DNA of 61,217 nucleotides, filler included, from Nemertoderma westbladi (lineage: Eukaryota; Animalia; Xenacoelomorpha), in NCBI GenBank assembly GCA_032718475.1. It is 3 parts of 3 records of this genome, joined end to end, with 100 filler letters (N's around TTAATTAATTAA, not from the genome) between each part and the next. Parts side by side here need not be neighbours in the genome. Positions count along the whole stretch, not along the records: positions 26,085 to 44,830 come from JAUCBJ010005548.1; 2 more parts are not named here. One strand, given 5' to 3'. Of the stretch, positions 1 through 61,217 are shown in pieces (within the stretch, counting starts at the first letter, position 1; each line of letters starts with the position of its first letter). The notes beneath the pieces were generated by a model. The model was not told where the DNA came from, searched no databases, and was given only the letters and a program-made list of their open reading frames with translations. The position numbers were made by a program, and so were the translations under genes.

Positions 1-1311
1 AAGGTATTTGCAATAATGTAGCTTGAAAAGTTATGGTAATGAAAACGAGAGAAAATGTGTCTTTCAGTATTTAGTATAGTCTTTGAGATTCCTCGGCGCC
101 GTATGGGCAAACCCCGTACAGTTGAGCCCAGTTGTTTCATGTTCGACCACATCTCAGCTACTGTATTTCTCAATGAAATAAAGATTTTATTATATACTGT
201 ATATATATACTGTATTACGTTATTACATTCTTTTTTCGCATCGGTACCAACGAATCGCAATAAAGGTTAAGGAATAACGTCGTGGAGATACCTTTTCCAA
301 ACGCTTGTAGCTAGAGAAAATATTAGTTTTGACTTACCCAGTAAAGAAGTCCGGAAATGAGACTATCTCTATTTCAAATTTCATGCAATCTTTCTTATAA
401 AGAAGTTCTGGTTGTGACGACTCTGGGAGCTCAACTCAGTTTGAGCTCCCAGAGTGGTCACACACAAATTCAAATGGAAATCGACAGTAATTTTTGACCG
501 ATGACCGGATATTCCACATGTTAACTACAATCTTAAAACTTTTTACTTTATGGTTACTAAGCCTACTACTTTTTAATACATTATTACAACAAATATTATT
601 ACTGTATCATCACATTTTACTATATTATTTAGCATACAAAAAATAACAATAGTAAATGGTGAACCATTAATTTATTTAATGTATGATGGTTTTATTTGCA
701 TCAAACCCAATATGATAGATTGTTATGTAGTTACATGTTCATAATGCAGTTCAAATTATCAATAATAGTTACTTAAGTCACGTTCTGGTAATTACGATTT
801 GATAAACTTGTGTGCAGAGGCGCTTGAATCTTTACTTGCTTTTCTTTCCTTAATGATAGTACGTAGGCCATGATAGTACCTTGGATAGCACACACCGGTA
901 TCGAACCTAATAAACATTGCTTTTACGATTTACTTTCAGTTTCACTTGATTACTCACAGCTTTACCGATACTAGGGTTCCGGTACAGCAGTTCCGATTCA
1001 GTTATGCTGAAGCATGAATGCCTGTCATGTGTATAGTAGTAGGCCCCATACTGCCATATAGTGTACGGTTACTATTCCCTACTCACTATGTGCGGTACAT
1101 ATCTGTTAGTGAAGGCCGTAGCTACAATCTATGAACATGATTCATTCTATGAAAGGAGTTCTGGCCGTCCGGCATACCGGTAGGCCACATCAGTATATGA
1201 AAAAGATTTATGACGGAACTGCCGAAGGCATAACAACATATGCAAATGCAACATAGGCTATCCTATCACGATTCACGATCACTCTGTCAGGGGATTGTTA
1301 TGTACTTTCTG

Positions 1312-1653
1312 ACTTCGGGGAACGTCGCTTGAAATACTTTTATAGGCCTATATACACCGGTATACGTATACCGCTTATTTTATAAAACACTTTTTACGAT
1401 TTTTTCATAAACATTTTATGTACTGTCTACTGAGTGTCTGAACATATGGTTTCCCTCAATTGGTAAGTGATCGTTTATTGTTTTTGGTTAGAAAAGCCCG
1501 CTTCTGTAACCTGCTCCTTCCCCTCAATTGGTAAAGTGGCCCTTTGTTGTTTTGGTTACAAAACGCCTGCCTCTGTAACCTGCTCCTTTTATGAAAAAAA
1601 AATGTTTATGAAAAAAAATTGTAAAAAATGTTTCACAAAATAAGCGGTACTAT
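1312..1653. mobile_element. MITE (left part) interrupted by the hATm element; its right end resumes at 5476-5506
   Basis: Same family as the intact copy at 10138-10562 (opposite orientation); terminal remnant TTTCAAGGGACTGTTCCCATAGTA follows the TSD. Confidence 0.7.
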
Positions 1654-1661
1654 AGGCCTAT

Positions 1662-4600
1662 TAGGGTGGCCCTATAATTTTATTTTGCAATTTATTGATG
1701 TCTTACCCACTAAAAGAGTTCCTTTTGATAAAATATTACTTAGTTCCAAATTTTTCAAAAATATTTTTGAGTTAATCACTGCCAGATACTGCCTGAAGTT
1801 TATACCCTTACTGCGGTTATCACGATAGACCTACTAAGGCCGCCTTCTCCATTAATAGACTTCTGCATATCGTATCGACCTGATATTTGTCTCATTAGAA
1901 TCACAAATATCGCTTTAGTGGGGGTAGACAACATCAAATCATCAGTACTGGAAATAGTTATTGAGATATTGGTTAAAAGGTGAACTACACATTTCACATA
2001 ATTTAGTAGATCAATGCAATATCTCTCTTGTATAACATCATTTATTATCCCTAAATTGCGTAATATCTAACCTACTTCATGCTGTTTGCCTTTCCCCACA
2101 AGATGTTTGCCATTTCAATGAGACAAACTGGAGAAGGTACCTGCAGAAGTCTAGTAAAGGGAGAATGGCTGTAAAGGGTAGAGTAGGCCTATGATGAAAA
2201 AACCTTTGAGTGAATATGCATATAATTTTAAATGATATAAGTCATTATTATCATTATTATTTAATTATTTTTTAGTTATAATATTATATTTAGTTATAAT
2301 TTGAACAGAGGGATAGACAGACACAAAGAGTTTATAAACTTATGATTAGAGCAAATTATTACATCATTCCAAAACTCAAATGTTAAATCTACTATGAAAT
2401 TAAAGAATATATAATAAAATGCAGTTTGTTGACTAAATTGTTTTGGCCAGCAGTTCTTTAGTTGGTTTAGGGTATTTTTCTCTATGTGCTTCAACTACTT
2501 GCAGTAAATATTGTTTTTGATCTTCTTTGTTTGTAATAATTGAATTATATTCTTTCATAAGTCCAACTCCTCGCTCAGCAAAGTCATTCACAACTTCTAC
2601 ATTACCAATCTTCCTTTGAGAAACACAATAATCTTCCTGTTTATCCCATTCCTCTGGATCCAACTCAATGAATGAGGTTGGCAGCTGCAGTTTTATAAAT
2701 AATGACTTAGAGGTTGATGTTATTAAATCTGCAATAGTCAATCCCTGTAATGCTTCACCCGTTGCCATAAGTTTGATCCTCTTTGGAGGATCTCCAGATC
2801 CTTCTTTCTTTAGTGCTTCTACCATTTTTCTCTTCACATCATAGGATAGGGAGTTGTCAAAAAATGCTAATGCAGAGAGTTCCTCACTAAGGTACCAAAG
2901 GTGCCTTGAAAATGATGTTACAGCAGCCTTTGAGATAGATGTGTTACCATAACATTCCAGTTGTTGAAGGAATTGTAAGTCATGCGCAGGAGCGCCTGCA
3001 GCATTGGTGGCTTTAAACCATGCAGGAATATACAACAATATAGCAAATGTTGTGAAATTGCATATCCCCATTTGTTTCTTGCTTTGAAAGTTTGAATTGA
3101 TGGCGAAATAGGATATAATTTTAAGGAATATATAATCTTAGACATCCATCTTGCATTAGATAGCCCTCCAGGTTGTAAAAAACGAATTCCTCTAGGAGGA
3201 ACACCACCAAGGAAAATTACAGTGAGTTCCAGCATCTCTCTATATTCATCTCGTGGATGATATAACTGAAGCTGATTGATACAGAACTGTTTGATGGAAT
3301 CTTTTGATGTCTGAAGTTGCAAACTTACAGAAGTATCTAACTCTTCTGGTTTAGGGACTTTGTAATCATTCTTGTCAATAAATTCCCACTTACTCTGGAA
3401 GCGCTTAAAAAGTAGAATATCAGGTGCCTTAGAATGCCCAAGGCATACATCAAACACTGCAGCTGCAACTAACTCTAGGATATGGTGCCGACACGCAAAG
3501 TAAAGAAGACTTGTTCCAATCTTCTGCTCAATTAATGTTGCAGCACCATTTAGCCTTCCCGTGTTTGTGGAAGTTGTATCGAATGACATCCCAACAACAC
3601 GGTCAACAATGTTCCAATCTTTCAAACAGCCCACCACAGCACCTGAAATCAAATCACCTGTTCCTGATGGAAGCTTTGGAACACCTAGAAGTTTTGATGC
3701 TCCACTTTCTATACCTGTAATTAACACAGGCAAACGGTCTACTTTCTCTGTCCCAACAATATCGGGTAAGATTTTGCCATCCCAATGAGAGATGAAGATA
3801 TCATCAGGATTGAATTTATCCTTTATTTCCTTAGCTATACTTTCCCTTAAGGAAATACGTGTGCGTTCTATTGTGGTACGGCTCATGGCTATCTTCTTTA
3901 AATCAGTACCAAGAGACTTCGCAGTAGCTGACAAAATATAAACTGCCTTTCTGTCACTTACTTTAGTTCGATCAAGGGCTGATGCAAGTTCGGGACTAAC
4001 TATGTTTTTAACAGTTTGTTTTCCTCTGCACCTTCGTTTAGGTGCTGGTGCAGCTGAAGAGGTTGATGGTTGGTTATCAGATTCACTGCTACCTGCATCA
4101 GATTCACTCTCAAATTGAAATGTCTCATAACGTTTGCTTGAAGCTTTAGATTCAATTGAAATACGCTGAATAATTTTTTTTTGACGGTCCTGTAAACGCT
4201 GTTCCTTTTTTGATAAAATCAAATCAACTCCAACCATACATCCAGGTCTTCCCTTTTCACGCTGGGAAATCAAAAATTCCCTATCCTCTGGTATTGATAT
4301 AGTTGTTAGGGCATCCTTGTGTGCTATATCAAAGAGTGACTCAAGTAAAGCCACAAAATCTTGCTCCTTCTTGATTTGGGGTACTGAACGACGTTTAATT
4401 TCGTTTTTAATCTTATTTTAATATGGTGCCATAGTATAAGTCGTTTTGTTTTATTCTCTGTTCAACTTTCTCCTGTTTTATTTTATTATGTGCAGTTTTA
4501 TTTGTACGCTTCTATGACAGCGGTGTCTCCACCCAAATAATATAATATAATAATATACTCAATCGACCCTTTATAAGGTTTCTATGATCATTTAGCTTTT

Positions 4601-5467
4601 TTTCGAAACGGTTTATTATATTATGCTCTGCCGATGTTGGTATTCTGGCTTTCTTCCAAAAGATCATTACCTCACGGACTACAATTGTAGAACTCTCTCG
4701 AACAGTATTTTTCTCAACATCATGATAATGGTGATATAGTCTCAATGCTTCACCCCATGTTGGCAACTTTGTACCAGTAAGTCCTGAGACAGGAAAGCCA
4801 ATCAACCAAACTTCTGAGTTCTTACGAGTTGTTGGTTTGTTTACTTTTGCCATTAAAATATGTCAGAGAATGTGAAATCCAAAGCAGGACAACCGTAATA
4901 ATAAGTGTACCAGCAACAACTTAATCTGCAAACTGAAAGCCTACAAATAATTTATTCAGCCTGGTAGTCAGTCATTAGGCCTATATGAGACCAATCTATG
5001 AAGTAGAGAATACAATACTGCAATATGTAAGGTACCAGTACATACAGAAATTCCTTATGAATTCATGTGAAGTGATTAAATATCAACCAAACATTCAAAC
5101 AATATAAAAATATATAATTAAATCAGTATGATGATTGACGATGTTATTTGGAAATAGTCTAACAATCACCATCACACAGCTGCACTAACAATTAGATAGG
5201 CATGAATCAATGATTACTTAGAGATTATTCAAAGATTAAAATGAGGGGGGGGTAATCAAACGCAATAATGCAGTACCGGTACCGGCACCGGTAATACATA
5301 TAGGCGATACGGGTAGAAATTTTAGCCAGTGTCTGGCAGTGGTTAATGCATATTAATTTTAATGAAATTTTGCATGAGCTATCACCTTATGAATATAAAC
5401 ACATTTTGGTGGTAAGACATTGAAAAATATGAAAATAAAAAATAAGTGCCATTTTTGGGCCACCCTA
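1662..5467 (-). mobile_element. hAT-superfamily (hATm-like) DNA transposon, full length
   Basis: Termini TAGGGTGGCCC / GGGCCACCCTA with imperfect subterminal IRs; perfect 8-bp TSD AGGCCTAT (1654-1661, 5468-5475); internal transposase ORFs. Confidence 0.92.
2433..4853 (-). pseudogene. DDE transposase (hATm-type), disrupted
   Basis: ORFs 4512-4853, 2918-4354 and 2433-3071 join into one protein with HWDGK, MSFDTT.TNTG, ACRHH, ARWM, RHLWYL and NDFAERGV motifs; frameshifts near 3110 and 3068; AT-rich interruption about 4400-4565. Confidence 0.88.
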
Positions 5468-6733
5468 AGGCCTATATAAGTTTTTCAAGGGACTGTTCCC
5501 ATAGTAATTATACGTAGGTAGGTCTATGTATACCCCGATCCGTCCCCGAGCCGAGGTGCCAGGTAGCCCATCCAGCGATATTGGGAAATAGTCATCTTCT
5601 GTGAAGCGGGTAGGATAGTAGGTCTATGGGAGTATGGGTTGGATAGGCTAATTAGGGCTAGGCTAATTAGGCATTCAGGCATTATTAGTGAGTGTAAATC
5701 AGGGTAAATCCGAGAAGCCCGGTATAGTTGATAAATACCTGGACTGTTAGTGTGCACCGCCAGTAAACCATAATCATACAGACAGGCTTCGCTTTCGCTT
5801 ATAGGCTTTACATATTGAAAGAATGAATGATTTCCGGGGTCCTAAATGGTAAATATACTAATCAGCTGTTTGCACAAAGGCCAAAACTGCGGCATTGATG
5901 AATGGGACCTTTCCATAAGATTATGTCTGTATGTAGGGGGTAGGGTAGGCTTATTCCATTGGCCAACTATTATAGGGTCAATGACCTTCATGAGAGATAA
6001 ATTGTTAAAGTTAAGCTGATTTACTGTAACAAATCAGATCCGACAACGTCAAGTACGTTGACCTAATGACTATTGTAGTGTGGCTGGAAACCAATGCAAA
6101 TATTGGATATTGCTCTACAATCTAAAGCTAATGCAATGTTCGTGGATAAGCAAGGCAGAGACAGAGAGAGGGTGGAGGGTGGGTAGGACCTCGCCTTTGG
6201 CTTTGTAAATAAGTGTTTTGCATTATTATTGTTTATTCATAACGTTAGTTTACTACCGGTAGACCTAATTGTTAGTCGATTTTTATGTATGCCTTACTTA
6301 TGTTATATCGTATAATAATGAAGTGACTGACTACTTACTACACAGTAAAATTTGTTAATTAATATTAAATTAGCAGTGATTAATCGATATTTCGTACATA
6401 CTGTACACTACAGTAGTAGGTCTAGTACTGTACATATTATATTATACAGTATATTATATAATGTTTCAGTCAGTAACTTAACTGTAGGCCAGTGGCCAGG
6501 AGGCCAGTCTAGGCCTCAACTGTATGCTAATATCTACAGTACTCCCGTACTCTGTAGGCTACCTACGTACTTTAATACAGTACGCGATGTCAGTTCACAA
6601 TAAGTACATTAACTTTTGCCATTTACAGTATATATATATTTGTTTATTATTATTATTCTATCTCAGTAAGCCTTACCTAACTTTTATGACACTTTTGGTC
6701 GACTGTCAGACTGTAGGTCTAGTTGTATTTTTC

Positions 6734-7573
6734 GGGTGTAAACGCTACGCCGACAACCGACCACCAACGTCGACAACCATTACTAAAGCGAATTAATGTT
6801 ATTTATCAATTGAGGGAAAGAAACAGGTTACAGTGGAAGTTTATTCTAACCAAAACAATAAATGATAGTCTCGATCACGAACGCAGGTCCCATTGGTATT
6901 AGTATGGCCTGTGACCCCACTTTTTGATGAAAAAACTAGCTAGTAATTTATGATATACTAGCTACATATGTTGGTATTATGTTTGCCCCACTCTTGTTCT
7001 ACATTCTGGAACATTTTTCTTGTGTTGCTATGGTAACCAAGTGTTGTAAATAATGATTTATTGAAGGTTAATCGAATATGTTATTTAATGAATATAACAA
7101 TGTAAATTGATTAGTTTTTTGTTTTTGAACTGAATTAAACAGATTTCTATAATTCGCTATTGTTTATTAGTGTTATCAGTTTGCTGAATGGGGCCTCCCT
7201 GTTGTAATTTCGCCACCAAAATTCAGCGAGATGATTCTGTAACAGGTTCTTATTGGTTCCTCTCATGGTTTTTACACGCAAAATTAAGCAATTTTATTGT
7301 ACATAAATTTTCAAAACTAACATTCTTAAAACGCCTTTTTTCTCCAAAATGGTAACCATGGCAACTGTCAAATAACATTCTGGAACATCGCAATAGATCG
7401 TTCTATCTAGTTAGTTTTTTTCAGTTTAGTTAGACTCTATCTAAATAGACTATCTACTTAGTTTTTGTCATCAAAAAGTGGGGTCACAGGCCATACTAAT
7501 ACCGGTCCCATTTTCATATTTGCTGTTGTCGGCAGTCCAGTGGTTGTCGGTTGTCGGCGTAGCGTTTACACCC
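6734..7573. mobile_element. MULE-like MITE
   Basis: TIR GGGTGTAAACGCTACGCCGACAACCGAC; perfect 9-bp TSD GTATTTTTC (6725-6733, 7574-7582). Confidence 0.88.
6895..7503. mobile_element. MULE-like MITE nested in 6734-7573
   Basis: TIR GGTATTAGTATGGCCTGTGACCCCACTTTTTGATGA; perfect 9-bp TSD GGTCCCATT (6886-6894, 7504-7512). Confidence 0.9.
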
Positions 7574-7754
7574 GTATTTTTCAGTATGATTGGAGTGATT
7601 TTTTCACAATCGAACGAATAATGAAGTACTGAGTTTGAGTGAGTACAAATTTATTTTTTTTTTAAAACAAGGTGCACCCCTAAACGGGGTAAAAGGTTTA
7701 TTTTTTTAAAATTGTTAAAAATAGTAATATTCAAAAGTTTAAAATTAATTAAAT

Positions 7755-7910
7755 TTTTTTGAGTGAGTACAAATGAAGCCACGAGGGCAGAACAATATAG
7801 TAAAACGCGTAAACCTGCATTTCAGAAGTACATTTTTTGAGTGAGTACAAATGAAGCCACGAGGGCAGAACAATATAGTAAAACGCGTAAACCTGCATTT
7901 CAGAAGTACA
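7755..7910. repeat. 78-bp tandem duplication
   Basis: Two identical copies of GAGTGAGTACAAATGAAGCCACG...CAGAAGTACA, 78 bp apart. Confidence 0.9.
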
Positions 7911-8184
7911 CATGTACGTACATTGTGCAATTCTAAATTGATCTTTCCATTCTCTGATATACCTACTATATAGTTTTTCCTGCCGCCTTTCGATTTTCGA
8001 TTTAATATTTCAGTTTTTTAATTTCGATGTTCGGTTGATATTTCAATTATAGAGAACCTTTCAGGACTTTAGTTTGAGATATTAGTTCTAGTTTCTGGTT
8101 TGGTTGAGGCTAGTCTCTATGGCAAATACAGTAGATAGTCAGTAACAGTTGTTGTACCTAGTAGAACCTAGTAATAGTGGTTTG

Positions 8185-8916
8185 CAGAGGCGTAGCGAGC
8201 CCTTCTGGCGCCCAGGGGAATGAAGTTGAGATAGCGCCCCCCCCCCCCCCCCCCCTTCAATAATTTTAACTTTTCATTTATGGCGGTTTTTTTAATATTA
8301 TATAACAGAATATAATATTACAAAAAAACATCTATAAAACAGTTTACTAAAAATATAACTATATCAAATCTATTATAAACAAGTTTGATATAGTGGAATT
8401 CTAATAATGTATATTGAATTGCGAGCGAAGCGAACAGATAAAATTTTTAGATTTTTCGCTTATGACACATAACCTGTATACTGTACTGTATCACAATCCC
8501 TGAATTTTCACTGATTTGTCTTATTTTTACAAGAATTCCCTGACATTTGCCTGGCATTTCGGCCCATGTGAAGAATACCACACTTTCTGCCGTTATATTT
8601 CAATTTGCAGTTACCCCATGTGAAGAATACCAGGTTTTCACCAAAAGCACAGGTTACAGAAGGGCTGAATCTAACTAAAACAATAAACGAATTAGTATAT
8701 GTACAGGTTATAAGACAGAAACAACCGCTATAAAACACTTAATAAAGATAAAATTATAAAAATAAAAAATCTTCATATATAAAATACCAATAAAAAGTCG
8801 ACCGAAAAGTGAAATCCTGGTATTCTTCACATGGGCGGGCATTTCAGCGCCCCCAGTTGAGTGCGCCCGGGGGAACATTCCCCCCCCTCCCCTCCCCACC
8901 CCTCGCTACGCCTCTG
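8185..8916. mobile_element. hAT-type MITE
   Basis: TIR CAGAGGCGTAGCGAG; perfect 8-bp TSD GTGGTTTG (8177-8184, 8917-8924). Confidence 0.9.
8561..8837. mobile_element. small MITE nested in 8185-8916
   Basis: IR GCCCATGTGAAGAATACCA; 8-bp flanking duplication GGCATTTC; the same motif recurs near 8614 and 9958. Confidence 0.7.
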
Positions 8917-10137
8917 GTGGTTTGTGGTTACAATATATTCGCGTAGGAATGGTTAAAATATCTGTCCAGTTCATGGTAATGGTTACTTTAAACTCATTAT
9001 AAGTATATATATTGTGATTTATTTATTGTAAGTATATATATTAGAGCTGCCAACCAACATCAATTATTTATTGTATTATTGTGCGAATTTTCCCCTAACA
9101 CCGCTTCAGCCTTCAGGCAGCAGCTGCTTTTTTATAACAGACTCAGGGTTGAGATTATGGATTTGTCCCTTGGGGCAATGGGAACGGCCAACGAAGTTTT
9201 CTATATTTATTTATTATAATTTATGATTGAAATTACTAAGGGATGGGAAGAGGCATTCGTTCGTTTTTGGGAAGATGTTCCATGAACCAAAAGAGCAGCT
9301 GTCATTTCTCGTTAATTATATTTCGGATACTATGATTTAAGTTAGGCTGGTTGAAGCATTAATTAATTGGAATCCAACCAATCAGTGATGTTACAGTGTT
9401 AGCAGTGGTTGCTATTGGTTAACCCCACTAAGAGTAAGAAGGTTTAGATTGGCAGCTGCTACACTGAGGGAGGAATTTGTGTTTGAAGCTGTTGGAGTAA
9501 GAGAGCTAGCTACTTGACCAAGCACAAGCACAGCTATTTCTAATTCTCACTATTTTACTGAGTGATGTTATGTTTGTTATTTTAATTACATTGTATTGCT
9601 GCTCAGTGCTCATATAAACAAGATTGTACAAAATTTCAATGTTATATAATTTGATATTGCTTTTCAAATTTTCAATAGGTATAATTTTAGGTACAGTCTG
9701 ATTTTATTAAGGCCTATCTTAAAGGTAGTCGGTAAGTTAAAAGAAGTAAAAATAGTCATCAAAAATCAAGAATTGTTTTTTCATCAAGAATTGTCATCAT
9801 GTTATGTCCTAATCTGAGCAATTTATGTAAAATCAAATTCTGCAATTAATAAAGTCCTTTTTGTTTGAACAGGCAACGTATAAAATATTAATAAAAATGT
9901 ATTGCCCCAAATGAAGTTTACCAGATTTCAGCTGATATATTTCACTTTGCTGTTTACCCCCATATGAAGAATACCAGGTTTTGACTAAAAAATCGCAACA
10001 AATTTATTTTGCACTAAAAATAATAATTTATCCACTAAATTTTTCCTTCACTAAAATAATTATTATTCTACACATTTTATTCTTCACATTTTATTTCCAA
10101 TTAATGATAATTCTGTTTCAACTATTTTGGATGTAAT

Positions 10138-10562
10138 TACTTTGGGAACCGTCCCTTCGAAACACTTATACTGTATATACCGGAACCGCTTATTTTATGA
10201 AACACTTTTTACAATTTTTTTCATAAACATTTTTTTTTTCATAAATAAGTAAAACACGTCATAAACAAATTAAGGAAAAGGAGCATGTTACAGAAGCAGG
10301 CTTTTCTAACCAAAACAATAAACGCCCACTTTACCAATTGAGGGAAAGAAGCAGCAGGTTACAGAGGCGGGTTTTTCTAACCAAAACAATAAACGATCAC
10401 TTTACCAATTGAGGGAAACAATATGGTCAGGTCAGACAGTCAGTAGAAAAAATGTTTATGAAAAAATATTGTAAAATGTGTTTCATAAAATAAGCGGTAT
10501 ATATATATATATATAGTATATACTGTATATATAAAAGTGTTTCAAGGGCGGTCCCCAAAGTG
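10138..10562. mobile_element. MITE with long imperfect TIRs
   Basis: ACTTTGGGAACCGTCCCTT... / ...AAGGGCGGTCCCCAAAGT, plus inner IR ACCGCTTATTTTATGAAACAC; second copy at 1312-5506. Confidence 0.8.
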
Positions 10563-10618
10563 AACACACTTATAACAATCCCCACAATTTGTAATTTTGT
10601 AACCACCAAATTTAATCA

Positions 10619-10710
10619 TATTTCACTAAATATGATATTTCACTAAATATGATATTTCATTAAATATGATATTTCACTAAATATGATATTTCACTAAATA
10701 TTATATTTCA
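10619..10710. repeat. 17-bp minisatellite (TATTTCACTAAATATGA) x~5
   Basis: Direct tandem copies. Confidence 0.85.
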
Positions 10711-13569
10711 CAGTATATATATATATAAATATCATTTTTCACAGTATACAGGAATGTTTACATTCAAAATGGTTACATAAAAATTATGTCCTGCGTTGTT
10801 AGATATAATTGTATTTGTAATATAATTTGTAGCAATTGTATTTTTATTTATAACTGATTTGAATCCGGTAAATTAAATTATTACATGTGCTATTGACTTT
10901 CGTTTATTGTTTTGGTTAGAATAACATGTCACAGTAACCTGCGTTTTCCCTGAAAATCTCAGGACCTAACGACTTAGTAGCCTGCCCTTTAAACTTACAG
11001 TCTGAAAGTATCTATTTACAGATTGTAACTCTTTAGCAAGCTGCATTTTATCTTTCATTTGTTGGTTTGGTTCCCCGATCGCTGCCTCTGAATCCTGCTC
11101 CTTTATAAACCTGAAACCTGAAGCGGCAGATCAGATCTACTACCGTGGAAATTATCGCGCGGGAACGCATCAAACCACCAGCCAATGCAATGGAAGGTAC
11201 AGTAGTAGGCCTACAGAGCCTAAAAATTTAGTGATGATATTTAGTGAAATTGTAAAAATTTTTACAGTAAAATAATGATTATATTTAGTGAATATATGAT
11301 TAGTTAATAATAATAATAAATTATTATTTTTAGTGATAAATTATTATTTTTTAGTTAAAAATGGTTATTTTTTGTTTAAAATGATTATTTTTAGTGATAA
11401 GTCATTTATTCTTTTTGCAATGATTTTTAGTGATAAATTAATTATTTAGTCATTAGTGATGAGTTATTATTTTTAGTGATTTTGGCATTAGATTTAGGGA
11501 AAAACTCGTGATGTTAAATTGTGGTACGTACGTACATACTACCACAGTTTAACGTCACAGTTACTTATTTCTAATTTTCAACATACAGTAACGCCATTAG
11601 TATTTACCTAAAATTTATATGTAGGTAGGCCTATACACTATACAGTATGGTATGTACTGTATATTTAATAGCTGACTTCAGTAGGCCTATAGTTGGGTAA
11701 TTTACAGTAGTCTTATCAGAACTCTATGGACGAGTATATTATTTCAATGAAAATGAACCATAATCTTATTATAATTGTTTTTTGTCTTTATGGTTATTTT
11801 AAAAACATTAAAAATTTTTTTTTGAAATGATTCAGTTAGGCCTACACACGTCTCCTACTGTTAAAGCACAGTATCTGTAAAATACAGCTGTTTATCTACT
11901 GATAATTAAGTTTAAAATATTTGTACTACTGTAGTTGTTGCATACGGTCAAATTTCAGACTGTTCTAGCTTAGGGCAAGTACTGTAATGTAATGTAGCGA
12001 GTACTCTACTGTACTGTAATTAAATGCTAAAATATTAAAATATACCATAACTTTTGATTGGTTGGGTTAAATCTGTAATATTAAGTTAAGTTCTAACGAT
12101 TTCTTTATCTTTTCATTCTTGTTATAAAGTTAAAGGTTGGTTGGAGAAATCCAACCAACCAATCCAACTGCGTACATCTTGTTGTTGGGAACTACTTTAA
12201 CAGTGTTAACTTCTGATCCTCGCGGCTTTATTTTCAATCACTCACTATGTTCGTTCGTGTAACAAACTATTTGATCATTTGATTATTTATTGGAGATAAT
12301 TAGAAAATCATAAGGAACGAATGCGGAAAATATGTTGTTATGTGTATAGGTCCTACTGTATACTGTTAAGTAGTAGTCATTCGTTTACACGTTATACAGT
12401 ACTGACGATAAATTTCATTTAATTTAAAATGAATGCAAAATCATAGTCAGTCAGCCAGCCACCTTCGTAGTATGTATTACTGTGGCACCACTGCAGACGG
12501 GAATTTGTCAGAATTGACATGGCAGCATGGCGTGACGCCATGTCAATTCTGACAAATTCCGAAAATCCGAAAATTCCTAAAAATTAAAGTAAATTGATAG
12601 ATTATATAATCTGTAAATAATTTGTAACTTTATTTGTAATTACACCGCGCAACGCTTTTATATTTTTTCTAATAGGCGGAAAAAATTAGTTAATTACATA
12701 ATTAGTTAATTACATAATTAGTTAGGCCTAATTAATTATATATATATATATATTATTCTATTGCATCAAATGCATACGATAAACAGATAGGCCTAAGTAC
12801 ATAACTGTATTATAGAATTATATTATTTGTTATTACAATATTACCGGAATGCCTACATAATTATTTTGTTTTGTTATGTTATTAGGTTATTATAATTATA
12901 TTGTTTAGTGCTCTATGTCCAATACAATATTTTTTTAATTATTTCTCAAACTGTTTTGGTTTCATGTTATGTTGCAGTTTCTATTATGATGTTAAATTAA
13001 ATTTACCAATCAATAGCAGTTGTAGTCTATAGCAATATGTACCTGTAATTAATTCTGAGCATGGCAGCATGGTGGCAGTGTACACATTAGTAGGAGGGGT
13101 CTGGCGGCGTCATGGTGAGCCTGTCTAGACAGAGTAGACCTTCAGTTTTTTTTGTTTGCAGTGTTTTTATTAATTTAATTTTAAGTTTAACTCAACCAAC
13201 CAAAATGTATTTGTCTGTGTTTATCATAATCTTTACTTTGAAGTGTTTTTCTAAAACTACCGGTAGCTGAACTACATTTTGTAACAGATTTAAGTAATAA
13301 AGCATTTTTTGATACAACAAAAAGGTTGCTTGAGGGTGGCGTAACGTCTGACACATTCTACGTATATCAGTATATTCAGCCTACTGTTGCGCTACCGGTA
13401 CTCAATACTGCAGTACGCCGATCGTCCGTTCTCCAGTTATCTGCTGTACCCCAGTCATAACCAGTCAGGCAGTTACTGGCTGACTACCTACCGGTACCGG
13501 CACTTTCGTGGATTCGGTTGAAGGAGTCCCTACTTATTCTAGAATATAACTTTCTGGAATCGCTCCCCA

Positions 13570-14709
13570 ATGCTTTCTCTGTACCAGACGGCTTCCATGA
13601 TGGAGCTTCAGAATGCCGCCGTCGACTTTATGGCGATGGGTACTCCTATGATCCCCTGCGCCACAACAGGCGGCAGTATGCCACTCGGGTGGCAACAAAC
13701 GCCCACGTACGACGCCCTGCAGATGAACCAAATCCCGTTGCGGGACGAGGTGGGAATGTCCCGGGCCAATCTCATTGTCAACTACCTGCCGCAGAACATG
13801 GGCGAATCCGAGGTGCGCATCCTCTTCCAACCGCACGGCGAGCTGGAGAGCTGCAAACTGATACGGGACAAGAACACCGGGGCGAGCATGGGCTACGCAT
13901 TCGTGCAGTACAGGCGTGAGGAAGACGCGGCGAAGGCGATACAAGCGCTAAACAGTCTGCGAGTCCAGAACAAAACCATTAAAGTATCGTTGGCGCGTCC
14001 GAGTTGCCCGCAGATAAAGGGCGCAAATCTGTACATCAGCAACCTCCCGAAGTCGATGTCACAACCGCAGCTCGAGTACATGTTCAGTAAGTGCGGTAAG
14101 ATAATAACCAGCCGGATTCTCGTCGACCAACAGAGCGGGTTGAGTCGCGGGATCGGGTTTATTCGCTTCGATCACAGGGCCGAGGCCGAGAAAGCGATCG
14201 CGGACTTCCACGGGTTCGTCCCGGAGGGATGCCTCGAGGCCATGAGCGTGAAGTTCGCGAACCCGCCGAACAACAACGCGGGGGGGAAGGGGGTCTACGT
14301 GAGTCAGCAGCGCACGGCGACGGGGGGGCCGTTGATGCACCCGCGGAACGCGTTCCGTCTGGTGTCCGCGGCGCTCCCGTACGCGGTGGGGAACGACGTG
14401 CTCCACGGCCGCGTGCTGCCCAACCCCAACGGGTGGCCGCTGTTCGTGTACAACCTGGCCCCCGACGCCGGGGAGCAGGGCCTCTGGGAGCTGTTCGGCC
14501 CGTTCGGCGCGGTCACCAGCGTGCGCGTCATACGCGACAAGGACAGCGCCAAGTGTAAGGGGTACGGGTTCGTGACGATGCCCAACCCAGACGAGGCGGC
14601 TCTCGCGATCGCCTCCCTCAACGGCTCCATACACAATAACAGAATGCTACAGGTATCCTTTAAGACCAACAACCGAAAGGGTTTCAGCTCAACTTCTTCC
14701 AGTCCTTAG
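13570..14709 (+). CDS. elav: ELAV/Hu-family RNA-binding protein (3 RRMs), intronless CDS
   Basis: NLIVNYLPQ, MGYAFVQY, IKVSLARPS, ANLYISNLPK, RGIGFIRFD, LFVYNL, KCKGYGFVTM and LQVSFKT motifs; RRM1-RRM2-hinge-RRM3 layout; U-rich downstream region. Confidence 0.96.
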   Translation: MLSLYQTASMMELQNAAVDFMAMGTPMIPCATTGGSMPLGWQQTPTYDALQMNQIPLRDEVGMSRANLIVNYLPQNMGESEVRILFQPHGELESCKLIRDKNTGASMGYAFVQYRREEDAAKAIQALNSLRVQNKTIKVSLARPSCPQIKGANLYISNLPKSMSQPQLEYMFSKCGKIITSRILVDQQSGLSRGIGFIRFDHRAEAEKAIADFHGFVPEGCLEAMSVKFANPPNNNAGGKGVYVSQQRTATGGPLMHPRNAFRLVSAALPYAVGNDVLHGRVLPNPNGWPLFVYNLAPDAGEQGLWELFGPFGAVTSVRVIRDKDSAKCKGYGFVTMPNPDEAALAIASLNGSIHNNRMLQVSFKTNNRKGFSSTSSSP

Positions 14710-15848
14710 CTTTTATCGCTGTTTTATACTCGACGCTTCGATTTTTCCCGATTTTACAGGTTGAATTTCACTCCCTCGATATTCCGTAATTTATCTATAC
14801 TCCCCGGAATTCTATTGAATCTCAGTGTGTCTGTCCCATTCTAATAATTAAACCAAGTTGATTGGATTTTATCAAAGTATTAATAGATTGCAATACTTGG
14901 TGATATCCGCGTCTGTCTGTAGCTGACGATGCGATATAATTACATTATTTCACGCAGTGAAATATTCCTGATTAATTAATTAGATAAATTACCGAATATT
15001 CGGTGGAATTTTCCCTGTTTTTGGGTCTAATTTTAACGTATTTTCTGAGTTTCAGACACTTCCGCCCAAAACCTTCTATAGTTGTGGCAAATTTCTTATT
15101 TATATTTACAGTCGTTCATAAAGTATTTGTATTTTCATTCAATGTAGGTTTTTTAATGAAAAATTGATGCAGTTCAATTTAATTAGAATTTTTGATAAAC
15201 AACTAAACTAAATATTGGAATAGTGAAAATGTATATTTATTAATTAATATAATAATAATAATAATAACATTCAGTCTGTTTGTTTATCTGGTTTACTGAA
15301 TGTATTTATATTCGCGAATATTAATGTCCCTTTGGAACTTAATATCTTATAGGAATTTGCGTTTAAAGAATCAAATTATCCCAAAATTATGTGCAATATT
15401 CATCTATTTTGGTGGTATTAATTAATTTAATTGTCTTCCTGCCTGTTTGTAAACAATTAGAAGTGAAATATAATAAATATATATAATATAAAGGAATTCT
15501 TTCGAAATTAATTGTTTATTTTTGCCGAATTCCATTCGATTTCATAAAATATTAATTTTAAAACATTTTCATTTGATTTTTTCCGCATTATTCTTACATT
15601 TTTCTACATAGAATTTGGGAGTTTTTCTTCATATTATATATTTTTCGGTCTGTGTTATCTGGGTGTTTCTCTCTCTCTCTCTTGTCAGTTACCTGTCCTC
15701 CAGGCAATGTTTTAATTGTTCATAATAATTATGTTGCCGATAATTTTATTATTATTATTGTTTTTTTTTCTCTTTCAGATAATTTTCGGTTTATTTTACG
15801 AAGTCGTGTAATTCTCGTGTCCCGTAAACCCTTGTGCTATAACTGCTA

Positions 15849-15897
15849 GGACTGTCGGCTAGTCGGACTGTCGGCTAGTCGGACTGTCGGACTGTCT
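15849..15897. repeat. 16-bp tandem repeat GGACTGTCGGCTAGTC x~3
   Basis: Direct tandem copies. Confidence 0.8.
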
Positions 15898-16543
15898 AGT
15901 AGGTAGGCCTGTTGGCGTATTATTATATTCGTTACTTTCTCGTCTATTTATTTATTTCCCGTAAATATTTATTGATTGTGTATCAATGTTATTATTTGGT
16001 CACATTATTATTATTATTAATTCTCCAGGCAGTTTGGGTTATAATTTATTGGTTATGTAAAGTTTTTGTCGTCGCAGGATGATTTATTTATATTCGCAGG
16101 TATTAAATTAATTACTTAATTAATTTTAATTAGATACTTAAAGGGCCGCTGTTTTACTTTAATAAACATAGAAGGTATGCGAGTGAGCCTCTGTATATAT
16201 GCAAAGCATTCCCTTTATAATAAATTCACACAGGTATATAAACAATGACATTATTGTCTTTTTCATCTGTGCAGGGAAATAAATTACATATAATTTCGTT
16301 TCCAATATGTTGTTTAACCGCTTTATTAGTTGTTGCTTTTACGGCCAATATATATTTTATTGTTGTTTCAACAACTCGGCTTCCATGAGCTTCTTATTTA
16401 TTGTCAGCCGTCGAATTTTAATCTTTTAAACTCTTGGTACATAATCTTTCAGTTTCGAGTGTTTGGTAATCTTTCAGTTTCGTGTATTTTGTGTTTATAG
16501 TGACTATATTTGATATTATAATAGACGAATGTTTACTACTCGG

Positions 16544-16637
16544 TATTTGGTACAGACACAGTGCTATTTGGTACACACACAGTGCTATTTGGTACAGACA
16601 CAGTGCTATTTGGTACACACACAGTGCTATTTGGTAC
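16544..16637. repeat. 21-bp minisatellite TATTTGGTACA(G/C)ACACAGTGC x4.5
   Basis: Direct tandem copies with alternating G/C variant. Confidence 0.9.
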
Positions 16638-16909
16638 ATTTAGTGCCCTAAAGGTTTGTTTGCTACAGTTAGTTAATATTTTGGTATTTTTCAGACAGTG
16701 CTATTTCCTATTTTGATACTCATAGTTCGTGATTAGCTAATAAACGCCTTTCATCTAATATATTTATAATTAACATTTAACAGCTGTTTATTATTGCTAT
16801 TGGGTCAGTTTGCGAAGCTTCAATAAGTTTAAGTTAATTTCAATCGAGTTTTTGAGTGAAAGTTTTCATTTTTGTGTCATAAATTAATAAAATAAGGCTT
16901 CTTCCTTCC

Positions 16910-17822
16910 GGGTGAATAAAAAATAGACCAAAGACCCAATTATAAAGACCTGCATAACATTGTAACATGTGTTAACTTTTGTTTATTGTTTTGGTTCCCC
17001 CAACATGCCTCTGTAACCTGCTCCTTTACTAACCTGCTCCTTTAAATTGCAATGGGACCTAACGCTCTTTGGGGCCTAACTCTCTTTGGGACCTAACGCT
17101 CTTTGGAACCTAACGCTCTTTGGGACCTAACGCGCTTTGGGACCTAACGCTCTTTGGGACCTAACCCACTTTGGGACCTAACGCTCTTTGGGACCTAACC
17201 CACTTTGGGACCTAACGCTCTTTGGAACCTAACGCTCTTTGGGTCCTAACGCTCTTTGGGACCTAACGCGCTTTGGGACCTAACGCTCTTTGGGACCTAA
17301 CCCACTTTGGGACCTAACCCACTTTGGGACCTAACGCTCTTTGGAACCTAACGCTCTTTGGGACCTAACCCACTTTGGGACCTAACCCACTTTGGGACCT
17401 AACGCTCTTTGGAACCTAACGCTCTTTGGGTCCTAACGCTCTTTGGGACCTAACGCGCTTTGGGACCTAACGCTCTTTGGGACCTAACCCACTTTGGGAC
17501 CTAACCCACTTTGGGACCTAACGCTCTTTGGAACCTAACGCTCTTTGGGTCCTAACGCTCTTTGGGACCTAACGCACTTTGGGACCTAACGCGCTTTGGG
17601 ACCTAACGCGCTTTGGGACCTAACGCTCTTTGGAACCTAACGCGACTTTACCTCTTTGTTTTCTACGGTTCCCAAAGAGTGTTAGACCCCATTGCCATTT
17701 AAAGGAGCAGGTTAATAAAGGAGCAGGTTGCAGAGGCGTGTTGGGGGAACCAAAACAATAAACGAAAGTTAACACATGTGTTTTGTACAGGTCTTTCTTT
17801 AGTCTTTGTTTTCTACTCACCC
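16910..17822. mobile_element. MITE with ~150-bp TIRs carrying an internal 17-bp satellite
   Basis: GGGTGA.TA.AAAA... / ...TTTTCTACTCACCC termini; imperfect ~9-bp flanking duplication CTTCCTTCC/CTTCCTGCC; relative without the array at 37834-38114. Confidence 0.82.
17054..17649. repeat. 17-bp minisatellite GGGACCTAACGCTCTTT x~35
   Basis: Parsed unit by unit; five recurrent variants. Confidence 0.95.
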
Positions 17823-20800
17823 TCTTCCTGCCTACGGCTCATACTAACTGCGCGATTATAGTTCTAAACGAATTTGTATCTATTTTCTTCTACACAATGA
17901 AATTTCATACTTTTCCAATTAAGATTAATATTATTTTGTTTTTGTGACTATAAATTAAATGGCCAGTTACCTTAGTTACGTTAATGTCTTTATTTATTAT
18001 TAATTTATCGGAATTTGTTTATTTATGTGCCGCATGTGTTATAAGAAGCTTTTTGTTATGTTAATTTTAGGTTTCGATTTTTTTTTTGTAAATTTCTGTT
18101 TATGTAAAGAAGGTAATTAATTATTAATGGTAACTTTAATTTAATTAATATTTGGTTTTATGGCTGTCATTATGTTTTCTGTTTATTTTTTTTTGGCTAA
18201 GGTTGGTATCTTTTTGTGTTTTATCTTATATTATTATTATTATATAATATTGTGTCTCTATAAGTTATATGAAATTTGTTTATATTTAAAATAATGTTGG
18301 AGCTTCGATTAACAATTTTTTGAACTATTTTTAACCGTAGTAGATAGGCGCTCTAGAGCTGCAACTCAGCTGTCACGGGCTACTTGAGAGGAATCTGTCA
18401 GAGTAACATAAGAGTTCCTCGGTACATCGCTCTGCACCTGCCGTGCAATCTCGTAGAAGTTGCTTAATATGGTTCCCGGATAGGTTTGGGGTTGTTATTT
18501 ACCGTATACTTCCTGAATTATTCCAAACCCGCACCTCCTATTCCGTACAAGCGTTTGTTGTGCTACGGGGATGAAAGTGTTTCTCGAGTGTTTCTTGAGT
18601 CCTCTAAGTAAAAGTACCTAAACCTTTATGACACTAATCCACGGGCGTTGTTACATCCCGGATTCTCGTACGATCCTCAAAATGTGAATAATTAACAAAA
18701 ACTGATGTTGATGTTTCCACTAACAACGCCTTGGGTACTAATATACCATCATCATGTTCATAAAGGGATGAGTACTTGCTTTTTCATTTGACATATTACT
18801 GATTTTTTGGCCTTTATCCTGAGTTTGTTGGGTCAGATTACTTTCTGAGAAGTACGGCCAATAAATTCAACTAAACTAACTAACGATACATACTTTTTGT
18901 TTAGCGAATAACATTAATAATTGTAATAATAACTGCGAACTGGTTCATAGCATAAAATTCAAATTTCCTACAATTTATATCTTTAAATAGTTATATATCA
19001 TCCGAAAAGGAAGAAAATAACCTTTAACCTGGTGAGACTAAGAATGGTTGCACTGACTTATCATGATAAAACGCCGTTAGGAAAATATAGGAAATTTTAC
19101 CACACTTTATTACCGCGTAGTTTAGCATAAACGGAGTTGAGCCTATTCCACTAATGTTGTAAAACACCACAGCATGCATACGACACCAACTCAGAATGGT
19201 TTTATTGTAACTCATATTGGAGTTACTGGTTCCCATCGAATCACATGCATGATGGAAAGATTTTTGTTTTAGATTTTTTTTTTACAATAGTGTGTGAAAC
19301 GAAAGCACCACTCAGTTCCATAATTCCTACCAATCGCTTTGCCCTACTTACTGTACCACCATAGTCGGAATAGATTGGATTTTTTTAAATCGTTTTCGAA
19401 AAATCTTTTCGATTTTAATATCTAAATATTATTAGCTAAGAATCTCTAAAGAGAGATTGTTAACCTTTATCTTTAGAATTAATAATATATTAATGGATGT
19501 GTGTGCCGGCATACGCACATAACATACTAAGGAACCAACAATTATACTCATCGATCCGTCTCTATATCCCCACAACATGGCACTGATAATTTTGGTGCAT
19601 TCTTTCTGGTTGGTGATTACGGAATATATTACGTTTGTTGCCCCGTTCTAAATATATTAGATTGGATTTATTGACAAGTCCTCCAGAGTAATTACATAAG
19701 TACGGCCCGGCCCGCAAGAAGTCAGTTTGAATGCTAGGCGATTCTTATTAAACCAGCGTGTTACGCCGAATCATCGGCCATTGTCGAACAGCCATCCCGC
19801 TATTAGATTCAGTGGAGAAGGAATCTCACCAGCTGCGCCCTCTGCTTACTATATTGCCTTAATGGCCTCTCTCTCTCTCTGTCCCTCCCAGAAAGGTCTC
19901 CATCCACCCCATCTGCCCACTCGGATCAATACGACTGACTCAGTGTACACACACACACCGAGTAGGAATTATTTCGGATCATCGCCTTTGCCTCGTACAA
20001 CCTTACATACCCCTTGTCTCAGACACACACAGCTACGCCGCTTCCCTCCTTAGGGACCCGCTGGCCTTACCTACTCCCTACCTGGCCGCGTGAATTTCCC
20101 TTTCTATATGGGCAGTAAGTGACGTCCTCTTGAGGCCGGTTGCCTGCTTTTGTGTTCCGCCTGGAGTATTCTACCCACTTCCTCTCCATGTACCCCCCCC
20201 CCCCCCCTCACCTCCCATATCTGTTGAGAAAGTGGTCGCTTATCTTTCCCCAAACAATTCGCTTTTATTCCTGATTAGGTCACAAACAACCTTCAAGATT
20301 TCCAATCGCCCCTATTATAGAATTCGATATTTCTTTTGGATCCCGGTTTCCTAGTATATTTTACTTATTCTTTGATAACTGAAATTTTGTTCGGTGAAGG
20401 ATTTCATAGCCCAGTTTCCTTGCAGAATAAAAGCCATACGAATTTCTTAGAGAATAAAAGCCATAAAAATGGATCAGACAGTCACTCACTTTCAGTATGC
20501 TATGAAGACACCCAAATACTGAAGGATCAGTTCCGGTCTACTTTCATTTACTGCTTCGTTATGAGGCATGATGCGGTTGTTATTGTAGTAAATAATAACA
20601 TGTGGTGATTTATATCAGATCTCCGGACTGAGGTAAACAATCACAAATATGGGGGCTGTCTTATCGTTATCAAAATACAAAACTCGTACATTACTGCCAA
20701 CTCTCATGGGCCTCTTCATAGACTCACTCACACACTACTAACGATTAGAGAATGCTAGCAGTAGCATCGTATATTTATCTATTCCACACACGGCACTTCT

Positions 20801-22474
20801 TCCCGCATTCCCGCTGCTAGCGAAATCAAAAAGTTACCCTTGGACAATGAATATGAATCAATAAGGCCTTCCTTTAGGATGCTTGCTCGCTTATTAACTC
20901 TATTGTCAATTTCGCAACCCACAGCGATAGTCGTTTTGTGTCAATCTTTTGTATCTCCCATAAAAATTTAAACTTTTAACTCAATAATTCTTAATCTAAA
21001 TGCAAAATGGGTAACGTGTCAGTTTCCATTCCCGTGGCTTTCCGCTACAGATTGGGCCTATGTAATCCCAGGTGCCAGCCCTGACATTCAACTAGCTACT
21101 TATTTACACTGTTAACCTTTGATGCACAGCAGTAGTATGTAAATCGCGGCACAGCTAATTACAAATTCCCCAATCCAATCTTCATTAAAGCAACCTGCAT
21201 TAGGTTGCTTAACGATATGTATAACCAAGTCCCAGCTGAAGGCAGCTTGTGATTGCCGCCTTTTTCGCAACGGGCAGCTTCCATCCCAGCGTCTCATTAG
21301 ATATTCATAGCTGGACCACGCAACCTGTCTGCTCAGGTCTCCCCATTCGGTGTAATACGCAGGAGCAGCGGTACTTAGGCCAGTAGGCGTGTAGGCCCCC
21401 CGGACCGGGTTAAATTGGCAGCCATTCCGTTACTCCGTGTCGGGACTTGCTTGATTGTGGAGATTTATGTTGGCGATCTCCAATCACAAGGGGATTTACT
21501 TACGGAATTTTAAGTAAATATAAGTCGACCTTATTAATGGGGAACGCAGTAAAGCACCTAATCTAAACGACAGAGCGCGCTTGTTGAATGTAATATTACG
21601 CACTTGTATTACTTAATGTAATTCATAACATATAATGTAACTCCGAAAAAAAAAATGACATTACAGATTTTTGTTGTCTGGCTTTCAATCGTTTGTATTA
21701 CTCGCTTATGTGTGATAACGAAAAGGTCAAGATTTGGGTAGGGTTATATATATAATTTCAAATGTTTTTAATTGTTTACTGTTGCTTGACACTTGGGCTT
21801 ATAATAATAATGTTGTCCAGGTCGTTTGACTTATTTACTGGAGTTAATAAAATTGCACTGTCTGATAAATGAAGAGGTGTGTTCGAAAAGGGCCTCTGTA
21901 TGACAAATGTGACAACGTTAATTTTTTTGCTTAGCACAATGTAGTTTTTCATCCTCTACCCACCAGTAAGAGCTACGAAGCCGTATATCAACTTCTTCTA
22001 TGAGAAAACCGAAAAACAAAATTTGCATTTCTTGGATTGAGTTCGAAAAGTCACTAACTACCTACGACAGATGCTGTAGGTCATTTAGTACTTATTTGCG
22101 AATCAGCCGCAATTGCACAGCCGCAATTGCACAGCCGCAATTGCAATGAAATGTGACGTATGAAATTTGAGATTAAACAAAAATAAGTTAAAAATAGAAT
22201 GCAGTATAACTTTTCAAAATGTGACTCTTCTGGTCTGTCAACAGAATGAAATTATTAGTTTTATTCTAAATTTTCAATTTAGCGAGATTTTTACTCTCAA
22301 TGTGTTGGTTTTTATGAAAACAATAACTCAGCAATACTCGAGCTGAATATTTATTTAGTTGTTCTTCCCTCCTGTTTCACTCTAACGCCGTTAGGTCCGC
22401 TGTTAGAGATAGAATATATGCAACTTAAGACTGCCCGTTCAATAGAAGTGGATTAGGTGGGAGTTTGTGTGTCA

Positions 22475-22554
22475 GGGGCAAGTGGCTGAGCTGGTTACCG
22501 CTACTGATGAGGCCTGTTAGGCCGAAACGTAGGTATAGCGCTGGTTCAACCCCC
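22475..22554 (+). ncRNA. type I hammerhead ribozyme (Penelope/retrozyme-like)
   Basis: Stem I CGCTA/TAGCG; core CTGATGA (22504-22510); stem II GGCCT-GTT-AGGCC; GAAAC; 2-bp stem III with GTAG loop; cleavage triplet GUA (after 22535); stem I extendable through TGAGCTGG/CTGGTTCA and GGGG/CCCC. Confidence 0.85.
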
Positions 22555-23620
22555 GGTGACGCGCTTTCTCATTTTTTCCACTTCTGAACAAAACCATTTA
22601 ACATTACATAATTTATGAAAATAAACTGTTCGGCCTGCTTCTAATATATTACCAAATGGAATCACATGATGTAACAAGGAATGCTTCAAATTTTATGGCG
22701 CAATAACATTTAACATTGGATTAACACAAAATGTAATTGGTATAAAATATAACATAAATGTATTTTGTTATTACTGCCATCATTGGTGCCAAATATGAAC
22801 TTAGGCCTAAAGTTGGCACTAGTATTGAGAATATTACTTGGCAAATCCGTTTATTTATAAAAACATAAAAAAAAACACTTAATATTTTATTAGTTATGCT
22901 CCTGAGATTGTCTGTCTCTAACACTCTATTAATTACTTTAAATTAAACAAAATTAAAAAGCTTTAAATTGTATAAAATTCAATATATTTACCCAATGCAG
23001 CATTCATATTGCAACACCAATCAGAAAACCCCCTGAACATCCTGATTTATATTGTCAATAAAATCATCAAACCCAAATATACATCGAAAATATAGTAATA
23101 TATATGTAGATACTGTAGTTAGGTGAATTCCTAGCATACAGTACCGGTAGCTAAATGATTACATGTTTCCTCTGGGCAGTATAATTCTAGGGGGACCCTA
23201 CTGGAATTAAGACTTAGTGCGTAATCCCTGGCCTAAATTCAAACTTACTTTAAATGGCTAATCAATTGCATCGCAATCCAAGATTACATAACAATTATTT
23301 TATGCTAGCAGTCGTGCGTACACATTCAGGATTCTAGATCTTCACCAGTTCTCTCCATCAACAGCAGCCTGCACCCATCTGTATCTCTCCGCGAGGTGTG
23401 TTCATAAACAACAAAAATTAATGCAAGACAAAATTGTGATGGTTCATTGATGTCTTTCGATTCGTTTCAACTATTAATGTCGTTTGTACCTATTTAATGT
23501 AAAAAGTTAGAATTATTTGTTTGTGCGAAAAATACAATTTACCCCCATTTTTAATTTACTCTTTACTTATTGCCTATAATATTACCAATAAATATTGTTC
23601 GTCGCTCAGGTTACTCAAAA

Positions 23621-23710
23621 ATGTGCTTCTCTAATTATATAGTTTTCCACGGGGACGTCTCATATGTGCTTCTCTAATTATATAGTTTTCCACGGGGACG
23701 ACTCATATGT
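23621..23710. repeat. 43-bp tandem duplication
   Basis: ATGTGCTTCTCTAATTATATAGTTTTCCACGGGGACG(T/A)CTCAT x2. Confidence 0.85.
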
Positions 23711-24227
23711 TGAGGAGGTAGACTGGGAGATAAGTTTTTCGAACTGTAAAAAATCAAATAATTATATAATAGGGTTCGCCTTTCTAACTTACTTATGGTT
23801 CTATTCAATTTATAATATTGCGAAAATTAGCGATTTTTTATAGAATTAAATAATTCATATTGTCATCAATTATTACGGTATTCTATTTAAAAACTTAATG
23901 ATAGTCAAGTAACTATTCATATAATACGTATCTCCTTTCTCCACAAATAACAGCTGATTATTAATCAGCTGTTATTAATCATTAATCAGCTCTTATCATT
24001 GACATTCGTTTTTTTTATTTTGGGTAAAATAATCTGCCACTGTAACCTGCTATTTCCCTTAATTGGTAATTTAACATCAATACGAGATATTATTTTTCGA
24101 GATATGGGATTGCATCCATTTTTTCCCACATGTCTGGTTATTTTAGGTTAAGTTGTATTGAAGTTAAATTCCCATGTGGTACTCTGTTACCTTAACCATC
24201 TGTAACTCACCTTATTACATTATAAAT

Positions 24228-25095
24228 ATGAAATCACTATTAATATTTCTCATACTGATAGACGTTGCTATGGGCTCTTTTTTGTATGTAAAATTCAAGT
24301 TTAATGGATATAAACTAGTCGAACCGGATGGATCTCCGTTTACTAGACAATGTTTAGTTAAAGAAGACAGAGATAATATCAGAATACACGTTGATTTTAT
24401 TATTGAGGCCCAAAGTACATTGGATATTCCCGATGTTCTGGAGTTAGAAGTTACTGCTAAAGGTGGTAATGGTTACAACATAATTGTGTCGAATGCGATA
24501 AACGCTAATATAGATGTTTGTTCCATGAACAACGTTGTTGCTACTTCTTGTGATGGATGGAATACGACTGAATATACATCTAGTTATACAGATTTAGGAG
24601 GAGCTACAGGATTCATAACTGTTGGGTTGAATCCTCCTGTTTTGGAATCTGTACCGGATGAATTTGAGATAAGAATAAAATATTACATGACTCAATTGGC
24701 AGTTACTGCGGTACAACTTCAGAATAACACGGCCTTCCCCAATCAGACAGCTTTTCCACTGATCATACCTCTAACCCAATGTAGAGCGGATACTAAACCA
24801 GAGTGTAGCTGCGATGTACTGAGTTGTACTTATATAGAAGGCAGTTCAGCTATATTAACCTGTAAGTTATCGGATTGGGTACCGATACCGGTAGCTGGAA
24901 TTACATCAGGAGATTCTAGATGGAGTTGGTATAGTAACGGAGTTGCTATTGGTGGAGGGTTTAATGAATCACATGATACACTGAGTATAACTTGGCTGCT
25001 AAGTCGAGGAGATAATGGGGCAGAGTTTATATGTAAGGCGCGGAATATAGCTATAGAAGATGATAAATCCTGTGACACTACGATCGTAGTTCAAT
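24228..25095 (+). CDS. first coding exon of a secreted or cell-surface Ig-superfamily protein (partial)
   Basis: Signal peptide MKSLLIFLILIDVAMG; C2-set-like Ig domain (EGSSAILTC...WSWY...SRGDNGAEFICKARN...TIVVQ); phase-1 donor GTAAGT at 25096, typical of Ig exon ends; the rest of the listed ORF is intron/LINE. Confidence 0.8.
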
Positions 25096-25127
25096 GTAAG
25101 TTTGAGAAATCCATTAAACGTTATAAC

Positions 25128-25490
25128 GTACTACTACTACTACTAGGTCGAGCGAACTCGGACAGTGGAAATGAGATCCTTCCAGGCTTCCCGATTCTCC
25201 ATAGTTGTCGAAATTTCGTTTCTCCCAAGTTCAGTATCCCTTTCAAGTTGATCTATATATGTTATGGCTGGTCGTCCACAACTACGCTTTCCATGAGTTG
25301 GTTGCCAGAAAAGTAGATCTGGTATGATCTCGTCTTTACTTCTCCAGCAGTGCCCACTGAATCTTAATCTGCGTTCACCGATGGCGGTAGATACAGGTGG
25401 TATAGTGCCATAGAGCTCGGTGTTTGTCATGTGTTGTCTCTCCAGCTGATGTTAGATGCCTTTAGTAGTCTTGGGTAGCAACCATCACTT
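25128..25490 (-). mobile_element. RTE-clade LINE, 5'-truncated 3' end
   Basis: RRLRFSGHCWR...LLFWQP.HG.R..GRP C-terminal motif; (TAG)n tail at 25128-25146. Confidence 0.85.
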
Positions 25491-25879
25491 CGGTGTTCAA
25501 CTGATCTGATTCAAGTGATCGGGATTATCTGCATCTTCAAAGACTGTGTCCTTTAAGAGGCGTCTCAAATTCTCTCCATGAGGCCACGGAAACACATGAT
25601 CGCGCACAGGTAACCTACCTACTGATGGGGGCTACTGTGGGACCCTTCAGGATACCAATGATACATAATTACCATATGCTGCAATTATTATGCTCAGCAT
25701 AATTGCAGTATAAGGTATTCTTGATAAGCTACATTAATGATTCTGCAACAATTGTGTCTACTGCTATGGAAGACAGTTAATGCAGCAGGTACAGAAACAG
25801 TTCCTGTAGACACTCGAAGCAGAAAAATGCACTGTGGACTGCCCACACAATTCAGAAGTGCCGAAATGACCTATATAAG

Positions 25880-25955
25880 GCGCAGAAAGAGTCCCGACTC
25901 AAACAGACTACAGCGGCCAAGAATGCAGTTAAGGCTGCATATAGGTCCCTAAACA
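25880..25955. repeat. short dispersed repeat (inverted copy at 54753-54825)
   Basis: AGAGTCCCGACTCAAAC.GACTACAGCG.CCAA.AATGCAG shared between both sites. Confidence 0.7.
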
Positions 25956-25984
25956 TGCAGTACTCTGTTAATCTACAGGAACTA

Positions 25985-26084
25985 NNNNNNNNNNNNNNNN
26001 NNNNNNNNNNNNNNNNNNNNNNNNNNNNTTAATTAATTAANNNNNNNNNNNNNNNNNNNNNNNNNNNNNNNNNNNNNNNNNNNN
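25985..26084. other. artificial scaffold linker N44-TTAATTAATTAA-N44
   Basis: Exactly 100 bp; stop codons in all six frames; identical linker at 44831-44930. Confidence 0.97.
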
Positions 26085-26138
26085 TACTACGGTATTTTGC
26101 AACCTTATTGCCTACTGCAATAAGATTATAACTGTTAC

Positions 26139-29100
26139 TGTTCGCGCTTTTGAAGACCTTTAGCAGTTTAACCTGCCAAAATTTATATGTCTTTTAGTTA
26201 ATTAACACACCTTTAGCATACGACAATATTTTATGCTAATAAACAAAACATTAGCCGAAGCCAGCCCATGCGCGATCATTCACCCGATGGATCTACACCC
26301 GGGAGGCTGAATTCGGATGCTTAGATTTTATTATTGCAGTGTAAGGTTGCAGTGTAAGTCTACTGTATTATTCGATTGATCGCTAATATGTAATTTCTGA
26401 CAGATATTATTAACTTTAGGGAAATATTAACAGTTCCTTTAGGACGTGGCGCTCTATCTATTTAAACAGAGCTAGGACTTATACTAAACGCAACGATAAG
26501 GCTTATGATTAAAGTATAAGTCGCATTCTTTAGGAAATGCTTTGTTACCAGTCACATCACACTCACAATCATGCACACTATTCTGCCGACCGTCAGTATA
26601 TTTGATCACACATAAAGAGAACAGCAATTGACTCATGTAGGGTCTGCTAAATAACATTAGATTCAATACACACCACATTAATATAAATCGCAATTGTTAT
26701 ATATAGCCCGCCTCTCTAACCTGTAGTGTATCAAGAAAATTGGGAATTTGGGTGATTTATCCGTATTATCCAAAGAGCAATATTTCCATCAACAAATAGG
26801 TACAATTAATAACTGACGGTAAATAACAGTACAAACAATATGATTAGTGCAGTTAAATTAAGTGAGGTAACACCGCCGGTAACAGTTATACTTTCTATAA
26901 TCTAAGCAGTTTCACTAGAGTTCTTAGAGCCGGTGTTTCTGGCTTAGACAGCAATAACAACAAAGTATCAAGTAAAAACAGTAAGACTGAACACTCTCCT
27001 TATGATCGGCCGAAAAGCTACACGTCGACAGGAAAAATCGCTCTGATTGGCTCAAGCCAAACAAAGAACCATGCATCCAATGGCTGTTTCCATGTCAGCA
27101 ACCAGCTGTTAGATGTCGTAATATGAATCATCACGGCTAAGCTGTGAAAGGTAGTTGGTGCATTGCAGGTTTTTTGCCTTACCATGTCCGCCAAAACACG
27201 TATATAGCAGAATGACTTTTATGTCCGTTAAAACACCTGTAACGGTACCTTGCGGGCGAGGGGAATATATATACAGTTAGAGAACCTTTTTAGAGTATTC
27301 CAGCGCCTGGGGGGAAACTGGATTGCGAAGCAAAAGGGGCCAGTTATATCCCACAGAAGCTTTTGCAAGCATTCCATAATGTCACCATAGCAACACCCAC
27401 GCTAGAATTAGAAGCAAGTTAAAAGAACAATAGAAAGCTTGTCACATTGCATAGCATAGAGAATACATAGCACACTGTTAGTATCCAAGGATACACAGTA
27501 ATAACGTGACATTCTGGAAGGCACTGACTAACGGACAAATGGCCTGTATGTGTACAATTGGTGACAGTTGTGTGGAATCTGTGCGTTTGTAGGTGAATGT
27601 TACTGCTAAGGTGTGTTTACAGTAGCTAGTCGCAATTGTGAAAGTAGCCCAACTCTCCTATAGAAAGAACCTAAAGTGGATTCAAGCCTTTGGGACGGAC
27701 AGTGGAGTGACTTGTGCCGGTTATCGTTGTCGTGATGTTGCTACATGTTGGCGTAAACACCGCGACGACGGTACATCGGCGCTGAGAATCCCACTGTCCG
27801 GGGCGAAGAGAGGTAGGCAGCGACGCCCGCTCGCCTAAACATAAACTCATTACAATATTAATAAACTCAGATAGCAGATATGACGGAGTTGATAGAAGAT
27901 GATCTTGGTATCAGGGAGCGATATACTCTACCTTTACAAGCATTTGTGGATAGCTTGATACGCGGTGAAGCCGATCTAACCATTACGGAGGACGATGGTC
28001 GTTATATCGAACAGCCGATGTCCCAAGAGCAACTTACGCGTGAATTGGACTATCGAAAATTCACCGCTCGCTATACGCATCGTAATGGTACGTATATGGA
28101 CTTCCTAACTACCGGCCATCCTATCGATTTACATGATACGGACGATGTAGACACCGAAAGGGAAATGGTTCTATTTAAATATCATACCCAGCGGAGTCGT
28201 AACGATAAACCGAAAATAGATCACGAAAATTATATTCGTAACAGAGTGGGAAGACGAACCAATATGCCTAGAATCTGAGGAGATTCAGCCTATCGCGCCC
28301 GGAACAGCGACAACGATTACATCCTAGAATGGTATCAAGGTCCACAGTGTCTCACTGCGTACGATTATCGCCATGCCAACTATGTTTCTCGGCAACGCTG
28401 TCGGTTATGCGCATCGAGAGACCATGTTACGCCCATGGACACAAACGTCCGCTGTTCCTATTTCCACGAACAACCGGCGATGGAAATTTATTGCGCGTAT
28501 TGCAGACTCAATAACTTGCATATTTTTGCGGTTTGCCCTCAATTTATGACTCAATGTCACCATTGTCAACTAAAGGGACACGCCAGTTTCGATTGCCCTT
28601 TTAATCACGATTTGGAAAGCGTAGATGAAATGATCACACTACGTTACATCAGAGCTTGGGAAGCGAACGCTGATTTAGATTGTGATTCGCGCCATCGCTA
28701 TTATCCCGGACGCGCTTACGAAGGAGTTTATGCGTTCCATCCTTATCTATTCGCTTCTGTCGAACAGAAATCACGCATATCGAGTTACGAACTACTGAAG
28801 CGCGTCGGAGAATGTATTTCAACCAAGTTCGTACGTAAATTTCTCAGGAGTGTTAATCCTAGCGACCTTCATTCCTATAACTTAATCAATTACATCCGTC
28901 AGGATCCGGACTATGGAGACTTATTTGTTAACTCACACCCAGAGTTACAGGAAGTATATCAGCGGCCTTACGAATACCGAGCCCGCGAACGCTAGTTGGA
29001 AAGAACCATTAAACCCCGGAGGTTTCTAACTGCCTATGGTCCACCCACGGCCCTCGTTCACACCACTCGTAAAGGACCCGTAAGAGCGGCTGTCTTAAAA

Positions 29101-30639
29101 CGAGCTCTCAAAGCCGTTAGACCCCTCTCCCCCGACGTTGATGTCAATCAACCCGGTACTTCGACTGGCGGATACACCGACCATAATCCTACACCCTCTG
29201 ATGCAATCATATTGCACCCTTCACCCAGGAGTTATAGCCCTCCTTGTAAAGTGGCTCGCCCCAAAGAGAAAAGGACTCTGGCTAGCTTTAAAAAACTGCG
29301 TAAACGCCTTCCACGCAAGAAAGACTAACTGTTTAGAGTATTTACGTATATTAGAAACTGTGATTTTGTATATTTTATAGACTCAAATCCCATTTTCTGG
29401 GAGCGGTGTAAAAGCTTCTGTGGGATATAACTGGCCCTTTTGCTTCGCAATCCAGTTTCCCCCCAGGCGCTGGAATACTCTAAAAGGCTCTCTAACTATA
29501 TATATGTCCCCCTCGCCCGCAAGGTACCGTTATAGGTGTTTTAACGGACATAAAAGTCATTCTTCTATATACGTGCTTTGGAGGACATGGTAAGGCAAAA
29601 AACCCGCAATGCACCAAATACCCTTACACAGCTTAGCCTTGATGATTCAGATTGCGACATCTAACAGCTGGTTGCTGACATGGAAACGGCCATTGGACAC
29701 ATGGTTCTTTGTTTAGCTTAAGCCAATCAGAGTGATTTTTTCTGTCGATGTGGAGATATTCGGCCGATCATACTAGGAGTGTTCAGTCTTACTGTTTTTG
29801 TGATACTGTTGTGTTCCTTCTATCTAGGCCAGGAACACCGGCTCTAGAGTCAATTCGTTTCAGACTTTAGAAGAAACATTAGTAGGCTTAAGATTATAGA
29901 GCGTATAACTGTTATCGGTCCAGTCAAACAGTGTTACCATCTTAACCTACCGTCTTAATGCTATTTACTGTTGTGTTTTGGTTGAATATTATTATTTGGA
30001 GAACATTTATAAAGAACCCAAATTTCCCAATTTTCTTGATACACTACAGGTTAGAGAGACGGGTTATATATAGCGATTGCGACTTATATTGTTGTGGTTT
30101 GTAGTGAATTTAATGCTATTTGATAAGCACTACATGAGTCCGTTGCTGCTCTCTTTATATATGATAAAATTCATTGACGGTCGGCAAATTAGTGAGCAGT
30201 ATTGTGTGTTACCGGTAGTGTGCCTGATTGTGACTGATAACTAAGCATTTCCTAAAGAATGCGCCTCATACGTGAATCATAAGCCTTACCGACTTACCGT
30301 TGTGATTAGTATAAGTCATATCTCTGTTTACCTAGATAGAGCGCCACGTCCTAAAGGAACTGTTAATATTTCCCGAAAGTGAATAATATTAGTCAGAAAT
30401 TATTTATTAACGATCAATCGAATAATACAGTAAGCTTACACTGCAATAATAATCTAAGCCCTCAGAATCCAGTCTCCCGGGTATATCCAGCGGGTGAATG
30501 GACGCGCACTAGGCTGGCTTCTGCTAATGTTGTGTTTATTGGTATTAAATATTTGTCAACTTCTAAAGTCTATTTGTAAACCAAAAGACATATAAATTTT
30601 GGCAGGTTAAACTGCTAAAGGTCTTCAAAAGCGCGTACA
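26139..30639 (+). mobile_element. unclassified element with ~1.23-kb inverted arms enclosing a zinc-knuckle ORF
   Basis: Arms 26139-27367 and 29407-30639 are reverse complements along their length (diverged); TGT...ACA ends; flanks GTTAC/GTTCC. Confidence 0.85.
27880..29328 (+). pseudogene. 482-codon triple CCHC zinc-knuckle protein with two in-frame stops
   Basis: ORFs 27880-28278, 28435-28995 and 28996-29328 share one frame and 28279-28434 is open; motifs CRLCASRDH-x9-C, CAYCRLNNLHIFAVC, CHHCQLKGHASFDC; basic C-terminus KKLRKRLPRKKD. Confidence 0.8.
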
Positions 30640-30694
30640 GTTCCTTTTATTCATTTGTGGTTAATTTGCGCCACCATCTGTAATTTTGATATAC

Positions 30695-32420
30695 TTAAAG
30701 TGGGGGGGGGGGGGGGGGGGGGGGTGGGTGGGGGATACCCCCTCCTTGGGTAAAATTGTCACATTTTTGGTTTCTTATTTCATCTGATGCAGAATTTAAT
30801 GGGGAGTACAAATCTTAAAACCGTTTGGCGAGATCTTTTTTAGTTCTCGAGTTATCGCTGTCTTTCCGTCTACCAGTTTGTCAGTCAAAATTTAGAAGGC
30901 AGACAGACAGACAGACATATTAGATGCCACCAAACATTAAAACTCCCATATTGATAATTTTAATGAGTTGGTATGAAGCCATAGTGTCAAACATTACAGA
31001 CCGATTAACAGACTACAGACAGTCAGATTTGAGTGGGAAATTTCAAAATTTAAAGCAAATTATCTCGGAATATAACATTTCACGATATTTCAATTTTTCA
31101 AAATACTACTCCTCCGCCGTTTTTCACCCAAATTCGATGATTTATGGCTCGTTTGAAAGGTTTTTTGAAGATCTTGAAAAATTATCCAGGACTTTTTTGA
31201 AAATTGTTTTTTTAATTTTATTGAAAATTTCAATTAATTTAATTAATTTTAATTAATTAATTTAATTAATTTTAATTAATTAATTTAATTAATTTTAATT
31301 AATTTTAATTAATTAATTTAATTAATTTTAATTAATTAATTTAATTAATTTACTTAAAAATTAATAATTTAAAAATCGGCTGGATAATTTTTGTAGATTC
31401 GAATGTGCTGAGTCCAAAAAATTTGGTTTCAAACAATTTGGATAAATATTAAGGGACTAGTAGTGTTTTTAGTGAAATGTTTAATTCTGCCACTCGCCGC
31501 TAGAGGAATACAATAAATTTTAAAATTTCAATTTTTGTTGCTTTTTGGCCTTCCCCACGTTGGCTGAACACCACATAACATTGATATAGACCTACAACAC
31601 AAAGTTAGAGCTGTAGCAACCCCAAATTGAACCTCTCATTTTTTTGTCTGTGGACCCTAAAATTGGGTGAAAATTATTTTTGTTCAACTAAACATCGTCT
31701 GGACGGTGTAAGAATAACCAAACCAAATATTTTTAAAATTGGCCCTAAAATGGCTCTATAATGGCCAAAAGTGCCTTTTTGCGACAAGGACTATTTCTCC
31801 ACCAATATTTGTTGAAATTTGGAATATAAGTTCAGAAGAACCCTGCATCCAATTCTCCTGAACAAATTTTGCGCTTTTTTTGGCCTTTTTGATATAAAAA
31901 GGCTCCAGGGCATTTTCAACCAAATTTGTTCAGATGAAGTATGGAGAAAGGTATTCTTAACAAGTGTACCAAATTTCAACTCATTTCAGTTAAAATTGGC
32001 AGAGAAATAGCCTTTTTCATGAAAAAACGTCATTCTGAGATATGGGTGTTAAAGTTTAAGGAACAATTCAAATCTTCCCGCTATTTTAGATAATACCATT
32101 TTTCTATGTTTAACAAAAATTTTGTCAAAAATTAGTGAAATTCCACGAAATTTTTCATGCTTGCAAAACAGATAACTAGTAAAACAACGTTTTAACAATT
32201 TTATTCATATCTGTAACGTGAGAGCCTTTTTTTATTAAAAGGGTCCCGTACAATTGTAAAATATAGTGCTGCTCGAAGGCTTGTCAAAAATCAGACTAGT
32301 TCTAACGGTTTGGGTAATAATGTAACTTGAGTTTGAGAAAAGATATGAGAAAACTACTTAGAGATTTGAAATCTCCATTAAATTCGGCACACGATAGGGG
32401 TAGAATAAAAAAAGCATGCA
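30695..32420. mobile_element. non-autonomous DNA element(s); 31620-32410 is homologous to 53870-54685
   Basis: About 800-bp direct repeat shared with the Piezo-intron copy; subterminal IR GAATTTAATGG / CCATTAAATTC; (GACA)n and (TTAA)n tracts. Confidence 0.7.
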
Positions 32421-33574
32421 GCTTCTGGTTTTTAGAATAATAAAGGCTGTTCTATAACACTGTAAATTTTGTTAATTCTCTTTCAGGATTTACAGCTGTA
32501 CAGTATAATTAGGTAATAAAAATATTTTAAAACATCTTTATTGCGATCTATCCCCCAGCAAATACTTATATTGCCTTGATTGAAAGTTAGTATTATAGGG
32601 ACTGTTTCTGCTTTTATTGTGCTGCTACTGTATATCTTTACGATAATTACATTATGTACAGTCAATTTAATGTTAAGGGTAAACAAGACAGTTATTGCTT
32701 AATATATTATACAAATTTAATCGGTGGTTAATTATTATAAAAGTAATACTTTCAGTGTTTATAAATCACAATAAAATGTATATTAAATATATATAGTCCA
32801 GGTGCCGGAAGAGGTGCTATCTAGCTGCCTAGGATATCGATTATAAATTTAATTTATCAATTTAATTATAAAAATTCATTCAACATCATAACATACTGTA
32901 CCATTTTGCACTACAGTATATCATTAATTCATGGTTGTAACTTACTATTATAAACAAAAACTAAAACATTCTACAAAAGGAATGGGTCTAATGAAATTCA
33001 ACATCCAGCCAAATCCATTCAATAACTACGGGTACTGTAGAGGTACAGTATGACTGAAATTAAAGAACATTCCTGAAGAGGATTTTTTAATGGAATTCAC
33101 AAAATCCTTCAAAAGTATAGATGGCAATCATTGTTACCAATTAAAATCACCAAAAACATTTAGTATATACTTTTTTGGTCCATGCAAGATTCAATGAAAA
33201 GATACTGTATCTGACGGACTAATTCTTTTTCTTCCCCTCCAGTTGAACCTTTTGTTTGACTTACATTTTATCAGTTTCTGTAGGATTTCCATAGGTACTG
33301 TATATTTATTTTTCGTATGCTTTTCCCGATTTTTTGTATTACATTATCGATAGAGTAGAAAAAAACTGCAAAATACAACAACTCTTGCAATTAGAGCTCA
33401 GTTAACTCTTCCTTACATAGGCATACATTTATTCGACTACAATATAACCTATCAATATATGAAAGTTGGAATTAACATTAAATGTCATAAAATAACATCG
33501 TAATTATTGCGATTAATACCATAATACATAATTAATTATGATTCATAAATATTCTGAGTGCGATGTACCATGCG

Positions 33575-33796
33575 CTATCCTTTACCAATATCTTCATTGT
33601 TTATATCGACAAGTACGATATGTTGGTTGGAGTTTCTGTAAGCTGTCCGAACGGAACTCACGTTGGTGTTACTGGAATCCCAGGAATATGGTTTGTTGCC
33701 TCTGTCTCTATTGCAAGATGTCTGTGACGTCATATTGTAGGTCAAATCTTGTCGTCCTCGTTTTCTACCAAACCAACACAGGCGCCTGAGGTCTTT
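33575..33796 (-). CDS. class A neuropeptide-type GPCR, last exon (helix 8 and C-tail)
   Basis: Acceptor TTTTTATTACAG; phase-0 frame KDLRRLCWFG...DIGKG* joins NDNFR of exon 40655-40801; AATAAA downstream near 33430. Confidence 0.72.
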   Translation of the reverse strand, partial: KDLRRLCWFGRKRGRQDLTYNMTSQTSCNRDRGNKPYSWDSSNTNVSSVRTAYRNSNQHIVLVDINNEDIGKG

Positions 33797-36223
33797 CTGT
33801 AATAAAAAGTAATAGCATTATTTATAAATACCTTATAAACTGTATCTTATGTGCCAACAAACTAGTTTCTGCACAGTGAGGTCTTACAGTGAAAAGTGTT
33901 AAGAGTATTATTTATTAACAACTTGAAATATCCTCAAGAGTTAGAGTTTATAGTTGGGGTTGGTGCGCGAAATATTGTTGAGCTTGAAACAATTGAATAA
34001 GGGGTAACAAGATGCCCTGAATCGAGTGGCGGGGTGTGTTTTTTGTAAAAACACGAGAAAACGGTCTAAATGGCGGGTTTAATTAAGCGCGGGAAGCTAA
34101 TTTTGAAAATCGGCTGTGATTGGCCGCTACGGATTTGACGTCACTACAAAGTGATCTGATAATTTCTTATCTTGGTTTCTATGGGCAGTGATTTTCTATC
34201 CATTAAAATACACATTTAATCTCAATCATTTCACACGTGGCTTATATCAATTGAAAGCGCGTCTTTTGGCACTACAATTAATCAAATTAATGATGATGAA
34301 AATTGATAAATGCTGTTCACAATTATTGCAAACTCGGCAGATTGATATTAAAGAACTATCAGCCTATTGCAGAATCTCAGTATTGAGGCTTACTTCAATA
34401 AGTTGGGCGGGTTTACACGTGACCGGTACACATTTTTAATATTCCAAGGATCTGAGTAGCCAGCCTACTAACAATTATTATAGTACCGGCTGACCGGTAT
34501 TATAAGTTTAGTGTTATTATAAGTCTAATCTGTTGACCTTACCGTACTTAATACACTTGGAATGCAGTATTGTTGCTGGAAATACTGCTGTAAGCAGCAC
34601 TTTATAAATGTTCATCATCATAAATTTATTAATTTATAGTGGTAAAAGCCGCGCAAGACTCTCCACTTTCAATTGATATAGGGTGTAAGCCACGTGTAAA
34701 ATTATGGAGATTTACTGTACTATCTATTTGAATAGTTCGAAATTACTGCCCATAGAAACCGAGAGAAAGCCGCCCCAATATTAGATTATTACAACAACAT
34801 ATCCATTGGGTAAGAAAGAGGAGGAGAGCCAGCCCGTCTCTTAATTTTTTACTTTATATTACGCGATCAATTTTCACTCATCTCGTCATGAACCCAACAT
34901 GTATGTAACCTTTTGTTAAATTTGTTGGCTATGCGTTTGCGGTTGTTTGGGCGGAGTGTGGTAGGCCTACACTTTTCACACTTAAATATTTTGGTTGTGA
35001 AATGTTACAGGGCATAGCTATCTGAGATATTTCATTTATATTTTATTATGAGAGGAAGAAGAACATACAACGTTATTTACTATATATGTAACAAAATAAT
35101 TCTTTTCGGGTTTAACTTGGAAGCCTCCCCAAATAGTTGATATACAATTATATTTAAAATTATTTCCATGGTCATGGTCATTCACCCGCCTTTAGTTAGA
35201 AATTTGTTTGCATGAAAGACAGTTTAGTTTAGTTTTTACTGATTTATTATCTCTTATCTGACTGGGGTAATAATAAAGGATAGGATAAATGGAAGCAAAG
35301 TGTGACAGTAACAAATATTTCCCCGTCACCCTAGCATGTCTTAAGTATATGATATATCAAAGGGGGAAGTTTGGATTCACTGCATAAATGCAGTTCACCA
35401 AACTTCCCCCGAATGCACACTGTAACTTCCCCCTTCCCATAAATATCCACTGTTGAATTAATTTGAAGCGATATAATAAGTACAAAATTGTGCGAGTTTT
35501 TAATTGTGTGGTCCATTTGTTATTTGATCTCTATTTATTATTTAAAGTGCATTTAATATCACACTGGTTTTTAGAATATTATACTATACAACCTTATGTT
35601 TTATTAATTTACCCAATCGAAGCCTCATAAGGGCCGGTTATTTGTACGCATGTCCCCTAATGCGCTCAGTAAGGTTCAAACAACATATTAATATGAAAAT
35701 AAAGTATCTGCAAAGAAAATAACCCAATACTATATAATTTGACCTTATTAAAAAATTTGCACTTTTCCACACTTATTTGTACAAATGCACTTTAGCAGAT
35801 CGTAATGGTGGCTCTTATTTAACAAACTTATGTTTATCCTCTACCGATCTACGATGGTGTATGATCAAGTGTCAGTCGCTAAAAGTGTCAAAAATCCAAT
35901 TTTTTAAATCTGGATTTGCGATTTTGGACCATATTCATGGACATTTTAAGTCACTTTATAGACATAAAAAGTTAAACAAATGTTACGATTATAGTTAGAA
36001 ATCATTCCAAACTACATTTTAATCCAAAAAATAACATTCTACGATGTTCACTATTTAAGTGCATTTTGCACTAAGTGCACATAAGTCTTTTCCCAAGTTT
36101 TATCCTATTTCACACACTACAATCTATCCTCTATCCAATGAAAAAAGTTTCAGATTAAACGGCCCTGTAGAACCGAAGTTATTTATGTTTAAAAATAGTC
36201 ACTCGAAAATTTCAAATTCTCTT

Positions 36224-36297
36224 GGTCACAATAGTCTAGTGGTTATCAATCACGTTAATGAAACCTAAGTTCGCGGGTTCGAAATCCAATATTGACC
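36224..36297 (+). pseudogene. degenerate tRNA-like sequence (tRNA relic or SINE head)
   Basis: A-box TAGTCTAGTGG; B-box GGTTCGAAATCC; GGTCA/TGACC acceptor-like stem; 74 nt; anticodon arm does not pair. Confidence 0.55.
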
Positions 36298-37833
36298 TGA
36301 CCATTCTTAATTTTTTTGCAAAAAAAAATATTTTTATTTTTTCACTAAAATCGCTCTAACTTCGGTTCTGGTGGTCCAAATTCAATAAAATTGGTATATT
36401 CTTTGCCGTAATTTTTTTCTTAATCTTTTGAGAAGGGGTTATTTTTGGCCCCAAAAAAATAAAAAAAAGGGCCAAAATAACGCGATATTTTTCGACCCTT
36501 AAAATTCGTAATTTTAATTATATATGTTAAGATAAAATATAGCGGAGTTAATTTGATACTTTTTACAGGTACTTTTGGCGCAATACGCTAAATTATAATG
36601 GAATAGCGATTTGTTAAAAAAAAATTTTTCGTCCCTTTTTATAAATATTATATTTCACACGATCGCCTGCCGCTCCAGTTTTATAATACCTCCGGCGCTG
36701 TGATTAACGCTGTTAGATAGATAATTTAACGCACTATAAGTCTGTGTAAACAAATCTCCCGTAAGTTAAGTAGTTTTCGAGCTAGACGATTTCCCGCGAA
36801 GCAAGTTTGAACCGCGAAATTATAATTTTGGCCCTCATTTTTTTAATATCATCCTTGGAGCAAAACCGATAGCATATTTGAATTCCCCGTATGGATATTG
36901 ACTGTATAGAATGTACCTTAACCAACTAAAGTTAAAAATAAAAAATTATTCGATAAAAACTACTTTACAAATTCTGGCCCTTTTTGGCCCCTATTGCCGA
37001 CATATTTTTTGTACCCCCATTCGATAGGAACGTAGCCCGAATGGTCTTCTACGAGTTTCATAAAATAATTAGTGGATTCCTACCCGCGTTGTCGAATTAA
37101 ACATTTCGGAAATAAGTTTTCCAAAAAAGACGGACAAAAACGTACAAATTTACAGCCCCTTTTTCCACCCGAAATTTTAATAAATATCTTACCCCCATTC
37201 GATACGAAGGTAGTACCACTCTTCCCCTTTCCAACCGCGTTACTTTCGTCCCCGTACGATTAATATTAGCCGAGTTATAGCGGATCCCGCAAAGTCATTT
37301 TGTCCGTTTTTTCAACTTTGACGGACATTTTCGGAAAAAAGGCGTGGTAATCTTTTTTGAAAAAAAAAACGAATTCACTAATTAATCCCTTCTATCGTAT
37401 CCCGGCGTCGGCTAAGCAATAACCTAGGGTTTTTTCGAGCCACTGTAGAGCGCCTTTCAAAAAAATTTTAAAATTGTCGAAAAAATGACGGTTTTTTGTC
37501 CGCCGTGTCCGTCAAAGGGTTAGATTTAATAATGTTAGAGTTGCTAATATCTTAGAATTCCGAGCCGCTCCCCTGGTGAGAAAATAAAAAAATTTGGTCA
37601 GTTCCTTCATCGAAAAGTCCCCCAGAATCCCAAGTTAACCTATATAGTTAGCGATGGCCTGCGGCTTTAGGAGCGGCCGCGGTATTCACCTCCCTCATAG
37701 CGGCCGCGGCGGTGTTGCGTCAAATGGAGAAATATTTATCCCACCAAGATAAGAAGTTATCAGATCACTTTGTAGGGACGTCAAAACTGTAGTTAGCCAA
37801 TTAAAGCCGATTTTCAAAATTGGGTCATCTCGC

Positions 37834-38114
37834 GGGAGAGTACAAAACAAAGACCCAAAGACTAAAGACCTGTACAAAACACATGTGTTAACTTTCGTGT
37901 ATTGTTTTGGTTCCCCCAACACGCTTTTTGGGATCTAACGCGACTTTACCTCTTTGTTTTGTACAGGTCTAAAAGAGTATTAGGTCCTATTGCCATTTAA
38001 AGGAGCAGGTTACAGGGGCGTGTTTGGGGAATCAAAGAATAACAATGAACGAAAGTTAACACATTACAATATTATTACTTAATTGGTTCTTGGGTCGTTG
38101 TTTTGTACTCACCA
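37834..38114. mobile_element. MITE, array-less relative of 16910-17822
   Basis: Same TIR (GG.GAGTACAAAAC...AAGACC) and same central spacer CTAACGCGACTTTACCTCTTTGTTTT. Confidence 0.82.
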
Positions 38115-39278
38115 CTTGTCGCGCTTACTTATTTAAACCCGCTAACTCGACCGTTTCCTCATGTTTTTACAAAAAACACATCCCACGACTCGATTCAGGG
38201 CACCTTGTTACCCCTTATTCAATTGTTTCTAGCCCAACAATTTTTTCGCGCACCAAACCCATTTTGTAGAAGATATTGATACAATAATCAAACAATAAAC
38301 GAATCAAACATGCAGTCAGACGTTTGGAGGGATGTAAATGTCGTACCGACACTGTGCCGACAGTGTCGGCGTTACGTTGTGCCGACAGTGTCGGCGTTAC
38401 GTTATTCGTTACGTTACGTTATTCCGTGTCAACATATTTAAAATTTTTATTTCTCATTTCATTATAAAAATTATCCATTAGTCATTTATAAATTTTTCTA
38501 TATTTAACTGTGAACTGTATCTCGGAAACATGCTTTAAAAACCGAGATTTCTTTTTCGTGCTGAAATTTTTAAATTGTTTTGGAAAATGTCGGATAATGT
38601 TGACAAAGAAATGAGTTGACATGTCGGCACAACGTGTTCGCGCTTTTAAGACTTCGATAATTTTCACAATCAATTTTAATTATCACAGAAATCTTTCATG
38701 ATTTTGGCAACTTATTAACTTCAAATATAATCCAAACTACTGTAGTAAGTAGTGCGGCGTATGACCCAACAGGAGTCTGAAATATATCGGCCGACTAAAA
38801 TGGGCTGTTTGTGAATCATTCGGATTGATCCTCACTATATAACTCCTAACAACTATGTCAACGTACAGGGTTAGATAGTATTAACAGTTCCGTTTCAGAT
38901 GTTGTGTTCCAGATATCAAACAGGTCTACGTCTTATGGTAATTACAACAAATTACTAACAAAAATCATAGTTTGCTTGCACACCCTCTGGGGCATGGTAT
39001 ATTAAATCTGGCTGAAATACACGTTGGTGCAAGAAGAATTGTTGACATGAGACAATTTTGTTCATGAATAAGGAGTTTATAGGGTCACATACGTTGGTGC
39101 TATAAAATAAAAGTTATAAATCATACAATCCAATTAGTGGCGCAGCCAATAGCCATAGGAGGTACATAACACTACATAACAATTGCCACAATTTCGATAG
39201 GATATATAATAGTTCATACTTACGCTATACTGTATTATATTTCAAAGGGACTTATTAAATATAATATAAATAATATAA

Positions 39279-39555
39279 TGTAATTAATTTAGGCCCTCCT
39301 GGGGAAGCTCACCCATTAATGTGGTGTAATTAATTTAGGCCCTCCTAGGGAAGCTCACCCATTAATGTGGTGTAATTAATTTAGGCCCTCCTGGGGAAGC
39401 TCACCCATTTATGTGGTGTAATTAATTTAGGCCCTCCTGGGGAAGCTCACCCATTAATGTGGTGTAATTAATTTAGGCCCTCCTGGGGAAGCTCACCCAT
39501 TAATGTGGTGTAATTAATTTAGGCCCTCCTGGGGAAGCTCACCCATTAATGTGGT
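39279..39555. repeat. 46-bp minisatellite x6
   Basis: TGTAATTAATTTAGGCCCTCCTGGGGAAGCTCACCCATTAATGTGG, near-identical copies. Confidence 0.95.
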
Positions 39556-40654
39556 AGATTTATTGGCCGATTGAGAAAGATCGATAGGGGACAGAGACAA
39601 TGGGAACAATATAGTTCAACACAAAAGGAAGCACAAGGGAATACTGTAGGCCTACTCCTACTAACTCAAGTACATAAGATGTTGGGCTAATTTACTTATT
39701 GTGTCAAAATAAATTACGTTTGAAATTAATTCCTCAAAAACGGTATATCATGAAAGCTCCAGAAATGAAAATTAATTTCAATGCAAATCTAATTAAAATA
39801 AAATAACTGGCAAATTAATATCGTTCATATCGAACCTGCCTGTTTAGGAGGGGTCAGTATTTTGTAAAAAGTTTTGGAAAGTACCTACAGTATATGGCAC
39901 ATCTCTCTCTACCAGTATGTGTCCAAATCAGCAGTTATGTTACTTCAGTATAACAGTTTCGAGACTTTGCCCAATTATAACGTACAAATATTTTCAGACA
40001 AATCACAATGAGCGTAACGAAGCTAATACTGTAATAGACGCGAATTCCGTTGACTCCTAAACCACCCTAACCCTGGTCTAACATTGACCGATTTATAATT
40101 TTGATCATTAGGCTACTGACTGGTAGTGGATTGTTGCAATCTGGGGGGGGGGGGGGGGGGTGTTGATCTCCAGGAGAACTCTCCGGGAGATCTCTGCTTC
40201 TTTCGCTGAATTGATACATGAAACCTGGCTAATTCGCCGAGGTGGGGATTTGTATCAATAACCCCCCCCCCTGTCTCGGTGGTTGCAGGGAGATGCCTAA
40301 AATTAAAAAACCTCTTGTGGAAGCTGCACAAGGGGCAGCAAGGCCATTATTTATCCCCTGTGTCTGTGTGGCTGCTGAACTTCTGGTAACAAAGATTTCC
40401 AACATAACAGTAGCAATTATTGTGTACATAGTATTGGGTATAGAAGTGTACTGAGCCTCTAATATTGTGTATTGCGTGAAATAAGTATGTATGTAGTATG
40501 TAATATTGAGCGTTCGAGATACTGTACATAATAATCTTGGAGATTGATCCATAACAGCAGATCAGGTACACAATGCTTTAAATAATCATAATGAATGATC
40601 TCCCATCCCCTGATCACCTCAATCCAAAGTAAAAGATAGAAATTATCTACTAAC

Positions 40655-40801
40655 CCTGAAATTATCATTGAGGAATCCATATATAAGAGGGTTGATGAAG
40701 CTGTTTGACATCGCCAGCCAATGACAACAGAAGTAAATAGCTCTGTAGACATTCATATTTACTGGAGTAGGAGTAACTATAAGGTTGACGATACTAAATA
40801 C
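40655..40801 (-). CDS. class A neuropeptide-type GPCR, ECL3-TM7 exon (tachykinin/luqin/leucokinin/GPR83-like group)
   Basis: Acceptor TTTTCATTCTAG, donor GTTAGT; 49 codons [49 protein letters not shown] with HWLAMSN and NPxxY motifs. Confidence 0.9.
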
Positions 40802-41326
40802 CTAGAATGAAAATAATTTTTAACTAAAAAATAGTTATATTTTACGCTGAAAAGCAGATGCAATCGGTAGGAATATATACATACATACTGTACATGCATA
40901 CATACAAAAGCACCCGTAGGCCTATGTTGTAAAAATAATACTGCTGGAATTACTAAAGATATAATAATTGTAATCTGTTAATATTTTGGTACGGAATTCC
41001 CTTCCCATGCTATTATAAAATTGTAGTAGGCAGGCCAACAGTATGTTTCTGTAGGCCTCATTGCATTATTAAAGAATAGTAAATTGGAAATCTTATAACT
41101 GAGAAGCCCACGCCTCTAGTTGCTCTCAATGCCCCTCCCTGTCTGCCATATCTAACTTTAAGATATTTGTTTTATACAATTTTATGAATGAACATTATGG
41201 TATTAATTTTATAATGAATGAATATTTTACACGTTTTAATCGGTACCGATTTACCCCGCTTGGGGGTGTATATATAATAATTAATTACAACTGAGAAGGT
41301 CCAGTCAATTAGCATCGTCTTGTAGA

Positions 41327-42939
41327 CAAGGCGTACCGGTACTATATACAATTATACAAGGCCATCGAGTTAACTGGGGGCGGTGACTGGGGGAAAGATT
41401 TTTTTTACAACAATTTGATATTTTGATATGGGGAGAGTTCTATAAATTGTCATTTGTTGCAATTTTATTAATGGACGTAATTGAAGCATCCTCGTTAAGT
41501 AAGCAAAATAAAAATTTTTATGGTAGCTACAGTAGTGTTTTAGGTACGTTTAGCTAGTAATTTAAACACTGGTTCCGACATTCTACTCCCCTCTATAAAT
41601 ATTTTGTAGTAGCTAGTTCTTGTTACTATTTGTATAGAAAATGTTCTAGAACATGTTAGCTATTCAATTTTTAAAAAAGTTATGTTCTAGAACACATATT
41701 TTTGTTCTTTATTTCTTTTTCTTTCAATTTCTTTTTTTTTGTTCTATATTTTTGTTATTTATGTTTTTTAGAAAAAATCTGGATTCGATTTAAAACGCAT
41801 GAAATCAATAAAAAAAAATGCGCGAGCGAGGCCTCGCTTGTGTGTTAGGGGGAGTGCGGAGGCGCTTACAGTTCGCGCTTCTGCGCTCGAGCTCCCTGTG
41901 CCTGCGTGGTGGTAGGCGGCCATGGAGGGCACTCGGATTTGGGGACGGTGCCGGTCTGCGGGGGTCTGACCTTCCTGATCGGTACTGATCCCTTGCCTCT
42001 GAGCTCCAACATATCCTTCCGGTGCTTTGGTGGTAGGCCCGATGATATTTGTGTGGTGGCGGAATTAATTTTGTTATTTTTGGTGCACATCTTTTTAATT
42101 TATGAGTGTATAAAAGTTAAAAAAAAAAATAATAAAAAAAAAAAAAATAAAAAAAAAAATAAAAAAAATTTCAAATATTTTTTCAATAATATTTTTTCAC
42201 AATTTTTTTTATTGATCTTAAACACGTTTTAGATACGAAACACGTGATCTTAAATCCAAATTTTTTCTAAAAAATGTTCTCGAACAAAAATATTTGTTCT
42301 AAAAAATATATGTTAAAAAATGAATAGCTAACATGTTCTGGAACATTTTCTATACAAATAGTAACAAGAACTAGCTACTATAAAATATTTATAGAAGGAA
42401 GTAGGATATCGGGACCAGTGTTAAAATTACTAGCTAAACCTAACTAAATCAAAAATAATTTAATATCTTGCTTAAAAAGAGGATGCTTCAATTACGTCCA
42501 TTAACAAAATTGCAACAAATTAAAATTTATAGAACTCTCCCCATGCCTGCACACACACAATACACGGAGTACGCTACCGGTTATAATCCAGCCTCCATAA
42601 ATTATGAAGGCTGCATGCTTGCAAGGCCTTTAATAGAGTACGCTATGTCAAAGAGTAACAAGAACTAGCTACTACAAAATATTTATAGAGGGAAGTTACA
42701 GTATGTCGGAACAAGTGTCGAAATTACTAGCTAAACCTACCTAAAACACTAGCTACCATAAAATTTTGTATCTTACTTAACGAGGATGCTTCAATTACGT
42801 CCATTGACCAAATTGCAGCAAATGGAAATTTATAGAACTCTCCCCATATGAAAATATTATCAAATTGTTGTAAAAAAAATCTTGCCCCCAGTCACCGCCC
42901 CCAGTTAACTCGATGGCATGGCCTTGTATGTACGCCTTG
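41327..42939. mobile_element. foldback-type element with hAT-like ends
   Basis: Ends CAAGGCGTAC / GTACGCCTTG; perfect 8-bp TSD CTTGTAGA; long IRs (41355-41705 vs 42280-42545 and 42655-42928). Confidence 0.85.
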
Positions 42940-43362
42940 CTTGTAGACCAATAATTTATTTAAATCGGGTAGTTCTTTCAACCGGTAGTTCTGCATCCGA
43001 TGTTAAAATTGAGCTGTGTGTTGTTATCAATGGATTCTCTTGTATGGGGGAGGGTAATATTGTGTCGGCAGTATTATTATTGGTCTGCGTGATTGCATTT
43101 ATTAACTCTGTCTGCATTTTCTGAGTGATAATTTCACTTTCTTAACATATAATTTGTGATATTATGGGTGAATCATATTTGGTTTCAAATATTATTACAA
43201 TTTTAGTCACGGAGAGCATGGCATAGTCGGGTACGTATAGGTCTATTGAGCCAGTGACCTTAAGTTCGAAGTACAGCGCACCAACTATTCCTATAGCAGC
43301 TGTCATAAAATGTGGACCGGAAAAACCATCTGTGTTGTATGCATGTAATTTACACCCACGCC

Positions 43363-43468
43363 TGCCTACGCCTAAGCCTACGCCTACACCTACGCCAGCG
43401 CGTCGGCCTACGCTTAAGCCAAGGCCTACAACTATCCTACGCCTAGCTACGCCTAGTCTAGCTACGCT
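43363..43468. repeat. degenerate (CTACGC)n microsatellite
   Basis: Tandem CCTACG units; the motif resumes at 44815-44830. Confidence 0.75.
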
Positions 43469-43503
43469 AGTTTCTCAATTGCTGCAAAGCTATACAATAG
43501 AAT

Positions 43504-44814
43504 TCTATTAAATCACATCAGGGATCCCATTGAGAGACTGCTCCGTGGAAATCAGAATGGGTTCCGTAAAGGTCGTGGGACCATTTTGGCACTTAGAAGG
43601 ATAATTGAAGAGTTATCAAAAAAGAAAGACAGGCATCTGGCTGTTATCTTTGTTGACTTCTTCAAGGCCTTTGATTCAATCTCTCGCTGGCGTATGTTCA
43701 GCATACTTTCATTATATGGGATTCCTGATGAAATTATTGCAGCAATCAGATCAGTATACGATGGTTCGACAACATTTGTGTCTACTGTTGATGGTGACAC
43801 AGAACCATTTGAAGTATTATGGGGAGTCCTCCAAGGAGACACACTTGCGTCATTCTTGTTCATAATTGTGGTTGACTATGTTCTACGCATGTCCTTAGAT
43901 CATCATAATGATGATGGGGTGATGGTAACTCCACCTATTGGCCCCAGAAGTCGAGGAAATCCTGCCAAGTACCTAACTGATCTAGACTTTGCTGATGACT
44001 TAGGAGTACTCTCAAAATCACTAGAGGGAGCCCAACGGCTCCTCAGCTCATTAGAACAGGCTGCTTCTAGTGTTGGTCTTTTTATTAACCCAAAAAGAGC
44101 AAAATGTTGATAGATAACTTTGAAAGTCCTGAGCAAGTCTCTGACCGGATGATCACAAGCTCAAAGGATGGTATGCTTGAGCATGTGGCCGACTTCTGTT
44201 ACCTGGGATCATGGATCCGGAAGTCAGGTGAGGACCTTCGAATACGTAAGGGAAAGGCATGGACAGCCTTGAATAGGCTTTTCAGGATTTGGAAGTCACA
44301 GATAATTAATCGGAAACTTAAGGTCCGATTATTTAGAGCAGCAGTAGTTCCAGTACTCCTCTATGTGAGTCCATGCTGGGCTGTAACTGCTGAGGGCACC
44401 AAATCTTTGACTGGCATATTCACAAGAAGGCTACGTCGGGTTCATTGTGTCAAGTACATTGCACACATCTCCAACCAGATTCTATATAACATTGGAGGTT
44501 TCTCATTGGTTCCCCCAAGCTTGACACTAGAACAAATTCGCCTCCACTTTGCAGGACATTGCTTTTGCCGTGAGGACCAGCCAGTGCATAATATTATGAC
44601 TTGGCAGCCTCATGGAGTGAATAAGCATGGTGGACAGCCCATGACTTTCTTGAGACGCATCTTAAAGGAAACTGGCATTGAAGATGCGGATGATCTAGCA
44701 AATGTCATGATGGGTGATAGGGAGTTGTGGCGGCGCAATTTTGTCGACAAGCCGGCACTGCATTCTTAAAAATGCAGCTGCAATGCAGCATGCCGATCCT
44801 AGTAGTACTAGTAG
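43504..44814 (+). mobile_element. RTE-clade LINE, 5'-truncated, frameshifted RT
   Basis: NQNGFRKGR, FVDFFKAFDSI, GVLQGDTLA, DLDFADDL, YLGSWI and RLHFAGHC motifs; (TAG)n-like tail. Confidence 0.92.
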
Positions 44815-44830
44815 CTACGCCTACGCCTAC

Positions 44831-44930
44831 NNNNNNNNNNNNNNNNNNNNNNNNNNNNNNNNNNNNNNNNNNNNTTAATTAATTAANNNNNNNNNNNNNN
44901 NNNNNNNNNNNNNNNNNNNNNNNNNNNNNN
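44831..44930. other. artificial scaffold linker
   Basis: N44-TTAATTAATTAA-N44. Confidence 0.97.
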
Positions 44931-47335
44931 AATCGAATAAAGCCGCACTCAGCAGTAGGGATTTAAATCAGCCCACTGGCTCCGGCATTCCAATGGCGGT
45001 TTCAAGTGATTCTCTGGAATCCCAACAACCATCCGGCCAATCATTAGCGAGTCTCGATCCGGAAACTAGTACCGGTAACGTAGTAATGGTTGATGATGAA
45101 GTAACGGTTGGTTGGTCCCAGGTCAAACGAAAACGCCATCGCCCTACACCCATTATTGGCAAACCCGGATCTTGTAAACAATCGAGCCCGACTTGAGCAA
45201 CCACAACTTTCTCACATTTATATTGGCCGTTTCGACAACAATGTGACAGCTGATAAAATTAAGGATTACTTGAGAACTGAAGAGCTACCATTCGAGGAAG
45301 TACTGCCGTTCCCCAATTCCACAACTCCACAAGTGGAACTCCACAAGACCACTTAGTCATACATGATATCTGCCCACCTGGCTATGAGATTCATAATACA
45401 CCACGCACAACCAATGGGGGAGGCGGTGTTGCTTGCGTTTATAACGAAATTCTGAACCTTAAGGAAGCTCATTCGACTTGTTTGTCATTTACAAATTTTG
45501 AACACTTGGAGCAGAGATTTTTATGTGATGGTGAGATGTTTAGATTAGTTACAGTGTATAGAACCTGTCCATCTAAATCTAACAACTACAGCATAGAAAA
45601 GTTCATGAATGAATCTGAAGCTCTCCTGATGGTGGAACTAATAATTTCTCCTGGGAAATTTATAATTGTTGGCGACTTCAACTTTCATGTAAATGATAAA
45701 TGTGATAAATATGCAGTGGCATTTTGTGATCTCCTTAATAGCTTCGGCCTTACTCAGCATGTTAAGGAGTGCACACATATCCATGGTAATATACCCTTGA
45801 TCTTATCATAACTTCAGAGGATTCCTGTCCTTTTATATCGGATATGCAAGTTCGAGATATTGGGTTATCATCAGACCATTTTGTTGTAAGCTTCAATAAC
45901 CTGTTTTAAACCCATACCTGATTGCAAAGCAGTCGGATACCGCAAACTATATGATATCGATATCGACTTGTTCTGTGAGGATATGGAACAGTCCTTTATA
46001 AATGACAGGTTGATTGATTCAGACTAGACCAATATTGATACGCTGGTTAATAGTTATAATACAACTCTGATCATTGCTCTCAATAAACATGCCCCAGTTA
46101 TTACAAAGAAAATCACTTCTAGACACAGGCCTCCTGGTATAACGAAGATATAACAAAGCAGAAAAGACTGAAGAGAAAGCTAGAAAGGCAATACCGAAAA
46201 GACAAGACAGATCTGCATCTTGTAATGTTTCGAGATCAATGCAAGGTGGTATCCAATACATGTACTAACTATATCACGTGTCAAACAGGAATACTACAGG
46301 TCTCAAGTAACTGAATGAAAGTAGGAAGGACACAAGGGCATTATTCAAAATCATTAACAAGGTGCAAATGAGTTTGCAGATTATTTTGAGTCAAAAATTA
46401 AAATTTATCGAGAATAGATTATGTCCGAGAATTCAAGGTCAGCTTTGGGAACATCGGGTCCCACCTCACAGTCACCAGCTGATTCTGAGGCAATCTCTGA
46501 ATATTTGTCTGATACAAACATGAATTCCAAACAATCATTGATTGAAGAGGTTTTAGAAATTTAATTGCTGATTTATGTGATCTTAAATCGTCTGATAATT
46601 CTGTCCCACTAACTCAATCACCAATCTTTAGCGAGTTTTTTCCCACAGAAGCAACAACCCTCTTTGTAGGGGGCTAGCATTACGTTCTGGTCCTTCTGAA
46701 CCTCAGCGCAGCTTTTGATGCTGTTGAACATTCAATTTTATTAAAAATTTTGGAGCATGATATAGGTGTCACTGATTCTGCTTTAAGTTGGTTCCAATCA
46801 TACTTGGCTGATAGGGGCCAATCAGTCAAAATTGGAAACTCATACTCTAAGAAGAAAACCTTGCGATTCGGAGTTCCACAAGGATCGGTCTTGGGACCTC
46901 TCCTGTTCACGATATATATGCGCTCTCTCAGTCCTGTGATCGAAAGACATGGGTCGTCATTTCATCTATATGCGGACGACACCCAAATCTATATTGCTTT
47001 CAAACCCTCGGACGTGTCCAAAGCTGTCTCAGTTACAAATTAATGTTTATTGGATATAAAATCTTGGATGTCTAGTCATCTAATTAATGACGAATGCTGA
47101 TAAAGCCGAGGTCCTTCTGATTCAATCAAAGTTCAACAACACTCTAGTTAGACCAACCCAAATTCCTGTTGGTCCCAATAGTGTGGAGGTGAGCGAATCT
47201 GCTCGCAACATTGGCGCTATATTTGATACCTTTTTGAATTTCGAGAAACAAATTTCACTTACTGTGCGCAATGCATTCTTCCACCTACGCAATCTCTCGG
47301 AAGTCAAAAACTGTTTCAACAACTGTTTGATTTTG
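44931..47335 (+). mobile_element. decayed L2/CR1-group LINE (ORF1 remnant, APE endonuclease, RT)
   Basis: VYR, IVGDFNFH and SDHF (endonuclease); LSAAFD, GVPQGSVLGPLLF, YADDTQIY and ARNIGAIFD (RT); many stops and deletions. Confidence 0.9.
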
Positions 47336-48293
47336 AAGTTGTGGTGGCTAAACGTGACAGCATGCGCGAGAGGGGCCTTCAAGTGTCCTGGGTGGAGTGA
47401 GACGGCGCCTTCAATTCGCCCTGCTCCGGTCTAGTTCCCTGTGCCTCCGTGGTGGACGGCGATCATGGCGCGGTCTATGTTTCGGCGACGGAGCCGGGCT
47501 GCGTGGCAATGATATTGCCACGCAATATGGCTGAACTCAGTACAATAGTTTCTTTAGTTAATATAAGTTGAAACTACTTACCGGTAATTATTACCCTCGA
47601 TATAATACTTATAAATACCGCGAGTATATTTTTTACATTTATTTACTACATTTCCTTATCAGAAAAATGCAGTATTACCCAATTTAATTTTTTTTAATTT
47701 AGTAGGTAATGTAAACGTGTACATTTATGTAACTACTTCAATTTTTAGAGTTGCACATTAATTTTAGTACTTCAATTCATACTGTAGGTGTATGAAAACA
47801 CACGTACTATAAATTTGTTGGTTTATTATAGGTTTGTATACTTTATTGGTTACTTAGTTGTGTCTCAGTGTCATATTGATATTTGTTATAATTATAAATA
47901 ATAAGTGAATAAAATAAAATAAAAAAAGTTCCAAAGACGAAAAATAAAGCCGCAGAGGAAGCTAAATATTGTCAAACATACGATTTTTAACGGTTTTTTT
48001 TTCTATCGAAATAGCTCAGAAAATAATGTATCCGGCCCTGCCAGCAGTAAGAAAAGTTGTCGAACTATCTATCTTCATACCGAATTTCGTACCATTTGAT
48101 TGAAATTTTAAAAAAATTGGTGGTGGTTGCTCCGACTTGCTAAAAATGTTTGTTGTATTAAGGGAGATGGTGCGTATTAAGGGAGATGGTGCACTCTATA
48201 TGGGGAAATGGTGCACTCTATATGGGGAAATGGGGAGTATTGTAGTTCATCCGAACGAAACGGGGACCGCGGGGGTGGGGGGGGGGGGGGGGG

Positions 48294-51136
48294 CTACATC
48301 ATGTAGTACACCAGAACGAAACGCGGGTACATCATGTAGTACACCAGAACGAAACGCGGGTACATCATGTAGTACACCAGAACGGAACGGGGGTACATCA
48401 TGTAGTACACCAACCAGAACGGAACGGGGGTAAATTATGTAGTACACCAGAACGGAACGGGGGTACATCATGTAGTACACCAGAACGGAACGGGGGTACA
48501 TCATGTCGTACACCAGAACGGAACGGATGTATATCGTGTAGTACATCAGAACGGAACGGGGGTACATCATGTAGTACACCAACCATAACGGAACGGGGGT
48601 AAATCATGTAGTACACCAGAACGGAACGGGGGTACATCATGTAGTACACCAGAACGAAACGCGGGTACATCATGTAGTACACCAGAACGGAACGGGGGTA
48701 CATCATGTAGTACACCAACCAGAACGGAACGGGGGTAAATCATGTAGTACACCAGAACGGAACGGGGGTACATCATGTAGTACACCAGAACGGAACGGGG
48801 GTACATCATGTCGTACACCAGAACGGAACGGATGTATATCGTGTAGTACATCAGAACGAAACGGGGGTACATCATGTAGTACACCAACCAGAACGGAACG
48901 GGGGTAAATCATGTAGTACACCAGAACGGAACGGGGGTACATCATGTAGTACACCAGAACGGAACGGGGGTACATCATGTAGTACACCAGAACGAAACGG
49001 GGGTACATCATGTAGTACACCAGAACGGAACGGGGGTACATCATGTAGTACACCAGAACGGAACGGGGGTACATCATGTAGTACACCAACCAGAACGGAA
49101 CGGGGGTATATCATGTAGTACACCAGAACGGAACGGGGGTACATCATGTACTACACCAGAACGGAACGGGGGTACATCATGTAGTACACCAGAACGGAAC
49201 GGGGGTACATCATGTAGTACACCAACCAGAACGGAACGGGGGTAAATCATGTAGTACACCAACCAGAACGGAACGGGGGTACATCATGTAGTACACCAAC
49301 CAGAACGGAACGGGGGTACATCATGTAGTACACCAGAACGGAACGGGGGTACATCATGTAGTACACCAGAACGGAACGGGGGTACATCATGTAGTACACC
49401 AGATCGAAACGGGGGTACATCATGTAGTACACCAGAACGGAACGAGGGTACATCATGTAGTACACCAGAACGAAACGGGGGTACATCATGTAGTACACCA
49501 GAACGGAACGGGGGTACATCATGTAGTACACCAACCAGAACGGAACGGGGGTACATCATGTAGTACACCAACCAGAACGGAACGGGGGTACATCATGTAG
49601 TACCAACCAGAACGGAACGGGGGTACATCATGTAGTACACCAGAACGGAACGGGGGTACATCATGTAGTACACCAGAACGGAACGGGGGTACATCATGTA
49701 GTACACCAGAACGAAACGGGGGTACATCATGTAGTACACCAGAACGGAACGAGGGTACATCATGTAGTACACCAACCAGAACGGAATGGGGGTATATCAT
49801 GTAGTACACCAACCAGAACGGAACGGGGGTACATCATGTAGTACACCAACCAGAACGGAACGGGGGTACATCGTGTAGTACACCAGAACGGAACGGGGGT
49901 ACATCATGTAGTACACCAGAACGGAACGGGGGTACATCATGTAGTACACCAGAACGAAACGGGGGTACATCATGTAGTACACCAGAACGGAACGAGGGTA
50001 CATCATGTAGTACACCAACCAGAACGGAATGGGGGTATATAATGTAGTACACCAACCAGAACGGAACGGGGGTACATCATGTAGTACACCAGAACGGAAC
50101 GGGGGTACATCATGTAGTACACCAACCAGAACGGAACGGGGGTACATCGTGTAGTACATCAGAACGGAACGGATGTATATCGTGTAGTACACCAGAACGA
50201 AACGGGGGTACATCATGTAGTACACCAGAACGGAACGAGGGTACATCATGTAGTACACCAACCAGAACGGAACGGGGGTATATCATGTAGTACACCAACC
50301 AGAACGGAACGGGGGTACATCATGTAGTACACCAACCAGAACGGAACGGGGGTACATCATGTAGTACACCAGAACGGAACGGGGGTACATCATGTAGTAC
50401 ACCAGAACGGAACGGGGGTACATCATGTAGTACACCAGAACGGAACGGGGGTACATCATGTAGTACACCAGAACGTAACGGGGGTACATCATGTAGTACA
50501 CCAGAACGGAACGGGGGTACATCATGTAGTACATCAGAACGGAACGGGGGTACATCATGTAGTACATCAGAACGGAACGGGGGTACATCATGTAGTACAC
50601 CAGAACGGAACGGGGGTACATCATGTAGTACACCAGAACGGAACGGGGGTACATCATGTAGTACACCAGAACGGAACGGGGGTACATCATGTAGTACATC
50701 ACAACGGAACGGGGGTACATCATGTAGTACACCACAACGGAACGGGGGTACATCATGTAGAAAACCAGAACGGAACGCGGGTACATCATGTAGTACACCA
50801 GAACGGAACGGGGGTACATCATGTAGTACACCAGAACGGAACGGGGGTACATCATGTAGTACACCAGAACGTAACGGGGGTACATCATGTAGTACATCAC
50901 AACGGAACGGGGGTACATCATGTAGAAAACCAGAACGGAACGCGGGTACATCATGTAGTACACCAGAACGGAACGGGGGTACATCATGTAGTACACCAGA
51001 ACGGAACGGGGGTACATCATGTAGTACACCAGAACGTAACGGGGGTACATCATGTAGTACACCAGAACGGAACGGGGGTACATCATGTAGTACATCAGAA
51101 CGGAACGGGGGTACATCACTACATCATGTAGTACAC
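48294..51136. repeat. 33/37-bp satellite array, roughly 84 units
   Basis: Unit CCAGAACGGAACGGGGGTACATCATGTAGTACA with +CCAA variants; explains the GVLHDVPPFRS / VYYMMYPRSVL ORFs. Confidence 0.97.
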
Positions 51137-51392
51137 TCGACTGTAATCAACTGACAGTACTGTATATTTGTGTCGATTTTCCCTGGTGGGGGTTAAATTT
51201 TGATGTCGCCACCACCCCCCTCCCCCCCCCATGTGGCTCGCCCCACACCAATTACGGGAAGAAACTCAGAATACATTATTTCATTTACTATTTAATTTAT
51301 CCAATAATTTATTTCATTTATATTTAATATATCTTATGCCAAATACAAATACAGTAATTATAATTAATTATAATAAACCATATTTTTTTCAG

Positions 51393-52247
51393 GTTCAATA
51401 TTTTATCCATCGTCTACCTAATTTTCATGATATTGATTCCTCTGATAAGAACACCTTCCCCGCTATCCTGGAACCGTTACATGAGTCGCTTCCTAAAAGC
51501 CCTGGCCACTTGTAGTTTCCTGTTTACGCTAACTAACGCGACAATCGTGATTCTGTTTGCGTCACAAGTAATCCCCGCGGAATGCAGTTGCCATGGAGAC
51601 ACATCCAATTGCCGGGAAGAAGTAACGCGGATATTAATGAGTCTCGGGTTCAGTGTCGTGACGTCATGGAATCAATGGAAACCAGTGGTGCGAGCCGTAG
51701 TGCCAGACATTATGGTATTTTGTTTCGCTTGTGCAACGCATATTATATGTAAAAGGAAATTAGTTTCAGTTTCACGAACGAATGCGTTTAGACCACAACA
51801 CATACTTCGTCTGTTGTATAAGAACGCACGAAATCACATTATATTACCTGGAATCCTTCCCCCCGCTCTGGTTATACCATCTGCGATATCAGCCGTGTAC
51901 TTTCTGATACTTCTGTTAATATTGAATTGTATTGCGATTGGTAGAGTTAGTCCCTTAATGTCCTATAAATTCCGTGTTTTTATTGGCGTATATTCGGCCA
52001 TTCATCTAATCGCTATGTACATGGGCCAACTCCCGGTCACGGATAGACAGGATAAGGAGTACCTCAGGCGAATTCTCGGGCTCCCCATATTTATTCAACA
52101 CCAATGCGAGTATTTCAATGAGATGTTTTTCCGTGAGATAAAAGTTGACAAGGCTATTCACGTTGTCTCAGTCTGGTTACTCAACGCATTGTGTTTTTTC
52201 TCAGTTCGTCACCGGGACTATCAACCAAAAGTAGAAGGTAAATCAAG
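51393..52247 (+). CDS. PIEZO: Piezo mechanosensitive channel, N-terminal exon (a short upstream exon was not located)
   Basis: Acceptor TTTTTTTCAG; (R)FNILSIVYL, VVPDI and PSAISAVYFL Piezo N-terminal motifs; phase-2 donor GTAAGA at 52248. Confidence 0.85.
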
Positions 52248-52595
52248 GTAAGAAGAGCGATCCATAAAGTGTCCGTGAAAATTAAAACAATCAAACATAA
52301 AGTTCACAACATTGAAGCGTTCAGTTCATAGAGGTTCAGTTTCACCTGAGCCGTTTCGGTTGATTTTTTAATTTAAAACCACTTATTAAAGTTATGTAAT
52401 AATTAAAGTAACGAAAACTTCAGTCTGTAGATAACAGTGTCTGGATGGAGGGTTCATTATGTATTACAGGCCTACCATATAGTACTACATAATATCGGGG
52501 GGGGGGGGGGGGGGGGATATAAACCAAACCGGCATCACCAGTGCCATGTATGCCCCAAGTAAGATATTTAATGTGATTTTTGCTTCCTTTTTCAG

Positions 52596-52663
52596 CGGAC
52601 CAACTAAAGGAGTGGCAGATATAACAATGAAAGTGTTTCTAGCAAGAAAATTCCGGACAAAAT
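52596..52663 (+). CDS. PIEZO: Piezo, 68-bp internal exon
   Basis: Acceptor CCTTTTTCAG, donor GTAAGA; bridges the phase-2 and phase-1 junctions of the flanking exons without a stop. Confidence 0.65.
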
Positions 52664-52931
52664 GTAAGAAACCTTATCATACTAAACTATATTCAATATT
52701 TCCCTTATGACTTTACTCTGTAATTCAGTGACATGACCCCCCCTCCCCCTCCCCCTCCCCCACCCACCTCCCACTCCAACAAAATTTTATACAAACTTTA
52801 ATGAGATTCTATTTGAAAAAAAAGGGTAGATTTACTTCCCACCTCCTTAGTTGGTGAGGCCGAATTTTTATTTTCGCTTTCAATCTGCAGCTAGAAGCGT
52901 TTGAAAAAAGTATCTCCAGTTGCCTCTAATT

Positions 52932-53643
52932 GGAAACAGTTCCGTATAGCACTACAATTTTACAACATAAATCATGTTACCTTGGCAACATTGTAGAGTT
53001 CTAGAAAACAATTATACACTATTCTAGATCATAAATAAAATAAAAAATCATGTTCTAGAACATATAGCTAGTTATTTTTCAAATTTAAAATTGCCAGTAA
53101 TTAAAAAAAATATTCAAAAAATCTTTGAGGTACGAAATGCCCAAAAGTCAAATTAAGGCAATTAAAAGACAGGTACGGAGAAAAATAAGAATAATATACG
53201 ATGCCAGAGCTTTGTGTGAGAAGTGCATTAACTAGGCCTATGAAGATAAATTCTCCGAAAAACAACAGAATACATGTGGAGGCGACAGATCAGAAAAGGA
53301 GAACTAAACGGATTCCAAGAGATATTAAAGGCCAACAAAAAGCAATTCCCAATTAATAAATCAACTAATTACTTACATCGTTATCCAAAAACTCTATAAT
53401 CAATATTAATTTAAATTCATTCAGAAATTTATTTAAAAATAATTATTTTTTTAAATTTACTAGCTATTTTAAAATAAAAAAAAAACTAGCTTTATGTTCT
53501 AGAACATTATATTTTTTCATTTCATTATGTTCTAGAATGGTATATAATACTTTTCTGCTATTCTAACTTCTAAAACTCTTCAATGTTGCCATAGTAACAA
53601 TGATATATGTTTTAAAAATGTGGTGCTATACGGAACTCTAGCC
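52932..53643. mobile_element. MITE/foldback in Piezo intron
   Basis: IR AGTTCCGTATAGCAC / GTGCTATACGGAACT, extended by imperfect inner IRs with TGTTCTAGAACA motifs; flanks CTCTAATT/CTCTATTT. Confidence 0.75.
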
Positions 53644-53823
53644 CTCTATTTAACCATGTTGCGCTGCACAGTTATTTTGAGTTTGTTGCTACTAATAGAA
53701 AGCAAATCCGTGCAAGAATTCCAAATATGTAAAAATATTTGAATTTGGTTGGGAAATAGCTGAGATATGGGCAAACGAATGTTGAATGTATTTGTTTCCG
53801 CTGCAGGCCATTTATTCTATTTA

Positions 53824-54737
53824 AGGGGTTGCACCAGTTGGTTACGGGGTTTGGGGGGGGGGGGGGGGGGGTTGCACCCCCAACTTGAACCTCACATTTT
53901 TGTGTCTCTGGACCATAAAATTGGCTGAAAATTATTTTTTTGCTACTAAACATCGTCTGGACTGTGTGAGAATAACCAAACCAAATATTTTTAAAATTGA
54001 CCCCAAAATGGCTCCGTAATGGCCAAAAGTGCCTTTTTGCGCCAAGGGCTATTTCTCCACCAATATTTGTTGAAATTTCTCGAAATTTGGAATAAAGGTT
54101 CAGAAGAACCCTGCATCCAATTCTTCTGAACAAATTTTACCTCAAATGCTCTGGAGCCTTTTTAGAACAAAAAGTAAATAATAAAAAAGGCTCAATGGCA
54201 TTTCCAACCAAATTTGTTCAGAAGTATCGAGAAGGGTAATCTTTCCAAGTTTACCAAATTTCAACTCATTTAGTTAAAATTGGCGGAGAAATAGCCTTTT
54301 TCATGAAAAAACGTCATTCTGAGATATGGGTGTTTAAAGTTTAAGAAACAATTCAAACCTTCCCGCTATTTTAGATAATACCATTTTTCTATTTTCAACA
54401 ATAACTTTTTCAAAAACGAATGAAATTCAACGACATTTTTCATGCTTGCTAAACATATAACTAGTACAACAACTTTCTAGCAATTTTATTCATATCTGTA
54501 CTGTGAGAGCCTTTTTTATAAAAAGGGCCCCGTACAATTGTAAAATATAGTGCTGCTCGAAGGCTTTTCAAAAATAAGACTAGCTTTTACGTTTTGGGTA
54601 ATAACTTGAGTTTGAGAAAAGATATGAGAAAACTGCTTGCAGATTTGAAATCTTCATTAAATTCGGCACATGATAGAATAAAAATACTTTTTTGTCAATT
54701 TCCAAAATAGGGGGGGGGGGGGGGGGGGTGTTACCCT
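53824..54737. mobile_element. non-autonomous DNA element, second copy of the 31620-32410 family
   Basis: Colinear direct repeat with 31620-32410; TTAA-GGGG left end and CCC-TTAC right end. Confidence 0.72.
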
Positions 54738-55383
54738 TACCAGTGTTTTGCCTGTTTAGGGTCCTAGATGGAGCCTAAACTGCATTATTGGGCGCTGTAG
54801 TCCGTTTGAGTCGGGACTCTCTCTGGTATTTTGTTCCTCTATTCTGGAACAAAATGAATTTTTAAATAAAATAGTTAACATTTTGTATAACATTTTTTTC
54901 GAATAAACACTAACAAAAACCATAATTAAAAAATATACTTTGTAAATAGTTCCAGAACAAAATATATTTGTTCTAGAACAAATTGTTTTGAATATGAAAG
55001 CTAACTTGTTCAAATATCTTTTAGAAAAAAATTAACAAAAACTAGCTAGTTTAAAAGGTTTGGGATGGGGTGTGCCCAAAAGAAAGTAGAACAATTAACC
55101 ATGAATAGCTAACATGATTAACATTTCGTGTCAAAAAGTAAGGAACAAACTACTACAAAAAATGGCCAACTAAACTATATTTTCAAAAATCATGCGATTT
55201 CATTAAAAATAAGACATAACAGTTAAAATGTGATATTAAATAAATTGTATATAATAGTGTGTCTGTAATTAATTATTTTGTAATTATGTTTAAAATATTC
55301 TAGAAACTCATTTACCATGATAAAAAACTCATTATATGTCTTTGTTTATTTGTCTTTATCTTATCTTTGTTTTTGTTATTCAG

Positions 55384-58300
55384 CTGTTGTTGGTGCTGAT
55401 AAAAAGAAAAGGAAATTTTCCTGGATAGTTAACATTAAGACGTATATTGGCATATCTCTATCACACCTACGTTACCATATTTACGTGATGTCCTTGGTAG
55501 CCATGATTATCTGGGGATTTGTTTTCCACAGCTACTCTGGGCTTGTCCTTCTTGTTTGGAGTGGATTTTTATGGTCAATTCCGCAGACACGCGTGGTAAG
55601 CATGTATTCATCCCCATTACTGGTAATATTTGCTCAATTAACGATGCTTTCTCAGTATTACTACAGCTGTGTCGATATCGACAAACAAACTGCTGAATAT
55701 TTAAAACAAGTTGGTATAGCATACGATCTATCTTATGGAGCTTTATTTAAGGGAAGGTATCTGCTGCTTCAACTGTTCTTGACAATGATGTTTTGGTTGA
55801 CGTTTAGTTTGTTAGTAGAGAAGAAACGAGAAAAAAAACGTGGTAAGTCGCCATCAGATACCCAGCAGATGTCATCCATGCACCCAGCGACTCACGTCGT
55901 TTCACACATATTGGATATGATGCGACAGATATTGTGCAAAGTATGTATATTGTTATGTGTTGCAATGTTTTGCATCACATGTCTCGCTGAGAATGATGTT
56001 GTATTTTTTTACAAGATTTTATATATGGTGAGTATTCTGTTCTTTGGAATAATCTTTCAAGTCTCTGTTACATTTTGGTCGCGTATAATGAAAAGCTTCT
56101 GGTGGATTCAGTTACTATACTCATCGGCATTATTGGTTGGAATCTATACGTATCAGTTCGAGGCCGTTTGCAACTTTTGGCAAAGTCATCTTGCCGTGTC
56201 GCAATTGAGATATATCGGTCTTCACAAGCAAGAATACGACCATTGCAATTATGATGACTTGACCTCCTACAAAATGTTAATGCACCTTAGAATTCCAACG
56301 GCAATGTTTATTATTCTTAATATCCAGCTTCATACTTGTCATAAAGTCATCCTGGAAATAATTAAGCAACATGAATATTTCATTAATTATGGGAAGTTAC
56401 ATAATAAACCAAATATACTCAAACATTCAACCAGGTCCAGTTTACATACCAGTCACCTATTCATCGTATTGAAATATTTAAATAACAAATTTCGAAAGGC
56501 GTTATGGAGTCTGTTAAATAAATGGATTGATGCAGGAATAAATATTGTTATCATATATGCATGCGTGTCGGAAATATGCTTTATGAATATTGTTATACTT
56601 TTTGCTGCAATGGTTACCATTATATGCAATGAGACGATCAGAACCTTCCTTTATATTCTCATAAACTTATATTGCAGCGTCATAATATTATTGAAAATGT
56701 TATACCAGGTAACAGCATATCAAGAGGCAATTCATCAGTTATTTACTATCTTTCGGGACAATTGTCCTATAAAACAAGAGTACAATAATACGACAGTTAT
56801 ATTCGGGTTGAAAAGCATTGGGGTTGAATTACACACTCTTATTGATGGCAATATGAGTTTGTTTGGTTATGTAAATGGTCAACTTTTTGTTATAATTATG
56901 TTGGTTATACGTACTCTGACACGATATCATGAGATGTCTCCCAAATTATCTGACATTGAATCTATGTCGCAGATGCCTCCTTCGACGGTACCAATAAACT
57001 CCATTGGTTATTATTATATTAGTGTATTCGCTGCAAATTTGTCAAAAATTGCTAAAATATTTGTGGGAGATCACATTATTGCGATGATGATTGCAACAAA
57101 TATTTGCCTTAGAGTGGACGCGGTGGCTTGCATTCAATGCCTTTGGCTAATGTGCGTGTTAAATTTTAGCAAATCGAGATGGTCACAAGTACTCTGGACA
57201 TCATATTGCATTTTTCAATTCAACTTAGTAATTTGGATGTATTATGTACGGGTTGAATACTCAAGAGTTATATTGTGCAGTGCTGATGGCATGGAAAACT
57301 ATAATAATAATAACTTCAATCATTATTGGGCTAAGTGGTTTCCATTTATACCTAAAATAATTGAGAATGCACCTGAACATAATCCTACAAATGAATATTT
57401 AATAATATCAGACTTCCTTGTTTTCCTGATGGTGTCTTGGAAATGGATGTCTCATTTACCAATTTCATCTGAAATTAAAGAGTACCTTCCGGTGCCTGCA
57501 CTGAAAAGGGAGAATGAATTTATTCATAATAATGGCCTCATCTTATATTCAATTATACAAGTTATTTTTAAATATATGTATCTTGTCACTTTGGTTGTGA
57601 TCTGTTATGCAGCTATAAGTTCTGAATCGTTTTTTGGCTTGGGATATATATTGTTCTCTATTTATTTGTCTTGGGAAGCCAAGGATGCGATTCTCCATAG
57701 CAAATCAAAGTTAACTTCAAAATGGAATTGTCTTCTCTACTATATTGTTGTAGTGATTTTTATTAAATGTGGCTTGCAATATATGGCATGCATTCACTAT
57801 ACATTATTTAACATAAAAAAACAATCCGAAATATGCATCCTTGCAGACATATTTAATATGGGATGCATTCGGTTTGACTTCCAAATATTACAACACAAAA
57901 AAGGAGAACACTATTGTGGAAAAGAAGATGAATGGGATTCCAACCAACCTCTGCACTCCAATAAAGGATTTCTTTTTGGCGATTTAATGAGTTTTATATT
58001 TACTGTTTTACAGCGGCGAATTGTTGGAAGCAAATACATGAGCGTTTTCCATTGGGAATTTAAAATGGAAACTTTGCAAACATATAGAGGAGGTGAACTT
58101 ATTAATGGCGCTGTAATGGCTGAAGCAAAAATGCATCATATAGAAGAAGAGTTTGAACTTAATGTATTAAAAATGGCCGTAGAAAAAATAAAGGAGAAGG
58201 ATAAGGAAGAACAACGGGGGAAGTTCAACGTTTCTAAAGAACCACAGTCACATGTACAGGCAATATACCGGGGGGAGTTTTTCGATTACTCGGAAAAGGC

Positions 58301-61082
58301 AATGGAAGAGTTTACAGCTGATCGTGACGATAATCCTATAGATAACATATGTGACAATAAGAGGCACCATAGAGCAACGACAAACCATTCACACACTGCA
58401 TTTACCCATGTCATGGGATCTATACCAAGAAGATTCTCAGCTGATCCAGACACGTTTTCTGTGCCAATAGAAAACATAAATATTTCAATCACAGCTGATG
58501 ATGATCTTACAAATCAAAAGGAGGAAATAAAACACAGACCCCATGCAACAAGTAACTGGAATAAGATTGCAGTACTGGACAGTTTACAAAGCATCTCCCA
58601 CAAAGATAGCACGATATACTATGACGCGACTCTTGATGAACCAATAAATAAAAGAGTGATACCAGGTTTGTGGATTCTTAGTTTGCTGCTTGATTCCACA
58701 CTTGATATTATAAGTTCAGCCTCTTTTCATTACAGAAAAACTGCAATCATCCTATATCGTGAAAAGCGCCAAATGTGGGAAAAAATGGAGCAGGGTGACT
58801 CATTTGAAAATGTATCCGAATGGTACCTTAATGCAAAGTTAGAACTGACGTCAATTCAAGGAAATTCACAATCTGATTATGAAGAATTTGATGTCATGGA
58901 ACAGAATGTTCCAAGAATGGCACGGTTACTTTATGGGATTTTCCACCTTTTAGTGCAATATTCAAATATAATAGTATATTGTATAGTAGTCATCAATCAC
59001 ATGCATAATTCATCAGTTTTATCTGTGGTTATGCCAATTGCAGTATTTGTATGGGGTATGCTGTCTGTACCCCGTCCTACCAGAAGGTTTTGGTTATTTA
59101 TGGTTGTTTATTCAATTGCAATTATCATTATTAAGAATTCAATAGATATACTTATAACTGCCGAAGTGAAAAAATCTGAAATACTATTGATATTAATTAG
59201 TGATCCTCATATTCATAGTTACGACGTTGCGGTCGTGATATCCATAATTTTCCATATATTTATTTTAAGATATTATGGTGTCTGGGACACCAATTTACCA
59301 AATGAAACCCCCATTGAAAAAGTAAGTCAAATTAAGTCTCAAACTATGCAAACAAAGCCAGATGTCTCTCATCAAACGTTAGAAATTGATGCCCAATCTA
59401 ACCCTAAACCAAAATCTTTCATCATAAGATTCTACAAGGAGTTAACAAATCCCAAACTGAATATCCAACGAGATGTGTACACCATTATGCTTATGTGCGA
59501 TGTTATATCCTTTTTCATTTTTACTGTTCAATTCAACAGTTTTATAGGTATGGGTGACATATTCACACTGTTTAAAGAAAGTCAAGTGCCAATCACGTGG
59601 TTATTGATGGGAATGAGTCAATTCGCTTTTATAGTTATTGATAGAGCATTGTACCTAAGAAAATATATGATGGGAAAATTTATCTTTCAGATTGTACTCG
59701 TCTTATTGTTTCATGTTTGGTTGACTTTTCTTGTCCCACAATATGTTTCAGAAAGTTTGACATCAAATCACAGAGCTGTACAACGGTGGTACTACCTTTT
59801 CAAATGTCTCTATTTCGCATTTAGTGCCTACCAATTGCGAAGTGGATATCCAAATTTGATCCTGAAGAACTTTATAACAAGAGAATATTCCATCATTCGA
59901 TATGCCCTCTTTAAGTCATTTCATATGATTCCGTTTCTCGCTGAGATGAGGTATATAATGGACTGGATGTGGACAGATACTACATTAACATTGCGAAGAT
60001 GGATAAATGTTGAATGCATTTACAACACTGTCTACCTCGCTAAATGTTACAGGGAATTTGAATTAAACTTTCCTTATGCGAGAGGACGTGGTCAGACAAT
60101 CGCAGTTAAATACCTGATCGGATTGACTATAATCATTGTGCTGAATCTGATTTTGTGGTTCCCTTTCATATTCATGGTTCTTGGGTCTTTATTTAGCCAA
60201 CCTAATCCCCCAATCGCAGCGTGTGCTTCTATTACTGTCAGTGGATACCATCCTCTGTGGGAAGGTAAAATTAGCATCCCTAAAAAGTACAACGTTTCTG
60301 AACAAATTGAATTAAAGAAAAACTTTGCCAGCCTGGGAATTGGTGACAGCATTGATTTGGAGCCTGGCATAGGTCTATTCGAACTACGATTCGATTCACA
60401 TAGTGCTCAATCATGGACCATCAGTAAAAAGGCCAAGGAAAAGTTAATCTCTGAAAAGGAAAACATCACTATATATTTTGAATTGACTGTCGATTTTCAA
60501 AATATTACATTTGGAAATAAACGATTATCTGTATTATTTGAACACCATGATTCTGCAAAGAATTTGATACATATTCTTAAAAAAACAAATGGTATAAATA
60601 AATATTACGTGCCAAACTTGATCCCCAAATTAATCCGCATGTCAGGCACAGACATCGTAGAACCAAGAGAGTTCGCAAGTCATAGAATTAATATAGCTCT
60701 GGAGCGATCTGTTTCAAAGGGTGCTGATTACTGGTCCATCACATCTGGGAATGGTGGGGATATTGTTATAACTGTGAGGTCAACAGCTAGGGTAACCAAT
60801 AAGGGTATTAGTGAGTGGATCCACAAGGGAATAGTTGGTTTATTTGTTGCGGTAGTTTTCGTATTTGCCCGAATGCTAAGAAGAACTTTAGTAGAGGGGG
60901 CCACACAGAGAATAATGTTCGAGGATCTACCCAACCCCGAGCCTATATTGCGATTGTGTCGAGATATATTCCTCGTAAGAGAGGTCGGAGAACTAACATT
61001 AGAAGAAGATCTCTACGCTAAACTTATATATATCTACCGTTCGCCGCAAACTTTGATACAACTTACACGAATGAAATATTAA
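55384..61082 (+). CDS. PIEZO: Piezo mechanosensitive channel, 5.7-kb terminal exon
   Basis: Acceptor TTATTCAG; multi-TM ORF with WGMLSVPRPTRRFW, VIDRALYLRK, SAYQLRSGYP, PFLAEMRYIMDW (PFxxE-x6-W signature), IMFEDLP and LYAKLIYIYRSP. Confidence 0.96.
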
Positions 61083-61217
61083 TTGATTTGAACTAGTTAC
61101 TGAAATTAAAATAATATCTTTGTATACATTATCAATGTTAAGCAGTAAGAGAGATGAACCTTTGCATTGCCTCCGGCTTTTCGTGTCTCACACATTCACA
61201 ATCACTTCCTAAATACA

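Follow-up and report, generated by a model that had tools for sequence, protein, structure and literature searches.

A candidate non-autonomous element of Nemertoderma westbladi with long inverted arms, an orphan zinc-knuckle gene and a predicted leader hairpin

The locus raises the question of whether two long inverted arms and the single gene between them form one mobile unit and, if so, which kind of enzyme could have moved it. The Nemertoderma westbladi element is located on an 18.7-kb contig (JAUCBJ010005548.1), within a repeat-dense window of 61 kb, the window being the whole stretch of DNA analysed (61,217 nucleotides). The first-pass annotation described two reverse-complement arms of about 1.23 kb around a 2.04-kb core, and its coordinates hold (Table 1). 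The outer end of the left arm is 54 bp from a run of N (25985-26084), and the left flank on the contig is short. No third copy of the arms was found within the 61-kb window by blastn and sequence comparison, and the core shows no tblastx match to the rest of the window. Nor do the flanks and the hairpin recur within these 61 kb, so an empty site could not be seen. The claim that the element contains no mobility-enzyme motif is upheld by a six-frame regex screen of the element, which found none of the patterns sought (integrase, RT, recombinase, polB, protease, Walker A and GIY-YIG), and by a Pfam search, with no match at E<=0.01 in element frames of at least 52 aa. On the same contig, LTR pol or integrase remnants are absent from all 91 frames of at least 52 aa; four of these frames show Pfam matches at E<=0.01, all of them outside the element (a LINE RT, a DUF6451, a 7tm fragment and one below-cut-off chance match). 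Rfam gives no match at E<=1 over 25500-31500.

Table 1. Positions of the features of the element along the window.
Feature	Position	Strand	Description
Left putative 5-bp target-site duplication	26134-26138	+	GTTAC
Whole element	26139-30639		4501 bp; two inverted arms and a 2039-bp core
Left arm	26139-27367	+	1229 bp; starts TGT, ends CA
Two CCAAT-like boxes, one reversed	27046-27081	+	Motif scan; kept in both arms; putative
TATA-like box facing the core	27266-27274	+	Motif scan; retained in both arms; ATG 614 bp downstream; putative
17-nt inverted pair, minor fold	27369-27522	+	Directly inside the left arm; 88% complementary
Leader RNA hairpin, unbranched, 44 bp	27696-27800	+	Predicted; pri-miRNA-like
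AATAAA	27860-27865	+	Between hairpin and ATG
Passenger frame	27880-29328	+	482 codons without frameshift; in-frame stops at 28276-28278 and 28993-28995
Three CCHC-like zinc motifs	28399-28455, 28492-28536, 28555-28596	+	Pattern search
Right arm	29407-30639	-	1233 bp; minus strand starts TGT, ends ACA; own 4-bp inverted repeat
Mirror TATA-like and CCAAT-like motifs	29497-29727	-	Face the core on the antisense strand; putative
Right putative 5-bp target-site duplication	30640-30644	+	GTTCC

The arms are clearly related and clearly different. By blastn, 26137-27367 matches 30641-29407 at 80% across 1283 columns, gaps counted (E=0), and a global alignment of the two arms shows 88.7% identity over aligned bases. 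The many differences noted at first reading were counted as 131 substitutions (67 transitions and 64 transversions) and 35 indels, the largest of 15 bp; the transition/transversion ratio of about 1 is like that of other repeat pairs in the window. These differences are unevenly spread (chi-square p=0.005, 10 equal bins): the outermost 59 bp diverge by 3.4%, the innermost 199 bp by 5.5% and the middle by 16-19%. Each arm is bounded by TG...CA, an inner CA within one base having an 18% chance, and each shows a short inverted repeat of its own, of 4 bp in the right arm and 2 bp in the left (backgrounds 5.6% and 18%, respectively). Just outside the right arm only, 14 of 16 bases are purines (background 0.9%). 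The inner CA ends, the right-arm inverted repeat and this purine run point to LTR-like units. No TGG that could be part of a primer site was found within 13 nt past either inner arm end, and neither arm contains a poly(A) signal between the TATA-like box and the inner end. The arms had been described as free of tandem subrepeats, which is correct save for one 13-bp unit at 1.9 copies. The exact 23-base pattern of the arm ends shows no occurrence in viral contigs and none in metagenome contigs.

The termini of the whole element are TGT...ACA, with C as the fifth base at both ends. The flanks agree at four of five bases, for which the chance is about 0.02, higher after the several lengths tried, and this for a single copy. 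Among flank lengths from 2 to 40, only 5 bp gives a near match, other lengths showing 2/4, 1/6, 1/7, 2/8, 2/9, 3/10, 6/11, 5/15 and 9/25 matching bases. No duplication was found around either arm alone, and two neighbouring elements in the window still keep their own. Among elements moved by retroviral-type integrases, Ginger2/Tdd duplicate 4-5 bp and LTR elements 3-6 bp (PMC10045372, in part), and the combination of TGT...ACA ends with a 5-bp near-duplication fits the signature of this enzyme type. GTTAC, as a curiosity, agrees with the central 5 bp of the HIV-1 target consensus, not with its flanks (PMC4005685, in part).

The core contains the single long frame reported earlier, broken by the two in-frame stops of Table 1, and the right arm begins 78 bp past its stop. 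Simulation gives a mean of 23.9 stops for the frame and never fewer than six in 20,000 runs, vs the two seen; the lack of frameshifts was judged from this stop depletion, not from a homolog. In-frame micro-introns around the stops (GT-AG pairs are possible by eye but weak) and a changed host genetic code (TAG and TAA end host frames here) were considered and not adopted. The CpG ratio of the frame is 1.35 vs 0.87 for the window, and other parts of the window are equally high. The encoded protein is basic with a Pro/Ser-rich tail, and in place of the lone zinc knuckle first described it shows three knuckle-like motifs. The zf-CCHC_3 profile matches it at E=0.014, below the cut-off, and a 77-aa query matches the Air2 knuckle pair (2lli) at E=0.018, aligning the spacing of the second and third motifs. 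Homologs of the passenger were absent at E<=0.001 among 1.84 billion representatives of all lengths; comparisons with 3246 word-sharing candidates (265-844 aa) for the read-through frame and with 31 candidates (130-417 aa) for the 238-aa middle part had no match at E<=0.01 and E<=10, respectively. Four pattern matches in viral contigs and 61 in metagenome contigs yielded no confirmed relative. Among PDB sequences no match at E<=1 was found for the whole passenger, the parts outside the knuckles reaching E>=0.65 at best, and three passenger parts matched no PHROGs or NCBIfam family. The predicted folds have a pLDDT of 36 for the middle part and 54 for a helical domain; Foldseek on these models found nothing at E<=0.001 (best Z 4.8), an outcome that says nothing on fold. 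Like Air2/ZCCHC7-type multi-knuckle RNA-binding proteins, the passenger has the spacing of motifs 2 and 3, and its Atlas look-alikes are multi-knuckle proteins (0.79-0.87, at the level of a lead); unlike them, it shows no similarity beyond the knuckles, and the likeness may not reflect homology. A role in the nucleus as an RNA-binding protein is predicted for it.

Inward-facing CCAAT-like and TATA-like motifs survive in both arms, as a side-by-side comparison shows. A bacterial promoter scan and a tRNA scan added no information. Between the left arm and the ATG, the leader contains a hairpin of predicted -59.7 kcal/mol (z -7.0; reverse strand -42), which ranks first by stability among 8811 local unbranched hairpins of the window, with 8 G-U pairs and 2 A-C mismatches in its stem. 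This hairpin had gone unnoticed in the first reading of the sequence. The mammalian pri-miRNA rule asks for a stem of 36 +/- 3 nt (PMC5340965); the stem here is 44 bp as a whole and 33 nt above an internal loop (27709-27710). The pri-miRNA motifs are UG at -14, UGU at about +22 and CNNC at +16 to +18 (PMC6004053). With an assumed 5' cut at 27722, a register picked afterwards, the UG (27708-27709) fits, a CNNC is in place at about +16 yet paired, and the UGU at +25 is off. No Rfam family scores above threshold for the hairpin. It would be either a small-RNA precursor or a translational control element, and the AATAAA downstream may serve as poly(A) signal for a short non-coding RNA. The minor fold next to the left arm (27369-27518) has a z of -3.7 with chosen bounds.

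Arms identical at insertion would imply about 14 frameshifts in the passenger, of which none was seen (P ~1e-6), so the arms were probably already unequal when the element inserted. A clock based on the conserved ends (2.1% per copy) predicts 1.5 stops vs the two seen, puts the probability of a mismatched duplication at 20% and still predicts 3.7 frameshifts (P of none 0.024). Under local indel rates, two stops without a frameshift have a P of 0.03-0.10, which makes simple decay a strained fit.

The reading we favour, which stands at about an even chance, is an old copy of a non-autonomous DNA transposon, whose 4.5 kb would have entered as one piece through an integrase of retroviral, Ginger2/Tdd-like type supplied elsewhere in the genome. 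The integrase would bind the conserved outer 60 bp and leave the 5-bp duplication, and the inner part of each arm may act as an RNA polymerase II promoter, the left one transcribing the hairpin and the zinc-knuckle gene and the right one the antisense strand. The arms would have diverged earlier within the family while selection kept the ends, the promoter and the gene, and the two stops would have arisen after this copy landed. The first-pass suggestion of a non-autonomous integrase-mobilised unit gains support from the termini and the near-duplication, as seen at one copy; this single copy, the imperfect duplication, the break of the TGTNR pattern and an arm length beyond the Ginger range speak against it. 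The main rival, which we consider unlikely, is that two 1.2-kb repeats (solo LTRs or similar, of different subfamilies) landed head to head by chance on either side of a resident gene that evolves fast, or of a gag-like remnant, and that the unit never moved. Independent insertions are expected to differ as the arms do (11% divergence and 35 indels) beside an unshifted frame, and the TG/CA bounds of each arm, the purine run and the repeat density of the window fit such a pair. The host is also poorly sampled (ELAV is at most 60% identical among the 120 matches listed), so an orphan host gene would be unremarkable. Against a chance pair are the near-duplication that surrounds the two arms together and neither singly, the missing TGG and poly(A) signal, the lack of another arm copy or a pol remnant on the contig, and the start of the right arm so soon after the stop.

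An improbable reading is that two opposed LTRs captured the intervening DNA and then moved as one through an LTR-retrotransposon integrase, the proposed intermediate in the origin of Ginger1, a route put forward in PMC2836005 (in part). It is in line with the LTR-sized, TG...CA-bounded arms, their promoter motifs and the single shared near-duplication, and the knuckles and leader hairpin could resemble a gag and a packaging signal; opposed to it are the lack of a TGG primer site and of a poly(A) signal, the position of the knuckles in mid-protein with no capsid or protease similarity found, the sizeable chance of the inner CA, and an uneven conservation that suggests long co-existence rather than fresh pairing. 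The proposal of an integrated virus or plasmid segment fared poorly, with no terminal hairpins and no viral homolog. Another reading, which we think very unlikely, takes the element for what is left, after internal deletion, of a larger virus-like element with inverted repeats (Polinton/Maverick, virophage-like or ambisense virus); one cargo gene would have been retained, and the promoter in the right arm would once have served genes now lost. Long arms, inward promoter motifs, the CpG ratio of the frame and the cargo region that Mavericks hold beside the left repeat (bioRxiv 10.1101/2022.07.12.499685, in part) agree with it, whereas the Polinton ends and 6-bp duplication, a terminal hairpin and a viral relative are all missing, and the CpG ratio is matched elsewhere in the window. 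Slightly less probable still is membership in another DDE superfamily with long arms (Galileo/P or MULE), possibly with chimeric arms from two subfamilies and a 5-bp match due to chance. Arms of up to 1.25 kb with about 79% identity in chimeric copies of Galileo (PMC3573991, in part) and the long, promoter-bearing, cargo-carrying repeats of MULEs (PMC6446971) would allow it, but there is no 7-bp or 8-11-bp duplication, though two neighbouring elements keep theirs, and there are no tandem subrepeats. That the structure is an assembly product, in which either two haplotypes or one fold-back read would have been joined close to a contig end, we regard as scarcely credible: the nearby N run invites it, and it is countered by the indels of up to 15 bp, the window-like transition/transversion ratio, the uneven conservation, the 1.4-kb unshifted frame and the flank match.

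Ginger-type elements link LTR retrotransposons with cut-and-paste transposons, and Bao et al. suggested that Ginger terminal repeats derive from two opposed LTRs (PMC2836005, in part); in the literature searched no example of such an intermediate was found. LTR-sized TG...CA inverted arms that share one 5-bp near-duplication render this origin testable. A speculative and rather improbable extension is an undescribed class of integrase-moved cassettes, in which a pair of LTR-like arms in inverted orientation would act as promoters for an orphan zinc-knuckle RNA-binding protein and for their own microRNA, and convergent transcription would be a built-in silencing switch. If this were true, such cassettes would be the missing intermediate on the proposed path between LTR retrotransposons and Ginger DNA transposons. 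A passenger gene and a strand-biased hairpin preserved by selection in an enzyme-less element would also suggest a cargo that works for the element itself. Should the arms be two independent insertions, the locus is ordinary, apart from the orphan gene and the candidate new microRNA.

The view that the element fits no named family cleanly held across the family comparisons run (Ginger, Polinton, DIRS, MULE, Galileo and LTR). Repbase or supplementary tables may hold its family. Endogenous elements of parvovirus or densovirus type show terminal palindromic hairpins and NS1/VP genes, and none of these was found in the element (terminal folds z -2.4 to -0.8). Penelope-like elements and retrozymes carry a hammerhead ribozyme in the repeat and an RT or GIY-YIG gene; the element contains no hammerhead core pattern, RT or GIY-YIG. 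The AG-type termini and 6-bp duplication of Polinton/Maverick are absent, and no polB, integrase, ATPase or capsid gene was found in the element by regex and Pfam. LTR retrotransposons and solo LTRs share LTR-sized, TG...CA-bounded, promoter-like arms, the 5-bp near-duplication and CCHC knuckles downstream of the left arm, but here the repeats are inverted, not direct, and gag-pol, a TGG primer site and a poly(A) signal after the TATA are missing. The repeats of MULEs are long, with promoters and cargo (PMC6446971), but their 8-11-bp duplication is absent. Galileo, of the P superfamily, with repeats that reach 1.25 kb and chimeric copies averaging 79% arm identity, is similar in its long arms and transposase-less two-arm copies (PMC3573991, in part), but its 7-bp duplication and internal tandem repeats are absent, and the element has TGT ends. 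DIRS-1 also has non-identical inverted terminal repeats, both of them promoters, whose opposing transcription feeds RNA interference (PMC7192593 and PMC4482531, both in part), and the layout of the element would, by analogy, also permit opposing transcription. Unlike DIRS, it has no RT or tyrosine recombinase, and has a flanking near-duplication and TG...CA ends; a DIRS-type internal complementary region was not found, the best local scores being equalled by 23-188 of 200 shuffles in all eight tests.

The closest likenesses are among integrase-related DNA elements. IS481EU has TGT...ACA ends, but occurs in parabasalids, with repeats mostly <50 bp and duplications of about 4, 15 or 25 bp (PMC10045372, in part). 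In the IS3EU/GingerRoot group, GingerRoot carries gene fragments and differs in its 6-bp duplication (the flanks here match at one of six), mostly TA ends and 100-150-bp repeats (PMC6839031, in part). Ginger1 has a 4-bp CCGG/CCGT duplication and 40-270-bp repeats, and the element has neither. For Ginger2/Tdd (TDD-4, TDD-5; Bao, Kapitonov and Jurka, 2010), the available part of PMC2836005 tabulates Ginger terminal repeats of 44-297 bp (45-297 bp for Ginger2/Tdd), the arms here being about four times longer, and metazoan Ginger2 families with 4-bp duplications at RTATAY; it describes a TGTNR pattern that the fifth base C breaks at both ends, and a passenger gene with a hairpin was not found in that part. 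The H2C2 and DDE integrase is lacking, as expected of a non-autonomous copy. The element resembles Ginger2/Tdd in its matching TGT...ACA termini, inverted repeats and size range, in the existence of non-autonomous derivatives, and its own 5-bp near-duplication may correspond to the 5-bp duplications that TDD-4 and TDD-5 make (PMC2836005, in part).

The element is a 4.5-kb unit located on the contig at 26085-44830, starting 54 bp inside the contig edge, and shows two inverted arms enclosing a core. The inverted arms described in the first-pass annotation are borne out: they are 88.7% identical over aligned bases and are separated by 131 substitutions along with 35 indels. Comparable divergence is seen in five further inverted-repeat pairs of the window (86-94% identity, indel-to-substitution ratios of 0.07-0.44), so the divergence of the arms is ordinary for the window, where no second copy of the arms or the core was found. 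The termini are TGT...ACA and the 5-bp flanks, GTTAC on the left and GTTCC on the right, are identical at 4/5 positions. This near-match appears at length 5 only (lengths 2 to 40 tried), a match of at least 4/5 has a chance probability of 0.022, and no comparable match was found around either arm singly. Termini of the TG...CA type next to a 4-6-bp duplication are characteristic of retroviral-type integrases (section of PMC10045372). Conservation along the arms is uneven (p=0.005): the outer 59 bp contain 2 differences, the inner 199 bp contain 11, and the middle shows 16-19 per 100. A motif scan found two CCAAT-like boxes and a TATA-like box in both arms, oriented toward the core. We infer that the conserved portions are a putative enzyme-binding end and a putative promoter, both constrained; gene conversion could also have produced this uneven distribution.

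In the simplest model, to which we give about an even chance, the element is a non-autonomous unit that would be cut and pasted in trans by a Ginger2/Tdd-like enzyme; none of its own is encoded, and the absence of a mobility enzyme previously noted holds. The left arm would transcribe the hairpin and the passenger gene contained in the core, while transcription from the right arm would be antisense. Opposing repeat promoters lead to siRNAs in DIRS-1 (excerpt of PMC4482531), and by analogy the layout of the element might silence itself.

The arms also show characters that point to LTR-like units and are roughly comparable in strength to the flank match: the inner end of each arm is also CA, the right arm has a 4-bp inverted repeat of its own (background 5.6%), and a purine run of 14/16 is immediately outside it (background 0.9%). 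They would fit two independent insertions of LTR-like repeats, which we consider unlikely, or an inverted-LTR composite that moved as one unit, which we consider less likely still; this is the route to Ginger1 proposed by Bao et al. (section of PMC2836005). Of the parts expected of an LTR, no TGG primer site was seen in the 13 nt after either inner end, there is no poly(A) signal past the TATA box, and no pol remnant was found on the contig.

The core was first annotated as containing a lone zinc-knuckle gene. Its long frame is real and knuckle-like motifs are present, but the frame, the passenger (482 codons), includes two in-frame stops and the motifs are three. Since simulated sequence shows a mean of 23.9 stops and a minimum of 6 in any frame (20,000 runs), the passenger is a real gene or a gene relic; the chance openness of its three parts is 0.001, 6e-6 and 0.004. 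The motifs are CCHC-like, the spacing of the last two resembling the Air2 knuckle pair (E=0.018), and the protein also has a basic tail and a helical domain predicted at low confidence. No homologs were found in any sequence library searched. If the arms were identical at insertion, about 14 frameshifts would be expected in the passenger, and 0 are present (P about 1e-6); therefore, either the arms already differed at that time or selection acted on the gene during arm decay. Under a clock based only on the conserved arm ends, 1.5 stops would be expected and a flank mismatch would have a 20% chance, both matching observation; that clock also gives 3.7 frameshifts (P of none, 0.024). Because two stops without any frameshift are improbable (P 0.03-0.10), recoding or splicing around them is possible.

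The hairpin, an unbranched predicted RNA fold upstream of the passenger ATG, is new with respect to the first-pass annotation. It has 44 bp, -59.7 kcal/mol (-42 on the opposite strand) and a z of -7.0. Among the 8811 local unbranched hairpins counted over the two strands of the whole window, it ranks first. Its imperfect pairs are 8 G-U and 2 A-C, no more than one being of transversion type; in the arms, unlike the hairpin, transversions are about as many as transitions (p=0.007 for the difference, the most that can be made of it since the folding program prefers such registers). The G-U excess over A-C, taken singly, is weak (p=0.055). With the cut set at 27722, a register picked after the fact under mammalian pri-miRNA rules, a basal UG is at -14, a CNNC near +16 but paired, and a UGU at +25; the mammalian rule places UGU at about +22 (PMC6004053). 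No Rfam family scored above threshold. A microRNA precursor is a possible rather than a probable reading of the hairpin; alternatively, it may act in translation, be bound by the knuckle protein or be a small palindromic insertion.

Two identical gap markers, at 25985-26084 and 44831-44930, each with a 12-base spacer carrying stops in all frames between two 44-N runs, divide the window into three contigs. Besides many inverted-repeat elements and LINE fragments, the window contains genes for Piezo and ELAV. Among the 120 matches listed, no relative exceeds 60% identity to the ELAV protein; the host is therefore a divergent, poorly sampled animal.

Features of the element and of the rest of the window
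Feature	Position	Strand	Observation
Transposase-like frames	2433-4862	-	116, 499 and 234 aa, one frameshift; DDE/CxxH-like look; no Pfam match; flanked by inverted repeats 1290-1648 and 10185-10583; related subterminal motifs at several places in window
ELAV gene	13543-14709	+	Intronless; 60% GC (window 37% GC)
Inverted-repeat element	16910-17822		10-bp duplication with one mismatch; interior a 17-bp tandem array x35
382-codon frame	24168-25316	+	By eye, a signal-peptide-like start and a C-terminal stretch resembling immunoglobulin; no Pfam match
Left arm	26139-27367		
Acceptor-like tract	ending at 27663		Immediately upstream of hairpin
Hairpin	27696-27800	+	
AATAAA	between hairpin and passenger ATG		Motif scan
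Passenger	27880-29328	+	
Donor-like splice site	29080		Strong
Splice-acceptor-like tract	29363-29380	+	Between passenger stop and right arm
Right arm	29407-30639		Inverted
7TM fragment	40646-40801	-	Matches end of rhodopsin-family 7TM domain, E=0.00027
Fold-back element	41327-42939		Perfect 8-bp duplication; CA...TG ends; one arm partly duplicated; core GC-rich, structured, strand-biased near 41800-42020
Minisatellite	48290-51118		33 bp, ~83 copies; open frames on both strands
Piezo gene	51364-52251, 55284-61082	+	Strikingly intron-poor; five Piezo Pfam domains within one 1932-codon frame, N-terminal part in upstream frame

Judged from one copy, the element is a real structure and probably a mobile unit, a variant of the integrase-type DNA transposons. 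It rises above routine through the hairpin, the integrase-type termini on arms of kilobase length and an orphan gene that selection seems to have preserved; that the single copy is broken and that long-armed passengers are common lower the weight of the finding. The element would be like Ginger2/Tdd in its mode of movement but is not placed in that group: its arms are four times the longest repeat tabulated, and its termini depart from the TGTNR pattern (table and pattern from the relevant sections of PMC2836005). The other named families compared likewise give no clean fit, in agreement with the first-pass annotation: DIRS membership was rejected, no internal complementary region having been found, and Polinton, GingerRoot, IS481EU, MULE and Galileo were rejected on termini or duplication length, by the definitions given in excerpts on these families. 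Galileo arms attain 1.25 kb (excerpt of PMC3573991), so long arms by themselves are not rare. Composite elements with long repeats occur in animals, as in KolobokP (section of PMC9587614), whose repeats are direct whereas the arms of the element are inverted.
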